Part shown: positions 1 to 64,000 of the stretch, piece by piece | Numbering within the stretch: the stretch's first letter is position 1 | Layout: the number at the start of each line of letters is the position of its first letter | DNA from: Dehalococcoidia bacterium | GTDB taxonomy: Bacteria > Chloroflexota > Dehalococcoidia > Dehalococcoidales > Fen-1064 | DNA: 64,000 nucleotides | Direction: 5' to 3' | Assembly: GCA_011171075.1 (NCBI GenBank) | Contig: DUFD01000025.1 | Span: 30,281-94,280 of the forward strand | Translations under genes and position numbers: made by a program | Notes under the pieces: generated by a model | Told to the model about the DNA's origin: nothing | The model's database searches: none | Seen by the model: the letters and a program-made list of their open reading frames with translations, nothing else

Positions 1-698
1 CAGCCGATGCGGGGTCGAACGTGATGATAGAAAAACCCATTTCAAATACCCTCCATAGTGGCCAGGAGATTATAGCTCGGTGTCAGCAAAGAGGGGTCAA
101 TCTGATGGTGGGGCACGTGGAGAGGTTTAATCCTGTCTCCGGGGTACTGAAAAAAAGCATTTCCGGTCTGGATGTTATCTCCATCGATATCACCAGGGTG
201 GGACCGTTCCCGCCCCGCATCCGGGATGTCGGGGTAGTGATTGACCTGGCAGTCCATGATATAGACATTCTCAGGTATCTTACCGGTTCAGAGTTCCGTA
301 CGGTGCGGAGCCTGATAGGTAAAAACCTTGCTGGTGACAGAGAAGATACCGCACTTCTGTCCTTTGAGATGGAGAATGGGGTGCTGTGTCATGTAACGAC
401 CAACTGGGTCACCCCGTTCAAGGTGAGGGAGATAACGGTTGCCGCCAGGGAGAAGTTAATTAAGGGGTGGTTGGTAGAGCAGAAGGCGTGCGAGTACGAA
501 AGATATCAGGAAGATGGCTCTTACATTGTCAGGGAGTTGCCGGTACCTTATGGTGAACCGCTGGAGCTGGAACTGTCCGCATTTCTGGATGCCATCAGGA
601 ACGATGAGCCACCACCGGTGAGCGGCGAGGATGGGCTGAAGGCGCTCGAAATAGCCCTCAGGTGCCTTGAGCAGGGGGAGAAGCGGGTTTGCTCCTGA
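1..698 (+). CDS. Gfo/Idh/MocA-family NAD(P)-dependent sugar oxidoreductase (5' end cut by window edge)
   Basis: The frame is open back to nt 3. ADAGSNVMIEKP matches the family EKP motif, and the C-terminal alpha/beta domain follows. It lies at the edge of the glycan locus. Confidence 0.8.
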   Translation, partial: ADAGSNVMIEKPISNTLHSGQEIIARCQQRGVNLMVGHVERFNPVSGVLKKSISGLDVISIDITRVGPFPPRIRDVGVVIDLAVHDIDILRYLTGSEFRTVRSLIGKNLAGDREDTALLSFEMENGVLCHVTTNWVTPFKVREITVAAREKLIKGWLVEQKACEYERYQEDGSYIVRELPVPYGEPLELELSAFLDAIRNDEPPPVSGEDGLKALEIALRCLEQGEKRVCS

Positions 699-768
699 GA
701 GACGTGTTCTGGGGCCGTCTACGGGCTTCTGGGAGGCAGAAAAAACCTGTAAGAAGGCTGGAATGGCT

Positions 769-1572
769 TTACTCTTTTTTGGATACGATTCCGGAGATGA
801 TTATTACCCCCGCCCACGATTTTACTATTGGGATTTTTTCCAGTAACTTCTCTAAAAGCTCCATCAGGCCGTGTGTCCATATTGTCTGGGTGAACCTTCG
901 TTCGATGAACCCCATGAAGTACTTCCCCTCGACCTCTATGCCTGTTTCGTTAAGGAGACGGACAAGCTTCGCAGATGAGGGGACATCGTGCGAGATTCCA
1001 TGTATGCCCGGCGGCTCCAGCTGAAAAGCGTTTCTACCGGGGATAAACCTGAGTATTCTGTAATAGGCATTTATCAACTTACCTGTGACGGGATTATCAT
1101 TGGGTAGCGAGATAACAATCCTTGCCCCGTTTTTGCTGACCCGCACCATTTCTTTCAGGGCTCCGGGGATGTCATCCAGGTGCTCGATTAAGTTAACCGA
1201 ATATACGACGTCGCAGCAGGAAGACTGAAGTGGCAGGCACTCTGCGTCAGCCTGGACGAAGGTGGCTCTCCCGGAATTACTTTTTGCCAATGCCTTCTGG
1301 AGCATGGCTGAGGATATATCGATTCCATAAATTGCTTTCGATGTTTTCGACCAGTGGCTTGTGTAGATACCCGTTCCGCAGCCAATCTCCGCCGCAACTG
1401 AATTGGCATCAGATTTAGCCAGTTTTGCCATTAGTGCGGCACGTCTTGATATAAAGCCCAGTCGGAACCTGTTAGGCTTACCGTCGATTTCCCAGAGTTC
1501 TACGGAGTCGTAGGTTTCGCTGTAGATGTCGTGATATTCTTTTTGTACTGGTTTCTGCTCGGCCGTCTTCAT
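769..1572 (-). CDS. Class I SAM-dependent methyltransferase
   Basis: 267-aa ORF with SAM motif I EIGCGTGIYT and post-I/II motifs (DVVYSVNLIEHL). Confidence 0.85.
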   Translation of the reverse strand: MKTAEQKPVQKEYHDIYSETYDSVELWEIDGKPNRFRLGFISRRAALMAKLAKSDANSVAAEIGCGTGIYTSHWSKTSKAIYGIDISSAMLQKALAKSNSGRATFVQADAECLPLQSSCCDVVYSVNLIEHLDDIPGALKEMVRVSKNGARIVISLPNDNPVTGKLINAYYRILRFIPGRNAFQLEPPGIHGISHDVPSSAKLVRLLNETGIEVEGKYFMGFIERRFTQTIWTHGLMELLEKLLEKIPIVKSWAGVIIISGIVSKKE

Positions 1573-1763
1573 TTACGTCCTGTCGAATATTTTAGGGTGG
1601 GTCGATTTTAGTCCCTGCCAGTGTATTATACCGGTTCTCGCTGGAATATGCCAGAAGTCCAAAAAGTATATGATGAAAAACACTCTTGACACGAGATACC
1701 GTCTCCGTAGTACAATGAATGAAACACCTAAATTTGCCTGAACGTGGTGTCCGCACAAAAGAA

Positions 1764-2831
1764 ATGAAAATAGCCATTTTATTACCGACCTTTTCAAAGT
1801 TCAGCGGGGATGCCAGAGTAGCCGAGCTGCAGGTGGAGGAATTTACCGAAAGAGGTGATTCTGTGGCGGTATTTGCCTTGGAAGGGGACATATGTACGGA
1901 CGGCGCTGAGCTATTTCTTCTGGGGTCGCCCAAAAACTCACTCTGCCAGACGGTCTACCGCCTGTTGTTTTTCGTCGATATCATCAAGATTTTACGGTGG
2001 CTGCCCAGGCTGAAGAGCTTCGACCGGATTATCTGTCATCTCTATCCCATGACCTGGCTGGCCTGCCTGGCGAGCAAATTCTATGGCGTGGATTATACCT
2101 ACTGGAACCACGGCATAGTCGAGCCAGGGTTGTATTCCCACCTGCATGAGAGGCTCTATCTGCAGATTTCGAACCCGTTGACCAGGATTACGGTCAAAAA
2201 TGTTGACCGCGTGGTTTCCATCAGCAAATTCGCCGAGGACCAGTTCAATGAATACCTTGGCCCGGTTGCTAAGGCCAAATACGAGATTGTCTATAACAGG
2301 ATTGACAGCGAGAGGTTCCATAGCGGTATTGATGGAGCGGCAGTCAGGGAGAAACATGGTCTGGGCAACGACCCTGTCATGCTGTATATCGGCAGGATTT
2401 CGCCCCACAAGGGAATCCACCTGCTGATTGAGGCGTTTCATCTGGTTCGGCGGCAGGTCCCGAACGCAAGACTGCTGGTTGTTGGAAAACACAGCTTTAG
2501 CGACTATTCAAGAAAGCTGAAAGAGATGGGCAATGGCGTGGTCTCATTCGCGGGATACGTGGATGATGAAGAGTTGCCCTCTTACTATGCGGCGTGCAGC
2601 GTGTATGTTACCTGCAGTCTATGGGAAGGTTTTAATCTACCTATAGCCGAAGCGCAGTCATGCGGCAAACCGGTTGTTGCCTTTGACATCGGAGCACATA
2701 AAGAAGTTATTAATGCCGATGGCGTGCTTGTCGAAAGGGCGGACGTAGCCGGATTTGCCCGGGCATGTGTGGATAAGATCCTGGCGCAGAAGGGGGTTGA
2801 TGATGACAGGAGCAGGTCAGGTGGCGGTTGA
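1764..2831 (+). CDS. Glycosyltransferase family 4 (GT-B)
   Basis: Typical N-terminus MKIAILLPT. The C-terminal E-x7-E-like region is EGFNLPIAEAQSCGKPVV. The ATG at 1764 is preferred over the ORF-track start at 1719. Confidence 0.85.
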   Translation: MKIAILLPTFSKFSGDARVAELQVEEFTERGDSVAVFALEGDICTDGAELFLLGSPKNSLCQTVYRLLFFVDIIKILRWLPRLKSFDRIICHLYPMTWLACLASKFYGVDYTYWNHGIVEPGLYSHLHERLYLQISNPLTRITVKNVDRVVSISKFAEDQFNEYLGPVAKAKYEIVYNRIDSERFHSGIDGAAVREKHGLGNDPVMLYIGRISPHKGIHLLIEAFHLVRRQVPNARLLVVGKHSFSDYSRKLKEMGNGVVSFAGYVDDEELPSYYAACSVYVTCSLWEGFNLPIAEAQSCGKPVVAFDIGAHKEVINADGVLVERADVAGFARACVDKILAQKGVDDDRSRSGGG

Positions 2832-3459
2832 TAAGTTGGACGGTCAACAGCCGACCTGGAACGAGGTGTGGGAGAGTTCCGCCGGGTTGAACTGGTTCGG
2901 GCGTCAGCTCCAGAGGGCCCAGTTCAAGGCAATTGTATGGATGCTGGGTGAGTTACCTTTATCCAAAGATGCCAGACTCCTGGACCTGGGGTGTGGCTCG
3001 GGACGCAGCCTGGCTGATTTCAGGAAAATGGGCTATGCGAACTCCATCGGGATAGACATTGCCCCGAATTCAATCAAGGTCTGTGAGGGAATGGGTTTGA
3101 AGGCAGGGAAAGATGTCTTCCTTATGGATGGTACCAGTACCAGCTTCCAGAGTGGGGAATTCGAGCTGGTCTATTCCGGCGGCGTGATTGAGCATTTCCC
3201 CGATTTCGAGCCCTTTGTCAGGGAGATGACCAGAATCTCGAATTCCTATGTACTCTTGATGCAGCCAAATCACTTCTCGCTATTTCGCAAAGTGGTGGAC
3301 CTGCTCCGGGGAGTACCCGTGGACGAGTATTTTTATCGGGAGGAAGACTATACCGTCAGGTTCGAGCAGTACGGTTTTAGTCTTATCGGGAAGCGGGGTT
3401 GCCACTTCAATGAACAGTTCGCCCTCCTGTATAGAAGGAAACAGCTTGGAGAGACTTAA
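2800..3459 (+). CDS. Class I SAM-dependent methyltransferase
   Basis: Motif I LDLGCGSGRS and GGVIEHF. The start is taken at the tandem ATG at 2800, which overlaps the GT4 stop. The ORF-track start is 2755. Confidence 0.8.
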   Translation: MMTGAGQVAVDKLDGQQPTWNEVWESSAGLNWFGRQLQRAQFKAIVWMLGELPLSKDARLLDLGCGSGRSLADFRKMGYANSIGIDIAPNSIKVCEGMGLKAGKDVFLMDGTSTSFQSGEFELVYSGGVIEHFPDFEPFVREMTRISNSYVLLMQPNHFSLFRKVVDLLRGVPVDEYFYREEDYTVRFEQYGFSLIGKRGCHFNEQFALLYRRKQLGET

Positions 3460-4594
3460 TATCGGATTCCTATTCCCCCGTCTGAATTCGGCTTCACAGC
3501 TCTTTTTAAGGCAGTACCTGAGTCTGCTGCAACCCGTAAGCCGTGAAATTTTTATCGTTGCCAGCGATGCCGTCTATCGCTATGGAGATTGGCAACCAGA
3601 TTTTGCCCCCAAAGTAATCCAGGAACAACAGCCGTTTCTCCTCAGGGTAGTCATGACTCTCCTGATAGAGTTCAGGACCAGTCTGAACCTGCTGAAAATA
3701 CTGTCAAAGGTGGACGTGCTGTTTCTGAACTTCTCCATGGGGAATCTGTTACTACCGCAGCTAATAGCCAAGGTCTCGCGGAGAAAGCTGGTGTTGATAA
3801 CCGGGGGCACCACCTCGGAATGCGTCAGGTTCGGTTACGACGAAAACGGTCTTGGCTTTGGCAGGGGCCTATTCACCATGATGGCCCGGATGATAGAGTG
3901 GCTCAACTATACCCTGGCCGACCGAATCGTGGTCTTTACCGAACGGGAGATTGATAACAAGCCCGGCCTGAAAGCGAAACGAGGCAAGGTGCTGGTCTGC
4001 GGTGCCCGGTACGTTGATGATTCCGTTTTCAGGGTTGAGCGGAGCCTGGTACAGAGGGAAGACGTGGTCGGCTTCATCGGCCGTTTTGCCCTGGAGAAGG
4101 GGCTCAGGAACCTGGTTCAGGCAATACCGCTGGTACTGTCACAGCGTCCCGGTGTTAAGTTCCGGTTGCTCGGTGATGGCCCTTTATTGAGTGAGATAGA
4201 AAGGGAGACTAGAAACAACGGTCTATCTTCCTCGGTCGAAATATACAGGTGGGTCGCCCATGAACAGGTGACAGACTATTTAAATGACTTCAAGCTGCTG
4301 GTTATCCCGTCCTTTACCGAGGGTCTCCCTAACACGATGCTGGAAGCGATGGCCTGCGGGACTCCGGTGCTGGCAACTACGGTAGGCGCCGTCCCCGACA
4401 TCATCGAAGACGGCAAGACCGGATTCATGATGAAGAGCAATGAACCGGGCAACATTGCGGAGAACATCGTTAGAGTGCTTGCGCATCCCGACCTCAGCAA
4501 AGTGGCCGATGAAGGCCGTAGACTTATTGAAGGGGAATATACCTACGGGGCCGCACTTCACCGGTATAAGAAAATAATGGAATCAATCCGGTAG
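3410..4594 (+). CDS. Glycosyltransferase family 4 (GT-B)
   Basis: The donor-binding region EGLPNTMLEAMACGTPVLATTVGAVPDIIEDGKTGF is diagnostic. The start is uncertain (ATG 3410 or in-frame TTG 3446). Confidence 0.85.
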   Translation: MNSSPSCIEGNSLERLNIGFLFPRLNSASQLFLRQYLSLLQPVSREIFIVASDAVYRYGDWQPDFAPKVIQEQQPFLLRVVMTLLIEFRTSLNLLKILSKVDVLFLNFSMGNLLLPQLIAKVSRRKLVLITGGTTSECVRFGYDENGLGFGRGLFTMMARMIEWLNYTLADRIVVFTEREIDNKPGLKAKRGKVLVCGARYVDDSVFRVERSLVQREDVVGFIGRFALEKGLRNLVQAIPLVLSQRPGVKFRLLGDGPLLSEIERETRNNGLSSSVEIYRWVAHEQVTDYLNDFKLLVIPSFTEGLPNTMLEAMACGTPVLATTVGAVPDIIEDGKTGFMMKSNEPGNIAENIVRVLAHPDLSKVADEGRRLIEGEYTYGAALHRYKKIMESIR

Positions 4595-4602
4595 TCCGCA
4601 AA

Positions 4603-6756
4603 ATGAGATTACGAACGTTTTTACTGCTGTTTCTTTCTTTCATGGTGTTCACGAACGTCTCGGTGTTGCTGGACCTGCCGGTGCTACGGGTCATTCTTGG
4701 GGGTGTTTTTCTTACCGTGCTGCCGGGACTGCTCATTACCTTTATCCTGAAGCTGGATGAGATAGCACCCCTGCCGAAAATATTGCTGTCGCTGGGACTC
4801 AGCTACGCCTTTCTCATGTTCTATGGGCTGGCCGTGAACTCCATAGCCCTCGCTGTTGATTATACGACGCCTCTGGCAACCACCCCGCTGCTGATTTCGC
4901 TGGATATTGCCATAGCCGTACTGGCTGTCATAGCTTACCTGAGAAATAGAGAGGCCTTCCTGTTCTCGTCATTCAGGGTAAGTCTGGATACCAGGGAAAA
5001 AGTGGTGTATATCACCGCCCTGGTGTTTCCCCTTCTTAGTATCTTAGGGACGCGCCTCATGAATGACAGTGGCAATAACATTGTTCTGATGGTGATGCTG
5101 CTGACAATCCCCATGTACGTCATCACGATTGTTGCCCTGAACCGTAAGCTGCCGGCCAAGATCTACCCATTTACCATATTCATGGTAGGGGTGGCCCTTT
5201 TACTCATGTTTTCCCTGAGGTCTAGCTCGATTATCGGTACCGACGTCCACTGGGAATTTTCTTTCTTCCAGGCCACGGTCGATAACGCGCACTGGAGCAT
5301 ATTGAAGAACGACCCGCTGGATGCCTGCCTGAGTATTTCTCTACTGCCCGCCGTTTATCAGTCAATCTTGAATCTAGACCAGACCATATTTTTCAAACTT
5401 TTTTACTCAATGGCATTTTCTATTACACCACTGGCGGCTTACATAATATCAAGGAAATATGTAAGCGATATTTTCGCTTTTCTGGCTTCCCTGGTCTTCC
5501 TTTCCGACCGCGTATTTATCTGGACGGCGGCCAATACGCGGACCACCACGGCTATTATGTTTTTCGCCCTGGCGATTATGACCTTGCTGACCGACAGGAT
5601 TTCCCGAATGAACAAGAGGATATTATTCATAATTTTTGTGGCGTCGGTGGTGGTATCGCACTACTCAACAGCCAGCGCTTTCTTCTTGATGGGGGTCATC
5701 GGGTGGCTACTGGCGACCGCCCTTACCAGGAGATTCACGTTTTCGAAAGGCATGACCTTCAATTTTCTTTTCCTGTTTGGGTGTCTGATTTTTCTCTGGT
5801 ACAGTCAGATAACTGAGGGGGCTTTTTCCTCGGTGGTGGGATTTTTCGAAGAGACCATCCGCACTCTGCATGAGATTTTTATCGCTGAGTCCAGAGGAGG
5901 TGCCGTACCCGAAGTTCTTGGTGCCGGTTTTGCCGGACAGGAAATCGTCCGTAAGATACACATTATCACTGCCTGGCTGGTTGTAGGTGGTATCGGCCTG
6001 GGTGTTCTCTCGATAATCAGGAACTTCAGGGGTACGGTGTCAACTTCCGAAACAACAGGCCTTAAGTCTGTAACTATGAAGGGCAAGATGGATGTTGACT
6101 ACTTCGTCCTGGTACTGGCCTGTTGTGCGCTGATGGTATTCGTGGTGATTGTGCCCCAGTTTTCCAGGGGATTCGGCACCGAGAGGTTTTTTACTCTGGC
6201 GATGGTTATTCTATCGCTCATTTTTGTAGTAGGATGCCGGTCACTCTCCGGGGCTCTATCAAGACTACGTTTTGGTAAAAGATACCTGCTGGGCGGCCGA
6301 CAGTTAAACGCTTCTGTCATTGTACTGCTGGTCTGGGTGTCGTATTTCATGGCCGGGACCGGCGTGCTTTACCAGCTATCAGGGATACCACAGGAAATTA
6401 CCCTGAATTCAGAGGGCACTACCTACAACGCCTACTATATTCATCGTCAGGAAACTCTGTCAGCAGCCTGGCTGACAAGTCACGCTGTTGGTGCAGATGA
6501 GGTATATGCCGAGCCCGAGGTCAAGCTGCTGTTCAGGGATGTGATGGCACCGACGGCGCCGTTGCTGTTCAGGACGCCGGAGCTTTCCGAACTCGATGAG
6601 GTCAGCAGCTACATCTACCTGAGGTATCATAATATCGTAGATGGCCAGTGGTTTTATGACGTTAACCTGGCGCCGCTAGACTTCAGGGAATACCAGGGTA
6701 GTCTGGACATCAGGGACAAGCTCTACGATAACGGCGGTTCAGCGATTTACCGCTGA
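4603..6756 (+). CDS. Large polytopic membrane protein with C-terminal soluble domain; candidate GT-C/polymerase-like (DUF2206-like)
   Basis: 717 aa. Roughly 15 or more hydrophobic helices were seen by eye through residue ~600, followed by a hydrophilic tail. It is embedded among GT genes. The family assignment is from memory only. Confidence 0.6.
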   Translation: MRLRTFLLLFLSFMVFTNVSVLLDLPVLRVILGGVFLTVLPGLLITFILKLDEIAPLPKILLSLGLSYAFLMFYGLAVNSIALAVDYTTPLATTPLLISLDIAIAVLAVIAYLRNREAFLFSSFRVSLDTREKVVYITALVFPLLSILGTRLMNDSGNNIVLMVMLLTIPMYVITIVALNRKLPAKIYPFTIFMVGVALLLMFSLRSSSIIGTDVHWEFSFFQATVDNAHWSILKNDPLDACLSISLLPAVYQSILNLDQTIFFKLFYSMAFSITPLAAYIISRKYVSDIFAFLASLVFLSDRVFIWTAANTRTTTAIMFFALAIMTLLTDRISRMNKRILFIIFVASVVVSHYSTASAFFLMGVIGWLLATALTRRFTFSKGMTFNFLFLFGCLIFLWYSQITEGAFSSVVGFFEETIRTLHEIFIAESRGGAVPEVLGAGFAGQEIVRKIHIITAWLVVGGIGLGVLSIIRNFRGTVSTSETTGLKSVTMKGKMDVDYFVLVLACCALMVFVVIVPQFSRGFGTERFFTLAMVILSLIFVVGCRSLSGALSRLRFGKRYLLGGRQLNASVIVLLVWVSYFMAGTGVLYQLSGIPQEITLNSEGTTYNAYYIHRQETLSAAWLTSHAVGADEVYAEPEVKLLFRDVMAPTAPLLFRTPELSELDEVSSYIYLRYHNIVDGQWFYDVNLAPLDFREYQGSLDIRDKLYDNGGSAIYR

Positions 6757-7851
6757 TGTCAGTACCTCTTCGACCATACTGACGATGTTTTCCCAGCTAT
6801 AGTATCTCGCTCTGGCCCTGTTGTTTTCCGACATGGTCTTCCGTAAGTCGTCGGATTCAACCAGTAGCAATACCTTCTCGGCAATCTGCTCGGGGCTTCT
6901 CGGTTCGATAAGCAGTCCGTTCTGGCCGTCTTCAATAATCTCCGGCAGTCCATGGACATTTGTGGATACCAGCGGCAGTCCTGAGGCCATTGCCTCCACG
7001 ACAACGATACCGAAACCTTCGCTCAGGCTGGGAAAAACGAAGATATCCGCTGCTGCCAGATAGCCCGGGACTGCCTCGTTCGGTACCATGCCTGTGAAGA
7101 TAACGTTATTCTGCAGGCCTAATTCCAGGGTGAGTTGCTCCAGCAGGGGGCGGTCGGCACCGTCACCGACCATAACCAGCCTAACGTTGCTGGTATTCTG
7201 CAGTATGATGGGCATTGCATTCAGCAAGTAGACCAGGCCCTTGCTGGTTAGCAACCTGCCGACAAACACCAGCACCGTGTCCTTTTCTTTTATGCCCAGT
7301 TTATTCCGTGTGCCCTGTCTCAGCGCAGCGGCACCGGAGAACTGCTCAATGTCAATCCCGTTGGGGACCACGGTAATATCTCTCTGGTATGTACCTGCCA
7401 GTGTTGTAGCCATGTCCTGTGTGGATGCCAGCGCTGCGGCGGCATGTTTCAGGACTATCTTCGAGATTGTCCCTTTGAGCGGCCAGCGGAGGTATTCGTC
7501 ACCCTGCCCCCAGACAACGTACGGCTTTTTCAGCAATAGCTTAGCCAGATAGCCGCCCATACCCAGAATCATGCTTTGCACAAGAATTATGTCGGGGTCT
7601 ATTCTATTCAGACAGCCAAGAGGCCTTATCCAGAACAGTACGGCTCCCAGATAGCGAATCCTCATAATGCTGAGGCGGTGCAGCCAGAAGCCTTCCACGA
7701 TGGTTTCTGACGGCTGGCCTTTGTCCCGGGAGGTGATGACGTGTACTTCATGTCCTCTCTGTGCGAGGTGCCGGGCGAGATTGTAGGTGGCGATTTCGGT
7801 CCCGCCAAGCCACTTCGGCAGAAAGCCTCCCACCATAATGGCTATCTTCAC
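6739..7851 (-). CDS. Glycosyltransferase family 4 (GT-B)
   Basis: MKIAIMVGGF N-terminus and SEGFGIVVVEAMASGLPLVSTNVHGLPEIIEDGQNG. Its 3' end overlaps the convergent gene by 18 nt. Confidence 0.85.
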   Translation of the reverse strand: MKIAIMVGGFLPKWLGGTEIATYNLARHLAQRGHEVHVITSRDKGQPSETIVEGFWLHRLSIMRIRYLGAVLFWIRPLGCLNRIDPDIILVQSMILGMGGYLAKLLLKKPYVVWGQGDEYLRWPLKGTISKIVLKHAAAALASTQDMATTLAGTYQRDITVVPNGIDIEQFSGAAALRQGTRNKLGIKEKDTVLVFVGRLLTSKGLVYLLNAMPIILQNTSNVRLVMVGDGADRPLLEQLTLELGLQNNVIFTGMVPNEAVPGYLAAADIFVFPSLSEGFGIVVVEAMASGLPLVSTNVHGLPEIIEDGQNGLLIEPRSPEQIAEKVLLLVESDDLRKTMSENNRARARYYSWENIVSMVEEVLTSAVNR

Positions 7852-7960
7852 CTGATTGTCCTTTCACTGCTAAGGAGGGCAACTCGTATTCGGATGTCTG
7901 TACTCAGTATTCTATAACCTGAACGGCTTCAATCGCAAACACGTTACGCATGGTGATATA

Positions 7961-8959
7961 ATGAGTTTATCTATGAGAGAGGAACACCTCAGGTATCTGG
8001 TCTGCCCTCGCTGCTCGGGGGACTTATCCATAGCGCAGTTGAATAACGTTATCGGCGATTCCATTGAGAATGCGCAGCTACAGTGTTCGGGTTGCGGTAC
8101 CACTTACGATGTCATCCGGCATATCCCCAGATTCGTTCCCCTGCAAAATTATGCCAGCAGCTTCGGCCTGGAGTGGACCAGGCATTCGAGAACGCAGTAC
8201 GATAGCTACAGCGGGGCCAGGGTGAGTGAAGAGCGGTTTTTCAAGGAGACCGGCTGGCCTCGTCAGATGCCGGGTGAGACGATACTGGAGGTGGGTAGTG
8301 GCTCGGGTCGATTCACCGAGCAGGCTGCTTCAACCGGCGCCATGGTGGTTTCGCTGGACCTGAGCTATGCCGTCGAGGCGAACTATAGCTCAAACGGCCA
8401 CAAAGATAATGTTCTCATAGCCCAGGCCGATATCTACTCCATGCCGGTCAGGACGGACTTCTTCGACAGATTGTTCTGCATTGGCGTGCTCCAGCATACC
8501 CCTGATGTTGAGCGGTCGTTTCTGAGCCTGCCCAAGTATTTAAAAGTCGGGGGTAGCCTGGTGATTGATGTCTATCGCTATTTCTGGTGGCAGTATTTTC
8601 TCCCCGGTTACTGGCTGAGAGAGATTACGCGGCGGCTGTCGCCGGAACGTCTCTACAAACTGTGCCATATGTATGTAAGCTTGATGTGGCCGGTTGCCCG
8701 TCTTATAAACAAGCTGCCGAAGGGTAGATATATTAATCAACTGCTGCTGATTGCTGACTACCGTGGCGTCTACGACCTTCCGGAAAAAACGCTCAAAGAG
8801 TGGGCAATCCTTGACACCTTCGACGTGCTGTCTGCCTTTCATATCAAGCCACAGTCAATCGAGAGGGTGCGGGCGTGGTTTGCCAAGGCCGGGATGGAAA
8901 ATGCAGAAGTCCACTACGGTTACAACGGTATCGAAGGGCACGGCACAAGAGCCGTCTGA
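7961..8959 (+). CDS. SAM-dependent methyltransferase with N-terminal Cys4 (Trm112-like) zinc ribbon
   Basis: CPRC...CSGC ribbon, then motif I LEVGSGSGRF and GVLQHTPD. The true start may be the second ATG at 7973. Confidence 0.8.
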   Translation: MSLSMREEHLRYLVCPRCSGDLSIAQLNNVIGDSIENAQLQCSGCGTTYDVIRHIPRFVPLQNYASSFGLEWTRHSRTQYDSYSGARVSEERFFKETGWPRQMPGETILEVGSGSGRFTEQAASTGAMVVSLDLSYAVEANYSSNGHKDNVLIAQADIYSMPVRTDFFDRLFCIGVLQHTPDVERSFLSLPKYLKVGGSLVIDVYRYFWWQYFLPGYWLREITRRLSPERLYKLCHMYVSLMWPVARLINKLPKGRYINQLLLIADYRGVYDLPEKTLKEWAILDTFDVLSAFHIKPQSIERVRAWFAKAGMENAEVHYGYNGIEGHGTRAV

Positions 8960-8968
8960 AAAAAGCTC

Positions 8969-10843
8969 TTATTTTGCCGGGATTGCCATAACCGGCGAAG
9001 TCTGTGCCGTCGTCTCGAAGTGAGTCTCGTACCATAACTCCAGGGCGAACAGGGTCCAGACATAAGAGGGGCTACTTTTTATCGCTCTCGACAGGTTCTC
9101 TGATAGAGCCTGCCGCTGCTCCGGCCTGATTACCTGTCTGAGCAGGCTCCCTTCACTCAGTTTCTGGTGTACCGTTTCATATAGCTCATTCGTCAGCCAG
9201 TGCCCGACGGTAGTGCCAAATCCCAGTTTCTCCCGGCCCACAATCTCAGGGGGAAGCAGGTCTTCAACCGCCTTTCTCAAGATATACTTGCCCTGTCCGC
9301 GGTGTATTTTCAGCCTTTTGGGGACGGAGAAGGCGAATTCTATTATCTCCCTGTCCAGAAGTGGGAGCCTCTCTTCTACCGAGTTTGCCATCGTACCCTT
9401 ATCGGCTTTCATCAGAAACTTCTCGGGTAGCAGGTTCTTGCAGTCAATTGCCAGTATTCTGTTTAATGGCTGTTGCATTTGCGGTGGCGCTATCGCCAGA
9501 CTCTCGATGTTGTCGAGACTGAGCTGGCTCGTGGTACGAAGCAGGGCGTCGCTCATTTCCCGGGTATAGTACAGATGGGCTTTCTCGAAATCAGGCTGGG
9601 AGAGGAAACTGGCTAATTTATAAGCCAGGCTACCGGGTGAGTACGGATTGCCCTTGCCAGGGATGACACCGATAGCTTCTTTGACTACAGCCCTGGCGAA
9701 TGATGGTAATCGGAAGTAGTCGGAAAAGATAAGATTTCGTGCGTAGTTCTGGTATCCGGCGAATAGCTCGTCGCCACCTTCGCCGGCCAGCACCACCTTG
9801 ACGTATTTCCTGGCTTCCCTGGAGAGATAGTAGTTGTTGATGATAGCTGCATCCCCCAGAGGCTCGTCGTAATACCAGGCAATTTTAGGCAGGTCCTCTT
9901 TAACCATAGCGCCGGTGATTGTTGTCTCGTGGTGCACCGTGCCCAGATGCTTGCTGACGAGCCGGGCATATTCCAACTCAGAGAAGGTCTCAAAGCCGAC
10001 GGAGAAGGTGTGGAAGTCACTCCCGGCGTGACGCCTGGCTAGGGCTACGATGGCGGATGAATCTATACCACCGGACAGGAATGCCCCCACCGGGACATCA
10101 GCAATCATTCTGAGGCGGGTAGATTCCTCAAGCAATGCCCTCAGTCTCTTGACATAATAGTCATTATTGGCGCGGGTTATGGTTTCCCTGAGGTCCCAGT
10201 ACTTCTGAATGGTAAACCTGCCCGCTTCGAAGACCAGCCTGTGGCCGGCAGGCACTTTCTTCACACCGGCGAACAGCGTCTGCTCGCCCAGGGAATACTG
10301 GTATGCCAGGTAGGCCTGGAGGGCAGTCTCATCTATTTCTTTTTTCACCCCCGCCTGGAAAATCGCCTTTATCTCCGAGGCAAAAATCAGCTGCCCGTCC
10401 CTGAAACAGTAATATAGTGGTTTTTTACCTATGGGGTCGCGGGCCAGAATCAGCCTCTTTGCTTTTTCATCATAAAGGGCAAGGGCAAACATCCCCCTGA
10501 GCCTGTCCAGGAAATTCAGGCCATATTCTTCATAGGCGTGGATAATAGTCTCGCTGTCCGAGTTTGAATAGAAGCGGTGCCCTTTTTTCTCCAGTTCTGC
10601 TCTGAACTCTATAAAGTTATATATCTCCCCGTTGGCAACGAGCCAGATGTTGCCGTCTTCGTTGCACATTGGCTGCCGGCCCCGCTCGCTTAAATCGATG
10701 ATGCTCAGCCTGGCGTGGCCAAGCGAGATGTTGGCGTGGGTGTAGATATCGCTGTCATCCGGGCCGCGGTGTCTCAGTACGGAGACCATGCGCTGGATTG
10801 TGTCTCTATCCTCGAGGCCGTATATGCCGCAGATGCCGCACAT
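8969..10843 (-). CDS. Asparagine synthase (glutamine-hydrolysing) family amidotransferase, WbpS-like
   Basis: N-terminal nucleophile MCGICG and PP-loop SGGIDSS. 624 aa, located within the glycan operon. Confidence 0.85.
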   Translation of the reverse strand: MCGICGIYGLEDRDTIQRMVSVLRHRGPDDSDIYTHANISLGHARLSIIDLSERGRQPMCNEDGNIWLVANGEIYNFIEFRAELEKKGHRFYSNSDSETIIHAYEEYGLNFLDRLRGMFALALYDEKAKRLILARDPIGKKPLYYCFRDGQLIFASEIKAIFQAGVKKEIDETALQAYLAYQYSLGEQTLFAGVKKVPAGHRLVFEAGRFTIQKYWDLRETITRANNDYYVKRLRALLEESTRLRMIADVPVGAFLSGGIDSSAIVALARRHAGSDFHTFSVGFETFSELEYARLVSKHLGTVHHETTITGAMVKEDLPKIAWYYDEPLGDAAIINNYYLSREARKYVKVVLAGEGGDELFAGYQNYARNLIFSDYFRLPSFARAVVKEAIGVIPGKGNPYSPGSLAYKLASFLSQPDFEKAHLYYTREMSDALLRTTSQLSLDNIESLAIAPPQMQQPLNRILAIDCKNLLPEKFLMKADKGTMANSVEERLPLLDREIIEFAFSVPKRLKIHRGQGKYILRKAVEDLLPPEIVGREKLGFGTTVGHWLTNELYETVHQKLSEGSLLRQVIRPEQRQALSENLSRAIKSSPSYVWTLFALELWYETHFETTAQTSPVMAIPAK

Positions 10844-11971
10844 TTATCGTCTGCTCTCCGAAGTGTAGTCCCTAATGGCTGACACTACTCTCTCAATCTG
10901 TGTTTCGCTCAACTCAGGGTACATCGGGAGTGAGAGCACCTCTTCTTGAGCGCGCTCGCTCTCCGGGAAATCACCTGCTTTGTAGCCCAGCGGCTTGTAG
11001 ACCTCCTGCAGGTGTAATGAGAGGGGATAGTAGATGGCGGTGGCTATGCCCTGGGAGCTGAGGTATTCCCGGAGTCTGTCCCTGTCTATCTCCCGGTTTT
11101 TCAGCCGGATGGTGTAGTAGTTAAAACTGTGGCGCGTACAGGGTGCCGTGCAGGGTAGCTGGATATCTACCACATCACCGAAAAGCTGTGAGTAGACTTT
11201 CGCTCTCTGTCGGCGCTGCTCAATCCATTTGTCGAAATGCCTGAGCTTGATGCGGAGGATGGCTGCCTGAATGTTATCAAGACGACTGTTGAACCCGATT
11301 CTGTGGTGGAAATATTTCTCCTTGGAGCCATGGTCTCGCAGGATACGGACTTCTTCAGCAATCTCGGGGTTATTGGTGGTCACCATTCCCGCGTCGCCGT
11401 AGGCCCCCAGTCCCTTACTGGGGTAGAAGCTGAGGCAGCCGGCATCACCCAGCGAACCGACCTTCCTGCCTTTATACTCCGCCCCCAGTGCCTGGGCGCA
11501 GTCCTCGATGACCTTGAGACGGTATCTGTCTGCCAGTTCCAAGATAGGCTCCATGTCCGCTGGTTGACCGAAGAGGTGGACAAGCAGGATGGCTTTCGTC
11601 CTCCCGTCAATCCTGGCCTCGATTTCATGGTGGTTGATGTTATAGTTTGTGGGGTCGATGTCTGCGAAGACGGGGGTAGCGCCGCACCGGGAGATTACTT
11701 CAGCGGTAGCGAAAAAGGTGAAGGGCGTGGTGATAACGGCGTCACCCTGCCCCACGCCACAGGCGAGCAGGGCAAGCTGCAAGGCATCGGTACCCGAGGC
11801 AACACCTATTCCGTACTTAACACCGCAGTAAGAAGCAATTTCCTCCTCGAGGGCTTTTACCTCAGGACCAAGGATAAAGTCGCCACTTTCCATGACCCTT
11901 CCGACCGAGCTATTGATTTCATCTTTCAGTGACGAATATTGGGCCTTCAGGTCGACCAGGGGTATATCCAC
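10844..11971 (-). CDS. DegT/DnrJ/EryC1/StrS-family PLP sugar aminotransferase
   Basis: Family-typical sequence [12 protein letters not shown]...[16 protein letters not shown]. It abuts the start of the AsnB-like gene with zero spacing. Confidence 0.85.
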
Positions 11972-12003
11972 TTCCCCTCCTCTTTTAAGCGTGTCTTTAC
12001 GTT

Positions 12004-12924
12004 TTAGCGACTGTGTAGCAGCGTGCGGGCCATTCCCGCCAGTACCCTGGGGGTTTCTACCAGGTTGTAGGGGAACGCGCCTGCCACACTCAGGCTTTCC
12101 CTGATGCCCTTTCTGTTCTCGTGGTTTTTGAAATAGTGCAGCATCAGGGCCGTGTGTAAAAATGCATTTCTCTGTTTCAGCTTCCTGCGTAGTTCTCCGG
12201 ATACTACAGACGGCTGGCTCATCCAGTATTCCAATATCTGAAAGACCTCACCGAACATCTCCGCCTGTTTGGCACTGCTGATACTTCCGTCGTGGATTCT
12301 GTATTTGGCGAGAGGACGCTCGTAATAATCAAAGTGGTAATGCCGGGCTATCCTCAACCATAAATCATATTCCTCGGCTATTTCATAGCTGGGATTAAAC
12401 ACCCCCACCTCGTTAAGCACTTCCTTTCTGATAACTGCCGTCAGAAGAGGGACAAAATCGTTAAGAAGCAGTTCATTAAAGACATACCCACGGCAGGGCC
12501 TGTAAGAATCGAAATAGGTGTTCTTTCTAAGGTTTCCGTCGCCGTCAATCAGGTAGCAGTCGGAATAGACCAGCCCCGGCCTTTCGTTCGAATCCAGGAG
12601 TCCGACCTGTTGCTCAAGCTTGTCCGGCAACCATATATCATCGCAGTCGAGGAAGGCGATGTATTCGCCCCTCGCCTTTTCGATAGCTGCGTTGCGGGCT
12701 GCCCCCAGGGATAGAAAAGTGTCGCCTCTGAAGTACCGCAGAGGCTCTCCGTAGCTTAAGGCAATTTCACTGCTGAAGTCGCTGGACTGATTATCCCAGA
12801 AGACGATTTCGTAGTCCTGAAACGTCTGCTGGTAGACACTGTCTAGGGCCTGGCGTAAATACTTCCTCGAATTGTGGCAGTTCACAATCACACTGACCAG
12901 CGGCATCTGCTGAAAACTACCCAT
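12004..12924 (-). CDS. Glycosyltransferase family 2
   Basis: [21 protein letters not shown] followed by the DCDD (DxD) motif. Confidence 0.85.
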
Positions 12925-13366
12925 GCTTTAATCCCCAGTCGTACGGTATCTCATTAGTGAACGGGTCCAAGCGTGAAATCTCGTCCGGCGTGTAGGGTAT
13001 AGTGGCACAGTTGGCAACGATGGCGGGTATGATTCCAATTCCTTTGAAGCCGTTGTAAACCCCCGAAGGGATTTTCACCAGAACATAATTGTCCTCTCCC
13101 ATAAAAATTTCCTGGATTTCTCCCCTAGTGGCGGAATCCTCCCTGGGGTCGTACAGGACAAGCTTAATCATGCCTGAGACGACGGCGTAATTGAGCGTCA
13201 TTTCAGAGTGGATGTGCCAGCCCTTTACCACTCCTGGATATATCACGGAGAAGTATATCTCACCGAACTGCTCGAAGTGCGGTGCATCGGCCCTGAGCAT
13301 GTGCATGACCTTTCCCCGCTCATCGGGGAACTGCTTGAGGGGTATTACCTGTACGCCTTCTATCAT
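12917..13366 (-). CDS. RmlC-like cupin, NDP-4-keto-6-deoxyhexose epimerase/isomerase family
   Basis: [11 protein letters not shown]...[26 protein letters not shown]...IPSGVYNGF resembles RmlC-type cupins. The start is moved to the internal ATG at 13366. Confidence 0.65.
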
Positions 13367-14354
13367 ATTGGCCCCCTGTCCACTTATCGTTGAAGAACTC
13401 TCTGTACCAGGCAATGGTCTCTATGAGTCCTTGCTCCGGACTGTAACGGGGTTCCCAACCAAGCACCTTTCTCGCCTTTTCTGCAGAGAGGTACTGGTGC
13501 TTTATCTCGTTCCTGGCCTCATTCTTTACGAGCGGGCGCAGGTCTTCTCTGCCCATGAGCCTCAGTATCTCATTCGTCAGTTCCAGAACGGTAAGCTGAA
13601 TCTCGTTAGAGAAATTGAATACTTCCCCGTATATGGGCAATTTTTCCATTCTTTCTGCCAGGAGTAGGTAGGCTTCAACCGCATCCAGGATATAGATATA
13701 GTCTCGAATGAGACTGCCGTCGCTTCTAATTACCGGTCGCTCGTTCAGGAGCACCATGCGAATCGTTCCGGGGACGATGCGATTGAAGTTAACGTCGCCG
13801 CCGCCGTAGAAGTTGCCGCACCTGGTGACGCATACGGGAAGCCCATAGGTGCGATGGTAGGACGTGGCCAGCAAGTCGGCACAGCTCTTGGATACATCAT
13901 AGGGGTGGGCGCCTCTAAGTGCCGCCTCCTCGGTATACGGCAGGATTTCATGCTCGCCGTAAGCCTTGTCGCTGGAGGCGACGATAATCCTTTCCACGGT
14001 AGGGCTCCGACGGCAGGCCTCCAGTATATTCCAGGTACCCCTGATATTGGTGTCAAAGGTCGATATCGGGTTCCGGTTGGCAATGGTGACGATGGTCTGC
14101 GCTGCTAGGTGGAAAACAGTATCTATTTCGTATTCATTCAGGATACGTTCCAGCAGGAAGTAGTTTTCCACCTCACCACGGACGGTAGCAATGCGGTCAC
14201 CCAGCCCCAGACGGCAGAAATTGGCCCGGGGTACATTGTCCCTTATCAGGCCAACGACATTTGCCTGCCGCTCCACCAGTGCCTGGGTTAGCCAGGAGCC
14301 GAGAAAGCCGGTACAGCCCGTAACCAGTACATTTTTATCCTGCCAAACTTCCAT
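13320..14354 (-). CDS. rfbG: CDP-glucose 4,6-dehydratase (extended SDR)
   Basis: Rossmann motif [14 protein letters not shown] and catalytic YDVSK. It is adjacent to rfbF. Confidence 0.8.
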
Positions 14355-14358
14355 AGGT

Positions 14359-15144
14359 CTACTCCCATACTTTCCAGAATGCCTGATTGTTTTGCCACAG
14401 TCTGGTCAGATATTCTACATCCCGGTAGGTATCCATACACGCCCAAAGGCCGTCATGGACATAAACCATTAATTCACCTGCGGCGGTGAGTGCCTCTAGG
14501 GGCCCTCTTTCGAAGTCGCAATTATCGTCATCACTCAGATAGTCGAAAATTTTTCGATTGAAGACGAAGAAGCCACCGTTAATCAGTCCTGCGGAGGTCT
14601 GCGGCTTCTCGGAGAATTGCAGTGCCCGGTCCCCTTCCAGCACCAGTTCACCGAATAGAGAGGGCGGTCGGACGCCGGTAACCGTGCCTATTTTCCCGTG
14701 CTTATTGTGGAAAGCAAGCAGCTTCTGGATATTAACGTTGGCCACGCCATCGCCGTAGGTCAGCATGAACACGTCTTCCGTGATGTATTTTTGGATTCTT
14801 TTCAGGCGGGCGCCCTTGAGTGCCTTATCGCCGGTATCCGCCATGGTAACGCTCCAGTCATCGTGATTGCTGGTGTTATGCAGAATTGTTGCCTTCTTAT
14901 TACCCAGTTTGATTGTCAAGTCGCTGTTCAGGAATTCATAGTTCAGGAAATAGTCCTTAATGACCTCACCTTTGTATCCTAGACAGAGGACAAAGTCCGA
15001 ACAGCCGTAATGGTTGTAGATTTTCATGATGTGCCAAAGGATGGGTTTGCTACCTATCTCTACCATCGGTTTGGGTTTGAACTCGGTCTCCTCTCTGAGC
15101 CTGGTACCCAGACCGCCGCAGAAAATTACTACCTTCGGATTCAC
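14359..15144 (-). CDS. rfbF: Glucose-1-phosphate cytidylyltransferase
   Basis: The signature [38 protein letters not shown] is characteristic of RfbF. Confidence 0.85.
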
Positions 15145-15169
15145 TTATATGTCCTCCCTCATGCTGGAG

Positions 15170-16291
15170 TCAGCTACTCAAACCATTAATTACACCACTA
15201 ATCACCTGCGACACGTCCTCGTCGGTCAGCCCGCAGTGCAGTGGAAGGGTCAGTATCTCCTGGTAGGCCTGTTCTGTCTGGGGCAGGTCCCTCTGGGGCT
15301 GACGGTAAAATGCGTGCAGGTGGTTCGGTATATAGTTAATCCCGGTCTCGATGTCACGCTCCTTGAGATAATCGACCAGATAGTCGCGCCGTCCGTCCTT
15401 TACCCGGATGACATAGATGTGGGGTGCGACGGAATCGTAATCGATATTAAGGCACTGAATCAGCGGGTGGCATCGAAACGATTCATTATAGCGGCGGCAA
15501 ATCTCTTTTCTCCGGGCGATAAAGCGGTCGAGCTTGGCCAGTTGCGCCAGGCCGATGGCGGCGTTTATATTGCTCATGTGGTAGCGGTATCCCTGTGTCC
15601 TCACCTCGTAAAACGAGGCACGGTCTTTCCACAGGCCCGTCTGCGACGGGCGGTCCATGCCCAGCAGCCTCTTCTGCCGGACCAAATTGTCCAGTTTACC
15701 GTCACCGGTGACCACCGCTCCGCCTTCCCCGCATGTGATATTCTTGATGGAGTCGAAGCTGAAACAGGCGATGTCACCGAAGCTGCCAATCATTTTCCCG
15801 TGGTAGAGTGAGCCCAGTGCATGAGCGGCATCTTCGATTATCCTTATCTTGTCTTCGGCAGCAATATCCAGCAGCGCCTCCATATCGCAGGGATTGCTGG
15901 CGTAATGGACCGGCATAATAGCTCTGGTTCTGGGGGTGATACAGCGTTTGACGTCATCAATATCGGTCAGCAGGGTATCGGGATAGACGTCGCAGGGGAC
16001 GGGGGTAGCGCCGGTGGCCGATACCGCCTGAAATGAGCCGACGAAGGTTAGCGAGGGGACAATGACCTCATCGCCCCTGCCTATTCCGGCGGCGTCCATT
16101 GCCAGGTGCAGTGCCGCCGTACCGTTGCTGGTGGCGATTACATATTTTGCCCCCAGGTATTTCTTAAGTGCCTCTTCGAATTCATCTACCTTGGTTGCCA
16201 GACCGAAGTAGCCATAGTCAAAGGCCTCTTTTACCTGTGCCAGTTCCTCTTCCCCGAGGCATGCTCTTGATACCTTAATCATCTCTGTCAC
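15170..16291 (-). CDS. DegT-family PLP aminotransferase (likely acts on the CDP-4-keto-6-deoxyhexose)
   Basis: SNGTAALHLA...SFDSIKNITCGEGGAV contains the PLP lysine. It lies directly downstream of rfbF/rfbG context. Confidence 0.75.
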   Translation of the reverse strand: MTEMIKVSRACLGEEELAQVKEAFDYGYFGLATKVDEFEEALKKYLGAKYVIATSNGTAALHLAMDAAGIGRGDEVIVPSLTFVGSFQAVSATGATPVPCDVYPDTLLTDIDDVKRCITPRTRAIMPVHYASNPCDMEALLDIAAEDKIRIIEDAAHALGSLYHGKMIGSFGDIACFSFDSIKNITCGEGGAVVTGDGKLDNLVRQKRLLGMDRPSQTGLWKDRASFYEVRTQGYRYHMSNINAAIGLAQLAKLDRFIARRKEICRRYNESFRCHPLIQCLNIDYDSVAPHIYVIRVKDGRRDYLVDYLKERDIETGINYIPNHLHAFYRQPQRDLPQTEQAYQEILTLPLHCGLTDEDVSQVISGVINGLSS

Positions 16292-16297
16292 CTGAAA

Positions 16298-17179
16298 TTA
16301 CTTGGTGGTCATAGCCAGGATATAGCGCCCGCAATCCGCATAAGTCTCGGCCAACTGCGTTTCGAGGTCGGACAACTCCGACTGCTGTTTTTCACTCAGT
16401 AAAGAGGGTCGTGCGATTGTCTCCAGCGGGTCGCCCTCGATACCTGAAAAGATACCGATACCCCGGCACATGGTGTTTCTGTAGCCGAGCCTGCTCAGCA
16501 GTTCGACTACTTCATTGGTGGTTTGCCAGGAAAATGTTACTGCTCCCCCGAATACCTTGCCTGTCTGTTGCGTGGCGGCTAACCTGGCCCCGGCAAAATT
16601 ACGTTCCCTTATTGTGTGCAGCAGGTTGAAATACTTGGAGCGGAAGCTTATGAAGGCCAGGCCATCTGATTTCATGATTCGGTGAACGTGCTGCAGAGCT
16701 TTGTCGTATTGGGGTAGCATCAGTACGACTTCAGTAAAAACAACGCAGTCGTAACTCTCTGAAGGGGTCTTTTCCAGGAAATGTGGTGCGTCATCAACGA
16801 GAAATTCTGCGTTTGGCACTCCTTTTTCTTCGGAATATCTTCGGGCTGTCTCAATAGCTTCTTTCGTGAAATCCACGCCGATAACCCGGCCGTTCCGGTT
16901 CCATGCGGCCAGGGGTATCGTTAAACGCCCCTGACCACAACCCAGGTCGAGAATGTTAATCCCTCTATCCGGGAACTGCTCATCGAGTTTTGATAGAATC
17001 CAGTGCAGGTACTGGCCTGCGTAGTACGGTTCATCGGGAGAAGTGACCATATCATGTATGTTAGCTGTACGTTGGATATTCCTTTTGGCCAGGTCCTTCT
17101 CACCGTACCTGATGATGCCGCATAGGTGTATTAGACGGCTGATAACCTTTCCTACTAAAGGCCTGAGCAGTTTCTTCAT
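16298..17179 (-). CDS. Class I SAM-dependent methyltransferase
   Basis: Motif I ILDLGCGQGRLT and YDCVVFTEVVLMLP. Confidence 0.8.
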   Translation of the reverse strand: MKKLLRPLVGKVISRLIHLCGIIRYGEKDLAKRNIQRTANIHDMVTSPDEPYYAGQYLHWILSKLDEQFPDRGINILDLGCGQGRLTIPLAAWNRNGRVIGVDFTKEAIETARRYSEEKGVPNAEFLVDDAPHFLEKTPSESYDCVVFTEVVLMLPQYDKALQHVHRIMKSDGLAFISFRSKYFNLLHTIRERNFAGARLAATQQTGKVFGGAVTFSWQTTNEVVELLSRLGYRNTMCRGIGIFSGIEGDPLETIARPSLLSEKQQSELSDLETQLAETYADCGRYILAMTTK

Positions 17180-17226
17180 TGATTTACATCAACCTCAATC
17201 ATGCGGCACGAAAAAAGCGCCAGAAT

Positions 17227-19338
17227 TTATAATTCTATCCTTTGTGCAAGTAACTCATTCAGCATCGTTTCTCCCCACATCGGGTATGTTCGTGGTTCAC
17301 GGTAGTATGGATATGCCTTGGTATTTTGCTCCATGACACTGAGTGGCCCGATAAGCTCCAATAGCTGGGCTGGTAACCCTGAAAGCCTTTGATACAGAGC
17401 TAACCACCTCCCGATGTAATTTTCGAGATTACTTCTGGCTATTGTGCCCAGCAAGCTATCGCTTGTTTTCATGTTGGTGTAGCTCAGTATAATCGGGTTA
17501 AATATCAGGTTGGCCAGGTCAAAGAAGGGAAGCCCTTCGCTTTCAAAATGCTCGAAGTCTACTATGCTAACCCTGTCGCCGCTAAAGAGCAGGTTGCACA
17601 AATCGTAGTCTCCGTGTACAGCACAGACGGGTATCCGCAGTCCGTCGAGCTTTTCTATTGCCTGCACCAGGTCTCCGATGCGTGAGTCTACCTCTTCAGT
17701 CAAGCGTTCCTGTTCGTTTAATGTTTCTCTCTGTGATTCGATGACCGACAACAGGTGAGGGGTGGCTTCGACTTCGCTCACCTGCGTATATCGCTGGAAC
17801 GTCGCCAGGAACCTGATTGCTGACTGAATAGAGCTGTCAAGTTTTCTTAGATTTTTGGTAGTGAAGCCGGTGTTCAGGTTAAATTTGGAAGGAGCGCCTT
17901 CGAGATACTGTGTGACCAGAATGCTGATATTATCGATGTTGCCAGAATATAAGAGTCGGGGGATACATGCACTAAGCTCGGTATCCATCAGCAGTCGGTT
18001 GACGGTCTTCAGGTTTTTAGCCTCGTTCTCCAGGATGTCGGCATACCTGTTGTTCCGACAGACCTTGCAGAAGCAAGCGGGTCTGGTATCATTGTTTTCG
18101 TAGATTAGAAAGTTGGCGGCGTGGTAACTACCGGCGCGCCCGCCAGACTTGACCACTTTAATGTCTGACGGTGCTGAGCCGTCCAGCAGGCCAGCTTTTC
18201 TCAGCACCTGGACTATTCTGGCCTCCTTTGGCTCGTCTCCACCGGGAGCCTTGGCCATGATGATGAAGCTTGGCGAGCTGTATTTGAGCAGTCCTGCCGG
18301 GAACATCTTGACGGCCAGCTTCTGGTACCAGCGCGCATTGTGGACTGGTATGGCCACCTCCTTCCAGTGTCTTATCAGGTCGGCGGGGATTATCATTGAC
18401 GGCTGTATGTAGTGAGAGAAAGCGCCGTAGTACTCCATATCTGTGAACCCGCCGTCCCGCAACAACGAACGGTAGCCCCTTGAGGAATAGGTATAAGTCC
18501 GGTACTCGCAGTTCAGCTTCCATCTGGTGATGGTGTTGGCCAGAAATCTTGGCAGGAAGGACACGTACATGATGTTCATGTGTTCGTCAGGCACTCCTGC
18601 CAGATATGGGTAACCGATGCTATTCTCGATTGCCAGATATAGGTGGCCGCCCCGCTTTAGCACCCTCTGAATTTCACGCAACACCTCTACCTGCACCTGG
18701 CGCGGGTCCTTCGAATACACCGCCGAGTCCTGCCGTCTTTTGCCCCAGTGAATCTCCAGCACCACGTCTTGGTCAAAGGCAACCCACTCCAGGACACCGC
18801 TTAGAACAACCAGGTCAAAATAGCCATCGGGAAAGGGGAGCCGTTGTACCGGTGAGGCCACGATATGCACATTCCTGAAGCCCATCTGTTTGGCGCGTAT
18901 CTTCAGGAAAGCCAGCGTTTCTATTGTTTTATCGACGGCAAAGACTTCGCCGCAATGTTGCGCGGCCGGTATGGCGAGACCGCCCCACATGCTTCCAGCA
19001 TCCAGAACACGGGATTCACCATTGACAGGCCATAGATATTGAGCATCGGCGCGGTCGAACGGCTCTATATGCTCAACGTACTGTGGAATCAGCTCACGGG
19101 CGGCCTTGAGCCAGTCGCCGCTTTCTCTGGCTCTGTTATTCAGTTCTTGCATCGTTTCCCGGCGGACATTACACCAGTACTCGTCTTTCTGGCCAAAACT
19201 GGGGATGCCGTCCACTACCGGGTATTCTTTCCTGCAGGAGCGACAGGTAAGAGCCCTTTCATGCGAGGATAGCTCACCATGACAGAAGGGACATATCAGG
19301 TCAGCAAAACTCAAATCTTCGATTGTCTCCAGCTTCAT
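17227..19338 (-). CDS. Tri-domain protein: Cys4 zinc ribbon + methyltransferase-like domain + APH/choline-kinase-like phosphotransferase domain (WbdD-like architecture)
   Basis: CPFC...CRSC ribbon. MT core LDAGSMWGG...FDLVVLSGVLEWV. Kinase catalytic loop VHGDYDLCNLLF followed by IVDFEHF. The start is taken at ATG 19338; the ORF-track TTG start is at 19374. Confidence 0.75.
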   Translation of the reverse strand: MKLETIEDLSFADLICPFCHGELSSHERALTCRSCRKEYPVVDGIPSFGQKDEYWCNVRRETMQELNNRARESGDWLKAARELIPQYVEHIEPFDRADAQYLWPVNGESRVLDAGSMWGGLAIPAAQHCGEVFAVDKTIETLAFLKIRAKQMGFRNVHIVASPVQRLPFPDGYFDLVVLSGVLEWVAFDQDVVLEIHWGKRRQDSAVYSKDPRQVQVEVLREIQRVLKRGGHLYLAIENSIGYPYLAGVPDEHMNIMYVSFLPRFLANTITRWKLNCEYRTYTYSSRGYRSLLRDGGFTDMEYYGAFSHYIQPSMIIPADLIRHWKEVAIPVHNARWYQKLAVKMFPAGLLKYSSPSFIIMAKAPGGDEPKEARIVQVLRKAGLLDGSAPSDIKVVKSGGRAGSYHAANFLIYENNDTRPACFCKVCRNNRYADILENEAKNLKTVNRLLMDTELSACIPRLLYSGNIDNISILVTQYLEGAPSKFNLNTGFTTKNLRKLDSSIQSAIRFLATFQRYTQVSEVEATPHLLSVIESQRETLNEQERLTEEVDSRIGDLVQAIEKLDGLRIPVCAVHGDYDLCNLLFSGDRVSIVDFEHFESEGLPFFDLANLIFNPIILSYTNMKTSDSLLGTIARSNLENYIGRWLALYQRLSGLPAQLLELIGPLSVMEQNTKAYPYYREPRTYPMWGETMLNELLAQRIEL

Positions 19339-19387
19339 AGCAGAACCCCATGCAACAATATCGTGACCACGCAACTCACCTCATATA

Positions 19388-20929
19388 TCAGGCCCTTTTC
19401 ATCTGCATAATTATTCCGCGCATCTCTCCCGCCAGTATTTTCATATCGCGGAACGATAAATAGTCCCGGTAAAACAACCCGATTACGAAGCCCCATACGA
19501 CAACCTGGGCTGCTAATGATATCCCGGTGAAGGTCCAAACGTTAGAAATCGCTGAGTCGAGGTAGCTGTGGATGAAGTAGAATGGGACTGTTATTGCGAA
19601 AGGTACCAGGATTCTAGTGACAAACCTGACGAACTCATTAGTATCCGTGAAAATGTAACTCCTGATAAAACGATACAACAGGAGTGTCACCAGGCCTTGC
19701 GTGCAGATAGTTACCCAGGCAACGCCGACCACGCCGTACCCGAGGTTGATTACGAGAATATTGAAGGCTATATTTAATGCCAGGCCGATTGAGTAAAGCA
19801 GTAAGAAGACGCTCTGCTTATTTATTATGCTCGAGGTCAGGATAACTGCCGGAATTATAGAGGCGGAAGCAAGATACAGATTGTACGAGAGTACGTGAAA
19901 TATGGGTATGCTGCTGGCATATTGGGTAGTTATCAGGCTGGCTATCAGATAAAAAACAACTTGTGAAACAGGGACAAGGATAGCGGTACCAAGGGTTATA
20001 TAGATGGCTATTCGTTTCAGGTCTTTAAAGCCTTCGTAGATGCTCTCAGCCTTTCCCGCTTCCTTCCATAAGACCGGTTGAAGTACGTTGCCAAACTCGA
20101 CGGGGATGTTGAACACCAGCATGATAAATCCCATAGCATATACGTAAAATCCCAGCTGGTCGAGGGGGAGTGTTGAGGCTATAATTGTTCTATCCGCCAG
20201 TCGAAATCCCCAGTATACCAGCGTCCCTGCCTGAAGGACGACGCCAAATTTCACCAGCCTGTGGGTTTCTTTCCAGTCCAGTCGGAAACGGAATTCGATT
20301 GGCCCTTTTCGCCAGTAATAAATACCCATAGCTATGGCCGCTCCTATCGGTGCAATTAACAATGCATAGACCTTCAGCCAGTGTATGCAGGCCAACGTTA
20401 GCAGCGGTATCGCGATGCCGGCGATGAGCCTCCCCTTGGCGGCTACATTGAAGTTCTGCCTCAGGAAGTTTACGCCCGCCCAGTAATTTACAAAACGGTT
20501 GGTGATAAAGCTGACTGCCACGATAATCAGGCCGAATTTCAGGAGTGGTTCTGAGTAAAAGAAGGAGACCCCGAGGAGGACAGCAAACGGCAATATTGAA
20601 TACAGTATGTCTGAAGTAATGGAGATATTCTGTATTCTCAGCGCTTCTTTTTCCTCACCCTTTCCTAGGAGTACCGGCACTTCTCTGAAGCCAGCGCTGG
20701 TAAGCCCCAGACCCACAAAACCGGCATACATCAGCCACAACCCCAGGAAACCATACGTCCCGTATTCCTCCGGCGCCAGTATGGTCGCCACGTATATGGT
20801 TACCAGCATTGACATAAGTGCATAAACAATCTGCACCGAACTGAATTTCAGAGAGTTTTTAGCTATATTTATGATGCTTATTGCCATTTGACTATCAGAA
20901 TCCTGCCCAAGGTTGTTTAAGTCATACAA
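19388..20929 (-). CDS. wzx: Wzx-type polysaccharide flippase (MOP/PST superfamily)
   Basis: 513 aa with about 12-14 hydrophobic helices seen by eye. The position within the glycan operon supports the call. Confidence 0.7.
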   Translation of the reverse strand: MYDLNNLGQDSDSQMAISIINIAKNSLKFSSVQIVYALMSMLVTIYVATILAPEEYGTYGFLGLWLMYAGFVGLGLTSAGFREVPVLLGKGEEKEALRIQNISITSDILYSILPFAVLLGVSFFYSEPLLKFGLIIVAVSFITNRFVNYWAGVNFLRQNFNVAAKGRLIAGIAIPLLTLACIHWLKVYALLIAPIGAAIAMGIYYWRKGPIEFRFRLDWKETHRLVKFGVVLQAGTLVYWGFRLADRTIIASTLPLDQLGFYVYAMGFIMLVFNIPVEFGNVLQPVLWKEAGKAESIYEGFKDLKRIAIYITLGTAILVPVSQVVFYLIASLITTQYASSIPIFHVLSYNLYLASASIIPAVILTSSIINKQSVFLLLYSIGLALNIAFNILVINLGYGVVGVAWVTICTQGLVTLLLYRFIRSYIFTDTNEFVRFVTRILVPFAITVPFYFIHSYLDSAISNVWTFTGISLAAQVVVWGFVIGLFYRDYLSFRDMKILAGEMRGIIMQMKRA

Positions 20930-20950
20930 TTCGATTTGGTCACTTATCTG

Positions 20951-21997
20951 CTACAGCTTACCGGCAATTACTCTAATACATGTTCCTTCGCTTCCATATT
21001 GAAAATCATCTGATGATAGGAACTTAAATACATTCTGAGTAGAGAAGAGTTTCCCATATAATTTTTTGAGATACTCCTTCGGAGGTGATTCCGGAAACAG
21101 GTTTGAAGTAATTCTAGATATCCTGTTTAGCCTGCCGTCAGCAGGTTCTTGTTTCCCTCCATTGCGAGTGCTCTTAATATATTCTTCCCACCATTCGGAG
21201 TGTTTTTGGCTGCAGCAGCCCATGAATCTTAGATTGAGTCCGGATTTCTCCAGCGCAGTCCTGAGGCTCGTTTCGTTGAAGAAGGAAAGGTGGGGAGCGT
21301 CATTATACCGCATGTTTCGGCGAGTGATCAGGTCAGAGTTTGGCACCTCACATAAGAATATCCCGTCATCAGTAAGAAGAGTCTGAATGTACTGCAAAAC
21401 AGGAATAATCTCATCACCGTTGTAGTGCTCTAGGAGATGCGACATCAGGATGAAATCAAACCTTTGCGAACCGAAAACCGGGCCTGAATACCGGTCAAAA
21501 TATATAGGGTACAGTTGTACGCCAAGAGACTTCAGAGTTGGATGGGAGAATTGGTCGGGTTCAACCGCAAAAAGGCGCATCTTTGGCAGGAGTTTCCGGG
21601 CAATCCAAAATGATATGCCTCTTCCGCAACCGATATCTAATAGGGTATCGTTTTCTTTAAATTCCTTAAAGGATTTTGCCAGTAAGATTTGTGAAATAGG
21701 TCTCGGTTCGAGCGAAAAATCGCTGTAATTGCTTACTGTGTTTCTGACGTGGTAGGCAGAGTGGGTGTCTCTATAGACATCTGAGTAAAATTTATCCAGC
21801 CTTGTTTTATCAATAGATGGAAGTGCCCAGCCAAAACCGCATCTTTTGCAAACGTGTATTTTAAGGTCCGAAAAGATGTCCTGGGCCACCTCGTTAGTAG
21901 CGAACTCATAATTCATATATTCGATGGAAAAGCTTACATCCTTTTCAGATGAGCAAATCGGGCAAAAGGAATTCTCATTACCCATAAGAATTAGCAT
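20951..21997 (-). CDS. SAM-dependent methyltransferase with N-terminal Cys4 zinc ribbon
   Basis: CPICSS...CKRCGF ribbon, motif I LLDIGCGRGISF and FDFILMSHLLEH. Confidence 0.8.
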   Translation of the reverse strand: MLILMGNENSFCPICSSEKDVSFSIEYMNYEFATNEVAQDIFSDLKIHVCKRCGFGWALPSIDKTRLDKFYSDVYRDTHSAYHVRNTVSNYSDFSLEPRPISQILLAKSFKEFKENDTLLDIGCGRGISFWIARKLLPKMRLFAVEPDQFSHPTLKSLGVQLYPIYFDRYSGPVFGSQRFDFILMSHLLEHYNGDEIIPVLQYIQTLLTDDGIFLCEVPNSDLITRRNMRYNDAPHLSFFNETSLRTALEKSGLNLRFMGCCSQKHSEWWEEYIKSTRNGGKQEPADGRLNRISRITSNLFPESPPKEYLKKLYGKLFSTQNVFKFLSSDDFQYGSEGTCIRVIAGKL

Positions 21998-22034
21998 CCT
22001 CCATTATTTCTGGTGCCCAGTAACCCGTCTGTAA

Positions 22035-24047
22035 TCAGCGTTTGTCATTTATCATTTTAAGAATAATGTCGGCAATGTTCTGTGTGGCCCTGCCATCAAT
22101 CGGTCCGGCGCAGCGGCTGACGAATTCCCTCCGGCTTTCAGTTAATTTAGTTCGCTGCGAGTCGTTCGCTAAGACCTCTAGAATTACTGGAACAAGCTCC
22201 TCTTTTCTTTCTACCTTGAAAGCCGCCCCCTCCTGGGCATAGGGGACTACTTCGGGTCTGCCGGTGGGGTTGTAGATCACGACGTCTTTATTGAAAATCA
22301 TGGCTTCCAGAGCACTGGATGAACTGTGGGTCAGTAAAATGTCCGCTGCTGGGAGTTGGTGAATCAGAGGGATGTCCGAATACAGGATATTGCCCTGTCG
22401 TGCATCTCGAACAACCTGCCTGATATCCTCGGGATGTCTATCGCCGGGATGGGGACGGACGATGAGATAAAGTTGAGGAAGAGCGGCTACCCCCTCGATT
22501 ACGTCCTTCAGGTGTTGTATTATCTCGTCTCTAGTCTGCACTATGTAAGGGTGCCGGGTCTCCCGATTGCTGTGGTCCAGAGCGTATAAGATGACTTTCT
22601 TATCCGGCGGAATCCCCAGGTGGCGGCGTATGGAACCGTTGGAATGGTCGGCTACGCTCCGGTAATCATCAAAATCACTACAGGAAGCGACCTCCACCCT
22701 ATCCAGGGGTGTTCCCCAGATGGTAAACCAATCCTTCGAGGCATCGCCCCAGGCCTCTATCTTGTCGGCGACTGGAGGTACCAGCACCTTCCCGAAAGCC
22801 TCCGAGGCTTCAGGAGTGAAATAATCAACGCCGTGATGGAGTACCAGGGTTTTCTTGCCCCGGTTTTGAAGTGTTCTCATCATGGTACGTACTACCGGGT
22901 CTGCATCTGAAGGTGAGACAAGGACGTCAAGTCCTGTTCTGGTAATCATCTCTTTGATGAGCTCCATGCCGCGGACAACCAGGGGCAGGTATATATCGAG
23001 AATATACTCCAGTTCCTTTCTGGCAACTGCCCAGAAATTAAAACCGTTGTAGCAGAATGTATTTTCCAGATAGCTCACCACCTTGGCCTGGTTTATAATG
23101 TCACGGAAAACGGCTCTTTTCGCCTCGATGAGACGGTTAATCTCTGTGGTGCTGAAGGATTCCAAATATAGCTGTGGTAGGAAGCTCATCATGCGTCGCT
23201 TTTCACCTGGTCCTGCTAGGCAGACTAGACCGTTGTCGGCATCTTTTTTTAAATAGTCGGCGATATTTACCGCGCAGCGTAGCTCCGTAAAGGCTATTTT
23301 GCGTTTTTTCCGGGAAAACCTTCTTGCGGGACGGTGGGCGGTCCACGAGCAAAAACAGAAATTCCGTAATCGCTGCAGGTCACGCCGAATCTCCCGTGGT
23401 AAATTGCCGGAGAAAAATGTCCCTTTATAATTTGCCAATGTCTTTGTGGCAAAATTCAGCACCCGTCGCCGGAGTGGTGCGGAAAGGGCGACCTTTCCCG
23501 TCAGGTATTTTCGGCTCAAGTGTATTGGGTGAGTCCACTCTAGAGAGACGCCCTTTTCGCGAGATAGAGAGCTGACGATGAAGCTGTCCTGTCGTCCCAT
23601 ACAGGTAATGCTGATTGTCTCTGCCTCGGACGCCGGTCTTTTCGTAATAACAACCTTGTCAGGCCTTTCCGTCTCAAAGATACCCTTGTATAGCTCAACA
23701 TCCAGGAAGAACCCGGCAAAAGCCAACCTCAGATAGTATTCCATCGTCTCGCAGAGTGAAACCCCTTCGTGATTGAGGGCCTTTTCAAGCACTGGTTGTC
23801 TGTACCACTCTTTGGCTAGTCTGGTAGACTCGGTATAAGCCCGGTAATGCCTTTCTCTGGTGAGGTAGTCGATGGTGGTCTTGAAAGGTATACCTTGTTG
23901 CTGGCAGGCCCTCTGAGCACTGTATTCGGTGGCAATCACCACCGCCTGACAGTCCGGTCTCTGGTCATAGTCCCGGATTTTGTCCAGTTGAGACAGTACC
24001 TCCGTGTCTGCTGAACAGATAAATGCAATTTTCTTCGTTGCTGCCAT
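22035..24047 (-). CDS. Hypothetical 670-aa protein; the C-terminal half resembles a GT-B/TagF-like transferase domain
   Basis: Long ORF in operon context. C-terminal pattern KKVILYALDH...LIVRPHPGD...ADILLTHSSSSALEAMIFNKDVVIYN. No confident family call could be made. Confidence 0.5.
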   Translation of the reverse strand: MAATKKIAFICSADTEVLSQLDKIRDYDQRPDCQAVVIATEYSAQRACQQQGIPFKTTIDYLTRERHYRAYTESTRLAKEWYRQPVLEKALNHEGVSLCETMEYYLRLAFAGFFLDVELYKGIFETERPDKVVITKRPASEAETISITCMGRQDSFIVSSLSREKGVSLEWTHPIHLSRKYLTGKVALSAPLRRRVLNFATKTLANYKGTFFSGNLPREIRRDLQRLRNFCFCSWTAHRPARRFSRKKRKIAFTELRCAVNIADYLKKDADNGLVCLAGPGEKRRMMSFLPQLYLESFSTTEINRLIEAKRAVFRDIINQAKVVSYLENTFCYNGFNFWAVARKELEYILDIYLPLVVRGMELIKEMITRTGLDVLVSPSDADPVVRTMMRTLQNRGKKTLVLHHGVDYFTPEASEAFGKVLVPPVADKIEAWGDASKDWFTIWGTPLDRVEVASCSDFDDYRSVADHSNGSIRRHLGIPPDKKVILYALDHSNRETRHPYIVQTRDEIIQHLKDVIEGVAALPQLYLIVRPHPGDRHPEDIRQVVRDARQGNILYSDIPLIHQLPAADILLTHSSSSALEAMIFNKDVVIYNPTGRPEVVPYAQEGAAFKVERKEELVPVILEVLANDSQRTKLTESRREFVSRCAGPIDGRATQNIADIILKMINDKR

Positions 24048-24084
24048 CTATGCCTCTGAATACAGGTATAATGTGCCACCCATC

Positions 24085-25032
24085 TTAAGTGGCTTTCTTG
24101 CCTAGAAAAACGGTAATATCTCCAAGATTATGGCTATTAAGAAGCGCCTTGTATTCTTTATCTACCTTCTTAATCCATTTATTGAATATGGCTCTTGTTT
24201 CATCGGGCACCTGGGGAGACCTGACCAAAACGGGGGCAGACATACCGTCGCTGGCACTGCTTTGTGGTTCTCCGGTCAGTATCCAGTTTATCTGGTTGAT
24301 GAAATTGTATTGCTGAAGTGTCTTTGTCTCCCCAATAAAACCGCTTTTCTCGACGACACCTCTCAGTGTTTCAGGCGAAAAATAGAAAAGGTGCGGCTCA
24401 CGATAGTAGAAGTCGGCGTATTCCTTCACTTCGTAAACGGTGAGCAATGAATCATCTATGTTGTCAACCTCGATATAGATATACCCCCCGGGTCTAATAT
24501 ACTTACGTACCGCCCCAAGATAATTAATCGGGTCTTCGATGTGTTCGAGTACATCGAGCATAAATACTATGTCGAAGTATTCCAGGGGTACGTCCGTCTT
24601 TTCCAGGGGGCGGTTATAGACTTTTACCCCACATTTCTTTCTGGCAAACTCGACGTCATCTTTATTTAGCTCGATACCGACGCACTCCTGAACCAGATCT
24701 TTCAGAGCGTATAGAAAGTAGCCTGAAGAGCAGCCAATGTCCAGGGCTTTCATGTCAGGGTTAAGATAGGGTCTAATATCTTCTATGCGGGACTTCTGAA
24801 AAGGAAGATATATCTCAAAACGTTCGGCCGGCGAGACTTCCTGGTTGATTACCGGACTGTAAAGTTTTCTGTAGTCCTTTTCGTAGTATTCTCTGAGATT
24901 TCTTTCTTTATTCTCTAGGAAGACAAGCCCGCATTCTGCGCACTTGAGAACATTGCGTTTGATGCCGTGTCTTAGCTTGGTCTGGATTATCTTCAGGTTA
25001 GACCTGCCGCATAAATAGCAAGTGTTTTCCAT
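24085..25032 (-). CDS. SAM-dependent methyltransferase with N-terminal Cys4 zinc ribbon
   Basis: CYLCGR...CAECGL ribbon, motif I ALDIGCSSGYF and FDIVFMLDVLEH. Confidence 0.8.
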   Translation of the reverse strand: MENTCYLCGRSNLKIIQTKLRHGIKRNVLKCAECGLVFLENKERNLREYYEKDYRKLYSPVINQEVSPAERFEIYLPFQKSRIEDIRPYLNPDMKALDIGCSSGYFLYALKDLVQECVGIELNKDDVEFARKKCGVKVYNRPLEKTDVPLEYFDIVFMLDVLEHIEDPINYLGAVRKYIRPGGYIYIEVDNIDDSLLTVYEVKEYADFYYREPHLFYFSPETLRGVVEKSGFIGETKTLQQYNFINQINWILTGEPQSSASDGMSAPVLVRSPQVPDETRAIFNKWIKKVDKEYKALLNSHNLGDITVFLGKKAT

Positions 25033-25131
25033 GCTTTTAGATTCCTATAGAATACTCTTCAGCATTTTCTTGTTGTTCAAACACCTTAATCAGTTCAACC
25101 TTCCATGTTTTGGAAAATATAAATCTGCTGC

Positions 25132-25791
25132 TTACTGTGTCTCCTTCTCCGCCCAGCTCAGCAGCATTACCTCTTTAGAGAATTTTATTAATTTGATATC
25201 TGACTTTGGGAAACAGGACAGCACTCTGGAAAAGATGCTTAACCACGGATATTTCCATAGAAGCGGCAGTTGTCTGAATTTCTTCACCTCCACCTTGGTA
25301 AAGCCAAATATATGATGAATATCGCGTAGTGATTCTTTGGTGAAGGGTGTCTTATGTGTATAGTCTTCGTAGAAAGTCCTGTAGACTGATTCCCAATCTG
25401 GCGTCATCGTAATCAAACGCCCTCCGGGTCTAAGAACGCGGTATACCTCTGTCATAAGGTTTTCAGGATTGTTCAAATGCTCAATCAATGATTTACTAAA
25501 CACGATGTCGAAGCTGCTGTCTTCGTAAGGTAGCCTTTCTTGATCAATATCTATAACGTCAACCTCTATATCTATTGATAGCTCCCTGGCTTCTTTTGAC
25601 AAATCAATTCCTCTAACCTGATACCCCAGCTTCTGAAATTCACGTAGGTGCTCCCCCCGCCCACACCCTATATCCAGTACTGTCTTATAACCACCACTAA
25701 AATAGTTATCGGCAATGTATTTACATAGTTTACCTGGATAAGAGGTATAGGGCCTTTGCTTTTCAGAATAGACTACGCGTAAATATCCCAC
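25132..25791 (-). CDS. Class I SAM-dependent methyltransferase
   Basis: Motif I VLDIGCGRGEH, FDIVFSKSLIEH and LRPGGRL. Confidence 0.85.
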   Translation of the reverse strand: MGYLRVVYSEKQRPYTSYPGKLCKYIADNYFSGGYKTVLDIGCGRGEHLREFQKLGYQVRGIDLSKEARELSIDIEVDVIDIDQERLPYEDSSFDIVFSKSLIEHLNNPENLMTEVYRVLRPGGRLITMTPDWESVYRTFYEDYTHKTPFTKESLRDIHHIFGFTKVEVKKFRQLPLLWKYPWLSIFSRVLSCFPKSDIKLIKFSKEVMLLSWAEKETQ

Positions 25792-25830
25792 TCTATATTC
25801 TCCTTGGTACTCGTCAGCATTTCCTGTTGG

Positions 25831-26292
25831 TCAAAGCACCTCAACCAGTTCAATACGTGCTCCGTCAGGGTCGGCACAGAAGGTGACCTTGGCGTAGCCA
25901 TCGGGTGAAATATAAGGGGAACAATTAAAACTAACCCCGCTTTTTAACAGTCGTGCGTATTCCTTTTCAATGTTATCCACGGCAAAAGCGACGTGGGAGC
26001 AGCCGATGTCACAGAGCTGCTGGTTATCAGGCGCTTCGCTCGGGTGGGAGAGATATTGGAGGAGTTCAATCATGGAGCCGTCATCGGTGGTCAGCTTGAC
26101 CATGCGCACTCGCACGCCGGTCAACCCTGATATGCTATCGATATAGTCACCTTCCTCGCTGAAGTCCTTAACCACCTTCAGGCCCAGGAGGTCGCGATAA
26201 AACGTTAACGCCTTCACCATATCAGTGACCACGATTCCGGTGTGACGTATTCCGGTGAGCACTTTCTTTTTCCTTTCAGTCCAGGCATTCAT
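25831..26292 (-). CDS. VOC (glyoxalase/bleomycin-resistance/dioxygenase) family protein
   Basis: HTGIVVTDMVKALTFYRDLLGL...SHVAFAVDNI...DPDGARIELVE. The internal ATG at 26292 is preferred, giving a 17-nt overlap with the upstream gene. Confidence 0.7.
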   Translation of the reverse strand: MNAWTERKKKVLTGIRHTGIVVTDMVKALTFYRDLLGLKVVKDFSEEGDYIDSISGLTGVRVRMVKLTTDDGSMIELLQYLSHPSEAPDNQQLCDIGCSHVAFAVDNIEKEYARLLKSGVSFNCSPYISPDGYAKVTFCADPDGARIELVEVL

Positions 26293-27664
26293 CAATAGCT
26301 TCCTGCAAAACGGCCACACCCTCGATGACAGCCTCCTCGGGAATGCTTAGTGGCGGCCCAATCTTAAGCGTGCCGCGACCGGTACGGACCATCAGCAGAC
26401 CTTTCTGCATGGCCTTCTCCAGGACTCTGTCCGCAAGCTCTATATCCAACTCATCTGTCACCGGGTTCGCCAAGTGTACTGCGTAAAGAAGCCCTCTACC
26501 CAGTATGCAGTGTATTCGGTCTGGGTAACGCTGTTTAATATTCATCAGATGCGATTCTAGAATGCCTCCGGTTCTATTGGCTGCGGCTACCAGATTTTCC
26601 TTTTCGATTGCTTCGAGGTTGGCCAGGGCAGCCGCACAGCAGAGGGGATTTCCGCTGTGAGTGCTGCTCAGGTCAGGAGGGATGTCCAGTATTTCTGACC
26701 GGCCAAGCACTGCCGAAAGTGGCAGGCTTGAGGAAATGCCCTTACCACAGCAGACAAGGTCGGCCTCCACGCCATAGTGCTCGAAGCAGAATGGTTTGCC
26801 CGTCCGACCAAACCCCGCCTGGACCTCGTCAAATGTGACCAGAGCAAAGTGCGCATCAGCCCAGGCACGAAGCGCCCTGATATAGTCGTCCGGATAGAAT
26901 ATGGCGCCCCAGGCAAGATACGATTCAACCATGAACCCGGCTATCCGGTTGAGTTCGAGGCCTTGATTACGGAGTTGCTCCAGGCCTCTCTGAAAGCACC
27001 ACTCCCCGCACTCTTTATAGCGTTCTCTACCCCAGGGACACCTCTGGCAAAAAGGAGCAGTAAGCTGGTATATATCGGGGTCGAGATGGACAATCCACTC
27101 TTTGGCGGTTGGGTTTCCGCTCATTGTCTGCGCCCCGATGGTTCGTCCGTGAAACGAACCGTCGAAGGAGACGATGACAGTCTTGTCGGGGTCGAGCCGC
27201 CGTCCATACATACGGGTCAACTTCAACGCGCATTCGGTGGCTTCACTCCCTGTCGAGAGAAGAAAGGCTTTTTCCAGTGGTGGAGGGCTGCTTTCAACCA
27301 GCTTCCGGGCCAACCGGGCGCGAATCTCCGATGCGAAAGTGTAGTTATGGAGGAGCCGGTGGTTTATCTGTTCCGCCAGGGCGTGGCGAATCAGATGGTG
27401 CGCGTGCCCGGCATTGGCGACGAAAATGCCCGAGGTGAAATCTATCCAGCAGTTACCGTAGGCGTCAAACACCTGATGTCCCTCGGCCCGGTCCCATACC
27501 ACGGGCAGCTCGTGGTGCAGTGACTCCGGTTCGTAGCGTTCCAGTTCTTTCAGAGTCGGTATTGAACCCGGGGCTGGAAGTGGGGTTACGATTCGCCGGT
27601 GGCGCGTTTCCACCCGCGGTACACCCACTGGCTCAAGACTGAACGTATATTTTGTCATTTTCAA
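26276..27664 (-). CDS. Class-III (ornithine/GABA-type) PLP aminotransferase
   Basis: DFTSGIFVANAGHAH, SGSEATECALK and FDEVQAGFGRTG are hallmark class-III motifs. Confidence 0.8.
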   Translation of the reverse strand: MKMTKYTFSLEPVGVPRVETRHRRIVTPLPAPGSIPTLKELERYEPESLHHELPVVWDRAEGHQVFDAYGNCWIDFTSGIFVANAGHAHHLIRHALAEQINHRLLHNYTFASEIRARLARKLVESSPPPLEKAFLLSTGSEATECALKLTRMYGRRLDPDKTVIVSFDGSFHGRTIGAQTMSGNPTAKEWIVHLDPDIYQLTAPFCQRCPWGRERYKECGEWCFQRGLEQLRNQGLELNRIAGFMVESYLAWGAIFYPDDYIRALRAWADAHFALVTFDEVQAGFGRTGKPFCFEHYGVEADLVCCGKGISSSLPLSAVLGRSEILDIPPDLSSTHSGNPLCCAAALANLEAIEKENLVAAANRTGGILESHLMNIKQRYPDRIHCILGRGLLYAVHLANPVTDELDIELADRVLEKAMQKGLLMVRTGRGTLKIGPPLSIPEEAVIEGVAVLQEAIDECLD

Positions 27665-28403
27665 TATCTCTCGCCGGAAAATTGCATTTTAGATATTCAT
27701 ATACCGGGTTCTTCTGTTTGCTCAGGGTATATTCGATGAAATCGAAGTCTTCAGGGCGGTCCAGTTCCCCGACATCCGGTGTAATAAAGGAGAGTATTCT
27801 CGGGCCGTGTAAAGTCCCCAGATTCGTTACGGTCTGGCTCTTTACAATGTCCACGTACCCATTGGGATGATAGACCGGCGGGAAGGCCTGCCGGGGCAGA
27901 TTATAGTATTCGGGTCTCGGGTCGTCGGGAAACAGCCCCACGTAATAGTCGTTTTCGATACCAAAGAGTTTGTAGGGGGACTCTGCGGTCTCACAGGCAG
28001 AGCGGAGGGATGTTGCCTCCTCGTTCCGCATTATCTTGTCAATCGCCTCATCAATGAGGGCTGGGTCTCGTAACGGTGTCGGTGGTGAGAGGATAACGAG
28101 GTATTCCGGTTGGGCCCCTTCGTGAGTCTGGAACCAGCCGAGAGCGTGCTTGACATATTCTATGTCGAGTGAGCTATCTCGTGAGATTTCGGTGGGGCGG
28201 AGGAAAGGGACTTCTGCCCCATAGGTAAGGGCTATTTCGGCAAATTCCTGAGAATCGGTCGAGACTATCGTCCTTTCGATTCTCGAGGACAGTCTTGAAG
28301 CGATTATTGAGTAGGCAATCAGCGGATAGCCCGCTAAGGGTTTGATATTCTTCGCGGGGACCCCTCTACTGCCACTCCTTGCCGGTATCAGGCTAATAAT
28401 CAT
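27633..28403 (-). CDS. Acylneuraminate/ulosonate cytidylyltransferase (NeuA/CMP-sugar synthetase family)
   Basis: The N-terminal signature IISLIPARSGSRGVPAKNIKPLAGYPLIAYSI is typical of CMP-NeuAc/CMP-Kdo-type synthetases. Confidence 0.8.
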   Translation of the reverse strand: MIISLIPARSGSRGVPAKNIKPLAGYPLIAYSIIASRLSSRIERTIVSTDSQEFAEIALTYGAEVPFLRPTEISRDSSLDIEYVKHALGWFQTHEGAQPEYLVILSPPTPLRDPALIDEAIDKIMRNEEATSLRSACETAESPYKLFGIENDYYVGLFPDDPRPEYYNLPRQAFPPVYHPNGYVDIVKSQTVTNLGTLHGPRILSFITPDVGELDRPEDFDFIEYTLSKQKNPVYEYLKCNFPARDIENDKIYVQS

Positions 28404-28467
28404 TGCTCAGCCCTCCAAGAACCTTGAAGACCCGGTAGCTCATCTGGTTTAATATAGTCCGTCCTCG

Positions 28468-29304
28468 CTACCAACCTGTAGGCACCCCCCAGAACTCACA
28501 AGACTGGCACAGGCGCACTTTATTTCTCTGCCCCTGGATGTGGTGTTGCAAGTATGATTTCCTTAATTCGCCATTCCAGATATCTTCCAGAGGTGTGGTG
28601 TTGGCATCACCGATAATTCCATATTTGTGGGGGTCAAATCTGACGCACATGGCAACGCTGCCGTCTCTCTTGATAACCATGTGGCTCAGAAGGTCAAGGC
28701 ATATTCCCAGTTCAGGTACCGTGGGGGATTTCTTGTAGGCAAAGCTACCCATCGGTGAGTGTAATATTCTGGTAGCAATGATGCATCCCAACTCCTTGTA
28801 CCTGACCAGGTCCACGTCGCCGAGGCACCTGATGATTACGTTCGGCCTGCGGTTACGTTTATATGCCAGGAACTCCTTTAGCAGGCTGTATTGCTCGTCG
28901 GCTTCGGGGTCAGCCTCGAAGGTGGATATGGTTATCGTGTCCAGATTGTCTATAATCTCATCGGCTTTTGCTATTAGCAATTTACCGTTCGTGTCCACGC
29001 ACTTAATCTGCCGGTCGAATAACTTCACGGCTTCGCCAAATCGGGGGTAGAGCAAAGGTTCTCCATTATCGTGAAATTGAACGACCATATCCGGGGGTAA
29101 CTGCCTGGCTATTGATTCCACCAAACCCCAGTCCATATCGCCCCAATTGGCTAGTTCAGGGTAGTCCCTCTCTATTTTGCGTCGGCCGCACATCCAGCAG
29201 TTCTTGTTGCACCGACTGGTCAATTCTATATTGACCACTCCCAGGCCATTGAACCCCATTTGTTTCTCCAGTTTTCTATCGGTATCAGGGCAGTAGACTG
29301 TCAT
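28468..29304 (-). CDS. Radical SAM enzyme (possible SPASM-like C-terminal Cys cluster)
   Basis: CX3CX2C motif in ELTSRCNKNCWMCGRR. Further Cys residues near the C-terminus (AMCVRF...LCQSCEFWG). Confidence 0.75.
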   Translation of the reverse strand: MTVYCPDTDRKLEKQMGFNGLGVVNIELTSRCNKNCWMCGRRKIERDYPELANWGDMDWGLVESIARQLPPDMVVQFHDNGEPLLYPRFGEAVKLFDRQIKCVDTNGKLLIAKADEIIDNLDTITISTFEADPEADEQYSLLKEFLAYKRNRRPNVIIRCLGDVDLVRYKELGCIIATRILHSPMGSFAYKKSPTVPELGICLDLLSHMVIKRDGSVAMCVRFDPHKYGIIGDANTTPLEDIWNGELRKSYLQHHIQGQRNKVRLCQSCEFWGVPTGW

Positions 29305-29309
29305 TTTAT

Positions 29310-30176
29310 TCAGGCTGTTGCGTACTCTCTGAAGTATCTTAATTTGGCGGCATTAGCCTCTTCTTCCGCGGTGACTCTCTTGATACCATCGCCGAGTAGC
29401 TTCGGGAGACTCTTGGCGTTATCTACCAGCAGACTGAGTCCTCTGGCTTCGAGGGAGGCCGCCTGGTCACTACCGTACATTGCCCTGTCGAGCGTTATGT
29501 GCCGCTCGATAGCTACTGCGCCCAGCGCGGCGGCTACAATAGATGGCATGGGGCTTACCTCATGCCCGCTGTAACCGACATCACATTTGTAGCGCTCTCT
29601 CAGGGCCTGGATGCATAACAGGTTGAGGTCCTCCTCCCTGGCGGGATACGTCCCCTGACAGTGCATCAGGGTAAAGGGGCACTCATGCTCCCTGAAGATA
29701 TCTACCGCTTTATCAACGTCGTCGTAGGTGCTCATGCCGGTTGATATGAATGTATGCTTGCGCTCCTCGGCAACAACGTTCAGCAGGGGGATATTCGTCA
29801 GCATTGGTGAGGCTATCTTGTTGTATTTGCAGTTGTACTGTCTGATAAACATCTGGCTTTCTACATCCCATGATGAGGCAAACCAGTCGATTCCACGCTG
29901 TCGGCAATGTTCGTCAATGATATCGTATTCCTCTTTGCCGAATTCTAAAGCCTCTTTCTGCGCCCTCTGGGTTGTTCCCCACGGGCTCTCCCTCGGGGAG
30001 TCCAGTAGCTCTTCTGAATAAACAATGTCTACCGTCCTTTTCTGAAACTTGACGGCATCACACCCGCAGTCCTTGGCCATGTCAATAAGCTTTCTAGCTA
30101 TATTGACCACCCCGTTGTGATTGATGCCTATCTCCGCGATGATAAAAGGAATATTGTTTTTGTCCACTACGTCCAC
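29310..30176 (-). CDS. NeuB-family PEP-condensing ulosonate synthase, short form without SAF domain
   Basis: FIIAEIGINHNG...DAVKFQ...GYSGH...ERHITLD matches the NeuB TIM barrel. It is 288 aa, against about 345 aa for NeuB/PseI/LegI. Confidence 0.8.
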   Translation of the reverse strand: MDVVDKNNIPFIIAEIGINHNGVVNIARKLIDMAKDCGCDAVKFQKRTVDIVYSEELLDSPRESPWGTTQRAQKEALEFGKEEYDIIDEHCRQRGIDWFASSWDVESQMFIRQYNCKYNKIASPMLTNIPLLNVVAEERKHTFISTGMSTYDDVDKAVDIFREHECPFTLMHCQGTYPAREEDLNLLCIQALRERYKCDVGYSGHEVSPMPSIVAAALGAVAIERHITLDRAMYGSDQAASLEARGLSLLVDNAKSLPKLLGDGIKRVTAEEEANAAKLRYFREYATA

Positions 30177-30192
30177 ACCCCTTTCCCGGATT

Positions 30193-30831
30193 TTAGTATT
30201 GTTCCGACGGCACGCTGCACTTGCCGAATAGTTCTTTCTCCACCAGATAGCAGATAATGTGGCCCATCATGATGTGCGATTCCTGGATTCGAGGCACCTC
30301 GGTTGAGGGGACAGCCAGTAGATAGTCGACATTTTCTGCCAGTTTCCCGCCTGTAGCTCCGGTAAAAGCTACGGTTATCCCGCCCTGTCGTCTGGCTTCT
30401 TCAATACCTCGAATTACATTTTGCGAGTCGCCACTGGTGCTGATGCCGATGACGACATCACCGGGCTTGACCGATGCCTCGACCTGACGGGCAAAGACCT
30501 CGCTGAAATCATAATCATTGGCAATCGCCGTTAATTCGGACGTATTGGTGGTCAGGGCCAGCGATTCCAGAGCCTTTCTTCTGAGATAAAACTTACTGAC
30601 CAGCTCACAGGACAGGTGTTGGGCATCAGCGGCACTCCCTCCGTTGCCGAACCAGAGAACCTTGTTGCCCTTTCGGTAAACACGAATTATCTCCTCCGCA
30701 ATTTGCGCCATGGTTTTCGGGCAGGTTTCTATTAACTGCTTCTTTACAGAGATACAGTCTTCAATATGTTGCAGTATGTCCTCTTCCATCGAGGTCTGGT
30801 TTATTACCCGTTTCATGCCATCTGGGCTCAT
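30193..30831 (-). CDS. SIS-domain sugar-phosphate isomerase (GmhA/PtmF-like)
   Basis: GNGGSAADAQHLSCELV...ISTSGDS...ESHIMMGH matches the GmhA-type SIS fold. The start is uncertain (30831, 30816 or 30789). Confidence 0.75.
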   Translation of the reverse strand: MSPDGMKRVINQTSMEEDILQHIEDCISVKKQLIETCPKTMAQIAEEIIRVYRKGNKVLWFGNGGSAADAQHLSCELVSKFYLRRKALESLALTTNTSELTAIANDYDFSEVFARQVEASVKPGDVVIGISTSGDSQNVIRGIEEARRQGGITVAFTGATGGKLAENVDYLLAVPSTEVPRIQESHIMMGHIICYLVEKELFGKCSVPSEQY

Positions 30832-30920
30832 GGTGATTATGATATATGGACAGGAGACATATATTACTTATTAAATTATATCGTACTCCTACTTTAAAAG
30901 GAAGTCAACTGTCCAAATAG

Positions 30921-30950
30921 TTGCTCATTACGTGCTTTTTATGCTATAGT
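30921..30950 (+). promoter_or_regulatory. Candidate sigma70-type promoter for the + strand epimerase/dehydrogenase/ACP-FkbH operon
   Basis: TTGCTC, an 18-nt spacer, then TGC-TATAGT (extended -10). It lies 43 nt upstream of the ATG at 30993, in a divergent intergenic region. Confidence 0.5.
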
Positions 30951-30992
30951 AAAAAACTGAAAATCAACCCGGGTGATTAGCAGGGTTAGTAG

Positions 30993-31937
30993 ATGGGCGG
31001 ACAAAGAGTAGTGGTTACCGGTGGGGCCGGTTTTATTGGCTCACATGTGGCTGAGGCACTGGCGCAGCGTGGATACCGGGTCGTCGTCCTGGATGACCTC
31101 TCTACCGGGAGAAAGGGAAACATTGAACAATTTCTCAGTAATGGCGATGTAGAATTTGTCCAGGGCAGTATTACCGACATCTCTTTATTGCAGCACGCTT
31201 TCAAAGGTGCCCGGTGCGTTTTCCACCTTGCGGCTCTTCCCAGCGTTCCCCGAAGCATCGAAAATCCTGCGGCCTCTCACGAGGTAAATGCCACCGGCAC
31301 GCTGAATGTGCTGCTCGCTGCCAGGGATAACGCTGTCCGGAGGGTAATCTATTCCTCATCATCGTCGGTATATGGTGATACTCCCACCTTGCCCAAAAGG
31401 GAAGACATGCCGCTCAATCCCCGGTCGCCTTACGCGGTAAGTAAGATGACGGGTGAATACTACTGCTCGGTCTTTCAGCAGGTCTATGCTCTGCCCATAG
31501 TTTGCCTTAGGTATTTCAATGTTTACGGCCCGCGACAGGACCCTGCCTCTCAGTATGCCGCAGTAATCCCCAGGTTTATCAACTGGATTTCTCAGGGAAA
31601 TCAGCCGGTAATTCTGGGAGATGGTGAGCAGACCCGCGACTTCACCTTTGTGCGGGATGTTGTGGCGGCCAATATTCTGGCTATGGAGAAAGATCTGAAC
31701 GGCGTCTTCAATATCGGGGGTGGTAGAAGTATTGCGATAAACAAACTGGCCAGACTTGTTATCAGGCTGATGGGTAATAATGTGGAGCCAGTTTATGAAG
31801 CAGCGCGTCCGGGTGATGTCATGCACAGCCTGGCGGACATCTCACGGGCAGAGGCCTGCGGCTATCGGCCAGCCTATAGCCTGGAAGAAGGACTGAGAGA
31901 GACCATAAGGAGCTTCAATGGGACACGACCTGGATAA
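30993..31937 (+). CDS. NAD-dependent nucleotide-sugar 4-epimerase (WbpP/TviC-like SDR)
   Basis: VVVTGGAGFIGSH and catalytic YAVSK. It is translationally overlapped with a WbpO/TviB-like dehydrogenase. Confidence 0.8.
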   Translation: MGGQRVVVTGGAGFIGSHVAEALAQRGYRVVVLDDLSTGRKGNIEQFLSNGDVEFVQGSITDISLLQHAFKGARCVFHLAALPSVPRSIENPAASHEVNATGTLNVLLAARDNAVRRVIYSSSSSVYGDTPTLPKREDMPLNPRSPYAVSKMTGEYYCSVFQQVYALPIVCLRYFNVYGPRQDPASQYAAVIPRFINWISQGNQPVILGDGEQTRDFTFVRDVVAANILAMEKDLNGVFNIGGGRSIAINKLARLVIRLMGNNVEPVYEAARPGDVMHSLADISRAEACGYRPAYSLEEGLRETIRSFNGTRPG

Positions 31938-33168
31938 CAAGTTTGTCTGCGTGGTGGGGCTGGGATATGTGGGCCTACCGCTGGCTGAGGCGTTTGCCGC
32001 GAAATTGAGGGTAATCGGTTTTGATGTTGATAGCGATAGGGTGAGGAAGCTAAAGGAGAGCAACGGCAACGGTAACCTCACCCTGACTGATGACCCAAAG
32101 GAGATAGGCCGGGCTGACTTTGTTATTATCTGCGTGCCTACGCCGCTGACCCGGTCCAGAGAGCCCGACCTTTCCTATGTAATAAGTGCTGCCAGAACGG
32201 TGAGTCAGAACATGAAGCGGGGCAGCGTAATTATTGTCGAGTCCACCTATTACCCGGGTGTCACCGAGGAGGTGGTAAAGCCGATTCTGGAGGAGTCGGG
32301 TTTCCGATGTGGTGATGGCTTTAAGATTGCTTATTCCCCTGAGAGGGTCAATCCCGGCGACAGTGAGCATGAGATTGGCAAAATCAGCAAGGTAGTGAGC
32401 GGGATGGATGTCGAGACCGCAGAAATGGTGGCGCAACTCTACAGCAGGATTACCGATGTTTACATTGCCAGGGATATCAGGACGGCCGAGGCGGCCAAGG
32501 TAATTGAGAATATTCAGCGTGACCTGAATATCGCCCTGATGAATGAGCTGTCGCTTATCTTTGAGCGGATGGGCCTTAGCACCGAAGACGTGCTTGATGC
32601 GGCCGCCACCAAATGGAACTTCGTCCGTTACGCTCCGGGCCTTGTTGGTGGGCACTGCATTCCGGTTGATCCTTACTACCTGGTTCACAAGGCCAGGGCA
32701 CTGGGGTATTATCCGCAGGTCGTGCTGGCGGGCAGGGCGATAAACGACTACATGGCGAAGCACGTCGCCGAGATGATGATAAAAGCACTGAACGAAATGG
32801 GCAGGGTAATTAAAGGCTCTAAAGTGCTGGTAATGGGCTTGACCTATAAGGAGAATGTCCCCGATATCAGGGAAACGCCGGCAAAGGCGGTGATAGGAGA
32901 ATTGAAGGGGTATGGTGTTGATGTATATGGCTACGACCCCCTTCTGGATGGCGTTGAGATTGAATTCGGCATCAAAGCGGTTACGGACCTTAATGGGAAG
33001 ACCAGATACGATGGCATTATCCTCACCGTGGCCCATCAGGCGTTTGAGGGGATAACCCTGGGCAAGCTGGCGGCTATCACGAATAGCCATCCGGTGCTGA
33101 TAGATGTGCGTGGTTATTATGATGGTAAGGAGGCGGTAGCCAACGGGTTCTATTACCGCACTTTATAG
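31918..33168 (+). CDS. Nucleotide-sugar (UDP-HexNAc) 6-dehydrogenase, WbpO/TviB-like
   Basis: NAD fold VVGLGYVGLP and the catalytic region GGHCIPVDPYYL. Confidence 0.8.
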   Translation: MGHDLDNKFVCVVGLGYVGLPLAEAFAAKLRVIGFDVDSDRVRKLKESNGNGNLTLTDDPKEIGRADFVIICVPTPLTRSREPDLSYVISAARTVSQNMKRGSVIIVESTYYPGVTEEVVKPILEESGFRCGDGFKIAYSPERVNPGDSEHEIGKISKVVSGMDVETAEMVAQLYSRITDVYIARDIRTAEAAKVIENIQRDLNIALMNELSLIFERMGLSTEDVLDAAATKWNFVRYAPGLVGGHCIPVDPYYLVHKARALGYYPQVVLAGRAINDYMAKHVAEMMIKALNEMGRVIKGSKVLVMGLTYKENVPDIRETPAKAVIGELKGYGVDVYGYDPLLDGVEIEFGIKAVTDLNGKTRYDGIILTVAHQAFEGITLGKLAAITNSHPVLIDVRGYYDGKEAVANGFYYRTL

Positions 33169-33183
33169 CGGGTCTATATACAG

Positions 33184-33636
33184 ATGAAGGCTTTATTCCA
33201 TAAGCACCAGTCCGGCTATATCCTTTCCGTTGTTCTCTTGGGAGCGGTACTGGGGGTTACGGGTGTGTTGGGCTACTCGCTGACTACCTTCTACGGAGGG
33301 GAGTCGTTTACCGAGTTTTATATCCTGGGAGTTAGTGGCAATACTGAAGAATACCCGACAGAGATCAGGGTTGGTGAGGAGGCGCAGGTAATTGTCGGAA
33401 TCATAAACCACGAAGGGGAACAGCAGAGCTATCAGGCGGAGGTCAGGATAAACGGCGTATTCAAGAACAGCGTTGGCCCTATTGCGCTGGCAAACGAAAA
33501 GGGTTGGGAAGGTATGCTTGGTTTCATATCGGATAGCGTGGGAAATAACCAGAAAGTGGAATTCTTGCTGTTTAAGGGAGAGGAGACCGAATCCTGTCTG
33601 GAGCCACTCCGCCTGTGGGTTAATGTGAGGGAATAG
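33184..33636 (+). CDS. Small single-pass membrane protein with extracytoplasmic beta-rich domain (DUF1616-like)
   Basis: An N-terminal TM helix is followed by FTEFYILG...EEYP...VIVGIINHEGEQQSYQAEV. The family call is from memory. Confidence 0.5.
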   Translation: MKALFHKHQSGYILSVVLLGAVLGVTGVLGYSLTTFYGGESFTEFYILGVSGNTEEYPTEIRVGEEAQVIVGIINHEGEQQSYQAEVRINGVFKNSVGPIALANEKGWEGMLGFISDSVGNNQKVEFLLFKGEETESCLEPLRLWVNVRE

Positions 33637-33662
33637 GGTACCGAGCTTCGAGGTCTGTCGAA

Positions 33663-33950
33663 TTGGAAAAGGGTGAAATCAGGGAAGTGATTTACGCTTC
33701 TATGAGGACGATAAACGAGCAAAAAGACAGAGGCGACCGTCTGGAATTGAAGGAAGATACATGCCTGTTCGGGAGAGAGTCGAAGCTTGACTCTCTTGGT
33801 CTGGTGAATCTCATTGTCGATATCGAGCAAAGACTTACCGACGGGTTCGGCGTTGAAATATCACTGACCGACGAAAGAGCAATGTCGCCGGAGAATAGTC
33901 CATTTATGAACGTTAAATCGCTGACCGATTACATTTCCTCGCTTGTGTAG
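33663..33950 (+). CDS. Acyl carrier protein
   Basis: 95 aa with the phosphopantetheine attachment motif LDSLGLVNL. It lies immediately upstream of the FkbH-like loader. Confidence 0.75.
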   Translation: MEKGEIREVIYASMRTINEQKDRGDRLELKEDTCLFGRESKLDSLGLVNLIVDIEQRLTDGFGVEISLTDERAMSPENSPFMNVKSLTDYISSLV

Positions 33951-33959
33951 AGGAGGCCG

Positions 33960-35654
33960 ATGGCCCCTAAAGATTTCAAGTGCCTGCTCGTAGCCGATTT
34001 TACTATTGATGGTTTTGCAGGCTATTTGAAAAACGATGAAGACTTCCCCACGGTTGAAAGCATTGTGGCTCCGTTCGACCAGGTGGTTCAGGTGCTGATG
34101 GACGGTGACCTGGAGTGCTGGAAGAGTAAGCCTGATTTTGCCGTGGTCTGGACTCGCCCCGAGAGTATTATCAGGTCTTTTAATCAGGTACTCGATTATG
34201 AGGCCGTGCCGATGGCGCAGATTCTTAAGGAAGTGGATGAGTACGCTTCACTCCTGGCGATGATGAGCGGTAGAGTGAAATCAGTGCTTGTGCCGACATG
34301 GGTTTCTCCACCGTACCACAGGGGCCTGGGGATGCTCGACCTGAAGACAGGCATCGGGGTAGCCAGTACCCTGATGCGGATGAACCTGAGGCTTGCGGAG
34401 AATTTCGATGAATCGTCTAACATATATTTGCTGGATACTCAGAGGTGGGTAAGTGTCGCCGGAAAGCACGCCTTTAACCCGAAGCTATGGTACATGGGTA
34501 AGGTTGCCTTTGGTAGCGACGTTTTCAAAGAAGGCGTCAGGGATGTGAAGTCGGCTCTGAGCGGTATAGTTGGCGGTTCCAAAAAACTGATAATCCTCGA
34601 CCTCGATGATACCCTCTGGGGTGGGGTTGTCGGCGACGTCGGCTGGGAAGGTATCAGGTTGGGTGGACATGATCATCTCGGTGAGGCATACGTTGATTTC
34701 CAGCGTGCCCTGAAATCACTGACAAAACGCGGCATCCTGCTGGGGATAGTTAGCAAGAACGAGGAGGCGGTAGCAATCGAGGCGATAACCAGTCACCCGG
34801 AGATGGTCCTCCGGCTGGATGACTTTGCTGGCTGGAGGATTAACTGGCAGGACAAGGCCCTGAATATCGTTGACCTGGTCTCGGAATTAAACCTCGGCCT
34901 GCAGTCGGTAGTATTTATTGATGACAACCCGGTGGAAAGGGCACGGGTCAGAGAGGCGTTGAGCGAAGTTTTCGTGCCGGAGTGGCCCGAAGACAAGATG
35001 CTTTACCGGAGTACGCTGCTTGGCCTGCGTGTATTTGATACTCCTTCTATCAGTGAGGAGGATGCCGGGAGAACGAAGATGTATGTACTGGAGCGGCAGC
35101 GTAGCGACCTGAAGAAGACGGTTGGCTCCCTGGATGAGTGGCTAAGGAGCCTGGACACAAAAATACAGGTGGAGGAGTTGAATAAGGCCAATCTGCAGCG
35201 GGCTGCCCAGTTATTGAACAAGACCAACCAGATGAATCTCACGACAAGAAGAATGACCGAGTTGGAAATGGCAGACTGGGCCCGGCAGGACAATCATAAA
35301 CTATGGACTTTTCGGGTATCGGACAATTTCGGGGATTCGGGACTGACCGGCATAATTAGTCTGGAATTCGAAGGTAAGGTTGGGAGGATTGTGGACTTTG
35401 TGCTGAGCTGCCGGGTCATGGGGCGTAAAGTCGAGGAGACGATGCTCTATACGGCAATCAAAGGTGCAAAATCTCAGCACCTGGATAGGATATACGCAAA
35501 TTATATCCCGACCTTCAGGAATAAGCCGTGCCTGGATTTCTGGAAGACATCAGGATTTTCTTATAACGGCACAGATAGCTGTTTTTCCTGGGAGCTATGT
35601 GATGAGTACGCCTTGCCCGACTGTATAAAAATCGAGGGTGAGAAGGAAGCGTGA
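33960..35654 (+). CDS. FkbH-like HAD-IIIC phosphatase/acyl-ACP loader
   Basis: The HAD motif I context LIILDLDDTLWGGVVGD...GILLGIVSKNEE...VFIDDNP is typical of the FkbH family. Confidence 0.8.
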   Translation: MAPKDFKCLLVADFTIDGFAGYLKNDEDFPTVESIVAPFDQVVQVLMDGDLECWKSKPDFAVVWTRPESIIRSFNQVLDYEAVPMAQILKEVDEYASLLAMMSGRVKSVLVPTWVSPPYHRGLGMLDLKTGIGVASTLMRMNLRLAENFDESSNIYLLDTQRWVSVAGKHAFNPKLWYMGKVAFGSDVFKEGVRDVKSALSGIVGGSKKLIILDLDDTLWGGVVGDVGWEGIRLGGHDHLGEAYVDFQRALKSLTKRGILLGIVSKNEEAVAIEAITSHPEMVLRLDDFAGWRINWQDKALNIVDLVSELNLGLQSVVFIDDNPVERARVREALSEVFVPEWPEDKMLYRSTLLGLRVFDTPSISEEDAGRTKMYVLERQRSDLKKTVGSLDEWLRSLDTKIQVEELNKANLQRAAQLLNKTNQMNLTTRRMTELEMADWARQDNHKLWTFRVSDNFGDSGLTGIISLEFEGKVGRIVDFVLSCRVMGRKVEETMLYTAIKGAKSQHLDRIYANYIPTFRNKPCLDFWKTSGFSYNGTDSCFSWELCDEYALPDCIKIEGEKEA

Positions 35655-35657
35655 CCT

Positions 35658-36083
35658 GTGGCTGCTGAGCGCTCACGGAGAATCAAGCGGTTACACTTCT
35701 TCGGGGAAAAGGCGCGCTTTCATCATATCGGCCTTGCTGTGAAGTCTATCAGAGATGTGAGCCCGTCGAGTGAAGTAATCGTGGATTCCGTTCAAAAGGT
35801 CTCTCTTGCCTTTGTCTCGGTCGGCGGGATTAAAATCGAGTTTCTTGAGCCGTCGGGTGAGGACTCCCCGGTGTTCGAGAGCCTGAAGAAAAACGTGAAG
35901 CTCCTTCACATCTGTTACTCGGTCCCCGATATCGAAAAAGCCATACAAGAATGCCGGAAACATGGTTTCCATTGCATTGCCCGACCGGTACCGGCTGTGG
36001 CGTTCAACAACCGTAAAATCGCCTGGGTTTATAGTCCGGTATACGGGCTGATTGAGCTACTGGAGAGTCCTGGAAAGCCATAA
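35658..36083 (+). CDS. VOC-family, methylmalonyl-CoA-epimerase-like protein
   Basis: GTG start. FHHIGLAV...IEFLEP...LLHICYSVPDI...GLIELLE matches the epimerase-type VOC pattern. Confidence 0.7.
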   Translation: MAAERSRRIKRLHFFGEKARFHHIGLAVKSIRDVSPSSEVIVDSVQKVSLAFVSVGGIKIEFLEPSGEDSPVFESLKKNVKLLHICYSVPDIEKAIQECRKHGFHCIARPVPAVAFNNRKIAWVYSPVYGLIELLESPGKP

Positions 36084-36091
36084 CAGTTGAG

Positions 36092-37234
36092 ATGAGCGCC
36101 TATAAACAGAGTGGTACCCGTGAAACTAAGCTTTCAGATGAAGTGATACTCCGTCCGTTCTGCGATGACGACCTGGGCGGTGTGATTGACCTGATAACAG
36201 GCACGCTTAATTCAATATACTCTGCCGACGAGCTAAGAAAAATATGGAACTGGAAGTTCAATGAGAACCCGTTTTCTTCAGGGCAGGCCCCGCATGCCAT
36301 CGTCCTGGAGCATGATGGGAGGATTGTTGGCAATACCGGGCAGGTGGCCATACCCGTAAAGCTGGGAGAAAAGTTCGTCACCGGCTATGCCAACAGTGAT
36401 TTTGCTGTAGCAGAGGGATACCGCACGTATGGCCTGAGACTGGCGAGCACGTTCTGGCGGAATGCGGGAGTGCCTTTTCTAATAGCCACCAGTGCCAACG
36501 AAACAGCCTGTGCCGTGGACAGGGCTTTTGGCGCCAGAGAACTGATATCGTCCAGGACACGCTGGTTCAAGGTAAGGCATCCCTTCCGGGTGCTGGGGGC
36601 GCTCAACATGCGGAAAAACGGGGCGGTTGGTGAGTCCTTCGCCGATAATTTATGGATGCTGCCTGTTTCCGGTCTGAAGTCTCTGGTTAGCACACCGCTT
36701 GGTCTTAAAAAGGTCTCCGGGGGTGGGCTGGAGGTAAGAGAAGTAAGTGAATTCGGTGATGAGTTTGATGAGCTATGGGAAGAGGTCTCCCCCTATTATC
36801 CTGTTGCTGTGGCACGCAACAGCCAATACCTGAACTGGCGCTACGCTCAGTATCCCCTGGGAAAGACACGCGTATTCGCCGCTTACCGTGGGAGTAGGTT
36901 GCAGGGGTTCACGGTTGTTCAGGTATCATGGAGACTGGTCGATATCGCGATAAAGCAGGCCTGCATAACCGAACTGTTCACCAGACCCGGCGACGGAGCA
37001 GCTCAGCAACAGCTACTTAAAGCTGCGTTAGTCTGTGCGAAGACGGAAGACGTGGACATTGTTCAGGCCCTGGGCTTCACTTCTGGGGTGTGCAAGCTGC
37101 TCGAGGAGAACTTTTTTCTGAAAACAAGGACGAGGTGGAGTCCCTATCTATACAAAAACAACATCGACGCTAGCCACAGCGTATCTGAAGAGGGCTGGTT
37201 TATCTCGCTGGGCGATGGTGATGCCGTATTCTAG
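36092..37234 (+). CDS. GNAT-like acyltransferase (two-domain, 380 aa)
   Basis: The ILRPFCDDDL...AIVLEHDGRIVGNTG beta-strand pattern resembles GNAT. It is the last gene of the ACP-FkbH cassette. The family call is weak. Confidence 0.55.
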   Translation: MSAYKQSGTRETKLSDEVILRPFCDDDLGGVIDLITGTLNSIYSADELRKIWNWKFNENPFSSGQAPHAIVLEHDGRIVGNTGQVAIPVKLGEKFVTGYANSDFAVAEGYRTYGLRLASTFWRNAGVPFLIATSANETACAVDRAFGARELISSRTRWFKVRHPFRVLGALNMRKNGAVGESFADNLWMLPVSGLKSLVSTPLGLKKVSGGGLEVREVSEFGDEFDELWEEVSPYYPVAVARNSQYLNWRYAQYPLGKTRVFAAYRGSRLQGFTVVQVSWRLVDIAIKQACITELFTRPGDGAAQQQLLKAALVCAKTEDVDIVQALGFTSGVCKLLEENFFLKTRTRWSPYLYKNNIDASHSVSEEGWFISLGDGDAVF

Positions 37235-37265
37235 TCCGATGCTGGCGGGATTATAGACGGTGCAG

Positions 37266-38954
37266 TTACTCGTCACGTGCTATTTCCGTGTCCGAATGTA
37301 ATCCGGCTGCCGAATCGAGCAGACTTTGCGTATGTGGACTAGAAGGGCTCGTTATGATTTGGCTGGTTGAGCCCTGCTCCGCAATCCTGCCTTCGTGCAT
37401 TACCGCGATACGGTCGCTAATCTTGCGGGCGACCGCAATATCGTGGGTGATGAAAAGCATGCTCAGCCCACGGTTCTCCTGCAGGTTCATCAGCAGCTTG
37501 AGAACTTTTGCCTGAATACTGGAGTCGAGAAATGCCGTCGGCTCGTCGGCGATAAGGACCTGGGGATTGAGCACCAGTGCCCGGGCGATATTGACTCGCT
37601 GAAGTTCACCGCCGCTAAGATGGTGCGGGTACTCGTCGAGGAACTCCTCGGTGGTCGGTAGCTCGACCTCTTCGATAACCTTTCTGGCAGCCTTGTCCTG
37701 TTCCGCTCTGGTACCGATGCCCTGGACCTCCAGCGGCTCCCGGACTGCTTCCAGCACTGTCAGTCGGTGACTCAATGCCTCGCCGGGATTCTGAAAAACG
37801 AGCTGGACGGTACGGTGAAAATCCTTGCTTGGCTGTCCGGCCTTCCTATGCTCAATAAAGATTTCGCCCGCATCTGGTTCGAGAATCCCGCTGAGCATCC
37901 GGGCGAGCGTTGTTTTCCCCGAACCGCTCTGACCCACCAGCGCCAGTGTCTCGCCGTGCTCCAGTACAAGACTTACGCCATCGACGGCTTTAAGCGTCTT
38001 GAATGACTTGCTGATGTCGGTCACCGACAGGGCGGGGATGATGCCCCCGCGATGACAGGCGACCAGTCGCCCTTCATGGTTCTCCAGGGCGGGTATTTGT
38101 TCGCGGCAGATTGGAATGGCCTGCGTGCAGCGAGGGTGGAACGGGCAACCGATAACCCGTCGGTCCATTCTGCCCTTTATTCCCTGCAGGTCTTTTACGG
38201 TGGTCATGTTGGGATACGAGCGGAGCAAAGCCCGGGTGTAGGGGTGGCGGGGCTGCGAGAGCATCAGGTTGGTAGGTCCCAGTTCAACGATGCGCCCACC
38301 GTAGAGGGTTGCCGTCCTAGAGGCAAGCTTGGCGGCGGTAGAGAGATTATGGGTTACCAGCAATGTCATGCGACCAGCAATCGCCCGTCGCAGGAACGCT
38401 ATCATTTCCACCTGGGATTTAGCATCCAGCGAGGAGATGGGCTCATCGAGGATGAGCAGTTCGGGCTCATTGACCAGGGCCATGGCAATCAGCACGCGCT
38501 GTTGCTCGCCACCACTCAGCTCATGCGGGTAGTGCGAGAGTTTCTCCGGCTCAATGCCCACTTTTTCCAGTAAGCCGGCTGCCTTTTCTCTGGCTGGTGC
38601 TTTTTCTTGTTTTCCATGAGCAATCAGCGGCTCAGCTACTTGGTCCAGAATCCGGTGGGTGGGATTTAACCGGTTCTGCGAGCTCTGGAATGCCATCGCC
38701 ACATGACTCCATCGGAGATTGCGCATCTCTTCCTCAGAGAGGGTCAGGATATTGGTATCACCGAGGTTGATTTGGCCAGCAGTATTTCCATTAAGGAGCC
38801 CCATGATGCTGAGCCCCAGCGTCGTTTTGCCGGCGCCCGATTCGCCGATGACAGCGAGACATTCATCGTCGGCCACTTCAAGGTTGATTCCCCGAAGAAT
38901 CGACTCTCCGTCAAAGCTGACCTTTAAGTCCTCAATTTTGAGCACTGACTTCAC
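37266..38954 (-). CDS. Fused double ABC ATPase (DppD/DppF- or NikD/NikE-type)
   Basis: Two Walker A motifs (GESGAGKT, GQSGSGKT), two LSGGE(Q/L)QR signatures, and a Cys-rich oligopeptide-type C-terminal segment between the halves. Confidence 0.9.
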   Translation of the reverse strand: MKSVLKIEDLKVSFDGESILRGINLEVADDECLAVIGESGAGKTTLGLSIMGLLNGNTAGQINLGDTNILTLSEEEMRNLRWSHVAMAFQSSQNRLNPTHRILDQVAEPLIAHGKQEKAPAREKAAGLLEKVGIEPEKLSHYPHELSGGEQQRVLIAMALVNEPELLILDEPISSLDAKSQVEMIAFLRRAIAGRMTLLVTHNLSTAAKLASRTATLYGGRIVELGPTNLMLSQPRHPYTRALLRSYPNMTTVKDLQGIKGRMDRRVIGCPFHPRCTQAIPICREQIPALENHEGRLVACHRGGIIPALSVTDISKSFKTLKAVDGVSLVLEHGETLALVGQSGSGKTTLARMLSGILEPDAGEIFIEHRKAGQPSKDFHRTVQLVFQNPGEALSHRLTVLEAVREPLEVQGIGTRAEQDKAARKVIEEVELPTTEEFLDEYPHHLSGGELQRVNIARALVLNPQVLIADEPTAFLDSSIQAKVLKLLMNLQENRGLSMLFITHDIAVARKISDRIAVMHEGRIAEQGSTSQIITSPSSPHTQSLLDSAAGLHSDTEIARDE

Positions 38955-39939
38955 CCCTGAGTCTCGGGTCCAACGCCGGTTCCAGCGCCGAGCCTATCAA
39001 CGTAATGGCGACGATGGTTATCGAAAGGGCTACCCCGGCCGGTACAAGCCACCAGCGCCATGCATCGAGGAATATCCATTGGCGGGCATCGTTAATCATG
39101 CTCCCCCAGCTCACCACGTTGGGATTGCCAATGCCCAGAAAGGCCATACCGGCCTGGAGGAACACCGCACGCCGCACACAAAAAACGAAATCCGCCACCA
39201 GCAGGGGACCCATATCCGGTATGATATGACGGCGTATTATGTACCACGTGTTAGCCCCGAATCCCCGGGCGGCAGCAACATGGGGTTTCTCTTTCAGCGC
39301 CAGTGCCTGGGCTCTTAGAGTTCGTGCTCCGCCCTGCCAGCTCAGCAGTGAGAGGATGATGATTAACCCGCCGGTGGTGGGCAGCAAATTGCGTGCCAGG
39401 ACAATCAGTGCGAGCACGGGCCCGATTATGAGAAGTCCTACCCATCCCAGGCTGCGTACCATATAAAACGCTATCCCGACTACAATAATGCCGATAAGGA
39501 CTTCGATGGCAATGATGGCCCCACTGCCCAGGTTTGGGTCGACATATATGGAGAGCAGGATGAGGAGGAGTATCATCGGGATAATGATGAAGGCATCGAC
39601 CAGCCGCATAACTATCCGGTCATAGACACCACCAATCAGGGCGGTCGAAGCACCGATTAAAGCCGCCAGCACGGTCGAAAGGGCTGCCACCAGCAGTCCC
39701 ACCACGAGCGAGGTACGTGCCCCGTAAACGAGCTGGCTCCAGATATCCTGTCCGACATGGTTGGTTCCCAGCAGGTGTTCCCAGGACGGCGATTCAAAGG
39801 ATTGGGCCGTTTGTGCCAACGGGTCATAAGGGGTAAGCAGGTCTGCGAAGATGGCCATCAGGACAACGACCAGGAGCAACGTCAGCCCGAGCCTGCCACC
39901 TTTGCTCTTAACCACTTCTTGTTTGGGGTCAATGTGCAT
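38932..39939 (-). CDS. ABC permease (DppC/NikC-type)
   Basis: Multi-helix protein with an EAA-like loop (ALKEKPHVAAARGFGA). It overlaps neighbouring genes within the operon. Confidence 0.85.
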   Translation of the reverse strand: MHIDPKQEVVKSKGGRLGLTLLLVVVLMAIFADLLTPYDPLAQTAQSFESPSWEHLLGTNHVGQDIWSQLVYGARTSLVVGLLVAALSTVLAALIGASTALIGGVYDRIVMRLVDAFIIIPMILLLILLSIYVDPNLGSGAIIAIEVLIGIIVVGIAFYMVRSLGWVGLLIIGPVLALIVLARNLLPTTGGLIIILSLLSWQGGARTLRAQALALKEKPHVAAARGFGANTWYIIRRHIIPDMGPLLVADFVFCVRRAVFLQAGMAFLGIGNPNVVSWGSMINDARQWIFLDAWRWWLVPAGVALSITIVAITLIGSALEPALDPRLRGEVSAQN

Positions 39940-40900
39940 AGCTCACCCTCGGGTCGACTCTGGCATAAAGCAGGTCGACGATAAAATTGGCTCCGAGCAC
40001 GCAGAATGCCGATACCAGCAACAGTCCCTGGAGCACCGGGTAATCACGGAAGGTCAGGGCATCGTATGCCAGAAGCCCGATACCGGGATAGGAAAAAACG
40101 ACCTCGATGAACAGTACGCCGGTGACCATAAGCCCCATCCAGATACCGGTTTGTGTCATTACCGGGAGCATCGAGTTCCTGCCGGCGTGCCTGTATTTTA
40201 CCGTTCGTGGTTTAAGGCCCTTGGCGCGGGCCAGCAGAATATAGGGTTCTTTGAGAACGCCTATCATGGTGTTTCGGGTTAAGAGGTATCCTCCGGTGAT
40301 GCGTGCCAGTACCAGTGTGGTGAGGGGCAGGATGAGGTGCTCACCAATATCGATAAGGCGGGCGAATCCAGAAAGGCCGGAATAGACGTCCTCGGCCCCG
40401 AAGAGGGGCAGGACTTTCAGGTTTACGGCAAACAGGAGAAGGAGCAATATCCCCAGGAAGAAATCAGGAAAGCCACTGAGGGTCACCATTCCGGAGAGTA
40501 CTCCGCTATCGAACCGCCCGCCCCGGCGCCATCCAGACTCAATGCCCAGCATAATACCGATTGCCGTGGAGAGAAGCAGTGCCAGACCAGCGAGCAGTAA
40601 CGTCCAGGGCAGGCGGCCAAAGATTACCTCGGTGACCGGGGCATTATAGGAGTAGGAATAACCCAGGTCGCCCCGGAAGAGTGCCAACCAGTACGAGGCA
40701 AACTGTTCGGCCAGCGACTGGTCAAGGGCAAAGCGCTCCGTCAGGTCTGCCTTGAGTTGCGGACTCATCTGTACCAGCGCCTCGTCGCCGTAGATGGCCA
40801 TCAGCGGGTCACCGGGCATCATCCGGGGAAGAAAAAAGTTAAGCGTCAGGATGATGAGCAGCGCAATTAGATAGGTGAGCAAGTTCCCTTTAGTTAACAT
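39929..40900 (-). CDS. ABC permease (DppB/NikB-type)
   Basis: N-terminal LNFFLPRMMPGDP and EAA loop PYILLARAKGL. Confidence 0.85.
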   Translation of the reverse strand: MLTKGNLLTYLIALLIILTLNFFLPRMMPGDPLMAIYGDEALVQMSPQLKADLTERFALDQSLAEQFASYWLALFRGDLGYSYSYNAPVTEVIFGRLPWTLLLAGLALLLSTAIGIMLGIESGWRRGGRFDSGVLSGMVTLSGFPDFFLGILLLLLFAVNLKVLPLFGAEDVYSGLSGFARLIDIGEHLILPLTTLVLARITGGYLLTRNTMIGVLKEPYILLARAKGLKPRTVKYRHAGRNSMLPVMTQTGIWMGLMVTGVLFIEVVFSYPGIGLLAYDALTFRDYPVLQGLLLVSAFCVLGANFIVDLLYARVDPRVSYAH

Positions 40901-41028
40901 AAGTCAAATGTCGTTGTGGGTCGTATCTGGAGTCCACCCCTCCACCATTTTCGTCGTTCCTGGTTAGCGTTTCTACCTCTGAAAGATAACTACCGGTCTG
41001 GGCTTGATTTCATATATTTCTTAATTGT

Positions 41029-42609
41029 CTATTTCCCTAGGAGGGACATCTTGTTCAATGGAATTGGTATCCCCGAGGCAATCCCGCCATCCGTATAATA
41101 CCAATCAATGGTGCCGTCATGCGCCCAGTATGAGTCCGGGTGATACAGCGTGATGGCCGGTACATCTTCGGCGTAGAGCGCCTCTGCCTGCTGGACTATC
41201 ACCAGCCGGGCATCGGGATCCATCTCGTGGAGCTGCTCTTCAAGTAGCCGGGTCAGTTCTTCGTTGGCCGTGTACCGGGCGCTGTTGAAGCCGGAGCTGG
41301 TGATTACCCTCGGCAGGATAGATGGTTCGTACAGACCACCGTGACCGTACACCGAGAGGTCAAAATCCCAGGCCTCCACCTTTGCATCGAGGCTCTTGCC
41401 TTCCATCATGACGAGGTCGATTTTGATGCCGGCATCTTCAAGCGCATCTTTGAGGAACTGGCCTACCTCTTCGAAGCCGTACGAAGTCTGTGAAATCAGC
41501 TCAAGCTCCAGCACCTCTCCGTTCTTGGTGTAGAAGCCGTCATCGTTCAGTACATAGCCCAGTCCCTCAAGTAACTGACGTGCTTTTTGCAGGTTGTACT
41601 CGTACTGCTCGATATCAGGGTTATACCAGTAGTTGTCCGGCGCCAGCAGGCACGGACTTCCCGGGATTCCGTGGCCCCTCTGGGTAACATCCACTAGTTC
41701 CTGCCTGTCGATGGCATAGGCCAGCGCCTGACGAAACTCCTTTTGGTTCATGGGCTCTTTCTGGTGATTAATCGTTAGCTTGGCGCACCAGTTGTAGGAT
41801 GACTTGAGGATTGTGAATCCCTGGGACTCGAGACTATCTATCATTTCCTCCTCAATGCCGGCGGCGTCCACCTCTCCCTGAGTCAATGCTGCGGTCACCA
41901 TTTCCTCGCTTGTTTTCACGAAGACCAACCGGTCAACCTTTGGCTTGCCCTGATAGTAATCATCGAAGGCCTCGTAGAGATATGTACCCTGGGCTTTGTC
42001 GTAGTCGATGAGCTTGTAAGGGCCACTCCCGATAACGGCTTCGGGGCCATCAAAGGTCATTGGGTCCTCTACATCCTCCCATATGTGCTTTGGCAGGATT
42101 GCCATGGTGCCGGCGATTTCATAGAGGAAGGGTGCGTAAAGCGATTCCAGGTAAAGCTTGACCGTATGTTCATCGATTACCACGGCTTCCGTGATACCGC
42201 TGGGCCCGATGAGGGTTACAAAGGGGTCGGGGTGGCTTTTCACGTAGTCGACAGTAAAGGCTATATCCTCGGCAGTAACAGGCTCTCCATCGTGCCATTT
42301 GGCGTTCTCCTGAAGTTCAAAAGTGTAGGCATTGTCTGAATCATCATATGTCCATTCCTTTGCCAGCGCCGGAATGAAATCCCCGCTTTCATTTCTCCAG
42401 ATAAGCGTATCAAAGACAAAGCTCATGCGGATATACCCCGGTCCCCTGGAGTAGCGAAGATAGGGAGAGGGGTAGCCCCAGTCACCAGTGGAATCGGCTA
42501 TCGTGTAGGTCTCAATCTGCGGCTCGTTACCACAGCCCGGTAATATCAGCAAAATAATGGCCAGAATAACAGCCGTTGCTTTAGGCAATATGCTAATTAT
42601 TCTCGACAT
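41029..42609 (-). CDS. ABC substrate-binding lipoprotein, family 5 (peptide/nickel)
   Basis: Signal peptide with lipobox LPGC. 526 aa with a family-5 layout. Confidence 0.85.
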   Translation of the reverse strand: MSRIISILPKATAVILAIILLILPGCGNEPQIETYTIADSTGDWGYPSPYLRYSRGPGYIRMSFVFDTLIWRNESGDFIPALAKEWTYDDSDNAYTFELQENAKWHDGEPVTAEDIAFTVDYVKSHPDPFVTLIGPSGITEAVVIDEHTVKLYLESLYAPFLYEIAGTMAILPKHIWEDVEDPMTFDGPEAVIGSGPYKLIDYDKAQGTYLYEAFDDYYQGKPKVDRLVFVKTSEEMVTAALTQGEVDAAGIEEEMIDSLESQGFTILKSSYNWCAKLTINHQKEPMNQKEFRQALAYAIDRQELVDVTQRGHGIPGSPCLLAPDNYWYNPDIEQYEYNLQKARQLLEGLGYVLNDDGFYTKNGEVLELELISQTSYGFEEVGQFLKDALEDAGIKIDLVMMEGKSLDAKVEAWDFDLSVYGHGGLYEPSILPRVITSSGFNSARYTANEELTRLLEEQLHEMDPDARLVIVQQAEALYAEDVPAITLYHPDSYWAHDGTIDWYYTDGGIASGIPIPLNKMSLLGK

Positions 42610-42625
42610 GATAACTCTCTTTCTT

Positions 42626-43327
42626 CTAGCGATGTGTAATTAATGATAGGCCATCACCAGCAAGCTGATAGTATTCCTGGCCCGAGCAGGGCAGGCAGAC
42701 GGGGTTGCCTTCTTTCATTCTGACGCGGGACTCCATGATATTTTCACCGCATAGCGAACACTTCACGCTGGTAAAAATCCGGGCGTAGGCAGGCACTTCT
42801 ATATTTACCCGGCTGATGCTGAAGAGCTCCTCGTCAGGTATATCCAGCATATTAAAAGCAATCTCTATCCATAGGCGTCTCAGCTCCTGGTTGTCTTCAT
42901 CGGTGCCCCGACGCTCCTGGACTACCTTTCTGAAGAGTTCGGCGGCCTCAGGGTACCTGTCCAGGGGACTGCTGCCGGCTTTGGCGGCTACCCGTATTGC
43001 CTCTCCTGTCCTGCGGGCGAGGGTAACGGCGGTCTTTCCGTAGTCCCGATAAATGAGAGCGTTGTTGCCGAAGGAGCAGCCGGTAACCATCTGAATACCA
43101 TCGCTAAAACAGCTGTTAGTCTCCACAATGGCGACTACCTCCTCCATGCCTGTTGAGCTTACCCGCAGTTCTTTCACTGCTCTGGCAGCTGCCTTCACCC
43201 CTGTAGACAACCCCGGACAGTAATGGCCGTGCAGCATACCGTTCAGCAGTAATAGCTTGTGAAGGTCACCACCTGCAATGGCTGCCTCAATCTCCTGCCT
43301 GGGACTTTCTTTACTTATGGCGCACAA
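42626..43327 (-). CDS. FmdE-domain protein with C-terminal zinc ribbon
   Basis: HGHYCPG FmdE signature and C-terminal CSLC...CLPC. The start is reassigned to TTG 43327, which lies 6 nt after an AAGGAG Shine-Dalgarno. The ORF-track start is 43372. Confidence 0.75.
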   Translation of the reverse strand: MCAISKESPRQEIEAAIAGGDLHKLLLLNGMLHGHYCPGLSTGVKAAARAVKELRVSSTGMEEVVAIVETNSCFSDGIQMVTGCSFGNNALIYRDYGKTAVTLARRTGEAIRVAAKAGSSPLDRYPEAAELFRKVVQERRGTDEDNQELRRLWIEIAFNMLDIPDEELFSISRVNIEVPAYARIFTSVKCSLCGENIMESRVRMKEGNPVCLPCSGQEYYQLAGDGLSLITHR

Positions 43328-43350
43328 GGTCGTCTCCTTTCTAAAGGTTG

Positions 43351-43393
43351 TTGCAATTATAAGTATTTGCAATAGATTGCATTAAATATGCAA
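43351..43393. promoter_or_regulatory. Candidate Fur-family operator/promoter between the regulator and the fmdE-ABC genes
   Basis: TTGCAA at 43351 and 43367. Perfect 6-5-6 palindrome TTGCAT-TAAAT-ATGCAA at 43377-43393. A minus-strand TATAAT at 43361-43356 is embedded. The 10-mer GCAATTATAA recurs upstream of the regulator gene (43840-43849). Confidence 0.45.
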
Positions 43394-43405
43394 AAAAATA
43401 TCTGC

Positions 43406-43822
43406 TCAATTGCTCTTGTTTCTACATTCCTCACAGAGTCCGTTCATTACCAGGTGCTTGAAGTTAACCCGAAAGCCATATCTGTCTGCAAGAGATTTCT
43501 CAACAAGTATGAAGAGGTCTTCTTCGCACTCTATAGTCATGCCACAACCAGTGCACACCAGATGGTGGTGGTGACCTTCCTCAGCATGGTGGTAGATAAA
43601 ATGGTCGCCCAGTTCACTTTTATAAACGCACCCGGCCCCTTCCAGGAGTTCCAGGGTACGGTATATCGTTGACTTATGAACTCCGGGCATTCTCTCCTGG
43701 ACAAGAGTGATAATTTCCTCGGCAGTGAGATGAACATCAGCATTGTGGATGGCCTCTACGATAAGCCTCCGTTGCGGGGTCAGTTTCAGTCCTTTATTCT
43801 TGAGCGTCGTAATGCAACTCAT
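43406..43822 (-). CDS. Fur-family metalloregulator (Zur/Nur-like)
   Basis: Winged-helix segment LKLTPQRRLIVEAI, His-rich site HHAEEGHHHH, and structural CxxC pairs (CTGC, CEEC). ATG 43822 is preferred, with an AGGTG 8 nt upstream. Confidence 0.85.
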   Translation of the reverse strand: MSCITTLKNKGLKLTPQRRLIVEAIHNADVHLTAEEIITLVQERMPGVHKSTIYRTLELLEGAGCVYKSELGDHFIYHHAEEGHHHHLVCTGCGMTIECEEDLFILVEKSLADRYGFRVNFKHLVMNGLCEECRNKSN

Positions 43823-44034
43823 TGTCATTGCACCTGGTCGCAATTATAATCTGAAATGACATCCCTTGTCAACTGTGCTTGTGAAAATGGCTGGCAGAAT
43901 TAGGAGCACTCAAAAAGGAGGAATAGCGGGTGTCATGAATTCCCTTTTAGGTGCACACCGTGTCCCATCATGGTAGCTGTCGTGCTTCAGAAGGGCCACA
44001 TGGTCGCCATATTGAAAGGCTTGCTTGCCGGTAA

Positions 44035-45333
44035 TTAGTTGTTGCTGAAAACCGTAGCGGTTGTCTCGGGCTGTGGATGAGCTGCTGGCCCTCTCCCATC
44101 AACTGCGTTCAGCACCAGATGCAGATAGTCTCTGAGTAATCGGGGCATCAGATAGTTTTGTCTTACCGATTCTCTGCCAGCCTCGCCTATCTTTCTTGCC
44201 AGTTTACGGTCCTGCAACAGGGTTACCATAGTCTGAGCACACGATGGTGTATCATCAACCAGGAATCCGGTCTCACCATTTCTTATCTGAAGTCTGATTC
44301 CGCCGCAGTTACCACCAATAACGGGAGTTCTCTTCCACATTGCTTCCGCCACGGTAAGACCAAAGCCCTCTCTGGTGGATTTCTGTATGATGACATCAGA
44401 GCCCGACTGAAAGGCATTTACTTCCAGGTCGCCGATAACGAACGGGTCAGAGAAGAGGTGTATATCCGGGTCGGACCCTGAGTATTGCTGAACGTCAGCA
44501 AGTACCTCACAGGCATCGGGGTCGTCACCGGCTGTCATCGCCCCGACCAGCGCCAGTTGCAGTCCGGTTATTTCTTTTCTGGCTATATGGTAAGCGTCAA
44601 TTACCCCCCACGGGTCTTTCCATCGGTCGAAGCGTGATACCTGGCTGACAATGGGCCTGTCAGGGTCAAGTCCGAGCCTGGCCAGTACTTTTCGGGCCTG
44701 GCAAAAATCCAGCGGTCTGTGCTTGGGTATGAACGGGTCAATGGCAGGCGGGAACACAACTGTCCTGCACGAATTATTACCCGCTGGCAGGTACTCCGGC
44801 ATACTGGCCACAAGCATTCTGTAATCACACATGTAGGGGTGCAGTATCTCACGGACAGTCTCATTAGGTCTGGTGGTATCGACGTGACATACCCATACAC
44901 CGGGAGAGGAGTTCAGATAGCGAATCAGCGGTAGTACCTGAGCATCGTGGATAAGCCACAGGTCCGCGGCGAGCCCCATAGCCTTTGCAGTACACGCGGA
45001 TTTTCTATTATGCTCCAGGTAGATTTCAATATCTTCAGGACTCAGGTTCCTGCCGTCACCCTGGAGGCAGTGATGCAAGGTCTTGCTCACCCGAAAGAAG
45101 TCTGCATCTGGTTCGATAACATACCACTCGGCATCAATCCCGACGTTGCACATAAGGGGCACTAGTGATTGTAATATCTCGGCCACGCCCCCGCCAGCAG
45201 GGGTGGCATTAACATGTACGATACGGCATCCCCTCAGCCTTTCGGCAGTCTGAGTTATCTCTGATAACAGACTATCAGAGATAACACCGGTGTAATAAGC
45301 AAGTTCTGTTTCTTTAGTTGGAACTCGTAGCAA
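44035..45333 (-). CDS. TreT-like GT4 glycosyltransferase (trehalose glycosyltransferring synthase family), paralog 1
   Basis: HVNATPAGGGVAEIL...SRFDRWKDPWGV...REGFGLTVAEAMWKRTPVIG parallels archaeal TreT as remembered. TTG start preceded by a GAAGGAGG Shine-Dalgarno. Confidence 0.7.
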   Translation of the reverse strand: MLRVPTKETELAYYTGVISDSLLSEITQTAERLRGCRIVHVNATPAGGGVAEILQSLVPLMCNVGIDAEWYVIEPDADFFRVSKTLHHCLQGDGRNLSPEDIEIYLEHNRKSACTAKAMGLAADLWLIHDAQVLPLIRYLNSSPGVWVCHVDTTRPNETVREILHPYMCDYRMLVASMPEYLPAGNNSCRTVVFPPAIDPFIPKHRPLDFCQARKVLARLGLDPDRPIVSQVSRFDRWKDPWGVIDAYHIARKEITGLQLALVGAMTAGDDPDACEVLADVQQYSGSDPDIHLFSDPFVIGDLEVNAFQSGSDVIIQKSTREGFGLTVAEAMWKRTPVIGGNCGGIRLQIRNGETGFLVDDTPSCAQTMVTLLQDRKLARKIGEAGRESVRQNYLMPRLLRDYLHLVLNAVDGRGPAAHPQPETTATVFSNN

Positions 45334-45873
45334 GTGCAGGCCTCCTTCTGGTGCTCTCCTGAGTCCTTAGTACTAGCTACCATTACCTGCCATTCGTTAT
45401 AACCATTGCTCACTACTTAACACAATTGTAGTATTGAGCGACAGGCCTCGATATCCCGCAAAGGTACTTCAAGTAGTAGTACTTTCGTGTTGATGTTTTA
45501 AAGAGCTACGTACGACGATTACTATATTCTTTCCCGGAATTACATTCACAGTTGTTATTAATCATGTAATATAAATGCTACTATCTTATACATGAATAAA
45601 TTATCATGATTATTCTATCCTGTCAAGAGGATTTTTTTAATAAATGGCATGAGCTGTCTACTCTCCAGACGCTCAAATACCTCTATAGGCTCAACTATAC
45701 TTATTAAATGTTAGAAAGGGGTTAAAGGAGTGGAGGAGTTTGATTAGAGATAAATGGGGTTAGTTGAGCAACAGCATACGGTTCTGGAATGCGGCGTGGA
45801 TTTGTTCCAGTTCACCAGGAGAGGGTGGAAGCTTTCCGGGTTGTGATTAGCCCGGAGATGCTAGCAGTGTGGA

Positions 45874-47265
45874 TTATTTTCGTCTCCGCTTATCCAGCTT
45901 GTACCAGGGATGGAAGCTGACAATGCATTGAGAGCAAATGTTTTTGTCTACAGCTCCCTTAACGGTCATCTGTATCGCCATTAACTGGTCAGCAAGCCGA
46001 CTGGGAAGGAGAAAGTGCTCTTTCACATATTTCTTGCCTTTCTCTCCTATGGCTGTCGCAGCTTGTGGGTTCTCCAGTAAATAGAGAATTTTCTTTGCAG
46101 TTCTACGTGGAGTCTGGTAAAAGTAACCGGTATCGCCATCCCTTATCTGGAGGGGAATGGCGCCAACATCGGCGCCTATTACCGGTTTACTCTTCCACAA
46201 TCCTTCGGTAATCACCAGGCCGAAGCCCTCTTTGGTCGACGGTTGCATTATTACGCGTGCTGCCCGCTGGATGGCGTTCACCTCTCTAAAGTTTTCCAGT
46301 CGGTCTGCTTGCGAAAGATTGAGCACGTGGATGTCTTCGTCTTTTTTTGTGGCTTCATATATGTCGTTCAGGATCCTCTCCCCCTCAGGGTCATCGGAAG
46401 CTAAAGCTCCAGCTAATATTAACTGGCACCTTTTTTCTGCCCTGGCGAGACGGAAGGCAGCTATGGTCCTGTCTATTCCTTTCCAGGGGTCAAATCTTCC
46501 GATGTGGGCGATTATAGGGATGACAGGGTCTATCTGGTATCTGGCAAGAACTTCGTCAATCTTCTGTTGTGGCAGCTCCCGGTTTTTTTCAGAGAGCGGG
46601 TCAATGAAGGGCGGAATGATGAACTTTGGCAGGGGCCACTGCGAGACGATATAGTGTGCCGATGTGAATATGGCAGCATCATAGACATCAGTCCAGCCTG
46701 TGACAAAATCCCAGAGGCCAGGGTTATTTTCCAGAGTCTCCTCTTCAATATCAATATGACATCTCCAGAGCCATTTTTGCTCCGCTCGTTTAAGCCAATG
46801 GGCCAGGCCCAAAGGTTGCGGGTCATGCACCAGCACTACCTCGGGTTCATAATCGATAATATTGGCCTCACTGCATCTGGCGAGGTTGTCTGTATAGGTC
46901 TTCACCATCTCCCTGGTGAAGTCTCCCTCCATGCCCTGCAGCAGATTATGCAGGCTTTTCGTACACTCAAAGTATTCCTTATTACCCTGGATAATCTTCC
47001 ATTCGGCCTCGATGCCGAGCGCGTTCATCATGGGGATAGAGCTATAAAGCATCTCGGCGACTCCCCCACCCTGTGCGGTGGAATTTAGCTCCAGCAGCTT
47101 CAGGCCCTGCAACTGCTTGGCTGCTCTGAGGAGCCTTTCCATTTCTTCCTCACCCACAATGGCAGTATAGGCTTCTATCGGCGGTACTGACATGGGGCAG
47201 AAATTCTTTCTCTTGCTGTATACAGTCCCATCAGCCAAAGGCATAATGTTTTCCGATTCTACCAT
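45874..47265 (-). CDS. TreT-like GT4 glycosyltransferase, paralog 2
   Basis: LNSTAQGGGVAEML...WLWRCHID...PPFIDPLSEKN...GRFDPWKGI...KEGFGLVITEGLWKSKPVIG. The AAGGAG Shine-Dalgarno lies 6 nt before the ATG. Confidence 0.75.
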   Translation of the reverse strand: MVESENIMPLADGTVYSKRKNFCPMSVPPIEAYTAIVGEEEMERLLRAAKQLQGLKLLELNSTAQGGGVAEMLYSSIPMMNALGIEAEWKIIQGNKEYFECTKSLHNLLQGMEGDFTREMVKTYTDNLARCSEANIIDYEPEVVLVHDPQPLGLAHWLKRAEQKWLWRCHIDIEEETLENNPGLWDFVTGWTDVYDAAIFTSAHYIVSQWPLPKFIIPPFIDPLSEKNRELPQQKIDEVLARYQIDPVIPIIAHIGRFDPWKGIDRTIAAFRLARAEKRCQLILAGALASDDPEGERILNDIYEATKKDEDIHVLNLSQADRLENFREVNAIQRAARVIMQPSTKEGFGLVITEGLWKSKPVIGADVGAIPLQIRDGDTGYFYQTPRRTAKKILYLLENPQAATAIGEKGKKYVKEHFLLPSRLADQLMAIQMTVKGAVDKNICSQCIVSFHPWYKLDKRRRK

Positions 47266-47597
47266 TTCAAGCTCCTTGCTTGGAGGATGTGTATCTCTTT
47301 ACCTTTTTACACTCGGCATATGCGCCGGGCTGCTGCACTATTTGCTAGCATTATAACAGCCATTACCTGTGTGCTCAATGATGGCTATTCCTCCTACAAC
47401 GAAAGCTGCTGCGCGTCATCAATTAGTAACTTGGCGGTGAGTAGACCGATTAATATCAATGTGTGGTACAATGGGGGCTGTATTCTCTGTGATATTCTGT
47501 CTTATGGATTATTATTATCCAGACGAATACAATGGAAATTGATTGTAGCTATAGCGAATTATGCATACCTACGATGTGGCGATGGGGGTAGGCTGCC

Positions 47598-49778
47598 ATG
47601 TCAAGGTTGATACTTGTTTCTAACCGACTACCTGTCAGTGTGGTTAAAGGTAGGAGAGGACTGCGTTTTGAGCGCAGTGTTGGCGGACTGGCCACGGGCT
47701 TGGGTCCGCTCAGTAAATCCTATAACAGTACCTGGATAGGATGGCCGGGTATTGACCTGGAGACGATGGGTAGTGAGGCGGATAATGCTGTCGCAAAGTT
47801 ACGCGCTGATGGATATTATCCCGTTTCCTTATCAGAGCAGGATATTGAAGGTTACTACCACCAATTCTCCAATGACACGATATGGCCTCTTTTTCACTAC
47901 TTCCCCATGTATGCAGTGCACGATGTAGATTCCTGGCGAGCTTACACGCGGGTCAACGAAGTTTTTGCTGACGCGGTTACTAAGGTTGCCAAAGACGGTG
48001 ATATCATCTGGATACACGATTACCACCTCATGTTGCTTCCGAGACTAGTCAGGAGGAAGCTGGAAAACGCAGCGATAGGTTTTTTCCTTCACATCCCTTT
48101 CCCATCTTTTGAGGTTTTTCGCCTGCTCCCCTGGCGGAACGAAATCCTGCAGGGAATCCTGGGAGCTGACCTTGTGGGCTTTCATACGTATGATTATGCA
48201 GGACATTTTCTTGATAGCGTACGCAATTTATTAGGCTATGATTCGACCATGGGGCAGATTACTGCTGACGACCGTGTGGTGAAGGTTGATATCTTCCCGA
48301 TGGGAATAGACTACCAGCGCTATTCTAGCGCTGCCCGGAATCGGCGGGTGAAGGCACAAGTACGGACGTTCCGCAAGACCGTGGGACGCCGTAAGGTTAT
48401 CCTGTCGATAGACCGTCTTGACTATACCAAGGGTATTCTCGAGCGTCTGGCGGCCTATGACCTTTTCCTGTCGAAGCACCCGGGACAGAGGGAGAAGCTG
48501 GTGCTTGTTCTGGTGGTAGTACCTTCTCGAACTGAGGTCGGGCATTATGCCCTGCTTAAACGGGAGATAGACGAGTTTGTTGGCGCAATCAACGGTAAGT
48601 ACGGTACCATTGGCTGGACGCCCATATGGTACCTGTACCGTTCCTTGCCTTTTTACTCCCTTGTAGCCATGTACAGTATGGCTGATATTGCGCTGGTTAC
48701 GCCTGTCAGAGATGGGATGAATCTGATAGCGAAGGAATATATAGCAGCTAGGTCGGATGGCAAGGGAGTCTTAATCCTCAGTGAGACTGCCGGAGCGGCT
48801 AGAGAGCTTGGGGAAGCTATCATAGTAAACGTTAACAATCAGGGAGAGATGGTACAAGCATTGGAAAGAGCCCTGGTAATGACGGAGGCGGAGCAGATAG
48901 AAAGCAACACGATGATGCAAAAACGCTTAATGCGCTATAACGTGAAGCGATGGGCAGATGAATTCATAGAAAGGTTGCTCCAGACCAAGAAATTCCAGGA
49001 AGAGATGGAAATGAGAGTACTGACTCCTGAGGCACAGAAGGAGCTGGTCAGTGATTATCTGAGGAGTGACCGAAGGTTGGTAATGCTTGACTACGATGGT
49101 ACGCTTGTACCCTTTTCTGGAAGGCCGGCAAAAGCAAAACCGAGCGACGAGGTTATAGCGTTGTTGCATGACCTCGCCGAGAACCCTAAAAATGAAGTGG
49201 TGCTTATTAGTGGACGTGAGAGAGAGACCATAGATGATTGGTTTCACGACTTAAATATTGGTCTGGTGGCTGAACATGGCGTGTGGATTAAAGACAAGCA
49301 CGGGGAATGGACACAATTAGCAGCACTGACAAATGACTGGAAGGATGAGGTCCGTCCCATTCTTGAGCTCTGTGTAGACAGGACGCCTGGTTCGTTGGTC
49401 GAGGAGAAAGAATTTTCCCTGGCCTGGCACTATCGGAGGTGCTGGCCTGCCCTCGGTGAAGTGCGGGCCAGAGAACTGGTGAACGACCTCTTACACCTCA
49501 CAACCAATCTCAACCTTCAGGTGCTGGAGGGTAGCAAAGTGGTTGAAATAAAGAATGCCGGTGTGAACAAGGGGCAGGCGGCCTCACGATGGGCATCTCA
49601 AGAAGAGTGGGACTTCATACTGGCACTGGGTGATGACCTGACTGACGAGGACGTTTTTCAGGCCCTCCCGGCACACACGTGGTCCATCAAGGTGGGTTTT
49701 GGGGCGTCTGGAGCCAGGTTTAATCTCGGCTTTCCGACCAATGTAAGGTCTTTGCTGAAGGAGATGAACGGGCTCTAG
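47598..49778 (+). CDS. otsA: Bifunctional trehalose-6-phosphate synthase/phosphatase (OtsA-OtsB fusion)
   Basis: GT20 N-terminal domain (LILVSNRLPV...GFFLHIPFPS...VTPVRDGMNL). C-terminal HAD domain (LVMLDYDGTLVP...LALGDDLTDED). Confidence 0.9.
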   Translation: MSRLILVSNRLPVSVVKGRRGLRFERSVGGLATGLGPLSKSYNSTWIGWPGIDLETMGSEADNAVAKLRADGYYPVSLSEQDIEGYYHQFSNDTIWPLFHYFPMYAVHDVDSWRAYTRVNEVFADAVTKVAKDGDIIWIHDYHLMLLPRLVRRKLENAAIGFFLHIPFPSFEVFRLLPWRNEILQGILGADLVGFHTYDYAGHFLDSVRNLLGYDSTMGQITADDRVVKVDIFPMGIDYQRYSSAARNRRVKAQVRTFRKTVGRRKVILSIDRLDYTKGILERLAAYDLFLSKHPGQREKLVLVLVVVPSRTEVGHYALLKREIDEFVGAINGKYGTIGWTPIWYLYRSLPFYSLVAMYSMADIALVTPVRDGMNLIAKEYIAARSDGKGVLILSETAGAARELGEAIIVNVNNQGEMVQALERALVMTEAEQIESNTMMQKRLMRYNVKRWADEFIERLLQTKKFQEEMEMRVLTPEAQKELVSDYLRSDRRLVMLDYDGTLVPFSGRPAKAKPSDEVIALLHDLAENPKNEVVLISGRERETIDDWFHDLNIGLVAEHGVWIKDKHGEWTQLAALTNDWKDEVRPILELCVDRTPGSLVEEKEFSLAWHYRRCWPALGEVRARELVNDLLHLTTNLNLQVLEGSKVVEIKNAGVNKGQAASRWASQEEWDFILALGDDLTDEDVFQALPAHTWSIKVGFGASGARFNLGFPTNVRSLLKEMNGL

Positions 49779-49835
49779 GATTTCCCTGTTAATGCCTCAA
49801 AGCAAAGTGGAGAGTCTTTATTTCTTCCGCAAGAG

Positions 49836-50681
49836 CTACTCTTGATTACGCTGCCTGTAGGCCTCAACATACCGCCTGGCAAACCTGTCACGACCAAGCA
49901 GAAGGTCAGCTGCCAGGATTACCGGACGGGATTTGGCCGCATCCGTTATCAGACAGGTCACGCCGGCGCCGATGGCCATGACTATGAAGGCATTATTCAA
50001 TGTGTCACGGTCAGGAAGGCCAAATGATACGTTGCTCGCTCCCAGTGCCTGGTTAACTCCCAGTTCTGACTTTACCCGGCTGATGGCCCGGATGACCTGC
50101 GGCCCGGCGCCCGTATCTGCCCCGATGGCAAAGGCGAGGCAATCGATAATAATATCTTCGCGGGGGATACCCAGCGCTCCGGCCTGTGTCACTATTCGGT
50201 GGGCTATCGATACCCGGCGTTCACTGTCCTTTGGAGGGCCTTCGTCGTCTTGCGCCAGGCCGATGACGGTCGCCCCGTATTCCTTAACTAACGGCAGTAT
50301 TTTCTCCAGCGATTCTCTCTCACCACTGACCGAGTTGATGAGCGGTTTGCCTTTGTAGACCTTTAAGGCTGCCTCCAGCGCCGCCGGATTGTCACTATCG
50401 AGACAGAGAGGTGCGTCGACTGTACCCATTAAGACCTGTACGGCTTCGGGGAGCAGGGTAGCTTCATCCACGCCGAAGGTGCTGACGTTAACGTCAATAA
50501 CATCCGCCCCGGCCTGTACCTGCGCCAGGGCCATGTTACGAACGACGTCCCAGTTGCCTTCCTTCAGTGCCTTGGCCAGCCTCTTGTTTCCCGAGGGATT
50601 GATACGCTCGCCGATGAGCACGGTCGGCCGGTCATCCCCGATAATGACTTCATTCGTGGTGCCTGTTACTCTGGTTTCCAT
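49836..50681 (-). CDS. Pterin-binding methyltransferase (methyl-corrinoid:tetrahydrofolate, AcsE/MeTr-like)
   Basis: LIGERINPSGNKRLAKAL...DVIDVNV...NSVSGE...SNVSFGLP matches the DHPS-like pterin-binding barrel of MeTr. Confidence 0.75.
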   Translation of the reverse strand: METRVTGTTNEVIIGDDRPTVLIGERINPSGNKRLAKALKEGNWDVVRNMALAQVQAGADVIDVNVSTFGVDEATLLPEAVQVLMGTVDAPLCLDSDNPAALEAALKVYKGKPLINSVSGERESLEKILPLVKEYGATVIGLAQDDEGPPKDSERRVSIAHRIVTQAGALGIPREDIIIDCLAFAIGADTGAGPQVIRAISRVKSELGVNQALGASNVSFGLPDRDTLNNAFIVMAIGAGVTCLITDAAKSRPVILAADLLLGRDRFARRYVEAYRQRNQE

Positions 50682-50698
50682 CGGTTAGTTTACCTTTA

Positions 50699-52039
50699 TT
50701 ATTTATATACGCCGTATTCCTTAGCGGCTTCCATCATGGCGCGCAGGTTATCCGGGGGTGCGCTGGTGACTGATGAGCCCGCTGATAGTATGTAGCCGCC
50801 ACCTGGGGCACAGATTTCAATCAGGTTGCGGCAGTATTCCTTGACCTCCTGGGCGGTGCCGGTAGATATCAGTGAGGCGGGCGCGTTTCCGGCAATGCAG
50901 CACTTGTCCCCGAGGACTTTTTTGGCGGTGGCCATATCCGTCTGGTCGAACCGCCAGGCGACCGCCCCCTTAGGGAACTCGTTGACCGTCTCCAGACGTG
51001 TCATGTAGCTCCCTTCGGCAAACAGTGAGGGTATAATGCCTTGGTCAACCAGGGCGAGACAGACTTTTCTCAGCGATGGCCAGTAGAAGGTCTCGAACTG
51101 CTTGGCCGACATGTAACCATCGGCACCTTTATGCAGCGGGAAGCCGATGGTGGTTCTCCTGAGGTCTTTCGCCCTTGAGAGCAACGAATCAATGGTCAGC
51201 TCCGTAATGACGTCAATGGCTTCAAGGAGCTTCTCCGGTTGACGGTACATGTCCATAATAATACCCCGGGTACCCCTCAGTGTGTCTCCGATGGTATCGA
51301 AGGGTGCCTTGGCCAGACCGGCCCCCCGGGGGGAGGGTATCCCCGCTTCCTGTGCCTCGCGGGTGCACTCCTCGACGACCGCCATCCATTTCGGGAACTC
51401 CTTACCGACGTCTATCAGTGCCTGGAGTGTTGCCTGGACATCAGGTCTCGCGAAGGGCATGAAGTAGGCGCTTGGTAGTTCGATAATGTCGGTGAAAGAC
51501 TGAAGGTGCCGGAAGGACTCGAATATGCCGAATATACGGGGCATATAGGTCCTCATCCAGAAATCAGATGGGTTCCTGATAAGGGCATCGTACTCGTCGG
51601 CCATCATATACTCGCCCTCAACAAACTGGTGCCCTTTGGCATCATCAGGAAGGCCGTGGCCCGGCCAGATGTAGAGTTTGTAGTCAATGAGGTCGTATAT
51701 CGTTCCCGGCATGACCGCGCCGGGGCCGGTATAGGTGTCCATCTCAAACTCATTGACGAACTTCTTCCACGCCCGGTGGAGCTTGTCGTAGTCATACATG
51801 ACCGTCTTAAGGTCGGTTCCAGCCCAGTACGCCGGTAAAACGCCGAAAGGCAGTTGCACCGGCACACGGTCGGGCTCTTTCATCAGATAGACGTCGGCCA
51901 GCCTCTGAAGCCTGCTGTAATAGGCTTTCTCAGCTTCCGGACTGGAAAAGTTGATGTCGGCCGGCTCAAGCGACCGTCTGAACCTTTCCTCTCTTTTTTC
52001 TTCAGGGGTCAGCTCTGCCCATTCTTTCGCTCTTTCCAT
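50699..52039 (-). CDS. URO-D-family methyltransferase (candidate substrate:corrinoid MT I), paralog A
   Basis: 446 aa. It is the tandem paralog of the next gene and lies in the corrinoid operon context. The family call is by resemblance to uroporphyrinogen-decarboxylase-like methyltransferases. Confidence 0.65.
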   Translation of the reverse strand: MERAKEWAELTPEEKREERFRRSLEPADINFSSPEAEKAYYSRLQRLADVYLMKEPDRVPVQLPFGVLPAYWAGTDLKTVMYDYDKLHRAWKKFVNEFEMDTYTGPGAVMPGTIYDLIDYKLYIWPGHGLPDDAKGHQFVEGEYMMADEYDALIRNPSDFWMRTYMPRIFGIFESFRHLQSFTDIIELPSAYFMPFARPDVQATLQALIDVGKEFPKWMAVVEECTREAQEAGIPSPRGAGLAKAPFDTIGDTLRGTRGIIMDMYRQPEKLLEAIDVITELTIDSLLSRAKDLRRTTIGFPLHKGADGYMSAKQFETFYWPSLRKVCLALVDQGIIPSLFAEGSYMTRLETVNEFPKGAVAWRFDQTDMATAKKVLGDKCCIAGNAPASLISTGTAQEVKEYCRNLIEICAPGGGYILSAGSSVTSAPPDNLRAMMEAAKEYGVYK

Positions 52040-52077
52040 GTTTCAATGCCTCTGTCCCGTTTTACCCTGGAAAATTA

Positions 52078-53409
52078 TTACCTGTATACGCCGTACTCCT
52101 TGGCGGCATCCATCACGGCACGCAGGTTCTCGGCGTTCGTCTCCGTGGCACTCGCCCCTCCGGTCAGTATATAGCCTCCACCCGGGGCGCAGATTTCAAT
52201 CAGTTTGCGACAGTACTCCTTAACGTCCTGCGCTGTTCCGGTGCACATCAGTGATGTGGGTATGTTACCCATAATGCAGGCGTTATCACCGATAACCTTC
52301 TTGGCGGTGGCCATATCTGTCTGGTCGAAGTGCCATATAGCCCAGCCCCTGGGCAGGTCCTTGATAACTTCAAGGCGTGTGAGGTATTTGCCCTCGGCGA
52401 ATAATGATACCATGATTCCCTCATTAATCAGGGCCATGATTACCTTCCTAAGTGTCGGCCAGTAGAAGGTCTCAAACTGCTTGGGAGACATGAAGGTATC
52501 GTCGCCTTTATGGAGGGCAAACCAGGCGGTGATACCACCGGAGGCATTCACTCCCTCAATCGCCCGTTCGATATTTATGTCTGCGATGAAGTCCATTGCC
52601 TCCAGAAGTTTTTCCGGCTGCCGGTACATGTCCATGATGATACCCTGTGTCCCTCGCAGGGCGTCTCCGATGGTATCGAAGGGCGCCGCCGCCGCACCAC
52701 ACTGTATGGACGGAAGCCCTATGGCAAGTGCCTCCCGGTCGCAGGCACTGACAGCCTCCCGCCATTTCGACATCTCTTTGCCGGCATCAATCAGTGCTTG
52801 GAATGTGGCCTGAACCTCCGGCCTCATGAAGGTCGGCACCATGTTCATCGGCCTCCCCAGCATGGATGAAAAGGGGGCAAACTTCTTGAGGGGCTCCAGT
52901 GCTCCCGCCAGTCGGGGCATAAGTACCCTGAAGGAGAAATCAGACGGGTCTTTCATCAGGGCGTCGTACTCGTCGGCCATCATGTACTCGCCTTCGACAA
53001 ACTGGTAACCCTTGACATCGGGGGCGAGTCCGTGCCCCGGCCATTTATATAGCTTGTAGTCGAGAAGTTCCAGCACTCTGGCAGCGTGGACGAGACCAGG
53101 ACCACGATACGTATCCATATCGAAGTCATGGATGAACTTGGTCCATGCCCTTCGAAGTTCGTCGTAATCATACATGACCTCCTGGAGCGTCGCACCGACG
53201 TAATAAGCCGGGAAGTTGCCCGATGGCAGCTGTACCGGCACCCTGTCCGGCTCTTCGCCACGGATGGCCTTGCCCAGCCTGGTTGCTCTTTCCTTGTAGG
53301 CTTTTTCGGCTTCAGGGCTGGCGAATTTCACTCCGGACGCTGATAACCACTTTTTAAACCTCTCCTCCCTTTTTTCTTCAGGGGTCAATTCTTCCCATTT
53401 TTTATCCAT
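52078..53409 (-). CDS. URO-D-family methyltransferase (candidate MT I), paralog B
   Basis: The start is moved to ATG 53409 (MDKKWEELTPEEKREERF), which aligns with the paralog A N-terminus. It overlaps the upstream stop by 8 nt. Confidence 0.65.
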   Translation of the reverse strand: MDKKWEELTPEEKREERFKKWLSASGVKFASPEAEKAYKERATRLGKAIRGEEPDRVPVQLPSGNFPAYYVGATLQEVMYDYDELRRAWTKFIHDFDMDTYRGPGLVHAARVLELLDYKLYKWPGHGLAPDVKGYQFVEGEYMMADEYDALMKDPSDFSFRVLMPRLAGALEPLKKFAPFSSMLGRPMNMVPTFMRPEVQATFQALIDAGKEMSKWREAVSACDREALAIGLPSIQCGAAAAPFDTIGDALRGTQGIIMDMYRQPEKLLEAMDFIADINIERAIEGVNASGGITAWFALHKGDDTFMSPKQFETFYWPTLRKVIMALINEGIMVSLFAEGKYLTRLEVIKDLPRGWAIWHFDQTDMATAKKVIGDNACIMGNIPTSLMCTGTAQDVKEYCRKLIEICAPGGGYILTGGASATETNAENLRAVMDAAKEYGVYR

Positions 53410-55258
53410 TTTCCAGCATCTCCCGCCTGTTATTCTTAATCCAGTACCTTCCCAGGTGGCCCGTTTCGATGAATATCTTTTTAAAATCCGGGTCGGTGGC
53501 CAGCTCGATATAGCGCGACCGGAACGTGGCTGCCTGCCCCTCTTCACGCTTCGCAAGAGAGATAAGGGCCAGCTTTGCCCCCATGCCGGCGGCGTTCCCC
53601 ACCTGGCGGAAACAATTCAAGGGTAGTGGCGGCAGAAGGCCGATAGTTACCGCGCTGGACAGGTCAAGATATGAGCCAAATGACCCGGCAATTACAACCT
53701 GCCCGAGCTGTTCCTCGGTGAAGCCATTCGTTTCAAGCAGGAGCTGGATGCCGGTACGAATGGCCGCCTTGGCCAGCTGTAATTCGCGTATATCTTTCTG
53801 GGTGAGGACGATTTCCGGATGCCCGTCCTGTTTTGTCTGGTCGACGAGGAGGAACTCGGCCTGGTTGCCCGTCATACGGACACGGGGGTGTTTATCAATC
53901 AGACGCCCGCCGTCATCGATAATTCCCGACAGATAAAGCTGGGCCACGGCATCGACGACTCCCGAGCCACAGATACCAAGCGGGGGTGCTTCATCAATGG
54001 TCTGGAAATCAATGACGTCCCCGGTTATTCGCAGTCTTTCAATTGCCCCTCTGGCAGCCCTCATACCATGTTTGATATGGCCGCCTTCAAAGGCAGGGCC
54101 TGAGGCACATGAAGTCGTGGTTATCCCTTGGCCGTTTACCAGGGAGATTTCGGTATTCGTGCCGATATCCAGGAATACAGTCAGTCCTTCGACCTGGTGG
54201 GTATTCGAAGCCAGCAACACGGCCGCGTGGTCGGAGCCGACGAAACCTGTTACCACAGGCGGAAGGTGGACGTATGCCCCCGGGGCTATCTTTATCCCCA
54301 GTTCACGTGCCTTAATATCGATAGCCATACCTGCCGCAGCCACAAAAGGAGTAAGCGCCAGCTGTTTTACCGGTAAACCGAGTAATAGATGGTGCATGGC
54401 CGTATTACCGACGACCACCATCTCGACAATCGCTTCAACATCGACACCAACCTCCGAACAGAGATTGGCGGCCAGTCCGTTCAATTTGTCCACGACCAGC
54501 TTTTGCAGTACTGCTCTTTTGTTCGGTCGCTTGACGACATAATTGATGCGGCTGATGATATCTTCCCCGTAGTCAATCTGGGGATTCATAGTCCCTTCGA
54601 CGGCCAGGGTCTGGCCGCTGCTCAAATCGACCAGATATCCAGCGATTGTGGTGGTGCCCAAATCTACGGCCAGTCCCAGCTGTTGACTGGGCCACGGGCT
54701 AACTGCTATTACTTCATCGTCACGTACCGCAGCCTGGCATTCCCAGTTCCAGTCACGTATCTGTGGCGAGAGGGAACGCAGCACGTTGATATCAATATGG
54801 CGACAGGGTAGCTGGTATTGCTCGTTCAGCGCTTCGAGCAGACGGTTGGTGTCAGCCTGCTGGTCGGATAACGATGGCGCCGTGAGCCGGATATGATAGG
54901 CTATGACAGCGGGTTCTGGAGGAACCGTCGCTTCCAGTCCCTCCACACAGATACGTTGCGAAGTGCTCATTGACTCCGGCGGGACTATTATCTGGCAATC
55001 GCTGCTCGGAATAGCCTGACAGGCGAGGCGCCAGCCGTCACCAAGCTCTTGGGCTGAAAGGGCTTCTAGTTCACTATCGGTGGGCTCGGATAGGGTACCG
55101 CTTATTACCTTCACGCGGCAGGTGTTGCATGTCCCACGCCCTCCGCATATACTGCTGATACCCACACCAAGTCGGTGTGCACAGTCCAGAAGCGACTCTT
55201 TCTCCCGGCACTCTCCTCTTTGTCCTAGGGGCTGAAAATCAATGGTGTATGATTTCAT
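53402..55258 (-). CDS. Corrinoid activation/regeneration protein (RACo-type: 2Fe-2S ferredoxin + ASKHA ATPase)
   Basis: N-terminal plant-type ferredoxin Cys pattern CGGRGTCNTCRV. A long ASKHA-like body follows (DLGTTTIAGY...DIGTNTEI...GSFGSYL). Confidence 0.8.
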   Translation of the reverse strand: MKSYTIDFQPLGQRGECREKESLLDCAHRLGVGISSICGGRGTCNTCRVKVISGTLSEPTDSELEALSAQELGDGWRLACQAIPSSDCQIIVPPESMSTSQRICVEGLEATVPPEPAVIAYHIRLTAPSLSDQQADTNRLLEALNEQYQLPCRHIDINVLRSLSPQIRDWNWECQAAVRDDEVIAVSPWPSQQLGLAVDLGTTTIAGYLVDLSSGQTLAVEGTMNPQIDYGEDIISRINYVVKRPNKRAVLQKLVVDKLNGLAANLCSEVGVDVEAIVEMVVVGNTAMHHLLLGLPVKQLALTPFVAAAGMAIDIKARELGIKIAPGAYVHLPPVVTGFVGSDHAAVLLASNTHQVEGLTVFLDIGTNTEISLVNGQGITTTSCASGPAFEGGHIKHGMRAARGAIERLRITGDVIDFQTIDEAPPLGICGSGVVDAVAQLYLSGIIDDGGRLIDKHPRVRMTGNQAEFLLVDQTKQDGHPEIVLTQKDIRELQLAKAAIRTGIQLLLETNGFTEEQLGQVVIAGSFGSYLDLSSAVTIGLLPPLPLNCFRQVGNAAGMGAKLALISLAKREEGQAATFRSRYIELATDPDFKKIFIETGHLGRYWIKNNRREMLENG

Positions 55259-55288
55259 ATCCTTCGAATTCTAGTTGAACCTGTCGGG

Positions 55289-55981
55289 TTATTTGGCTAC
55301 CAGCCTGTAATGACAGGTCTTACTGAGGTTGCAACGGGCACAGGCTTCGCCCTGTTTTCGGACGGTTACCTGCTCACCCAGGGCGATAACCATAGAGGCA
55401 GATTTGCGGGGAACCATTATTCCGGAAGGGGCCAATCTAACCCCTATTTCCTCCGACGGTACCAGTTGGAATAGCGGCCACTGCTCTGTAATCGGGAAGC
55501 CGGGTATGCCCGGACTGATGGGACTGCTTGACTGATAACCACGGAGTGACGCTTCATTCTGCATGAGCCTGCAGGTCTCCTGCACCAGCGAGTCCACAGC
55601 AGCACTTCCGATACCGTCGAGCAGCAGACCTCGTAAGGGCTCTCTACCACCGAGGTAATCTGTTACCTGTTTTTCCAGTTTGGGGCCAATTGTACAGACG
55701 GCTACGGTAAGTTCACGACCACCTGATATTAATGAAGAGAGCGACGCGCTTCGAATCTCCGTGCTATTGTCGAGTTGCACCGAATCATGGCCCACTTCGG
55801 ATATGGCGTAGACATCATAGGCGATAGCCGGTTCAAGGAGATGCTTGTCATAAGTGCTGGCCAGTAGCTCATCTATCAGGGCCATTATCTCAGGCTTGAC
55901 CGAGGATTGCTGCCTGATTCCCTCTCTGCGTAATACCTGCCTTTTATCAAGGCTGATGTGAATACCACTGACTATTGTCAC
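55289..55981 (-). CDS. Stand-alone MetH-activation-domain-like protein
   Basis: LLDGIGSAAVDSL...SPGIPGFPITEQ...PRKSASMVIALG and a C-terminal CARCNLSKTCHYR. The family call is from memory. Confidence 0.55.
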   Translation of the reverse strand: MTIVSGIHISLDKRQVLRREGIRQQSSVKPEIMALIDELLASTYDKHLLEPAIAYDVYAISEVGHDSVQLDNSTEIRSASLSSLISGGRELTVAVCTIGPKLEKQVTDYLGGREPLRGLLLDGIGSAAVDSLVQETCRLMQNEASLRGYQSSSPISPGIPGFPITEQWPLFQLVPSEEIGVRLAPSGIMVPRKSASMVIALGEQVTVRKQGEACARCNLSKTCHYRLVAK

Positions 55982-56034
55982 GTCTTTCTCTTCCTTAATG
56001 TGATTGCTCAGGTATGCTACTCATTCTAAGGGCT

Positions 56035-56658
56035 TTATATCCAGCCTTTGGCCAGTGAGACTGCTTTCATAGCATCCTGACCGTAGGCATCGGCACCCGC
56101 ATACTTCCGTATGTCCTCATCAATCTGGCCGCCGCCAATCATTATCTTCACCTTGTCTCGCAGTCCGGCCGCTTTTATTGCCTCCACTGTTTCCTTCATT
56201 GAGTCGAACGCCAGCGTTAAGAACCCGCTCAGCCCTACGATAGGTGCGTCGGTCTCCTTTATCTTATCAACGAATTTTTGAGGCGGCACATCCACACCGA
56301 GGTCGAACACTTCAAAACCGTTAACATCCAGCATGAATACCACGATGTCTTTGCCGATATCGTGTATGTCCCCGGCTACCGTACCAATAATACACTTGCC
56401 GGAGGTTTTTGCCTGCGCATCTTCTTTGAGCGCGGGTTTGATAATTTCGGTTATCTCTTTTAATATTTCGGCTGAATAAATAAGCTCGGGAAGAAAATAG
56501 GTACCATCGCTAAAGCGATTGCCTATTATCTCCATCCCGTTTCTACTCTCTTCAAGAATCGATTTTGGGTCTTCACCACTATCCAGTTTTTCCCTGGCAA
56601 GTCTGAGGGCCTCGTTTTCTTCCAAATCAGCAATCGCCTTGGTTAGCTCTCCACTCAT
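56035..56658 (-). CDS. Corrinoid (B12-binding) protein
   Basis: DxHxxG motif GDIHDIGKDIV, a Rossmann-like B12 domain, and an N-terminal helical cap. Confidence 0.85.
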   Translation of the reverse strand: MSGELTKAIADLEENEALRLAREKLDSGEDPKSILEESRNGMEIIGNRFSDGTYFLPELIYSAEILKEITEIIKPALKEDAQAKTSGKCIIGTVAGDIHDIGKDIVVFMLDVNGFEVFDLGVDVPPQKFVDKIKETDAPIVGLSGFLTLAFDSMKETVEAIKAAGLRDKVKIMIGGGQIDEDIRKYAGADAYGQDAMKAVSLAKGWI

Positions 56659-56759
56659 TGCTTTATATTACCTCCTGAATATCGTGTTTCGTTAACCATG
56701 TATTACCATTACCACGAAGGGATATAATCAGGGTTTGTCTGATGGATTTCTAAGGACAG

Positions 56760-56788
56760 ATTGTAACCTCTGTAACAATCAGAGTCAA
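56760..56788 (-). promoter_or_regulatory. Candidate sigma70 promoter of the corrinoid methyltransferase operon
   Basis: On the minus strand: TTGACT, a 17-nt spacer, then TACAAT. It predicts a leader of about 95 nt ending in an AGGAGG Shine-Dalgarno before the ATG at 56658. Confidence 0.55.
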
Positions 56789-56922
56789 CATAAAGGCATG
56801 CAGGGTGCTCAACACGATACTGATGCATGTTGTTCAGTTTATGCGATACGCTGTTTTGCACAATCGGGTAATAAATAGGCTATATCCCGGAAGGCCTTAG
56901 TATAAGTAGTCTGAACCATGTA

Positions 56923-56951
56923 TTGCTGTCACGTGTGGTGAATGCTATAAT
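56923..56951 (+). promoter_or_regulatory. Candidate sigma70 promoter P1 upstream of tRNA-Glu
   Basis: TTGCTG, a 17-nt spacer, then TATAAT with an extended -10 TGC. Confidence 0.55.
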
Positions 56952-57080
56952 GACTAAGGCTGTTAGTGTGGGGCAAAGCGTTTTCTGAGAAGTTCATGCC
57001 GTCCCAGGACTTCTAGCATTTTGGAATTAAGGGGTTTCCTGAGTGGCTGGTCACTCAGATTTGGAAGATAGTACATCCGT

Positions 57081-57156
57081 GGCGCATTCGTCTAGCGGTT
57101 AGGACACCTCCCTCTCAAGGAGGAGATCACCGGTTCGAATCCGGTATGCGCTACCA
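57081..57156 (+). tRNA. tRNA-Glu(CUC), CCA encoded
   Basis: Hand-folded cloverleaf. Acceptor GGCGCAT/ATGCGCT, anticodon stem CCTCC/GGAGG with loop CTCTCAA, T-loop GGTTCGAATCC. Confidence 0.85.
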
Positions 57157-57159
57157 TAC

Positions 57160-57189
57160 TTGACTTTTAACGGGGTGCGTTTCTATAAT
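57160..57189 (+). promoter_or_regulatory. Candidate sigma70 promoter P2 between tRNA-Glu and tRNA-Thr
   Basis: TTGACT, an 18-nt spacer, then TATAAT. Confidence 0.5.
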
Positions 57190-57230
57190 ACGCAAGTTCG
57201 AGATAGGGAAATCAGAGTATTACGAATGAT

Positions 57231-57304
57231 GCCTGAGTAGCTCAGTTGGTTAGAGCAGCTGTCTTGTAAACAGCAGGTCGAGGGTTCGAATCCCCCCTCA
57301 GGCT
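57231..57304 (+). tRNA. tRNA-Thr(UGU)
   Basis: Acceptor GCCTGAG/CTCAGGC. Anticodon stem GCTGT/ACAGC with loop CTTGTAA. There is one A-C mismatch in the T stem. Confidence 0.8.
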
Positions 57305-57330
57305 GGTAATAATGGTGGGTAGGAATATTC

Positions 57331-57417
57331 GGAGGGGTGCCGGAGTGGTTAATCGGAGCAGACTGTAAATCTGTCGCCCTAAGGGCTACGCAGGTTCGAA
57401 TCCTGCCCCCTCCACCA
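57331..57417 (+). tRNA. tRNA-Tyr(GUA), long variable arm, CCA encoded
   Basis: Acceptor GGAGGGG/CCCCTCC, anticodon loop CTGTAAA, variable arm CGCCCTAAGGGC. Confidence 0.85.
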
Positions 57418-57418
57418 C

Positions 57419-57447
57419 TTGGACTAAGAGTAATAATTCTGTATAAT
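57419..57447 (+). promoter_or_regulatory. Candidate sigma70 promoter P3 upstream of tRNA-Thr(GGU)-tuf
   Basis: TTGGAC, a 17-nt spacer, then TATAAT. Confidence 0.5.
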
Positions 57448-57460
57448 AAATAGAACCGGC

Positions 57461-57533
57461 GCCCACATAGCTCAGTCGGCAGAGCACGTTCTTGGTAAGA
57501 ACGGGGTCACCAGTTCGAATCTGGTTGTGGGCT
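57461..57533 (+). tRNA. tRNA-Thr(GGU)
   Basis: Acceptor GCCCACA/TGTGGGC. Anticodon stem CGTTC/GAACG with loop TTGGTAA. T arm ACCAG-TTCGAAT-CTGGT. Confidence 0.85.
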
Positions 57534-57555
57534 TGGATAAAGAAGGGGGTCTTTA

Positions 57556-58764
57556 ATGGCTAAGAAAAAGTTTGAGAGAACTAAGCCGCATTGCAACGTA
57601 GGTACGATAGGCCACGTCGACCACGGGAAGACAACACTTACCTCAGCAATAACACTGGTGCTGTCCAAGCAGGCCGGTGCTGCTACCGGCTTCCGGAGCT
57701 TTGATAGCATTGACAATGCTCCGGAGGAGAAGGCCCGTGGACTGACGATTGCCATCGCTCACATTGAGTATGAGACAGCAAAGCGGCACTATGCTCATAT
57801 CGACTGTCCTGGCCATGCCGACTTCATTAAGAATATGATTACCGGAGCCGCCCAGATGGATGGAGCGATTCTGGTGGTAAGTGCACCGGACGGCCCGATG
57901 CCCCAGACCCGGGAGCATATCCTGCTGGCGCGCCAGGTGGAGGTCCCCAGCATGGTCGTCGCCCTCAACAAGGTGGATATGATGGATGATGAGGAACTAC
58001 TCGAGCTGGTAGAGATGGAGCTCAGGGAGTTACTTTCCAAGTATAATTTCCCCGGCGACGAGATACCAATAGTGAGAGTGAGTGCCCTCAAGGCGCTTGA
58101 GTGTGGTTGCGGTAATCCAGAGTGTGAATGGTGTGGCCCTATTCTAAAGCTAATGGATGAAGTCGATGACTACATTCCAACGCCGGTTAGACCCAAAGAC
58201 CAGCCCTTCCTGATGTCAGTAGAGGATGTGTTCAGCATCAAAGGTCGCGGTACCGTACCCACGGGGAGAGTCGAGAGAGGTACCATCAAAGTAGGCCAGG
58301 AGGTCGAGATAGTCGGCCTGCACCATGAACCGCGTAAGACAGTGGTAACCGGCCTAGAGATGTTCCACAAGCTGCTTGACGAAGCTGAACCGGGTGATGC
58401 CATCGGTGCTCTGCTTAGAGGAGTAGAGCGTGCTGATATTGAGCGGGGACAGGTCCTGGCGGCGCCTGGTACTATTAAACCACACACCTATGCTGAGGGG
58501 CAGGTGTATGTGCTGAGCAAGGAAGAAGGAGGAAGGCATACCCCATTCTTTAATGGGTACCGACCTCAGTTCTACATAAGGACCACGGATATCACCGGCG
58601 CTATTGAGCTGCCAGAGGGTGTGGAGATGGTAATGCCCGGTGATAATATCACCATGAAGATAAAACTAATCTACCCGGTGGCTCTGGAGACGGGATTGCG
58701 ATTTGCGATTCGTGAGGGAGGTCGAACGGTAGGGGCTGGTACCTTTACCAAGATACTAGAATAA
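57556..58764 (+). CDS. tuf: Elongation factor Tu
   Basis: [18 protein letters not shown] and NKVD GTPase motifs, full length at 402 aa. Confidence 0.97.
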
Positions 58765-58768
58765 CAAA

Positions 58769-58936
58769 ATGGCCCGCAAAACTGAAGCAAGAGTTATTAT
58801 CCACCTTGCCTGTTCTGAGTGCAGGGAACGGACATATACGACAACCAAGAACCGGAGAAGCGATACGCAACGGCTTGAGCTGAATAAGTACTGTCCGCGC
58901 TGTCGTGTTCATACTGTTCACCGGGAAGTAAGGTAA
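58769..58936 (+). CDS. rpmG: 50S ribosomal protein L33 (Cys4 zinc-ribbon form)
   Basis: Not in the ORF track because it is under 60 aa. Hand translation gives [55 protein letters not shown]. The position between tuf and secE is conserved. Confidence 0.9.
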
Positions 58937-58952
58937 TCAGGGGCGAATAGAG

Positions 58953-59219
58953 ATGCCATCTTCCAGACGTTCCAGTGCTGCTACGAAGAAGTCGGTCGCT
59001 CAGGCGAGGCGCCCTGTCGTTGCTGCCAAGCGTCCTTCGAGGTTCAGGTTTATCACGGATACCATATCTGAAATGAAGAAGGTAACCTGGCTGACCCGCC
59101 GGGAGACTGCTTATCTTACTGGTCTTGTTCTCCTCGTTTCCATTACCGCGGGTGTTGTTCTTGGCCTGATTGATCTGGGCTTTAGTAGCCTGGTGGATAC
59201 ATTGCTTTTGGGTGGTTAA
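58953..59219 (+). CDS. secE: Preprotein translocase subunit SecE
   Basis: Basic N-terminus, FITDTISEMKKVTWLTRRE, and a single C-terminal TM helix. Synteny with nusG supports the call. Confidence 0.9.
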   Translation: MPSSRRSSAATKKSVAQARRPVVAAKRPSRFRFITDTISEMKKVTWLTRRETAYLTGLVLLVSITAGVVLGLIDLGFSSLVDTLLLGG

Positions 59220-59268
59220 AAAGCCTTTGACAGACAGGTATGCCTGGGGCTCCACGATTTTTTTCTGA

Positions 59269-59814
59269 GTGAGGGTACGCGTGAGCGAGAACGGGAAAGA
59301 ATGGTATGCAATTCATACCTACTCCGGGTATGAGGAACGGGTCAAGAAGAACCTGGAACAGCGGATTAAATTTATGGATTCTGAGGAGGAGATAGCCCAG
59401 GTTATTATACCCACTGAGGATGAAGTCGAGATTCGGGGTGGGCAGAGACGCACCATATCCAAGAAAATCTTGCCGGGCTACATTCTGGTGGAAATGGTCA
59501 TGACTGACCAGAGCTGGAATATTGTCCGCAATACCCCGGGGGTTACTGGTTTTGTCGGCAGCGGTGGAAAACCGGTCTCACTCTCCGAAGAGGAAGTAGA
59601 GCAGATACTGAAACAGATGCGTGCCGAAACTCCCAAGGTGAAGGTGGGTTTCCGGCAGGGGCAGAGCGTCCGCGTAACGGATGGGCCTTTCACCGATTTT
59701 GTCGGTATTGTCGATGAAATAGGTGCTGAAAAGGGCAAGGTAAAGGTTCTGTTGTCCCTTTTTGGGCGTGAAACACCGGTAGAACTCGATTTTCTCCAGG
59801 TGGAAAACCTGTAG
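59269..59814 (+). CDS. nusG: Transcription termination/antitermination factor NusG
   Basis: WYAIHTYSGYE NGN domain and a C-terminal KOW domain (GQSVRVTDGPFTDFVGIV). GTG start at 59269 or 59281. Confidence 0.93.
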   Translation: MRVRVSENGKEWYAIHTYSGYEERVKKNLEQRIKFMDSEEEIAQVIIPTEDEVEIRGGQRRTISKKILPGYILVEMVMTDQSWNIVRNTPGVTGFVGSGGKPVSLSEEEVEQILKQMRAETPKVKVGFRQGQSVRVTDGPFTDFVGIVDEIGAEKGKVKVLLSLFGRETPVELDFLQVENL

Positions 59815-59835
59815 TTACCTTGGAATGGAGGTAGT

Positions 59836-60264
59836 GTGGCAAAGAAGGTAATAGCTGTAATTAAACTGCAAATTGAAGCGGGTAAGGCAAACCCGGCACC
59901 GCCGGTTGGTTCGGCTCTGGGTCAGCACGGTATTAACATAATGGGTTTCTGCAAGGAGTACAATGACCGTACTTCCTCCCAGGCTGGGTCTATTATTCCC
60001 GCAGAGATAACTGTCTATGAGGACAGGTCGTTTACATTTCTTACCAAGACACCACCGACGGCAGACCTGCTGAAGAAGGCTATTGGAGTAGAGAAAGGGT
60101 CTGGTGCTACCGGACGCGAGCAACTGAATAAGCTGTCACGTGAGAAGCTCAAAGAGATAGCTGAGCAAAAGGCCAAGGACCTGAACGCCACCACTATCGA
60201 GGCTGCCGAACGGATTGTGGCTGGGACGGCGCGAAGTATGGGAATTGAGATAGAGCAAGAATGA
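59836..60264 (+). CDS. rplK: 50S ribosomal protein L11
   Basis: GTG start. The [35 protein letters not shown] signature is present. Confidence 0.95.
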
Positions 60265-60974
60265 CGAAGCATGGAAAGAGATACAGGGAAGCATATCAAC
60301 AGATTGATAGGGCTAAGTCTTATACGCCTGAAGAGGCTGTAGACCTTGCCAAGCGGACAGCATCCGTAAAATTTGATGAAACCGTCGAGCTGCATCTTAG
60401 GATGGGGCTCGACCCGCGTAATGCCAGCCAGCAGGTTCGCGGCGTTGCCCTGTTGCCGCATGGCCTTGGTAAGCCGGTTCGTGTTCTCGTTTTCGCCCAG
60501 GGCGAGGCTGCCAGGAATGCTGAGAACGCCGGTGCTGACTATGTCGGTGCTGACGAACTGGCCAAGAAGATTGAGGAAGGCTGGCTGGAGTTTGATACCG
60601 CGATTGCTACCCCGGAGATGATGAGCAAGGTGGGAAAGCTTGGCCGCGTTCTGGGAAGAAAAGGGCTGATGCCAAATCCGAAGGCGGGTACGGTTGTTAC
60701 GGCGGAAGAGCTACCCAGGGTAATTGAGGATGCCCGTAAGGGCAGGGTGGAGTTCAAACTGGACAGAACAGCTATCATCCACCTGCCTCTGGGTAAGGCC
60801 AGCTTTGATAGTGAAAAACTTATGGGGAACCTGTCGGCGATAATTGAGGCAATAGTCAAAGCAAAGCCAAGTGGCGCCAAAGGCCAATATATTAGATCTG
60901 CCTTCATCACCACGACCATGGGGCCCAGTATTAAGCTTGACCTTCGGCCAACCCTGGCGCTGGCGGCTGCTTGA
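60261..60974 (+). CDS. rplA: 50S ribosomal protein L1
   Basis: ATGA overlap with rplK. Typical L1 sequence ([17 protein letters not shown]...). Confidence 0.95.
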
Positions 60975-61062
60975 TATATAGAATATTGGATAGTAAAATA
61001 TTTCTGCTGATTAGCAGGTGTGTGTTATTTCCCGGATGGTGAGTACTGAATAAGGAGGAAAC

Positions 61063-62490
61063 ATGGCAGGTATCAAATCATATGGAGCATACATTCCGTA
61101 TTACAGAATGCCCCGAAGCGTGATTGGCGCAGCTTGGGGGCGTGGTGGCGGGCGTGGCGAGTTAGCTATAGCCGGGTATGACGAAGATTCTGTTAGTATG
61201 TCAGTGTCGGCTGGTATCGACTGTCTGAAAGGTACTGATCCGCATACGGTTGATGCTATCTACCTGGCAACTACTACCCCTCCATATATCGAGCGATTGA
61301 ATTCAAACATAGTCTCCAATGCCCTTGATTTTCGCCGTGATGTGCGGAATGCCGATTTCGGTAACGGTCTCAGGGCAGGAGTCAGTGCTCTCATGGCGGC
61401 TGTTGATGCCGTAAACGCGGGTTCTCTTAAGAGTGTCCTTGTAACCGCGTCTGACCTGCGCATGGGAGTCCCTGGTGGTGAACACGAAAATACTCTGGGC
61501 GATGGCGCTGCCGCTTTCCTTGTGGCAGACGATGCCGTAGCCGTTGAGGTTGAAGGCAGTCTTACCTATTCGGACGATTTAGCTGATTACTGGAGAATGA
61601 CTGGCGACGAGTTCATTCGCTCCTGGGAAGACCGCTTTGGTCGTGATGCCGGTTATAGCCAGATACCCGTTGAAGTGGTCAAAAACCTCCTGGGGAAACT
61701 GAACCTTACACCCAAGGACATTAGCAAGGCATGTGTGGCCGGTGCCAACACACGTGCACAGACTGGCCTGGCCAGGGCAATGGGTTTTGCTCCCGAACAG
61801 GTACAGGATGCACAACTTGATGATGTAGGTAATACCGGAGTGGCACAGCCCCTGATGATACTGATTGCAGCACTGGAAGATGCCAAGCCGGGTGAGAGGT
61901 TCCTGATGGTCTCCTGGGGTACCGGCTGTGATGCCGTTGTACTGAAAACCACCGACCAGATTGAGAAAATCAAGGATAGAAGGGCTATCAAGCGCCATCT
62001 GGCTATCAAGGCAACCCTCGATAACTATGGAAAGTATATGCGCTGGCGTGACGTCGTACCAACTCAGATACGGGCTCGCGGTGGTATATCCATGTCGGCA
62101 GAGTGGAGAGAGCGTAAACTTGGCCTGGCCCTTTACGGTGTGAAATGCCTGAATTGTGGTACCGTTCAGCTTTATATGAGGGGCTCTTCGATGCGTGCCC
62201 ATATCTGTGTTGAATGTCAGGCAAAGGACAACTTTGAGCCCTATCGGTTCTCTGATAAAACAGGTAAGGTTGTTACCTTCAGTCACGATTTTCTGGGTGG
62301 TGGTATTAATCCACCGATGACACGGGCTGTGGTTGACTTCGAAGGAGGTGGTAGAGGCCTGTTCGACCTGGTGGACCGTGATCCGGAAGAGTGCAAAGTG
62401 GGTATGGATGTCGAGATGACCTTCAGGATGACAAGAACCGCCGAGAATGCCAAGAGCTACTTCTGGAAAATTAAACCGGTTAGGGAGTAG
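61063..62490 (+). CDS. HMG-CoA-synthase-like thiolase-fold domain fused to C-terminal DUF35 (zinc ribbon + OB fold)
   Basis: N-terminal GIKSYGAYIPYYRMPR...GYDEDSVSM matches archaeal-type HMGCS. The C-terminal CLNC...CVEC ribbon plus OB-fold pattern matches DUF35. A strong AAGGAGG Shine-Dalgarno precedes the start. Confidence 0.75.
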   Translation: MAGIKSYGAYIPYYRMPRSVIGAAWGRGGGRGELAIAGYDEDSVSMSVSAGIDCLKGTDPHTVDAIYLATTTPPYIERLNSNIVSNALDFRRDVRNADFGNGLRAGVSALMAAVDAVNAGSLKSVLVTASDLRMGVPGGEHENTLGDGAAAFLVADDAVAVEVEGSLTYSDDLADYWRMTGDEFIRSWEDRFGRDAGYSQIPVEVVKNLLGKLNLTPKDISKACVAGANTRAQTGLARAMGFAPEQVQDAQLDDVGNTGVAQPLMILIAALEDAKPGERFLMVSWGTGCDAVVLKTTDQIEKIKDRRAIKRHLAIKATLDNYGKYMRWRDVVPTQIRARGGISMSAEWRERKLGLALYGVKCLNCGTVQLYMRGSSMRAHICVECQAKDNFEPYRFSDKTGKVVTFSHDFLGGGINPPMTRAVVDFEGGGRGLFDLVDRDPEECKVGMDVEMTFRMTRTAENAKSYFWKIKPVRE

Positions 62491-62534
62491 AATATAATTA
62501 AGTAGCAGAATAGATAATCAGGGAGGTAATGAAG

Positions 62535-63758
62535 ATGGCAGGAAGTATTAAGGATAGGGTGGCTGTGGCTGGTATGGGGTGCTCCAGGTTCGGGGAACGC
62601 TGGGATGCCAGTGTCGATGACCTGATTGTGGAGGCTGCCTATGAGGCTTTCGAGGATGCCGGCGTGGGACCAGAGGATATCCAGGCTGCCTGGGTAGGTA
62701 CCGCAACGGGTGGTACTGGTATGACAATATCCGAACCTCTACGGCTCCAGTACATCCCTATTACCAGGGTCGAAAATGCCTGTGCCACCGCTTCGGACGC
62801 ATTCCGCAATGCCTGCTATGCTGTCGCGGCCGGTATCTATGACATCGTGCTGGCTATTGGTTGCGACAAATACAAGGACAGTGGTCTCAGCGGCCTGACC
62901 GACGGCTCGATACCTGGTCCCGGTCATGGTCTGATGGCGGCTGCAGCTGGTCCGCCACCGGCGTCGTTCGCCATGCTGGCCACCACTTATTTTGACCACT
63001 ATGGCCTCAGCTATGAGGAAGGAAAGCATATGATAGGCCGGGTCTCATGGAAGAGTCATGAGAACGGTCGGCGACACAAGAAGGCGCACTTCCAGAGGGA
63101 AGTCACCATGGACGCAATCCTCAATGCGCCGATTGTTTCTTGGCCCTTGGGACTGTACGATTGCTGTGGCGTCAGCGATGGTGCGGCGGCAGCAATAATC
63201 ACGACACCGGAGATAGCCAAGAACATGCGCAAAGGCAAAGAGCCCCCCATGTTCGTCAAGGCTCTGCAGATTGCCATGGCACCTAATGATGGTAACTTTA
63301 ACACCAAGTTCGACTACATGCATGTTGAAGCTACCGTGAGGGCGGGCGATGCAGCCTACAAGGAAGCCGGCATAACCAATCCGCGCGAGCAGATAAGCAT
63401 GGCCGAGGTTCATGACTGTTTCTCAATCACCGAGGCAGTCACCATGGAAGACCTCAGGTTCAGCGAGCGGGGAAAGGTCCAGAAGGACATTGAGGACGGC
63501 TTCTTTGACCTGGACGGCGGACTGCCGGTGCAGCCGGATGGAGGCCTGAAGTGTTTCGGTCATCCGATTGGTGCTAGCGGAATACGGATGCTTTATGAGA
63601 TGTATAACCAGCTTCAGGGCAGGGCTGACCGGATGTTGAATCCAGGTCTGCCTTCCCGGCAGATAAAAGACCCCAAGCTGGGACTTACCCATAACCTCGG
63701 TGGTGGTCCGGCTGGTTGTGCCATTTTCGTGGGTATCGTTGGTCTTGAAGGGGTATAG
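62535..63758 (+). CDS. SCP-x/archaeal-type thiolase (acetyl-CoA C-acyltransferase family)
   Basis: Active-site region VENACATASDAF and C-terminal GHPIGASGIRM. The start is at the second ATG (62535), 8 nt after GGAGG. Confidence 0.8.
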   Translation: MAGSIKDRVAVAGMGCSRFGERWDASVDDLIVEAAYEAFEDAGVGPEDIQAAWVGTATGGTGMTISEPLRLQYIPITRVENACATASDAFRNACYAVAAGIYDIVLAIGCDKYKDSGLSGLTDGSIPGPGHGLMAAAAGPPPASFAMLATTYFDHYGLSYEEGKHMIGRVSWKSHENGRRHKKAHFQREVTMDAILNAPIVSWPLGLYDCCGVSDGAAAAIITTPEIAKNMRKGKEPPMFVKALQIAMAPNDGNFNTKFDYMHVEATVRAGDAAYKEAGITNPREQISMAEVHDCFSITEAVTMEDLRFSERGKVQKDIEDGFFDLDGGLPVQPDGGLKCFGHPIGASGIRMLYEMYNQLQGRADRMLNPGLPSRQIKDPKLGLTHNLGGGPAGCAIFVGIVGLEGV

Positions 63759-63789
63759 TAAGCTGCCCCTCATGTTGTTTTGCTAATGC

Positions 63790-63827
63790 GAGGGTTGGTG
63801 GTAGGCTCAGGCTGAGCACCAGCCCTC
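63790..63827 (+). terminator. Stem-loop downstream of the thiolase gene (possible terminator, no U-tract)
   Basis: GAGGGTTGGTG pairs with CACCAGCCCTC (11 bp including one G-U), and an inner GCTCA/TGAGC helix is present. No T-run follows. Confidence 0.3.
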
Positions 63828-64000
63828 ACCGGGCATAACTGAATAATTTAACAAATAATGTCCTGAGACAGCGGGTGCCGGTTACGGCTTAATGTTTGCC
63901 TGCCGAGGAAACAGAGCGAGGTAGTAGCTAACCTGAAGGGTGGCGACTGCTTTAGCGTGTAAGATGATAAGTCCTCGTGCAGCAAGCATGAGGACTTAAT

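Follow-up and report, generated by a model that had tools for sequence, protein, structure and literature searches.

The window analysed here, a stretch of 64,000 nucleotides from a Dehalococcoidia MAG, carries a presumed set of genes for making a CMP-activated ulosonic acid. Which enzyme attaches this acidic sugar to the glycan of the organism? Bacteria make sugars resembling sialic acid, such as pseudaminic and legionaminic acid, but few transferases for them have been described, and these are spread over families that are not related to one another; most glycan loci that produce a sugar of this kind lack a known transferase. A sequence-only reading had put forward a protein of 670 residues, which it regarded as an orphan. 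We have analysed this protein, its relatives and its genomic surroundings.

The gene and its neighbours

The open reading frame has an ATG start followed by 670 codons and a stop according to the ORF listing and translation, and a GAGG Shine-Dalgarno-like element is found about 6 nt 5' of the start. An identical protein is deposited at NCBI (G4O18_04595, a hypothetical protein from a Dehalococcoidia MAG), and eight full-length Chloroflexota homologs, 49–81% identical, are conserved from end to end. This is therefore a real gene, forming part of an operon of the Dehalococcoidia MAG. As had been noted from the sequence, it is squeezed between two genes for ribbon methyltransferases, with an intergenic distance of 37 nt on both sides, and it lies downstream of the CMP-ulosonate module in the same minus-strand string of genes as SIS, NeuB, radical SAM/SPASM and CTP_transf_3. 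The sequence motifs quoted at that time are all present, namely RRFSRKKRK at residues 241–249, LIVRPHPGD at 528–536 and LTHSSSSALEAMIFNKDVVIYN at 572–593. The coordinates are collected in Table 1.

Table 1. Positions in the window of the gene, its predicted domains and candidate residues, and neighbouring genes discussed in the text.
Feature	Coordinates	Strand	Remarks
Whole gene	22035..24047	minus	670-aa protein, TagF/SpsB/BFO_1060-like GT-B enzyme; stop codon 22035-22037 included
Domain A, aa 1-178	23514..24047	minus	predicted Rossmann-like N-terminal half-domain with helical insert; pLDDT mostly >90
Linker, aa 179-248	23304..23513	minus	polybasic and amphipathic, holds RRFSRKKRK; proposed membrane-association element
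Domain B, aa 249-468	22644..23303	minus	first Rossmann domain of the GT-B core (AF2 model); acceptor side
His405 codon	22833..22835	minus	proposed general base
Domain C, aa 469-670	22038..22643	minus	predicted C-terminal Rossmann domain, nucleotide donor side
His533-Pro534 codons	22446..22451	minus	'HP' motif; proposed contact with the cytidine-nucleotide phosphate
Flanking methyltransferase gene	24085-25032		SAM methyltransferase with N-terminal CxxC...CxxC ribbon
Flanking methyltransferase gene	20951-21997		SAM methyltransferase with N-terminal CxxC...CxxC ribbon
Wzx-type flippase gene (Polysacc_synt_3)	19388..20929	minus	Pfam; two genes downstream of the 670-aa gene
Presumed donor-supply module	27633..30831	minus	the four genes below
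GmhA-like SIS isomerase gene	30193-30831	minus	Pfam/NCBIfam
SAF-less NeuB synthase gene	29310-30176	minus	Pfam/NCBIfam
Radical SAM/SPASM gene	28468-29304	minus	Pfam/NCBIfam
PseF-like CMP-ulosonate synthetase gene (CTP_transf_3)	27633-28403	minus	Pfam/NCBIfam

All the genes of the donor module score under the equivalog cut-offs, so that the sugar is none of the named nonulosonates. The end of the CTP_transf_3 gene is separated by 3.6 kb from the gene of the 670-residue protein, to which it lies upstream. On the other side, a Wzx gene also follows the homolog in four related loci (L001, L003, L008 and L011), and such a flippase implies that the unit is completed on its lipid carrier at the cytoplasmic face. 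The remaining glycosyltransferases of the locus belong to GT2 and GT4 only, which agrees with the earlier remark that it contains no other obvious CMP-sugar transferase. The locus also encodes a methyltransferase-APH kinase fusion (MT-APH) and a glucose-1-P cytidylyltransferase scoring above its equivalog cut-off, so that CDP-hexose would be made there as well.

The association with CMP-ulosonate genes is not peculiar to the window. Related loci in metagenomes were searched for using a tailored alignment of 12 sequences (A3); a search of GTDB genomes with alignment A1 gave one short Dehalococcoidaceae contig. In the window, and likewise in all seven closer-relative loci with enough DNA (L001, L002, L003, L004, L006, L011 and L013), CTP_transf_3 is found beside the family gene, in most cases with NeuB; in these seven a CMP-ulosonate synthetase, NeuB or both are encoded within 10 kb. 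For the wider family, genes within 10 kb were scored in 41 metagenome loci having at least 8 kb of flank: NeuB is present in 28, CTP_transf_3 in 26, and one or both in 30 (about 70%). When near-identical loci are collapsed, these become about 25 (NeuB) and 23 (CTP_transf_3) out of 35. Both genes are absent within 10 kb in 11 of the 41, and likewise in L010. The sole nucleotide-activating enzyme common to the family loci is CTP_transf_3. One NTP_transferase, with a merely faint match to IspD, is encoded in L001.

Fold, domain plan and conserved residues

An AlphaFold (AF2) model built from an alignment of 61 sequences has a pLDDT of 89.9 and a pTM of 0.88; an earlier model, built from nine sequences, had a pLDDT of 57 and was discarded. 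The model predicts a complete GT-B core at residues 249–670, with a QHG-type histidine and a K/R-x-H-P motif. Homologs occurring independently of nucleotide-sugar genes would have counted against the proposal, and the strong co-occurrence described above goes the other way. A non-transferase fold would also have counted against it, and what was obtained is a GT-B of the transferase type: the Foldseek matches are GT-B proteins and include TagF (3l7k/3l7j/3l7i, E about 1e-9, TM (target) 0.57–0.59), with UDP-GlcNAc 2-epimerases slightly above them at the top (6e-11, TM 0.65). The TagF-like character of the C-terminal part, suspected from the sequence, is supported by Pfam, by a PDB profile search and by Foldseek, and this part is a GT-B nucleotide-binding domain. 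The N-terminal 400 or so residues, previously left unassigned, divide into a half-domain (domain A), a basic linker and the first Rossmann domain of the core (domain B).

Domain A goes back to an ancient duplication of a portion of domain B. Comparison of residues 54–178 with residues 291–409 using hhalign gives a probability of 99% and an E value of 4.5e-18. The close subfamily alone hides this duplication (hhalign probability 0.3%, blastp not significant), and the result from alignment A2 was therefore re-tested with reciprocal HMM searches on unaligned full-length proteins, in order to guard against a misalignment artefact. The domain B HMM detects the N-terminal copy in 55 of 61 members, and the reciprocal search succeeds in 57 of 61. 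At the position in domain A equivalent to H405 a histidine is not conserved in the subfamily, and the domain is probably non-catalytic.

The linker has a pI of 11.95, contains 19 K/R against 2 D/E, and has the highest hydrophobic moments of the whole protein; no TM segment was found in it. Its sequence is poorly conserved, although its net charge is at least +5 in 49 of the 61 family members, and its helices have low pLDDT in the AF2 model. We liken it to the amphipathic helix alpha4 of TarL (PMC10901376).

The motifs conserved across the family are QHG, K-x-H-P and S-T-x-x-L-E-A. Domain B of the protein studied here has HHG (containing H405), ADK..WG (G434) and SCSDFD, for which the family consensus is TGxPxFD. 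Among 61 members, H405 is conserved in 50, G406 in 57, G434 in all and D460 in 58, and H405 is invariant within the subfamily. Domain C contains R-P-H-P (residues 531–534, with H533 and P534), S576, E581 and DG..A..R; here H533 is conserved in 53 of the 61 members, P534 in 56, and the preceding K/R in 60. H405 is the putative counterpart of H444 in TagF and H300 in TarL. The spacing between H405 and H533 is 128 residues, as against 133 in TarL and 140 in TagF, and a count of columns in the profile alignment places H533 at TarL H433, give or take about one residue.

Relatives of the protein

The orphan label does not hold. The protein scores 41.3 bits against Pfam PF04464 (Glyphos_transf), for which the gathering cut-off is 22.1, although the match (residues 470–664) covers only profile positions 179–367 of 367. 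This is the only curated model whose threshold the protein passes. A profile search found 5,077 cluster representatives with a limit of E<=1e-3 and, with the stricter limit of E<=1e-30, 182; repeat searches for homologs with alignments A1 and A2 gave no additional sequences. The wider family thus described has members of about 600–690 residues in more than 5,000 clusters. A search of the PDB with the single sequence gave no match. With a profile there were 44, the best being the TagF-like polymerase Cps3D (2e-14), and TarL and KpsC were also matched; the alignment of the family profile with KpsC (6mgb) has an E value of 1.9e-5 and extends over some 105 residues. Pfam Capsule_synth is weakly matched by 44 of 61 family members, but not at E<=0.01 by the protein itself.

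The best NCBIfam match is NF046086 (BFO_1060 family glycosyltransferase), with 67.1 bits against a cut-off of 200 and confined to residues 425–666. TIGR04396 is matched at residues 492–669, also below its cut-off. Both scores are far under the curated values. The BFO_1060 model is matched by all 61 sampled members of the family, at best with 3.7e-38. The protein thus belongs to a large, uncharacterised TagF/SpsB-like family, whose genes lie beside those for the synthesis of sialic-acid-like sugars.

Its closest relatives are the pseudaminic/legionaminic-acid transferases of Tannerella forsythia and SpsB-like proteins, not the sialyltransferase families. The T. forsythia proteins Tanf_01245/TFUB4_00887, which define NF046086, are TagB-like GT-B proteins with an HP motif, and knock-outs lose the terminal Pse/Leg derivative (PMC5420450). 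In strain UB4, TFUB4_00887 lies just downstream of the CMP-NulO genes with a methyltransferase in between (PMC5420450), as is the case in the window. The T. forsythia enzymes differ in being only 442–445 residues long, without the duplicated half-domain and basic linker, and in the D/E-D/E-G motif: there is no [DE][DE]G anywhere in the 670-residue protein.

A TagB-type domain is also present in B. subtilis SpsB, which is encoded in the CMP-Leg operon and yet was found to be dispensable for the transfer of Leg to spores (PMC7439481); we found no later literature that settles its function. Among annotated proteins, the one nearest to the catalytic core is a different Bacillus protein, encoded on a plasmid of B. 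thuringiensis (L096:8476-9873, 465 aa), which is assigned to the CDP-glycerol glycerophosphotransferase family, is called 'spore coat protein' in some records and is here taken to be SpsB-like (COG TagB/SpsB family). It aligns with the whole GT-B core including domain B (hhalign 99.9%, E 4.5e-37), has the motifs QHG, K-x-H-P and S-T-x-x-L-E-A-M, and has a NeuB-family gene 1.4 kb away. It differs in consisting of the core alone.

A comparison with sialyltransferases of GT38, GT52 and GT80 had been suggested, and was not fruitful: these families are rejected, as the protein has an HP motif without D/E-D/E-G, and no sialyltransferase is named among the 44 PDB profile matches or the best 50 Foldseek matches. 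The retaining beta-Kdo and Pse transferases of GT99 (WbbB), GT107 (KpsC/KpsS), GT118 (KpsS1, Pse) and GT140 (KrkA) have a GT-B-like scaffold as well and take CMP-ulosonates as donors. They work by an Asp nucleophile that forms a covalent ulosonyl adduct, whereas the conserved catalytic candidate in the present family is a histidine.

Function and alternatives

On the basis of the fold, the family and the gene linkage, which largely support the original idea of a transferase (the orphan status, the unassigned N-terminal part and the suggested comparison with sialyltransferases being the points that did not stand), the protein is the best candidate for attaching the acidic sugar of the locus to a cell-surface glycan. 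We think it probable that it is a peripheral-membrane transferase of the TagF/SpsB/BFO_1060 GT-B type, most likely using a CMP-ulosonic acid and a lipid-linked oligosaccharide. The gene, its fold and domain plan, the conservation of motifs and the genomic linkage are established here; the donor, the acceptor, the stereochemistry, the roles of the residues and the number of sugars added (one or many) are inferred. Speaking against this reading are the low NCBIfam scores, the dispensability of B. subtilis SpsB, the epimerases at the head of the Foldseek matches and in the annotation of some family members, the CDP-hexose of the locus, and the loci with neither NeuB nor CTP_transf_3 nearby. The donor would be a CMP-activated ulosonic acid from the products of NeuB and CTP_transf_3, whose genes lie upstream at a distance of four to six genes. 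The acceptor would be a lipid-linked oligosaccharide assembled by the GT2 and GT4 enzymes of the locus, with the sugar added before export by the Wzx flippase. The C-terminal Rossmann domain may grip the cytidine nucleotide through R531-x-H533-P534, S576 and E581, and His405 of domain B may deprotonate the acceptor hydroxyl. The polybasic linker would keep the enzyme on the anionic inner face of the membrane, and the half-domain at residues 1–178 could serve in oligomerisation or acceptor binding, in the manner of the extra N-domains of TagF-like polymerases.

A TagF-type phosphotransferase would instead use an alcohol or sugar in CDP-activated form, attacking it at the beta-phosphate and giving a phosphodiester-linked substituent and CMP; the donors in question are of the CDP-glycerol/CDP-ribitol type, a CDP-amino-alcohol or phosphonate, or the CDP-hexose of the locus. 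This we regard as unlikely. In its favour, Glyphos_transf, the one curated threshold passed, is the model for TagF, TarL and Cps3D, and the best solved relatives, Cps3D and TarL, are polyol-phosphate polymerases. These enzymes share with the protein the GT-B fold, the order of an extra N-terminal domain, an amphipathic basic helix and the core, and presumably a cytidine-nucleotide donor; their two histidines are spaced similarly to the conserved H405 and H533, which may correspond to them. The glucose-1-P cytidylyltransferase and MT-APH of the locus, and the phosphonate or CDP-alcohol genes of the subfamily loci, would also fit. However, the match to the Pfam profile is confined to its C-terminal half, and the N-terminal domain is a duplicated Rossmann half-domain rather than Ig-like as in the TagF-like enzymes. 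The gene is linked to CMP-ulosonate genes and not to CDP-glycerol or CDP-ribitol genes: neither a TagD-like cytidylyltransferase gene (PF01467) nor a ribitol-phosphate gene of the TarJ type was found in a scan of some 40 ORFs of the window or in the loci of the homologs, the shared neighbours are NeuB and CTP_transf_3, and the nearest validated relatives are nonulosonate transferases. The CDP-hexose module is accompanied by a GT2 of its own. The phospho-alcohol module brings its own CDP-OH_P_transf transferase in L001, L002, L004 and L011, and the wider family lacks this module, with MT-APH in 0 of 79 loci; since these partners are specific to the subfamily and come with their own transferase, the phospho-alcohol version is ranked lower.

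It is rather improbable that the protein is a hydrolysing NDP-HexNAc 2-epimerase or NDP-sugar hydrolase (an analogue of NeuC/LegG/PseG), supplying NeuB with its aldose and forming a trio like neuCBA with NeuB and CTP_transf_3. The UDP-GlcNAc 2-epimerases (WecB/NeuC/LegG; PF02350) have the same GT-B superfold and head the Foldseek matches, as described above. Alignment with E. coli WecB by hhalign spans both core domains with 97.9% probability, 55 of 61 members weakly match Pfam Epimerase_2, some members are annotated as epimerases, and no canonical Epimerase_2 gene is present in the window or listed in the subfamily loci L001-L011. Against this, the protein itself scores 20.7 bits for Epimerase_2, under the cut-off of 30.6, and phmmer with E. 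coli WecB does not reach it at E<=1e-3. Of D95, E117 and E131 of E. coli WecB, which we take to be the catalytic carboxylates, only D95 has a counterpart (D381); E117 is replaced by H404 (Q in the family) and E131 by P425 (hydrophobic or Pro in the family). In the same alignment H405 is adjacent to the lost E117, and H533 is opposite H213. A separate canonical Epimerase_2 gene coexists with the family gene in 15 wider-family loci, 14 of them intact (377–430 aa) and one split (L040). It is the loss of two of the three carboxylates, together with these 15 loci, that weakens the case for an epimerase. In addition, loci of the SIS-NeuB-CTP_transf_3 type do not need NDP-sugar hydrolysis, and soluble epimerases have no extra N-domain or polybasic membrane-type linker.

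A processive polymerase, with the same chemistry as an ulosonate transferase but adding many residues to give a poly-ulosonate (compare polysialyltransferases, KpsC and TagF-like polymerases), is very unlikely: an extra N-terminal domain, such as this protein has, typifies the polymerases among TagF-like enzymes (PMC10901376), but the Wzx flippase and several single-addition glycosyltransferases in the operon suit a repeat-unit pathway, the locus has no capsule- or teichoic-type ABC transporter, and the T. forsythia enzymes add one terminal residue.

Returning to the transfer of a CMP-ulosonic acid, we speculate, tentatively, on a more general role. The large unrecognised family (thousands of clusters, from uncultured bacteria and archaea), with its '1.5 x GT-B' plan, in which a duplicated half-domain and a polybasic membrane linker precede a core of the SpsB/BFO_1060 type, could be the long-missing general transferase, possibly a polymerase, for nonulosonic and related acids in these organisms. 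The Dehalococcoidia subfamily, with its altered acceptor-side motif (SCSDFD for TGxPxFD), could then attach an ulosonic acid that is new and heavily methylated, the product of the GmhA-like isomerase and the SAF-less NeuB.

There is a practical gain for annotation, as the members of the family now carry conflicting labels (hypothetical, CDP-glycerol glycerophosphotransferase, UDP-GlcNAc 2-epimerase and even 'ribosomal protein L22'). If the proposal is true, thousands of loci of uncultured bacteria and archaea would gain a candidate transferase, the TagF-like superfamily would be enlarged by a new domain plan, and glyco-engineers would have new enzymes for unusual ulosonates. For the organism itself, a monoderm member of the Chloroflexota, it would indicate an acidic, methylated surface glycan.

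The gene, its family and its fold

The open reading frame lies exactly where the sequence-only reading placed it, on the minus strand at 22035-24047; it opens with ATG and comprises 670 codons, and the three peptide motifs quoted there are all found in the translation. A GAGG element precedes the start codon by a few bases. The spacing to the neighbouring gene is 37 nt on either side, and both neighbours are, as had been noted, SAM methyltransferases with an N-terminal CxxC...CxxC ribbon. An identical protein is deposited at NCBI, where it is labelled hypothetical and assigned to a Dehalococcoidia MAG. Eight homologs from Chloroflexota or metagenome contigs have 49-81% identity, with conservation from the first residue to the last. 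This is a real, constrained gene.

The description of the protein as an orphan must be abandoned. Its C-terminus had been likened to TagF, and Pfam Glyphos_transf indeed matches aa 470-664 with 41.3 bits (gathering score 22.1). A profile from nine close sequences, searched against 1.84 billion cluster representatives, retrieved 5,077 proteins at E<=1e-3, of which 182 reach E<=1e-30. Among the best 150 of the 5,077, the majority have a length of 600-690 aa and match the profile in two stretches. Family members come from sources that include Thermoplasmatota archaea and Rokubacteria, and their labels disagree (hypothetical, glycosyltransferase, UDP-GlcNAc 2-epimerase, even 'ribosomal protein L22'). 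In NCBIfam the protein stays below the curated cut-offs of the two entries that it matches, the BFO_1060 family glycosyltransferase (67 bits over aa 425-666) and TIGR04396, a 'surface carbohydrate biosynthesis protein'. Among 61 members that were aligned and scored, BFO_1060 matches all 61, TIGR04396 59, Epimerase_2 55, Glyphos_transf 51 and Capsule_synth 44.

An AlphaFold model from the 61-sequence alignment has pLDDT 89.9 and pTM 0.88; that from nine sequences only was poor (pLDDT 57). The 50 PDB matches listed by Foldseek for the model are solely GT-B proteins, UDP-GlcNAc 2-epimerases first (6e-11, target TM 0.65) and then the teichoic-acid polymerase TagF (1e-9, TM 0.57-0.59). Against PDB sequences, the family profile is closest to the TagF-like capsule polymerase Cps3D (2e-14), followed by diacylglycerol glucosyltransferase, WecB-type epimerases (1e-8), TarL (9e-7) and KpsC (2e-5). 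No GT38/52/80 sialyltransferase is named among the PDB matches listed for the protein or family, and the protein has no D/E-D/E-G motif. It is only weakly related to the retaining ulosonate transferases GT99/107/118/140 (PMC12887879), whose Asp-nucleophile mechanism could not be mapped onto it.

Domain organisation and conserved motifs

The model and profile comparisons divide the protein into four parts (see table). Domain A goes back to an ancient duplication of part of domain B: hhalign aligns aa 54-178 with aa 291-409 at 99% probability (E 4.5e-18). The duplication went undetected when the close subfamily alone was compared, and it was therefore re-checked independently of the alignment. 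Searched with an HMM of domain B only, 55 of 61 full-length proteins, taken unaligned and with this one included, showed a further copy at the N-terminus; the reciprocal search succeeded in 57. Domain A is probably non-catalytic, to judge from its sequence, because the His equivalent to H405 is not conserved there. The linker has the highest hydrophobic moments of the whole protein, which contains no transmembrane segment. Its sequence is poorly conserved, but its charge is net positive (at least +5) in 49/61 members.

Features of the protein, its locus and related loci
Feature	Position	Strand	Description
Domain A	aa 1-178		Rossmann-like sheet and long helical insert
Linker	aa 179-248		low-confidence helices in model; pI about 12; 19 K/R against 2 D/E
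Domain B	aa 249-468		N-terminal Rossmann domain of GT-B core; helical insert same as in domain A
Domain C	aa 469-670		C-terminal Rossmann domain of GT-B core
SAM-methyltransferase domains (eight)	769-1572, 2755-3459, 7961-8959, 16298-17179, 17227-19374, 20951-21997, 24085-25032, 25132-25791
CDP-hexose module	12004-16291	minus	self-contained
Methyltransferase-APH kinase fusion (MT-APH), 715 aa	17227-19374	minus	Trm112-like zinc ribbon, SAM methyltransferase, APH/choline-kinase-like domain
MT-APH counterparts in closer relatives	L001 15895-18006; L002 13179-15305; L003 10108-12201; L011 12433-13215
Ulosonate module	27633-30831	minus	compare related loci L002, L004, L014
465-aa SpsB-like gene and neighbours	L096 8476-12284		B. 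thuringiensis plasmid NZ_CP085410.1

Conserved motifs of the core (domains B and C) are Q/H-H405-G, A-D-K-x-A-x-W-G434, T-G-x-P-x-F-D460, K/R531-x-H533-P534, S576-T-x-x-L-E581-A and D-G-x-A-x-x-R. In the third, T and G are each kept in 57/61 members and P in 52/61. All nine close homologs instead have (A/T)-S-C-(S/A)-D-F-D at aa 454-460 (22668-22688), with Cys456 invariant, and this changed acceptor-side motif may mean that the acceptor or the donor geometry differs in the subfamily.

Among plasmids, tblastn matched only Bacillus-group genes labelled 'CDP-glycerol glycerophosphotransferase family / spore coat protein' (44 Bacillus records and one from Peribacillus, on Bacillus cereus-group megaplasmids), which are taken to be SpsB-like. 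One such protein, of 465 aa, can be aligned to the family profile along the entire core (99.9% probability, E 4.5e-37) and shares QHG, K-x-H-P and S-T-x-x-L-E-A-M with it. Its gene is 1.4 kb from a NeuB-family (N-acetylneuraminate synthase family) gene, with SDR genes alongside. Because of this alignment and these common motifs, the catalytic core is SpsB/BFO_1060-like, and the N-terminal 250 residues are what distinguishes the family from such proteins. No duplicated half-domain and polybasic linker before the core was found described for the compared families in the accessible literature.

Genetic context

The minus-strand genes of the locus run in the order GmhA-like SIS isomerase, SAF-less NeuB, radical SAM/SPASM enzyme, PseF-like CTP_transf_3 (CMP-ulosonate synthetase), class III aminotransferase, VOC, two methyltransferases, the 670-residue protein, methyltransferase, Wzx, MT-APH, methyltransferase, DegT, glucose-1-P cytidylyltransferase, CDP-glucose-4,6-dehydratase-like enzyme, cupin, GT2, DegT and AsnB. 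Past these are GT4 genes and genes for membrane proteins, and the locus is bounded by an Opp transporter at 37266.

In the ulosonate module, which includes the radical SAM/SPASM enzyme, the SIS isomerase (193 bits against 276), the 288-aa NeuB (238 against 400) and the cytidylyltransferase (119 against 206) all score below their equivalog cut-offs, and no dehydratase, acetyltransferase or epimerase is adjacent. The SIS gene is accompanied in relatives by a GHMP kinase and a HAD phosphatase, and in L002 also by an NTP transferase, together a GDP-heptose-type set. For these reasons the acid may lie outside the standard nonulosonates, and its precursor could conceivably derive from a heptose.

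In the CDP-hexose module, glucose-1-P cytidylyltransferase (349 bits) exceeds its equivalog cut-off of 300. The dehydratase-like enzyme, RmlC-like cupin, DegT aminotransferase and GT2 complete the set, which recurs in L002 (16839-21286). The listed cupin frame has its TTG start at 13414 and shares 95 nt with the dehydratase gene, so that its true start is probably further downstream.

The eight methyltransferase domains, several with N-terminal zinc ribbons, fall within about 25 kb of a single glycan locus. A Methyltransf_23 enzyme of about 312 aa directly precedes the homolog in most subfamily loci, as a methyltransferase directly precedes the transferase gene in T. forsythia UB4. MT-APH is conserved in the tight Dehalococcoidia subfamily only (0/79 wider-family loci). 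In relatives it adjoins a CDP-alcohol phosphatidyltransferase, and in L001 it is near a PEP-mutase/phosphonopyruvate-decarboxylase module, which suggests that the same glycan is decorated with a methylated phospho-alcohol or phosphonate. Relatives in L001 (8924-14286) and L014 (638-3399) adjoin phosphonate genes (PEP mutase fused to a nucleotidyltransferase-like region, phosphonopyruvate decarboxylase, Fe-ADH), suggesting phosphonate-decorated glycans in some uncultured lineages.

On the plus strand at 33960-37234, a gene for an FkbH-domain protein that passes its cut-off (275 bits) is followed by genes for a VOC/glyoxalase-like protein and for a protein of 380 aa that matches no Pfam or NCBIfam family. 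FkbH enzymes load glyceryl units, so this set could supply an acyl (glyceroyl-type) substituent for an amino sugar. Two further frames within this bacterial glycan locus (4603-6756 and 33184-33636, plus strand) encode a DUF2206 membrane protein of 717 aa and a fragment-sized DUF1616 product of 150 aa, which covers no more than the C-terminal half of its profile. Each of the two could be, or could be left over from, a membrane enzyme of the polymerase/ligase type.

CTP_transf_3 is within a few genes in all seven closer-relative loci with enough DNA (L001, L002, L003, L004, L006, L011 and L013; L014 and L015 are too short), and NeuB in most. The more distant L010 has neither within 8 kb. For the wider family, six-frame ORFs of 79 metagenome loci were searched with HMMs from the genes at hand. 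Counted on the 41 with at least 8 kb of flank, NeuB is present in 28, CTP_transf_3 in 26, either in 30, both in 24, DegT aminotransferase in 28 and the SIS gene in just one. Collapsing near-identical loci leaves NeuB in about 25/35 and CTP_transf_3 in about 23/35. Since NeuB genes number no more than a few per genome, finding one within 10 kb by chance would have a probability of the order of 1%; against this the homologs do not occur independently of nucleotide-sugar genes, the outcome that the sequence-only reading had named as counting against it.

Proposed function

The protein is predicted from its sequence to work as an enzyme of the TagF/SpsB/BFO_1060 group, and we consider it reasonably probable that it is a CMP-ulosonate transferase. 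Fold and strong genomic linkage largely support the earlier proposal of a candidate transferase. The remaining glycosyltransferases of the window are GT2/GT4, which bears out the statement that no other CMP-sugar-type transferase is present, and the one nucleotide-activating enzyme that the loci share is CTP_transf_3. The sole validated relatives are Tanf_01245 and TFUB4_00887 of T. forsythia, which have a TagB-type domain and an HP motif and whose deletion removes the terminal pseudaminic (Pse) or legionaminic (Leg) acid derivative; in strain UB4 the transferase gene follows the CMP-nonulosonic acid genes with a methyltransferase between, as in the window (PMC5420450).

From the Wzx flippase it follows that assembly takes place on a lipid carrier, on the cytoplasmic side of the membrane. 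This fits a peripheral-membrane enzyme, in which a cationic amphipathic element would hold the protein on the membrane. TarL follows the same logic: its GT-B core, with H300 and H433, comes after an N-domain and an amphipathic helix of 35 residues (PMC10901376). H405 and H533 are 128 residues apart (133 in TarL, 140 in TagF), and column counting in the profile alignment puts H533 no more than about one residue away from TarL H433.

Taken literally, the Pfam match would make the protein a TagF-type phosphotransferase. The locus makes CDP-hexose, and subfamily loci contain phosphonate or CDP-alcohol genes, but these last modules are subfamily-specific, the CDP-hexose and CDP-alcohol modules come with transferases of their own (GT2 for the former, CDP-OH_P_transf in L001, L002, L004 and L011 for the latter), and there are no clear CDP-glycerol or CDP-ribitol genes among the window frames scanned or in the homolog loci; we regard this as unlikely. 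A hydrolysing 2-epimerase or NDP-sugar hydrolase would complete a neuCBA trio of GT-B protein, NeuB and NeuA in a window that has no canonical epimerase. However, the protein is under the Epimerase_2 cut-off, and of E. coli WecB D95, E117 and E131, which we take to be the catalytic carboxylates, only D95 finds a counterpart (D381), two being missing because E117 and E131 align with H404 (Q in the family) and P425 (hydrophobic in the family). Fifteen wider-family loci moreover have a separate canonical epimerase gene (377-430 aa, intact in 14, split in metagenome locus L040). On these three counts this function is distinctly improbable. The extra N-domain, which in TagF-like enzymes marks polymerases, suggests that the transferase could be one, but this is very doubtful, a Wzx-type pathway favouring single addition.

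For the CMP-ulosonate transferase, as for all these readings, SpsB is a caution: this nearest studied homolog gave a negative result, being dispensable in the B. subtilis CMP-Leg operon for Leg on the spore surface; its authors hold redundancy or another substrate still possible (PMC7439481). The Bacillus plasmid gene offers a culturable system for probing the function of the core enzyme. The architecture is unusual and the proposed chemistry an expected one; the family offers a plausible candidate, of general reach, in an enzyme class that is scarce.

Follow-up and report, generated by a model that had tools for sequence, protein, structure and literature searches.

A conserved radical SAM cassette in a Dehalococcoidia bacterium predicted to direct the synthesis of a CMP-activated, aminated ulosonic acid

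The analyzed 64-kb stretch of Dehalococcoidia bacterium DNA, referred to here as the window, contains six minus-strand genes between positions 25831 and 30831. The first gene encodes a GmhA-like sedoheptulose-7-phosphate isomerase of the SIS fold (30193–30831, 212 aa; Pfam SIS_2, E = 2.5e-27), and it is followed by a predicted PEP-condensing, SAF-less NeuB/NANS-like ulosonic acid synthase (29310–30176, 288 aa; PF03102, E = 1.1e-66). The third product is a twitch-type radical SAM (rSAM) enzyme with Radical_SAM and SPASM domains, the reading frame of which extends to 29304 (278 aa); its homologues start at M16, which gives a protein of 263 aa encoded by 28468–29259. The remaining genes encode a NeuA/PseF-like CMP-ulosonic acid synthetase (27633–28403, 256 aa; CTP_transf_3/PF02348, E = 2.9e-17), a class-III aminotransferase of the GABA/ornithine type (26276–27664, 462 aa; full-length PF00202, E = 3.9e-83), and a VOC metalloprotein similar to glyoxalase I and methylmalonyl-CoA epimerase (25831–26319; PF00903, E = 5.5e-17), which has a frame of 162 aa and a probable protein length of about 143–153 aa. 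The intergenic gaps are 16, 5 (or 50 with the M16 start), 64, −32, and −44 bp. The map of open reading frames thus agrees with an earlier note on this DNA, which described six co-directional, nearly abutting genes, but the block does not end where the note placed its limit. It comprises at least seven genes, since a class-I SAM methyltransferase on the same strand (25132–25791, 219 aa; Methyltransf_11, E = 6.7e-24) belongs to it. Between 25.1 and 30.8 kb, the minus strand contains no terminator-like site. The scores of all six proteins stay below the curated equivalog cut-offs of NCBIfam, and none of the genes could be assigned at cut-off to a characterized family. A chance arrangement is excluded by the domain E-values, together with the synteny kept in dozens of unrelated genomes.

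A profile scan of genomes with the rSAM enzyme identified 80 loci in more than 15 phyla, nearly all of them anaerobic lineages. The SAF-less NeuB-like gene adjoins the rSAM gene in 68 of the 80 genomes, and the loci that lack it are nearly all on contigs ending beside the rSAM gene; a cytidylyltransferase is present in 65. The compact order of NeuB-like synthase, cytidylyltransferase, class-III aminotransferase, VOC protein, methyltransferase, and rSAM enzyme occurs in Omnitrophota, Nitrospirota, Elusimicrobiota, and Desulfobacterota, as well as in Planctomycetota, Lentisphaerota, Actinomycetota, and Saccharibacteria. Homologues of the 219-aa methyltransferase (39–52% identity) are located between the VOC and rSAM genes in 29 of the 80 loci. 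The neighborhood comparison therefore identifies the block as a conserved cassette. A literature search returned no description of it, and the cassette, although conserved across many uncultured anaerobic phyla, has apparently never been studied before.

The NeuB-like protein is matched by PF03102 over 241 of 241 profile positions (residues 30–266), and Pfam detects no SAF domain, in agreement with the earlier description of a 288-aa homologue lacking it. SAF-less NeuB proteins are not rare; they form a large family that earlier publications have pointed out, and about 30% of nonulosonic acid (NulO) synthase sequences lack the domain (PMC8208679). The best solved relative, 6ncs, is also SAF-less and has 290 residues. 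Scores against the NCBIfam models NeuB_NnaB (238 versus a cut-off of 400 bits) and PseI (180 versus 340 bits) are too low for assignment. In a comparison with one reference sequence of each, the protein appears closer to human NANS (36% identity, 171 bits) than to the bacterial NeuB of N. meningitidis (29%, 112 bits), and it contains NANS-like motifs. The PEP- and metal-binding residues, the loss of which would have spoken against a condensing enzyme, are kept on alignment. The basic residues K46, R47, R62, K74, R231, and R280 are invariant within the clade, which is further distinguished by the substitutions E134M, F112W, and N184S; position 134 is methionine in 163 of 193 members. E134 is one of the possible catalytic residues listed for NeuB, and its replacement may indicate that the condensation chemistry or the substrate differs more than assumed. 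Residue 134 is located near the expected place of the phosphate of ManNAc-6-P (PMC8208679).

The cytidylyltransferase matches the PseF model of NCBIfam below its cut-off (E = 2e-34) and KdsB models far more weakly, and its best solved relatives are the NeuA structures 9ftb and 6ifd. Since NeuB and NeuA homologues catalyze the universal late steps, the cassette could belong to a standard pathway for Neu5Ac, legionaminic acid, or pseudaminic acid with the early genes located elsewhere, in which the rSAM enzyme, aminotransferase, VOC protein, and methyltransferase would only decorate the product. Decorations at the level of the CMP-sugar are known (bioRxiv 10.64898/2026.04.20.719630), and the window represents about half of a 125-kb contig. 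Nevertheless, we consider this explanation very unlikely. The NeuB-like protein fails the NeuB/LegI and PseI equivalog models, carries E134M and F112W, and lacks the SAF domain, the source of R314 that binds the N-acetyl sugar, and the cassette is self-contained and compact across many phyla. The domain scans also agree that the usual SDR dehydratase, DegT aminotransferase, N-acetyltransferase, and 2-epimerase are not in the block. A Pfam search of the larger open reading frames across the window found no acetyltransferase and no full match to a hydrolyzing 2-epimerase of the NeuC/PseG/LegG type; the sole Epimerase_2 match, in the C-terminal part of a 670-aa protein, is below threshold (20.7 versus 30.6 bits). 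A 4,6-dehydratase-type SDR (13320–14354) and two DegT aminotransferases (10844–11971 and 15170–16291) are encoded 10–17 kb downstream of the block. Because they are grouped with a gene that scores above the equivalog cut-off for glucose-1-phosphate cytidylyltransferase, they were assigned to a CDP-hexose module and rejected as a route to a nonulosonate precursor.

With 193 bits against the phosphoheptose isomerase model of NCBIfam and 176 bits against gmhA, the SIS protein falls slightly short of both cut-offs. It aligns to GmhA of Burkholderia pseudomallei (2xbl, E = 8e-49) and shares about 50% identity with bona fide GmhA. The STSG phosphate motif and all four residues that we take to be the Zn ligands of GmhA (H, E, Q, and H) are conserved. 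Of the earlier label GmhA/PtmF-like, the first half is thus well founded and the second is a poor analogy. In eight rSAM loci, a SIS homologue is separated from the NeuB-like gene by no more than 50 bp. Among 80 metagenome loci anchored on NeuB, 15 have one at a distance of up to 300 bp, and of the 40 with sufficient flanking sequence, 22 have one at up to 6 kb. This frequent immediate proximity to SAF-less NeuB across environments argues that the isomerase supplies an aldose phosphate acceptor. Lineages without LPS have the isomerase adjacent more often than other lineages do (7/17 versus 3/63, Fisher p = 5e-4), as expected if the acceptor is something that only LPS producers make anyway. The isomerase is present in only 16 of the 80 rSAM loci, and could be accessory. 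In other loci, a mini-HAD gene resembling capsule biosynthesis phosphatases follows the NeuB-like gene. It is present in 6 of 40 rSAM-free loci, but none of the 80 rSAM loci contains it, and neither does the window. The GmhA-like and mini-HAD neighbors, the change at position 134, the likeness to NANS, and the kept PEP and metal residues point to a sugar phosphate as the probable acceptor, in which case the lack of a phosphatase gene in the cassette leaves a gap.

The backbone of the product may have ten carbons, if derived from heptose-7-phosphate, or nine. A nine-carbon backbone would result from condensation of PEP with mannose-6-phosphate or another hexose phosphate to a Kdn-9-phosphate-type acid, subsequently oxidized, aminated, and methylated. 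The SIS protein would then provide the hexose phosphate or meet an independent heptose requirement of the glycan. Animal NANS and the Kdn-9-phosphate synthase of Bacteroides catalyze such a condensation. The greater similarity of the synthase to NANS than to NeuB, its NANS-like motifs, and the resemblance of the cytidylyltransferase to NeuA/PseF rather than KdsB agree with this alternative, and the absence of the isomerase from most rSAM loci would have a simple explanation if the acceptor were a universal metabolite. However, the SIS protein has the identity and Zn ligands of GmhA and is unlike phosphomannose or phosphoglucose isomerase, and no NDP-heptose genes (kinase, GmhB, or nucleotidyltransferase) were found beside the SIS and NeuB-like genes. 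Together with the enrichment in lineages without LPS, this makes the nine-carbon alternative the less likely one.

In the rSAM enzyme, C17, C21, and C24 (CX3CX2C) and C187, C205, C251, and C254 are invariant among 21 homologues. The family is tight: a search of 1.84 billion proteins yields 69 representatives at E ≤ 1e-30. BtrN is the best PDB sequence match for both the N-terminal and C-terminal parts. The AlphaFold model (pLDDT 72, pTM 0.73) has DesII and the twitch rSAM dehydrogenase SpeY as its best fold matches, with modest TM-scores of about 0.5, and the epimerase EpeE is also among the matches. The nearest characterized relatives are thus the sugar dehydrogenases BtrN and SpeY, and also DesII. 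The products of BtrN and DesII are subsequently transaminated, and DesVI then N-methylates the amine formed in the DesII pathway. Based on these similarities and on the interchangeable enzymes described below, the rSAM enzyme is a candidate anaerobic oxidase that would convert a hydroxyl to a carbonyl, which would then be aminated or reduced.

Twitch and SPASM enzymes also catalyze epimerizations, thioether formation, and dehydrations. It is possible, but doubtful, that the enzyme is not a simple dehydrogenase and instead acts as an epimerase or performs a radical elimination next to a hydroxyl, by dehydration or loss of a terminal phosphate. The elimination would create a deoxy-keto terminus, resembling that of pseudaminic and legionaminic acids, for amination or reduction. 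The top fold match, DesII, is a deaminase/dehydrogenase acting on a keto-sugar, and loci that combine the rSAM enzyme with an SDR and have no aminotransferase (variant C) resemble the dehydratase–reductase pair AprD4/AprD3. The mini-HAD distribution points in the same direction, but so few rSAM-free loci contain the gene that the apparent exclusion carries little weight. The dehydrogenase subclass gives the best fit to the match with BtrN and to the four conserved cysteines of the auxiliary cluster.

The cassette is modular at the position past the cytidylyltransferase. The class-III aminotransferase is present in about 30 of the 80 rSAM loci, 29 of which also contain the VOC gene; a class-IV aminotransferase takes its place in about 21 loci and an SDR in about 16. 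Desulfobacter curvatus DSM 3379 is one carrier of the SDR variant. No VOC gene was found in the 20 rSAM loci in which a class-IV aminotransferase is the sole enzyme at this position. In rSAM-free relatives with the class-III aminotransferase and VOC protein (L120, L137, L161), SDRs stand in, although the SDR profile hits in metagenome loci are generic. The exchange of aminotransferases and SDR at one position suggests a carbonyl intermediate; of the previously proposed post-condensation amination or rearrangement, amination is consistent with this, and rearrangement is disfavored. The class-III aminotransferase is a genuine partner in the block, but the diagnostic and unusual one is the small twitch rSAM enzyme, which is almost always beside the SAF-less NeuB. 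The closest solved proteins to the aminotransferase are GABA transaminases and archaeal class-III racemases; its sequence contains DEVQAGFGRTG and the GKG lysine motif, and it reaches no NCBIfam equivalog cut-off. Among 37 family members, 95% or more share H26 and H109 of the VOC protein, and residues at approximately E85 and E157, read from approximate alignment columns, appear conserved and are taken as the remaining metal ligands. Several of the top solved relatives of the 219-aa methyltransferase are amine N-methyltransferases (phosphoethanolamine N-methyltransferase and MitM), which hints at N- (or O-) methylation of the product.

We favor, with moderate confidence, the interpretation that the operon produces a building block for a cell-surface glycan, namely a 3-deoxy-2-ulosonic acid that is CMP-activated, aminated, and probably methylated. 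The GmhA-like isomerase would convert a ketose phosphate to an aldose phosphate, most likely sedoheptulose-7-phosphate to D-glycero-D-manno-heptose-7-phosphate. The synthase, for which the family, PEP and metal residues, and gene linkage are established, would condense the putative acceptor with PEP to a phospho-ulosonic acid, and the phosphate would be removed by an enzyme encoded outside the cassette or lost during the rSAM step. The rSAM enzyme would then oxidize a single hydroxyl group to a carbonyl, requiring neither O2 nor NAD, by analogy with BtrN and SpeY, which oxidize aminoglycoside precursors. The VOC metalloenzyme is speculatively assigned as an epimerase or ketol isomerase acting beside the carbonyl, which the class-III aminotransferase would convert to an amine; the adjacent methyltransferase would methylate the product. 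Activation to the CMP-sugar by the NeuA/PseF-like enzyme could precede or follow the tailoring. If this is correct, an O2-independent rSAM enzyme most likely replaces the usual dehydrogenase en route to a new sialic-acid-like CMP-amino sugar. The earlier note had suggested that a new CMP-activated acidic sugar is made by a non-canonical route in which the acceptor differs and/or an amination follows the condensation; at the level of predicted chemistry, all computed data fit this proposal and none contradict it.

The CMP-sugar would be used by the transferase and flippase encoded downstream, where Pfam and NCBIfam identify a co-directional minus-strand stretch (19388–25032) consisting of a methyltransferase (24085–25032), the 670-aa protein, which is a GT-B-like candidate transferase (22035–24047), a second methyltransferase (20951–21997), and a Wzx-type flippase (19388–20929). 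The 670-aa protein matches the BFO_1060-family glycosyltransferase and "surface carbohydrate biosynthesis protein" models, both below cut-off, and it is not conserved across loci. The putative nature of the acceptor, and the common occurrence of class-III aminotransferases and VOC proteins in small-molecule metabolism, would also allow the cassette to serve a purpose other than glycan assembly. It would then turn a non-sugar aldehyde into a small molecule, either free or linked to CMP, for example a cofactor, an osmolyte, or a keto acid resembling an antibiotic. We regard this as the least probable of the explanations, since a GmhA-like isomerase of sugar phosphates and a phosphatase of the capsule type are frequent partners, and since in most related loci the cassette is located amid NDP-sugar genes, glycosyltransferases, and either flippases or ABC exporters. 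In the window, the block is surrounded by glycosyltransferases, the flippase, and numerous methyltransferases, and methyltransferases of the type seen downstream recur in 36 of the 80 rSAM loci.

The minus strand carries six consecutive, co-directional ORFs at positions 25831–30831, with gaps of 16, 5 (or 50), 64, −32, and −44 bp. Pfam identifies them as a SIS_2 isomerase (30193–30831, 212 aa), a NeuB synthase that matches the full profile without a SAF domain (29310–30176, 288 aa), a Radical_SAM protein with a SPASM domain (28468–29304, 278 aa), a CTP_transf_3 cytidylyltransferase (27633–28403, 256 aa), an Aminotran_3 class-III aminotransferase (26276–27664, 462 aa), and a Glyoxalase/VOC protein (25831–26319, 162 aa). 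A 219-aa methyltransferase at 25132–25791 is counted with the cassette. The ORF, Pfam, and NCBIfam results bear out the six-gene block as it was described in the earlier note. All six proteins score under the curated cut-off of their best NCBIfam model; the aminotransferase reaches no NCBIfam equivalog, and no NCBIfam model exceeds 53 bits for the radical SAM enzyme. By the current curated models, none of the block genes is thus the named orthologue of a gene in a characterised pathway, and full-text literature searches found no published description of the cassette, in line with the claim that it is not an annotated known pathway. A promoter and terminator scan of the 19.0–31.3 kb region gave counts not above those of shuffled controls, with no terminator-like site on the minus strand within the block.

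The radical SAM profile has 69 matches at E ≤ 1e-30 among 1.84 billion representative proteins, and a profile scan of one genome per species gave 80 loci. The carriers belong to Dehalococcoidia, Omnitrophota, Planctomycetota (including Scalindua), Elusimicrobiota, Nitrospirota, Desulfobacterota, Lentisphaerota, Saccharibacteria and other CPR, Woesearchaeota, and further groups, and include one cultured strain, Desulfobacter curvatus DSM 3379 (locus L059), which has the SDR variant of the cassette. In tblastn searches that used the window proteins as queries, a homologue of the NeuB-like synthase is located near the radical SAM gene in 68 of the 80 and one of the cytidylyltransferase in 65, followed by the VOC protein (38), the class-III aminotransferase (30), the methyltransferase (29), and the SIS protein (16). 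Almost all loci without the NeuB-like gene are contigs that end beside the radical SAM gene. The compact order NeuB–cytidylyltransferase–aminotransferase–VOC–methyltransferase–radical SAM is found repeatedly in several phyla, and the closest locus (L006, Dehalococcoidaceae, 75–84% identity) has the same order as the window, SIS gene included. The cassette is real and conserved, as the gene-neighbourhood comparison suggested in the earlier note makes clear. Some of the loci contain two copies of the twitch radical SAM or NeuB-like gene. A B12-binding (class B) radical SAM protein of approximately 490 residues is a frequent neighbour of the cassette, in about 38 of the 80 loci (including L007, L011, L012, L045, and L047). 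It has no counterpart in the window, and in other lineages it could add C-methyl groups.

The NeuB-like synthase covers 241 of 241 positions of the Pfam profile PF03102 (E 1.1e-66). Its alignment to the NeuB model covers positions 1–274 of 329, and the protein stops at residue 288 with no PF08666 match, which confirms the SAF-less, 288-residue enzyme proposed from the sequence alone. It scores 238 bits against TIGR03569 (NeuB/LegI, cut-off 399.65) and 180 bits against TIGR03586 (PseI, cut-off 340.25). The equivalents of E25, K53, Q55, K129, S132, S154, Y186, S213, H215, E234, H236, and D247 are kept in at least 186 of 193 clade members, and the PEP and metal motifs are also seen in the alignments to 6ncs and to the PseI structure 8h2c. 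The PEP- and metal-binding residues, on which the earlier note made its proposal depend, are therefore retained. The enzyme shares with NeuB, LegI, and PseI the PEP-condensing TIM barrel, the metal ligands H215 and H236, and the PEP residues, but it differs on the acceptor side, where its clade has the substitutions F112W, N184S, and E134M. Position 134 is a methionine in the window protein and in 163 of the 193 clade members, a glutamate in PseI, and an aspartate in the SAF-less 6ncs. Without a SAF domain, the enzyme also lacks R314, the residue with which that domain takes part in binding the acceptor. The features that define NeuB, LegI, and PseI are thus only partly present: the barrel and the PEP and metal residues are there, whereas the SAF domain, scores above the two equivalog cut-offs, and an acidic residue 134 are not.

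Residue 134 lies near the expected site of the phosphate of ManNAc-6-P, and the eukaryotic NANS, which uses phosphosugars, differs at this position (PMC8208679). SAF-less NeuB homologues were recorded phylogenetically in the same study, without a function. Six basic residues, K46, R47, R62, K74, R231, and R280, are invariant in the NeuB-like clade and absent from the NeuB of Neisseria meningitidis. The window protein is 36% identical to human NANS (171 bits) and 29% identical to N. meningitidis NeuB (112 bits), as measured against approximate reference sequences, of which that of N. meningitidis reproduces the PDB search result. The likeness to NANS, which is to be read as a lead, includes the beta2-alpha2 loop region. 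Relatives of 280–300 residues and 65–95% identity number in the thousands and occur in Chloroflexota, Chlamydiota, archaea, and other groups.

The SIS protein shares about 50% of its residues with Burkholderia GmhA, and its alignment to the GmhA of B. pseudomallei (PDB: 2xbl) has an E-value of 8e-49. The motifs AQH..E, IQE.H..GH, and STSG are conserved between the two, and we take them to be the four zinc ligands of GmhA (H/E/Q/H) and its Ser/Thr phosphate loop. The scores of 192.8 bits for PRK13936 (cut-off 276) and 176.5 bits for TIGR00441 (gmhA, cut-off 209.45) narrowly miss the GmhA equivalog cut-offs, which leaves the identity of the substrate to inference. A PtmF-type role in amino-sugar formation with a glutaminase, to which the earlier note had likened the protein, does not hold, because there is no glutaminase partner and the protein is GmhA-like with zinc ligands. 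In a second set of 80 NeuB-anchored metagenome loci, few genes adjoin SAF-less NeuB as commonly as GmhA-like SIS genes, which are located within 6 kb in 22 of the 40 loci with enough flanking sequence and within 300 bp in 15 of all 80. In the radical SAM set, the SIS gene is at most 50 bp from the NeuB-like gene in eight loci, and it is enriched in lineages without lipopolysaccharide (7/17 versus 3/63, Fisher p = 5e-4), a pattern that would follow if lipopolysaccharide producers already make the acceptor as a metabolite. Neither a heptose kinase, GmhB, nor a heptose nucleotidyltransferase accompanies the SIS gene, so it is unlikely to serve an NDP-heptose pathway.

In loci without the radical SAM gene, the NeuB-like gene is often followed by that of a mini-HAD protein of about 100 residues with a DxDGT motif, which resembles capsule biosynthesis phosphatases. 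This minimal HAD family (CFDIDGT, YTxRG, GKP..YIDDK) follows SAF-less NeuB in L001–L005, L087, L088, L115, L133, L142, L152, and L160, and its nearest named relatives are the capsule phosphatases EcbF and BcbF and PDB 9iqw. The window cassette itself has no phosphatase gene. The mini-HAD gene occurs in none of the radical SAM loci, yet in just 6 of 40 loci without radical SAM, and a mutual exclusion of the two was therefore rejected. Radical elimination of phosphate by the radical SAM enzyme, which such an exclusion would imply, is kept only as a rival explanation.

The six basic residues of the clade, the likeness to NANS, and the mini-HAD and GmhA-like neighbours point to a phosphorylated acceptor of the NeuB-like synthase. 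On the phosphosugar route to sialic acid and Kdn, animal NANS with NANP and the Kdn-9-P synthase of Bacteroides with its phosphatase similarly condense a phosphosugar that is then dephosphorylated, and the small HAD phosphatase gene after the synthase gene in related loci fits this order. In contrast to the cassette synthase, NANS has an antifreeze-like/SAF domain and D134, and the window cassette is without a phosphatase. A hexose-phosphate acceptor, which NANS-type enzymes use, is a plausible alternative that would give a nine-carbon, Kdn-type acid; the GmhA-like neighbour of the window synthase points instead to a heptose phosphate, not to ManNAc-6-P or Man-6-P. Taken together, the acceptor-side substitutions, the likeness to NANS, the linkage and conservation of the SIS gene, and the absence of NDP-heptose genes favour D-glycero-D-manno-heptose-7-phosphate as the acceptor, and the acid made from it would have ten carbons.

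Seven cysteines of the twitch radical SAM enzyme, C17, C21, and C24 (CX3CX2C) and C187, C205, C251, and C254, are invariant in 21 homologues of 263–276 aa. This set matches the pattern of the short BtrN- and SpeY-type dehydrogenases, with the radical SAM cluster motif and C-terminal cysteines for one auxiliary [4Fe-4S] cluster. The SPASM domain is matched by Pfam. The tight length range of the family, about 263–266 aa, places the start of the window protein at M16, position 29259. The best solved relative by profile is BtrN (E 1.7e-10), with both the N- and C-terminal parts matched. The AlphaFold model has a pLDDT of 72, and DesII and the twitch radical SAM dehydrogenase SpeY are among its best fold matches. 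Foldseek aligned it to SpeY with an E-value of 2.7e-7 and TM scores of 0.46–0.50; DesII, sactisynthases, and an epimerase match the model as well as SpeY does (TM ~0.5). A 518-aa protein (P0248), the one long fusion, joins an N-terminal region that by eye resembles GIY-YIG nucleases to a full-length twitch radical SAM enzyme. Its sequence appears to be low in GC, which may mark a copy on a mobile element or virus, unless the fusion is an artefact of gene calling; the nuclease-like partner is uninformative about the order of reactions, and the fusion was set aside as a clue to it.

When the ORFs within 8 kb of the radical SAM gene are clustered, the slot after the cytidylyltransferase is occupied by one of three enzymes. 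A class-III aminotransferase is present in about 30 loci and is joined by the VOC protein in 29; a class-IV (BCAT-like) aminotransferase in about 21, where VOC is absent from the 20 without the class-III enzyme; and a KduD-like SDR in about 16, 7 of them with VOC. The interchange of aminotransferase and reductase in one slot indicates that both act on a carbonyl. In the NeuB-anchored set, in which many loci are marine, the 40 loci with enough flank contain a twitch radical SAM gene once and SDR genes in 28 cases, and the three radical SAM-free loci with class-III aminotransferase and VOC all carry SDRs. On the simplest reading of these comparisons, the radical SAM enzyme would be the counterpart of an NAD-dependent dehydrogenase, one that works without oxygen or NAD. 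The enzyme may carry out a SAM-dependent two-electron oxidation of a secondary or primary alcohol, as hinted indirectly by the alternation of aminotransferase and SDR in the slot and by the SDRs found where the radical SAM enzyme is missing. The CX3CX2C motif, the four C-terminal cysteines, and the matches to BtrN, DesII, and SpeY fit this reading.

The same relation is known from aminoglycoside pathways, where BtrN is a radical SAM dehydrogenase and NeoA an NAD-dependent one. The products of BtrN and DesII are transaminated next, and the amine of desosamine is then N-methylated. By analogy, the radical SAM enzyme, aminotransferase, and methyltransferase of the window appear to mirror this logic: in the BtrN/BtrS (butirosin), SpeY (spectinomycin), and DesII/DesV/DesVI (desosamine) systems, a small radical SAM enzyme with an auxiliary Fe-S cluster makes a ketone of a sugar or cyclitol and an aminotransferase acts next, and in the desosamine pathway an N-methyltransferase follows the aminotransferase. 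However, the similarity of the radical SAM enzymes is remote (E ~1e-10, TM ~0.5), and the known systems act on aminocyclitols or TDP-hexoses, not ulosonic acids, in antibiotic pathways of Bacillus and Streptomyces with DegT-type aminotransferases.

The cytidylyltransferase matches PF02348 with an E-value of 2.9e-17 and contains the N-terminal P-loop-like motif PARSGSRGVPAKN. It scores 119 bits against the PseF model (E 2e-34, cut-off 205.7), with KdsB models at 1e-5 to 2e-10, and its best solved relatives are NeuA structures. The VOC protein has a conserved histidine and glutamate at the expected positions of the VOC metal site and is tied to the class-III aminotransferase, not to the class-IV enzyme alone. 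We speculate that it might catalyse an epimerisation or ketol-aldol isomerisation beside the carbonyl, comparable to methylmalonyl-CoA epimerase and 2-epi-5-epi-valiolone epimerases.

The cassette resembles the NeuB/LegI/PseI and NeuA/LegF/PseF systems in the adjoining CTP_transf_3 cytidylyltransferase and the surface-glycan context, but it has no front end of dehydratase, DegT aminotransferase, acetyltransferase, and hydrolysing 2-epimerase, and its tailoring enzymes are radical SAM, class-III aminotransferase, and VOC proteins. The absence of these four usual partners from the block agrees with the earlier note. In the Kdo8N pathway of Shewanella, the oxidase KdnB and the aminotransferase KdnA act on Kdo before CMP activation. 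This pathway would follow a similar logic, with oxidation of an ulosonic acid hydroxyl, transamination of the resulting carbonyl, and transfer of CMP to the amino-ulosonic acid. In contrast, the oxidant of the cassette is a twitch radical SAM enzyme and not of the Fe-dependent alcohol dehydrogenase type, the aminotransferase is of class III, the synthase belongs to the NeuB family and not to KdsA, and the cytidylyltransferase is NeuA-like, not KdsB-like. No Fe-ADH domain was found in the Pfam-scanned window ORFs. No single described pathway is known to combine the features of the cassette, in agreement with the earlier note, which saw late ulosonic acid steps joined to partners from outside the described pathways.

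The cassette is best classed as a variant of the ulosonic acid pathway with a genomically well-defined radical SAM family and without a description in the searched literature. We lean towards a general scheme in which a phosphosugar made by the GmhA-like isomerase is condensed by the NeuB-like synthase, oxidised by the radical SAM enzyme, aminated, methylated, and, before or after this tailoring, CMP-activated for a surface glycan. More tentatively, and with considerable doubt, the GmhA-like isomerase and SAF-less NeuB might use D-glycero-D-manno-heptose-7-phosphate and PEP to make a 3-deoxy-dec-2-ulosonic acid phosphate (C10), which the radical SAM enzyme and aminotransferase would convert to an amino, N-methylated ten-carbon sugar. 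Many uncultured anaerobic bacteria and archaea would activate this sugar with CMP and expose it at their surfaces. Mass spectrometry of Magnetospirillum gryphiswaldense has revealed CMP-activated C10 ulosonic acids with no biosynthetic genes assigned (SugarBase preprint of 2026, bioRxiv 10.64898/2026.04.20.719630), which shows that such sugars exist. Like the putative cassette product, they are CMP-linked alpha-keto sugars with a backbone of more than nine carbons, as a heptose-phosphate-using NeuB would give, but they carry two N-acetyl groups, similar to pseudaminic and legionaminic acids. If the ten-carbon reading is true, the cassette would be the missing genetic basis of higher-carbon ulosonic acids and add their backbone as a new class to those of Kdo (C8) and the nonulosonic acids (C9), and it would contain the first radical SAM step in ulosonic acid biosynthesis, by a previously unrecognised twitch family.

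Sialic-acid-like sugars cap surface glycans and determine how phages, predators, and immune systems recognise a cell. To our knowledge, every described route to them starts from NDP-HexNAc or ManNAc. The cassette indicates a second widespread route, with a sugar-phosphate start and tailoring after condensation, in which the radical SAM enzyme of anaerobes occupies the position held by SDRs in radical SAM-free relatives. The surface chemistry of its carriers, including Dehalococcoidia, Omnitrophota, Planctomycetota (anammox Scalindua), Elusimicrobiota, Desulfobacterota, CPR, and DPANN-type archaea, is little known. The cassette would provide a concrete gene set for unassigned CMP-linked keto acids, those with ten carbons included, seen by mass spectrometry, a radical SAM family with defined genomic partners, and enzymes for non-natural sialic acid analogues.

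A single large surface-glycan locus occupies the first 37 kb of the window (1–37 kb). On the strand of the block, its downstream part encodes three class-I methyltransferases, a 670-aa GT-B-like protein, a Wzx-type flippase, a fusion of methyltransferase and kinase-like domains, a CDP-hexose module, GT2 and GT4 transferases, and an asparagine-synthase-like amidotransferase. In the CDP-hexose module, a glucose-1-phosphate cytidylyltransferase (above the equivalog cut-off) is accompanied by a CDP-glucose-4,6-dehydratase-like SDR, a 3,5-epimerase-like protein, and two DegT aminotransferases. These dehydratase and DegT genes were rejected as a hidden legionaminic-type front end because they accompany the glucose-1-phosphate cytidylyltransferase. 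Among the larger ORFs of the 64-kb window, Pfam found neither an acetyltransferase nor a full match to a hydrolysing 2-epimerase of the NeuC/LegG/PseG type, so the classical front end of the Neu5Ac, legionaminic, and pseudaminic acid pathways is absent from the window. Epimerase_2 was matched once, below the threshold, within the 670-aa transferase-like protein. This protein was also discarded as a conserved transferase, since it has almost no homologues in other loci and is unrelated to a recurrent 399-aa family (F14).

At least nine class-I methyltransferase genes are located at 769–25791, and one of them, at 17227–19374, encodes a 715-aa protein in which a Trm112-like zinc ribbon and a methyltransferase domain are fused to an APH-type kinase domain, which suggests that the surface glycan is very heavily methylated and possibly phosphorylated. 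A 717-aa DUF2206 membrane protein (4603–6756) and a DUF1616 protein (33184–33636), presumably of mostly archaeal families, are encoded inside the glycan locus and may be polymerase or oligosaccharyltransferase-like components. Upstream of the block, a divergent unit on the plus strand (33960–37234) encodes an FkbH-domain protein (TIGR01686, 275 bits, above the cut-off), a second VOC or methylmalonyl-CoA-epimerase-like protein (35658–36083), and a 380-aa protein without a family match. FkbH domains make glyceryl-carrier intermediates, and by analogy with N-glyceroyl pseudaminic acids, the proteins of this unit could together supply a glyceroyl-type acyl group for an amino sugar. Three adjacent trehalose-synthesis genes, two for TreT-type synthases and one for a fused OtsA-OtsB, are located at 44035–49778. 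They are followed on the minus strand, at 49836–56658, by a system for corrinoid-dependent methyl transfer that is typical of anaerobic demethylation metabolism. A pterin-binding methyltransferase and two URO-D/MtaA-like proteins are encoded there together with a B12-binding corrinoid protein and a RACo-type reductive activase that has a 2Fe-2S domain.

Follow-up and report, generated by a model that had tools for sequence, protein, structure and literature searches.

The window, by which the whole 64-kb stretch of DNA analysed is meant, contains a cassette of four open reading frames on the + strand at positions 33663-37234. Three further genes precede it on the same strand, and a glycan operon lies on the opposite strand. 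The features are as follows:

8969-30831, - strand, divergent glycan operon, a possible source of amino sugar and of O-methylation (Pfam and NCBIfam scans; context, the direct link to the cassette being putative)
30993-31937, + strand, TviC-like UDP-GlcNAcA 4-epimerase (NCBIfam NF011728, 213 bits)
31918-33168, + strand, TviB-like UDP-GlcNAc 6-dehydrogenase (NF011729, 362 bits; TIGR03026, 376 bits, above cut-off)
33184-33636, + strand, small DUF1616 membrane protein of 150 aa, placed after the sugar genes and before the ACP (PF07760, E = 2.5e-27)
33663-33950, + strand, dedicated ACP, 95 aa, TTG start (phosphopantetheine site predicted at Ser44 in LDSLG)
33960-35654, + strand, FkbH-type protein, 564 aa, putative glyceryl-ACP loader (TIGR01686, TIGR01681, PF21211)
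35658-36083, + strand, VOC-superfamily metalloenzyme, 141 aa (PF13669)
36092-37234, + strand, 380-aa tandem GNAT protein, putative acyltransferase (AlphaFold model; GNAT domains in remote homologues)

The seven genes from the TviC-like gene to the 380-aa gene are spaced by -20, 15, 26, 9, 3 and 8 nt, the first value being a 20-nt overlap between the TviC-like and TviB-like genes, and no convincing internal terminator was found in this + strand run. The shared strand and short gaps bear out the initial annotation, which had placed the cassette in the operon of the UDP-HexNAcA genes; on the sequence evidence, the cassette and the TviC-, TviB- and DUF1616-like genes form a single operon. An identical seven-gene layout is found in metagenomic relatives (L001-L004 and L092), and the position of the DUF1616 gene is kept in L001, L002, L004 and L092. 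The wider comparison covered 80 related loci spread over many bacterial phyla.

The first cassette gene encodes the small protein that had been described as an ACP with a DSL motif. This motif corresponds to L42-D43-S44-L45-G46, and all 50 of the ACP-like genes compared, each adjoining an FkbH homologue, retain its modifiable serine, Ser44. The protein gives a weak ACP match in NCBIfam (NF058660, E = 1.5e-4), weak ACP matches in the PDB that align over the DSL motif, and no match to the PP-binding model of Pfam. At least 62 of the 80 related loci have an ACP-like gene immediately 5' of FkbH.

The FkbH protein scores above cut-off against both models proposed for its assignment, TIGR01686 (274.9 bits, cut-off 146.65) and TIGR01681 HAD-IIIC (56.9 bits, cut-off 35.75), and also matches PF21211 (FkbH_N). 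It consists of an FkbH_N domain (residues ~1-200), a HAD-IIIC phosphatase domain (~208-360) and a C-terminal GNAT-fold domain (~400-560). The DLDDTLWGG core spans residues 213-221 of the HAD domain, which contains D214/D216/T218, S265-K266 and D321-D322, while the C-terminal domain contains Cys484 within SCRVMGR. The invariant residues were taken from a 19-sequence alignment and are still present in homologues at 31-34% identity. The HAD Asp residues (D214, D216) and a C-terminal Cys (Cys484), as called for by the initial annotation, are in place, and Cys484 is a candidate for the catalytic, acyl-carrying Cys. PDB entry 3slr (BF1531) aligns to residues 37-366 (E = 8.5e-45), and the AlphaFold model (pLDDT 75, with a low pTM of 0.49) matches the same structure, with ~170 residues matching GNAT acetyltransferases. 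The NCBI name of the protein, 'HAD-IIIC family phosphatase', raises the alternative that it is a phosphatase only and that the small 5' ORF is not a carrier protein; several sources label homologues as phosphatases, and the missing Pfam match of the ACP would fit. This is extremely improbable, given the invariant Cys-bearing GNAT-fold domain, the almost constant presence of the adjacent small protein with its invariant serine, and an FkbH subfamily score well over cut-off.

Formation of glyceryl-ACP in polyketide and tetronate pathways is the task of FkbH/FkbJ-type systems (FK520 FkbH, OzmB/OzmE, Tmn16, Mad7/Mad8 and Mad14/Mad12). The window resembles these in its FkbH domain, HAD aspartates, conserved C-terminal Cys and standalone ACP next door, and also in the presumed substrate, 1,3-bisphosphoglycerate, and presumed product, glyceryl-S-ACP (PMC7489565). 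All biochemically characterised FkbH enzymes act in PKS or tetronate pathways (PMC7489565, PMC3679948), and a few related loci have NRPS-like genes (cluster 12) or KAS III genes, which would suit a cassette serving secondary metabolism (a polyketide, a tetronate or a methoxymalonyl extender unit) with the glycan genes adjoining by chance. We regard this as very unlikely. Unlike the FkbH/FkbJ systems, the cassette has no linked PKS, FabH-like tetronate synthase, FkbI/FkbK dehydrogenase or FkbG; the window as a whole lacks a ketosynthase, an FkbI/FkbK-type dehydrogenase and a FabH-like gene, and the nucleotide-sugar genes share the predicted transcript of the cassette. Polysaccharide families dominate a census of 132 flanking ORFs (polysaccharide deacetylase 9, GT2 6 and Hexapep 6, with SDR, epimerase/dehydratase and Wzy also represented), whose 25 commonest families include no ketosynthase or PKS family. 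Even the relatives containing KAS III have PglD, DegT, glycosyltransferase and Wzy genes as neighbours.

Related cassettes sit in polysaccharide and nonulosonic-acid loci rather than in polyketide or tetronate ones. In L093 a pseudaminic-acid-type operon includes an FkbH gene of 71% identity, with a PseF-like gene on one side and GNAT plus NeuB genes on the other, and in L086/L087 an ACP-FkbH-VOC triad is directly 5' of a legionaminic-acid-type operon; further ACP-FkbH examples adjoin PglD-like N-acyltransferases and DegT aminotransferases. NeuB lies less than 10 kb away in only 3 of the 80 window-type loci, so the link to nonulosonic acids is not a general one. The coupling to a VOC protein and a tandem GNAT inside a glycan locus suggests that glyceryl is used as an acyl decoration and not as a chain-building block. 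The four-gene cassette of the initial annotation is confirmed and its reading supported: every element that could be checked agreed with it, the HAD aspartates, an invariant C-terminal Cys, the modifiable serine and the glycan setting all being found.

The ACP-FkbH pair is nearly constant across the 80 loci, and its 3' partners vary, comprising a tandem GNAT, an LbH/PglD-type acyltransferase or an MBOAT, plus a VOC or MaoC-KR protein. The order ACP, FkbH, VOC, tandem GNAT occurs whole or in part in L007, L008 and L010, of which the first two gave an adjacent ACP and L010 none. It is also seen in L001-L003 and L092, which are close relatives. Tandem GNATs resembling the 380-aa protein (X380-like) fall into four clusters from ~20 loci, where they lie in one operon with ACP-FkbH and with either a VOC or a MaoC-KR enzyme. 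It is proposed that ACP-FkbH is a portable donor module, with which different lineages pair a tandem GNAT, a PglD-type LbH or an MBOAT. VOC homologues are present in 14 of the 80 loci (tblastn), in 11 directly 3' of FkbH; as they are missing from most FkbH loci, the donor module does not depend on the VOC protein.

The VOC protein had been called methylmalonyl-CoA-epimerase-like. Its place in the VOC superfamily stands (PF13669, E = 4e-15), but membership of the methylmalonyl-CoA epimerase (MCEE) family does not, as it scores 47 bits against TIGR03081 (cut-off 115); human MCEE matches with only 39 bits. In the PDB it matches C. acetobutylicum glyoxalase I best (2qh0 and 3hdp, E = 5e-25), and all four predicted metal ligands (H23, E61, H84 and E133, an H-E-H-E set) align with that enzyme. 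Judged by these matches, the VOC protein has more in common with the Ni-dependent glyoxalase I type of C. acetobutylicum than with MCEE. It falls below the family cut-offs of both the MCEE and the glyoxalase I models, so its reaction, including any epimerase activity, is a guess. The VOC fold and the central motif K-x-E-x-L-x-P...DSP...HHIC are common to it and MCEE, and an epimerase of acyl-ACP would require the chemistry of MCEE, in which the proton alpha to a thioester is removed. The metal-ligand Gln of MCEE is, we take it, replaced by Lys in the window VOC, the site being of the H-E-H-E type. The C. acetobutylicum glyoxalase I (PDB 3HDP/2QH0), its best structural relative, has the same H/E/H/E ligands and was characterised on the methylglyoxal-glutathione hemithioacetal (Suttisansanee et al. 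2011, cited in PMC4833937), whereas the likely substrate in the window is an ACP-bound 2-hydroxyacyl thioester. In C. felsineum an 80%-identical orthologue of 3HDP lies in a flagellin/pseudaminic-acid island with its own FkbH gene, and of six loci sampled from the 3HDP subfamily, five have a VOC homologue directly after FkbH.

A less likely alternative retains the donor module with a VOC protein that is not an epimerase: the metal-bound enediolate of glyceryl-ACP would lose its 3-hydroxyl to give pyruvoyl-ACP, lactyl-ACP after reduction, or another isomerised product, and the decoration would be of pyruvoyl or lactyl type instead of glyceroyl. The closest relative is a glyoxalase I type enzyme, and glyoxalase I forms a 2-hydroxyacyl thioester through an enediolate. 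A MaoC dehydratase-KR fusion takes the post-FkbH position in 13 of the 80 loci and never together with a VOC, as expected of alternative tailoring routes, and several Firmicute-type loci carry an ACP and a KR after the VOC. However, this lack of overlap between VOC and MaoC-KR is weak evidence because chance would give an overlap in only ~1.8 loci. No KR accompanies the VOC in the cassettes of the window, L090 and L007-L010, so that a dehydration product would remain a reactive 2-oxoacyl thioester, and we know of no VOC-family dehydratase.

The 380-aa protein gave no match in Pfam, NCBIfam or PDB sequence searches. Its AlphaFold model (pLDDT 84, pTM 0.83) is a tandem GNAT, and the distant members among its 26 homologues carry PF13527 or PF00583, in agreement with the two-domain GNAT-like protein of the earlier description. 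An alignment of homologues gives the conserved motifs YLNWRY and, at the C-terminus, W..GDGD, and hhalign relates the family to FkbH-linked families of other loci with 99.5% and 97.2% probability. The best Foldseek matches are N-myristoyltransferases (E = 4e-14, TM 0.58), which, like FemX/MshD-type tandem GNATs, contain two fused GNAT domains. The GDGD motif, a few residues from the C-terminus, recalls the C-terminal carboxylate that is catalytic in N-myristoyltransferase. Unlike that enzyme the 380-aa protein, at 9-13% identity and with no sequence-level membership, stands in a context of bacterial glycan synthesis. From its fold and co-occurrence it is proposed to move the acyl group from the ACP to an acceptor. 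The cassette would share this logic, in which an activated acyl group is passed to the amine of a nucleotide-linked amino sugar, with the sugar N-acyltransferases PseH (GNAT) and PglD/LegH (LbH) from nonulosonic-acid and bacillosamine synthesis and with RfbK-O, the last responsible for ACP-dependent N-acyl tailoring in Vibrio cholerae O1. It differs from PseH, PglD and LegH in that the transferase is a two-domain GNAT without a curated model and the donor is presumably acyl-ACP rather than acetyl-CoA.

The product of the cassette's own operon, of UDP-HexNAcA/UDP-GalNAcA type, has no free amine, so amino sugars from the divergent operon are likelier acceptors. That operon encodes a GmhA-like isomerase, a NeuB-like synthase, a PseF-like cytidylyltransferase, a nucleotidyltransferase, a 4,6-dehydratase, two DegT aminotransferases and one of class III, together with an AsnB-like amidotransferase, an rSAM-SPASM protein, a second VOC, at least five methyltransferases, a Wzx flippase and a GT2; the three aminotransferases and the NeuB-like ulosonic-acid branch point to it as the likelier source. 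Since the operon product lacks a free amine and the 64-kb window contains no polysaccharide deacetylase, the acyl group could instead go to the hydroxyl of a sugar such as GalNAcA, as an O-glyceroyl ester, or to a lipid. A surface protein, acylated at its N-terminus or on a lysine, is a further candidate in view of the N-myristoyltransferase-like architecture of the 380-aa enzyme. MBOAT O-acyltransferases also partner other FkbH-ACP pairs. Such an acceptor is nevertheless unlikely: the identity to the protein N-myristoyltransferases, best structural matches though they are, is low, and tandem GNATs include small-molecule N-acyltransferases too. The X380-like genes have sugar-modifying genes all around them, for example those of deacetylases, glycosyltransferases and PseB-like dehydratases, and relatives combine FkbH-ACP with PseH-like or PglD-like sugar N-acyltransferases.

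The four genes probably (roughly 0.6) form a complete unit that both produces an acyl donor and passes it on, thereby decorating a cell-surface glycan. Loading, tailoring and transfer are each proposed from homology and gene context. In the loading step, as family membership suggests, FkbH would take 1,3-bisphosphoglycerate, the HAD domain (D214/D216) would strip the 3-phosphate, and glyceryl would pass via Cys484 of the GNAT-fold domain to the phosphopantetheine on Ser44 of the ACP, giving D-glyceryl-S-ACP. In tailoring, the least certain step, the H-E-H-E metal site of the VOC may bind the 2-hydroxyacyl thioester and take off its C2 proton, yielding an enediolate; inversion at C2 to L-glyceryl-ACP would be the likeliest result, with dehydration or isomerisation via the enediolate as the alternative. 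The tandem GNAT would then carry the C3 acyl group from the ACP to the acceptor, most likely the free amine on one of the nucleotide-activated amino sugars from the neighbouring operon (4-amino-6-deoxyhexose or amino-ulosonic acid). More speculatively, one or more methyltransferases of the locus may O-methylate the glyceroyl hydroxyls.

If true, this would provide a testable genetic basis for glyceroyl decorations of sugars. N-glyceroyl and 2,3-di-O-methylglyceroyl groups occur on pseudaminic acid in Tannerella and C. jejuni (PMC5378307, PMC3068675), and in 2017 the Tannerella authors described the genetic basis of these substitutions as a major challenge (PMC5378307). The flagellin glycosylation island of C. 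jejuni NCTC 11168 (cj1295, cj1298-cj1302) is associated with Pse5(2,3-di-O-methylglyceroyl)7Ac (PMC3068675), so the O-methylated glyceroyl amide suggested in the initial annotation has a precedent. This island contains an FkbH-domain gene, cj1302, and cj1301, 'annotated as an epimerase' (PMC7099621); only Cj1295 has been tied to the glyceroyl modification (PMC3068675). The window differs in having no Cj1295-like DUF2172 peptidase and no Maf genes. Going by the published gene descriptions, the likeness lies in the combination of an FkbH cassette with a NeuB-like gene, beside which the window also contains many methyltransferases.

The four genes of the cassette lie at 33663-37234, as claimed in the initial annotation, and are on the plus strand. 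They form the downstream part of a block of seven closely spaced plus-strand ORFs (30993-37234), beside which runs a divergent operon:

8969-30831, minus strand: divergent operon, with Pfam/NCBIfam-type annotations
30993-31937, plus strand: TviC-like epimerase
31918-33168, plus strand: TviB-like UDP-GlcNAc 6-dehydrogenase
33184-33636, plus strand: DUF1616 protein, 150 aa
33663-33950, plus strand: acyl carrier protein (ACP), 95 aa
33960-35654, plus strand: FkbH, 564 aa
35658-36083, plus strand: VOC protein, 141 aa
36092-37234, plus strand: tandem GNAT, 380 aa

Successive ORFs of the block are separated by -20, 15, 26, 9, 3 and 8 nt, a GAGGAGG ribosome-binding site precedes the FkbH start, and no convincing internal terminator was found within 30993-37234. 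The block meets an ABC-transporter gene at 37266 in convergent orientation. Four metagenomic contigs (L001-L004) encode identical proteins in the same gene order, which is also matched in an 87%-identical relative, L092. The position of the DUF1616 gene between the sugar genes and the ACP is kept in L001, L002, L004 and L092.

The 564-aa protein is assigned as an FkbH enzyme by the curated family test, the TIGR01686 FkbH domain model scoring 274.9 bits over residues 208-535 against a cut-off of 146.65. TIGR01681 (HAD-IIIC) is likewise passed, at 56.9 bits against 35.75, and PF21211 (FkbH_N) is also matched. Residues 37-366 align with the solved structure 3slr of Bacteroides fragilis BF1531, which covers its N-terminal and phosphatase part (E = 8.5e-45). 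When the protein is aligned with 18 homologues drawn from several phyla, the HAD nucleophile motif DxDxT (D214-L-D216-x-T218) and the motif II-IV residues S265-K266 and D321 are invariant, as is S483-C484-R485 (within LSCRVMGR) in the C-terminal domain, and at least 90% of the sequences retain D322. The HAD motifs and C484 persist in FkbH-like proteins of only 31-34% identity, in which a second cysteine, C524, is lost. The AlphaFold model of FkbH (pLDDT 75, pTM 0.49) has unreliable domain packing; it matches 3slr and, separately over about 170 residues, many GNAT acetyltransferases (TM 0.6-0.68 on the target), and the C-terminal domain is therefore predicted to have a GNAT fold. Within this domain of the model C484 directly precedes the RxxG loop, the place where GNATs hold the pantetheine arm. 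Such a placement would fit a domain that hands an acyl group to holo-ACP, and C484 probably corresponds to the catalytic cysteine of characterized FkbH enzymes, the residue on which the glyceryl thioester intermediate is formed. Homologues of the protein number more than 6000 at E ≤ 0.001. The 120 nearest of them, which come from Anaerolineae, Planctomycetota, Omnitrophota, Entotheonella and others, are 62-100% identical, a range across phyla that suggests strong constraint and possibly horizontal spread.

The ACP gene is located upstream of FkbH and ends 9 nt before its start. Its product gave no PF00550 (PP-binding) match in a Pfam search at E ≤ 0.01, and its sole NCBIfam match, NF058660, reaches 21.9 bits against a cut-off of 80; the equivalent genes of more distant loci, encoding 68-78 aa, do match PF00550. 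The predicted phosphopantetheinylation motif is L42-D43-S44-L45-G46, the DSL of which aligns with that of solved ACPs. Ser44 is kept in all 50 aligned copies and the aspartate in 94%. When one genome per species was scanned, 80 loci of the window type (L005-L084) were obtained, with FkbH proteins of 52-70% identity, and in at least 62 of these a homologous small ACP gene lies immediately upstream of FkbH.

The 141-aa protein is placed among the VOC metalloenzymes by PF13669 (E = 4e-15). The initial description of this protein as methylmalonyl-CoA-epimerase-like holds for the VOC superfamily and not for the true epimerase family, TIGR03081 giving 47.2 bits against a cut-off of 114.95; its resemblance is rather to glyoxalase I, although the family test for that enzyme also fails (TIGR00068, 19.9 bits against 120). 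The closest solved relatives are 2QH0 and 3HDP, entries of the Clostridium acetobutylicum ‘glyoxalase I’, which match over the full length at E = 5e-25 (3HDP at 89 bits). Residues H23, E61, H84 and E133 occupy positions conserved in the 3HDP alignment, and their counterparts in the C. acetobutylicum enzyme are presumably its four metal ligands. Human methylmalonyl-CoA epimerase (MCEE) matches in its central part only, at 39 bits, and the lysine of the VOC ‘LKKN’ motif aligns with the glutamine of the MCEE LQK, which we take to be a metal ligand in an H-Q-H-E site.

No match to the 380-aa protein was found in Pfam, NCBIfam or the PDB sequences, and a large-database search returned only 26 relatives, the more distant of which carry PF13527 or PF00583. 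A YLNWRY motif is conserved in this family, as is W369..G-D375-x-D377 just short of the C-terminus. Direct family assignment thus failed at the sequence level, and remote homologues and the predicted fold alone place the protein. The AlphaFold model (pLDDT 84, pTM 0.83) is a tandem GNAT that Foldseek groups with the N-myristoyltransferases (E = 4e-14, TM 0.58, 9-13% identity), the archetypal fused double-GNAT enzymes. The GNAT domains of the relatives and this N-myristoyltransferase-like model bear out the initial description of the protein as two-domain GNAT-like. Profile comparison identified two GNAT groups of the related loci as full-length relatives, including the C-terminal GDGD, with hhalign probabilities of 99.5% (E = 2e-23) and 97.2%. 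Related FkbH-linked families match PF00583 directly.

What stays constant across the 80 loci is the ACP-FkbH core, whereas its downstream neighbours vary. A homologue of the VOC protein lies directly downstream of FkbH in 11 loci, and a fusion of a MaoC dehydratase to a ketoreductase (MaoC-KR) follows in 13; other loci have hexapeptide (LbH) acyltransferases, some fused to a second ACP, MBOAT membrane O-acyltransferases or GNATs. The tandem-GNAT family, comprising the two groups linked by hhalign and two smaller ones, accompanies ACP-FkbH in about 20 loci, with the VOC in L007, L008 and L010 and with MaoC-KR in L018, L022, L034 and L058. Such a pattern would be expected of a middle enzyme that tailors the acyl group on the ACP and a tandem GNAT that delivers it. 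VOC and MaoC-KR were never found together after FkbH in L005-L084, which would fit two alternative ways of tailoring the unit carried by the ACP, but by chance only about 1.8 loci would be expected to have both. The module proposed for the window represents one instance of a much wider modular ACP-FkbH donor system.

The steps of loading, modification and transfer that had been put forward for the cassette are supported at the level that sequence analysis allows, and we infer all of them. In the first, 1,3-bisphosphoglycerate would be converted to D-glyceryl-S-ACP via D214/D216 and C484 of FkbH. This step is supported by the established chemistry of FkbH enzymes (PMC7489565) and by the conserved residues of the window protein. 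In the second, the VOC protein may epimerize C2 to give L-glyceryl-ACP, the simplest self-contained reaction. Glyceryl-S-ACP is a 2-hydroxyacyl thioester, the compound class of the glyoxalase I product, and to our knowledge the reactions of this VOC group all proceed via a metal-stabilized enolate or enediolate beside a thioester or hemithioacetal. The main alternative is that the VOC protein eliminates the 3-hydroxyl to yield a pyruvoyl or lactyl unit, and an analogy is offered by the MaoC-KR enzymes that occupy the position of the VOC in other loci. Epimerization fits the minimal cassettes that have a VOC and no reductase, namely those of the window, L090 (a locus of the 3HDP-type VOC subfamily) and L007-L010. 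The tandem GNAT would then transfer the acyl group, most likely onto a sugar amine, and methyltransferases of the locus could O-methylate the glyceroyl group. A precedent for the methylation is the 2,3-di-O-methylglyceroyl-pseudaminic acid of Campylobacter jejuni 11168 (PMC3068675; bioRxiv 10.64898/2026.04.20.719630).

FkbH-ACP chemistry is established in polyketide and tetronate biosynthesis (PMC7489565), and such a context was rejected for the window on the basis of domain scans and of a census of neighbouring genes in the related loci. Scanning the longer ORFs of about 1-37 kb and selected others revealed none of the marks of a methoxymalonyl-ACP pathway (FkbG-K), namely an FkbK-type 3-hydroxyacyl dehydrogenase, an FkbI-type acyl-CoA dehydrogenase or a linked polyketide synthase (PKS), and no KAS III (FabH-like, tetronate-forming) gene is present in the window. 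Just 3 of the 80 loci carry a KAS III gene, although several Firmicute-type relatives have one. Among 132 flanking ORFs picked at random and searched with Pfam, polysaccharide deacetylases were the commonest neighbours, together with GT2 enzymes, hexapeptide transferases, SDRs, sugar epimerases/dehydratases and Wzy; ketosynthase and PKS families were absent from the 25 commonest in this census. The absence of PKS genes from the window scans and the polysaccharide families of the census bear out the glycan setting that the initial annotation had favoured.

With the 3HDP sequence as query, six members of its VOC subfamily were viewed in their contigs. The C. felsineum orthologue (80% identical) sits in a flagellin glycosylation island of pseudaminic-acid type (L085, CP096980.1 2140635-2157021). 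Encoded there are an FkbH_N protein and a 73-aa ACP-like protein, along with a Maf-type (MptE-like) transferase, a PseB-like dehydratase, a CMP-transferase, NeuB and a PseG-like protein. The island also has a DUF2172/M28 peptidase that resembles C. jejuni Cj1295. In L086/L087, L088, L089 and L090 the VOC gene immediately follows an FkbH-like gene of 545-550 aa or overlaps its end, each FkbH-like gene having a small ACP in front; in L091 it follows a KAS III gene, and an ACP and an unannotated 483-aa gene come next downstream. Common partners in L086-L091 are a PglD-like N-acyltransferase and sometimes KAS III, a second ACP and a ketoreductase. All five are glycan loci, and L086/L087 run straight on into a legionaminic-acid-type operon. 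The glyoxalase label of 3HDP/2QH0 may, on these gene neighbourhoods, be out of line with the physiological role.

A homologue of the window's FkbH, 71% identical, is found in the middle of a pseudaminic-acid-type operon (L093) in the order PseB, PseC, ..., PseF, ACP, FkbH, MaoC-KR, GNAT, NeuB, methyltransferase, ..., PseG-like. The ACP-like gene of this locus is unusually long (116 aa) and overlaps the FkbH start. A general link between window-type FkbH and nonulosonic-acid genes was ruled out, as NeuB lies within 10 kb in only 3 of the 80 loci; the link is strong only in some sublineages. On pSymB of Sinorhizobium meliloti (L094, CP140883.1 1045239-1064732) an MBOAT gene is followed by a gene annotated as a TonB-dependent receptor, an ACP and an FkbH-like ‘HAD family hydrolase’. 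By analogy this looks like a Dlt-like system in which an acyl group derived from FkbH would be attached to an extracytoplasmic polymer. The homologue is present in about 40 plasmid records of S. meliloti.

The C. jejuni glycosylation island includes cj1302, with an FkbH domain, and cj1301, annotated as an epimerase (PMC7099621). Beyond the cj1302 annotation no study tying FkbH to glycans was found in the searchable literature, outside which non-open-access work may exist. Which genes install glyceroyl groups, methylated or not, on pseudaminic and legionaminic acids has yet to be defined (PMC5378307, PMC3068675), and the genetic basis of N-glyceroyl substitution was called a ‘major challenge’ by the authors of a Tannerella study in 2017 (PMC5378307). 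The cassette appears to be known loading chemistry redeployed for glycan decoration with two uncharacterized partner families, an FkbH-coupled VOC and an ACP-linked tandem GNAT. The full reading, to which we give a chance of roughly one in three, is that ACP-FkbH would be a widespread, horizontally mobile donor module of C3 hydroxyacyl groups for surface glycans and would supply the genetic basis that N-glyceroyl and di-O-methylglyceroyl nonulosonic acids have so far lacked, that the VOC would be a new 2-hydroxyacyl-ACP epimerase/isomerase, the physiological role of 3HDP having been misassigned, and that the 380-aa protein would be the founding member of a new family, the ACP-dependent tandem-GNAT sugar acyltransferases. 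Glyceroyl groups of either kind on pseudaminic and legionaminic acids affect the antigenicity, phage recognition and immune interactions of pathogens such as Campylobacter and Tannerella. The window and the more than 6000 homologues point to a simple, testable route in which FkbH captures a glycolytic intermediate on a carrier and interchangeable acyltransferases deliver it to sugars, so that the cassette makes an open question of bacterial glycobiology directly testable. If this route is confirmed, FkbH chemistry would reach from polyketides to glycans, acyl decorations of glycans would become predictable from genomes, an orphan VOC subfamily with a crystal structure would gain a probable physiological role, and enzymes for making acyl-modified nonulosonic acids would be in hand.

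A single large glycan locus takes up positions 1 to about 37.2 kb of the window. The genes of the cassette's own operon specify a HexNAc uronic acid, which has no free amine, and UDP-HexNAcA itself, the sugar with which the initial annotation had associated the cassette, is therefore an unlikely acceptor. A scheme of deacetylation followed by reacylation was rejected for the window, in which no polysaccharide deacetylase homologue was found. The divergent operon encodes a GmhA-like isomerase, a short NeuB-like synthase, an rSAM-SPASM protein, a PseF-like cytidylyltransferase, a class-III aminotransferase and a second VOC; several methyltransferases, a Wzx flippase and a large CDP-glycerol glycerophosphotransferase-like (Glyphos_transf) protein; and two DegT aminotransferases, a nucleotidyltransferase, a 4,6-dehydratase, a GT2 and an AsnB-like amidotransferase. 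GT4 enzymes, additional methyltransferases and a DUF2206 membrane protein are encoded further upstream. Because of these enzymes, free sugar amines and O-methylation capacity would be available near the cassette.

The first six proteins named for the divergent operon, from the GmhA-like isomerase, of SIS type, to the second VOC, are encoded by an unusual ulosonic-acid sub-cluster (25831-30831, minus strand). Its NeuB-like synthase is short (288 aa) and falls below both the NeuB and the PseI cut-offs, and the PseF-like protein is also below its cut-off. Inside the same glycan operon, 17227-19374 (minus strand) encodes a 715-aa protein in which a Trm112p-like zinc ribbon is fused to a SAM methyltransferase and an APH-type kinase domain; this protein may add a phospho- or methyl-phospho-type modification.

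The DUF1616 (33184-33636) and DUF2206 (4603-6756) membrane proteins, presumably of families found mostly in archaea, sit in the locus of an organism with a bacterial EF-Tu. An archaeal origin, prompted by these two proteins and by archaeal-type model matches, was ruled out by the EF-Tu (57556-58764; 719 bits on the bacterial model) and by the presence of a ribosomal L10 leader, which follows the EF-Tu gene together with four tRNA genes.

Between the cassette and a pair of TreT-like genes lies an Opp/Dpp-type ABC transporter block (37266-42609, minus strand) of a fused double ATPase, two permeases and an SBP_bac_5 binding protein. L092 has its TreT genes immediately after the tandem GNAT, and the block is therefore either an insertion in the window or a deletion in L092. 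The two adjacent TreT-like trehalose synthase genes (minus strand) and a bifunctional OtsA/OtsB trehalose-phosphate synthase/phosphatase gene (plus strand) occupy 44035-49778 beside the glycan locus, and their predicted functions amount to redundant trehalose synthesis. Downstream of the glycan region, at 49836-55258 (minus strand), are a pterin-binding/CdhD-like gene, so labelled after its syntenic counterpart in L092, two MtaA/URO-D-like methyltransferases and an AcsV-like corrinoid activation protein, which suggest corrinoid-dependent methyl transfer in an anaerobe.
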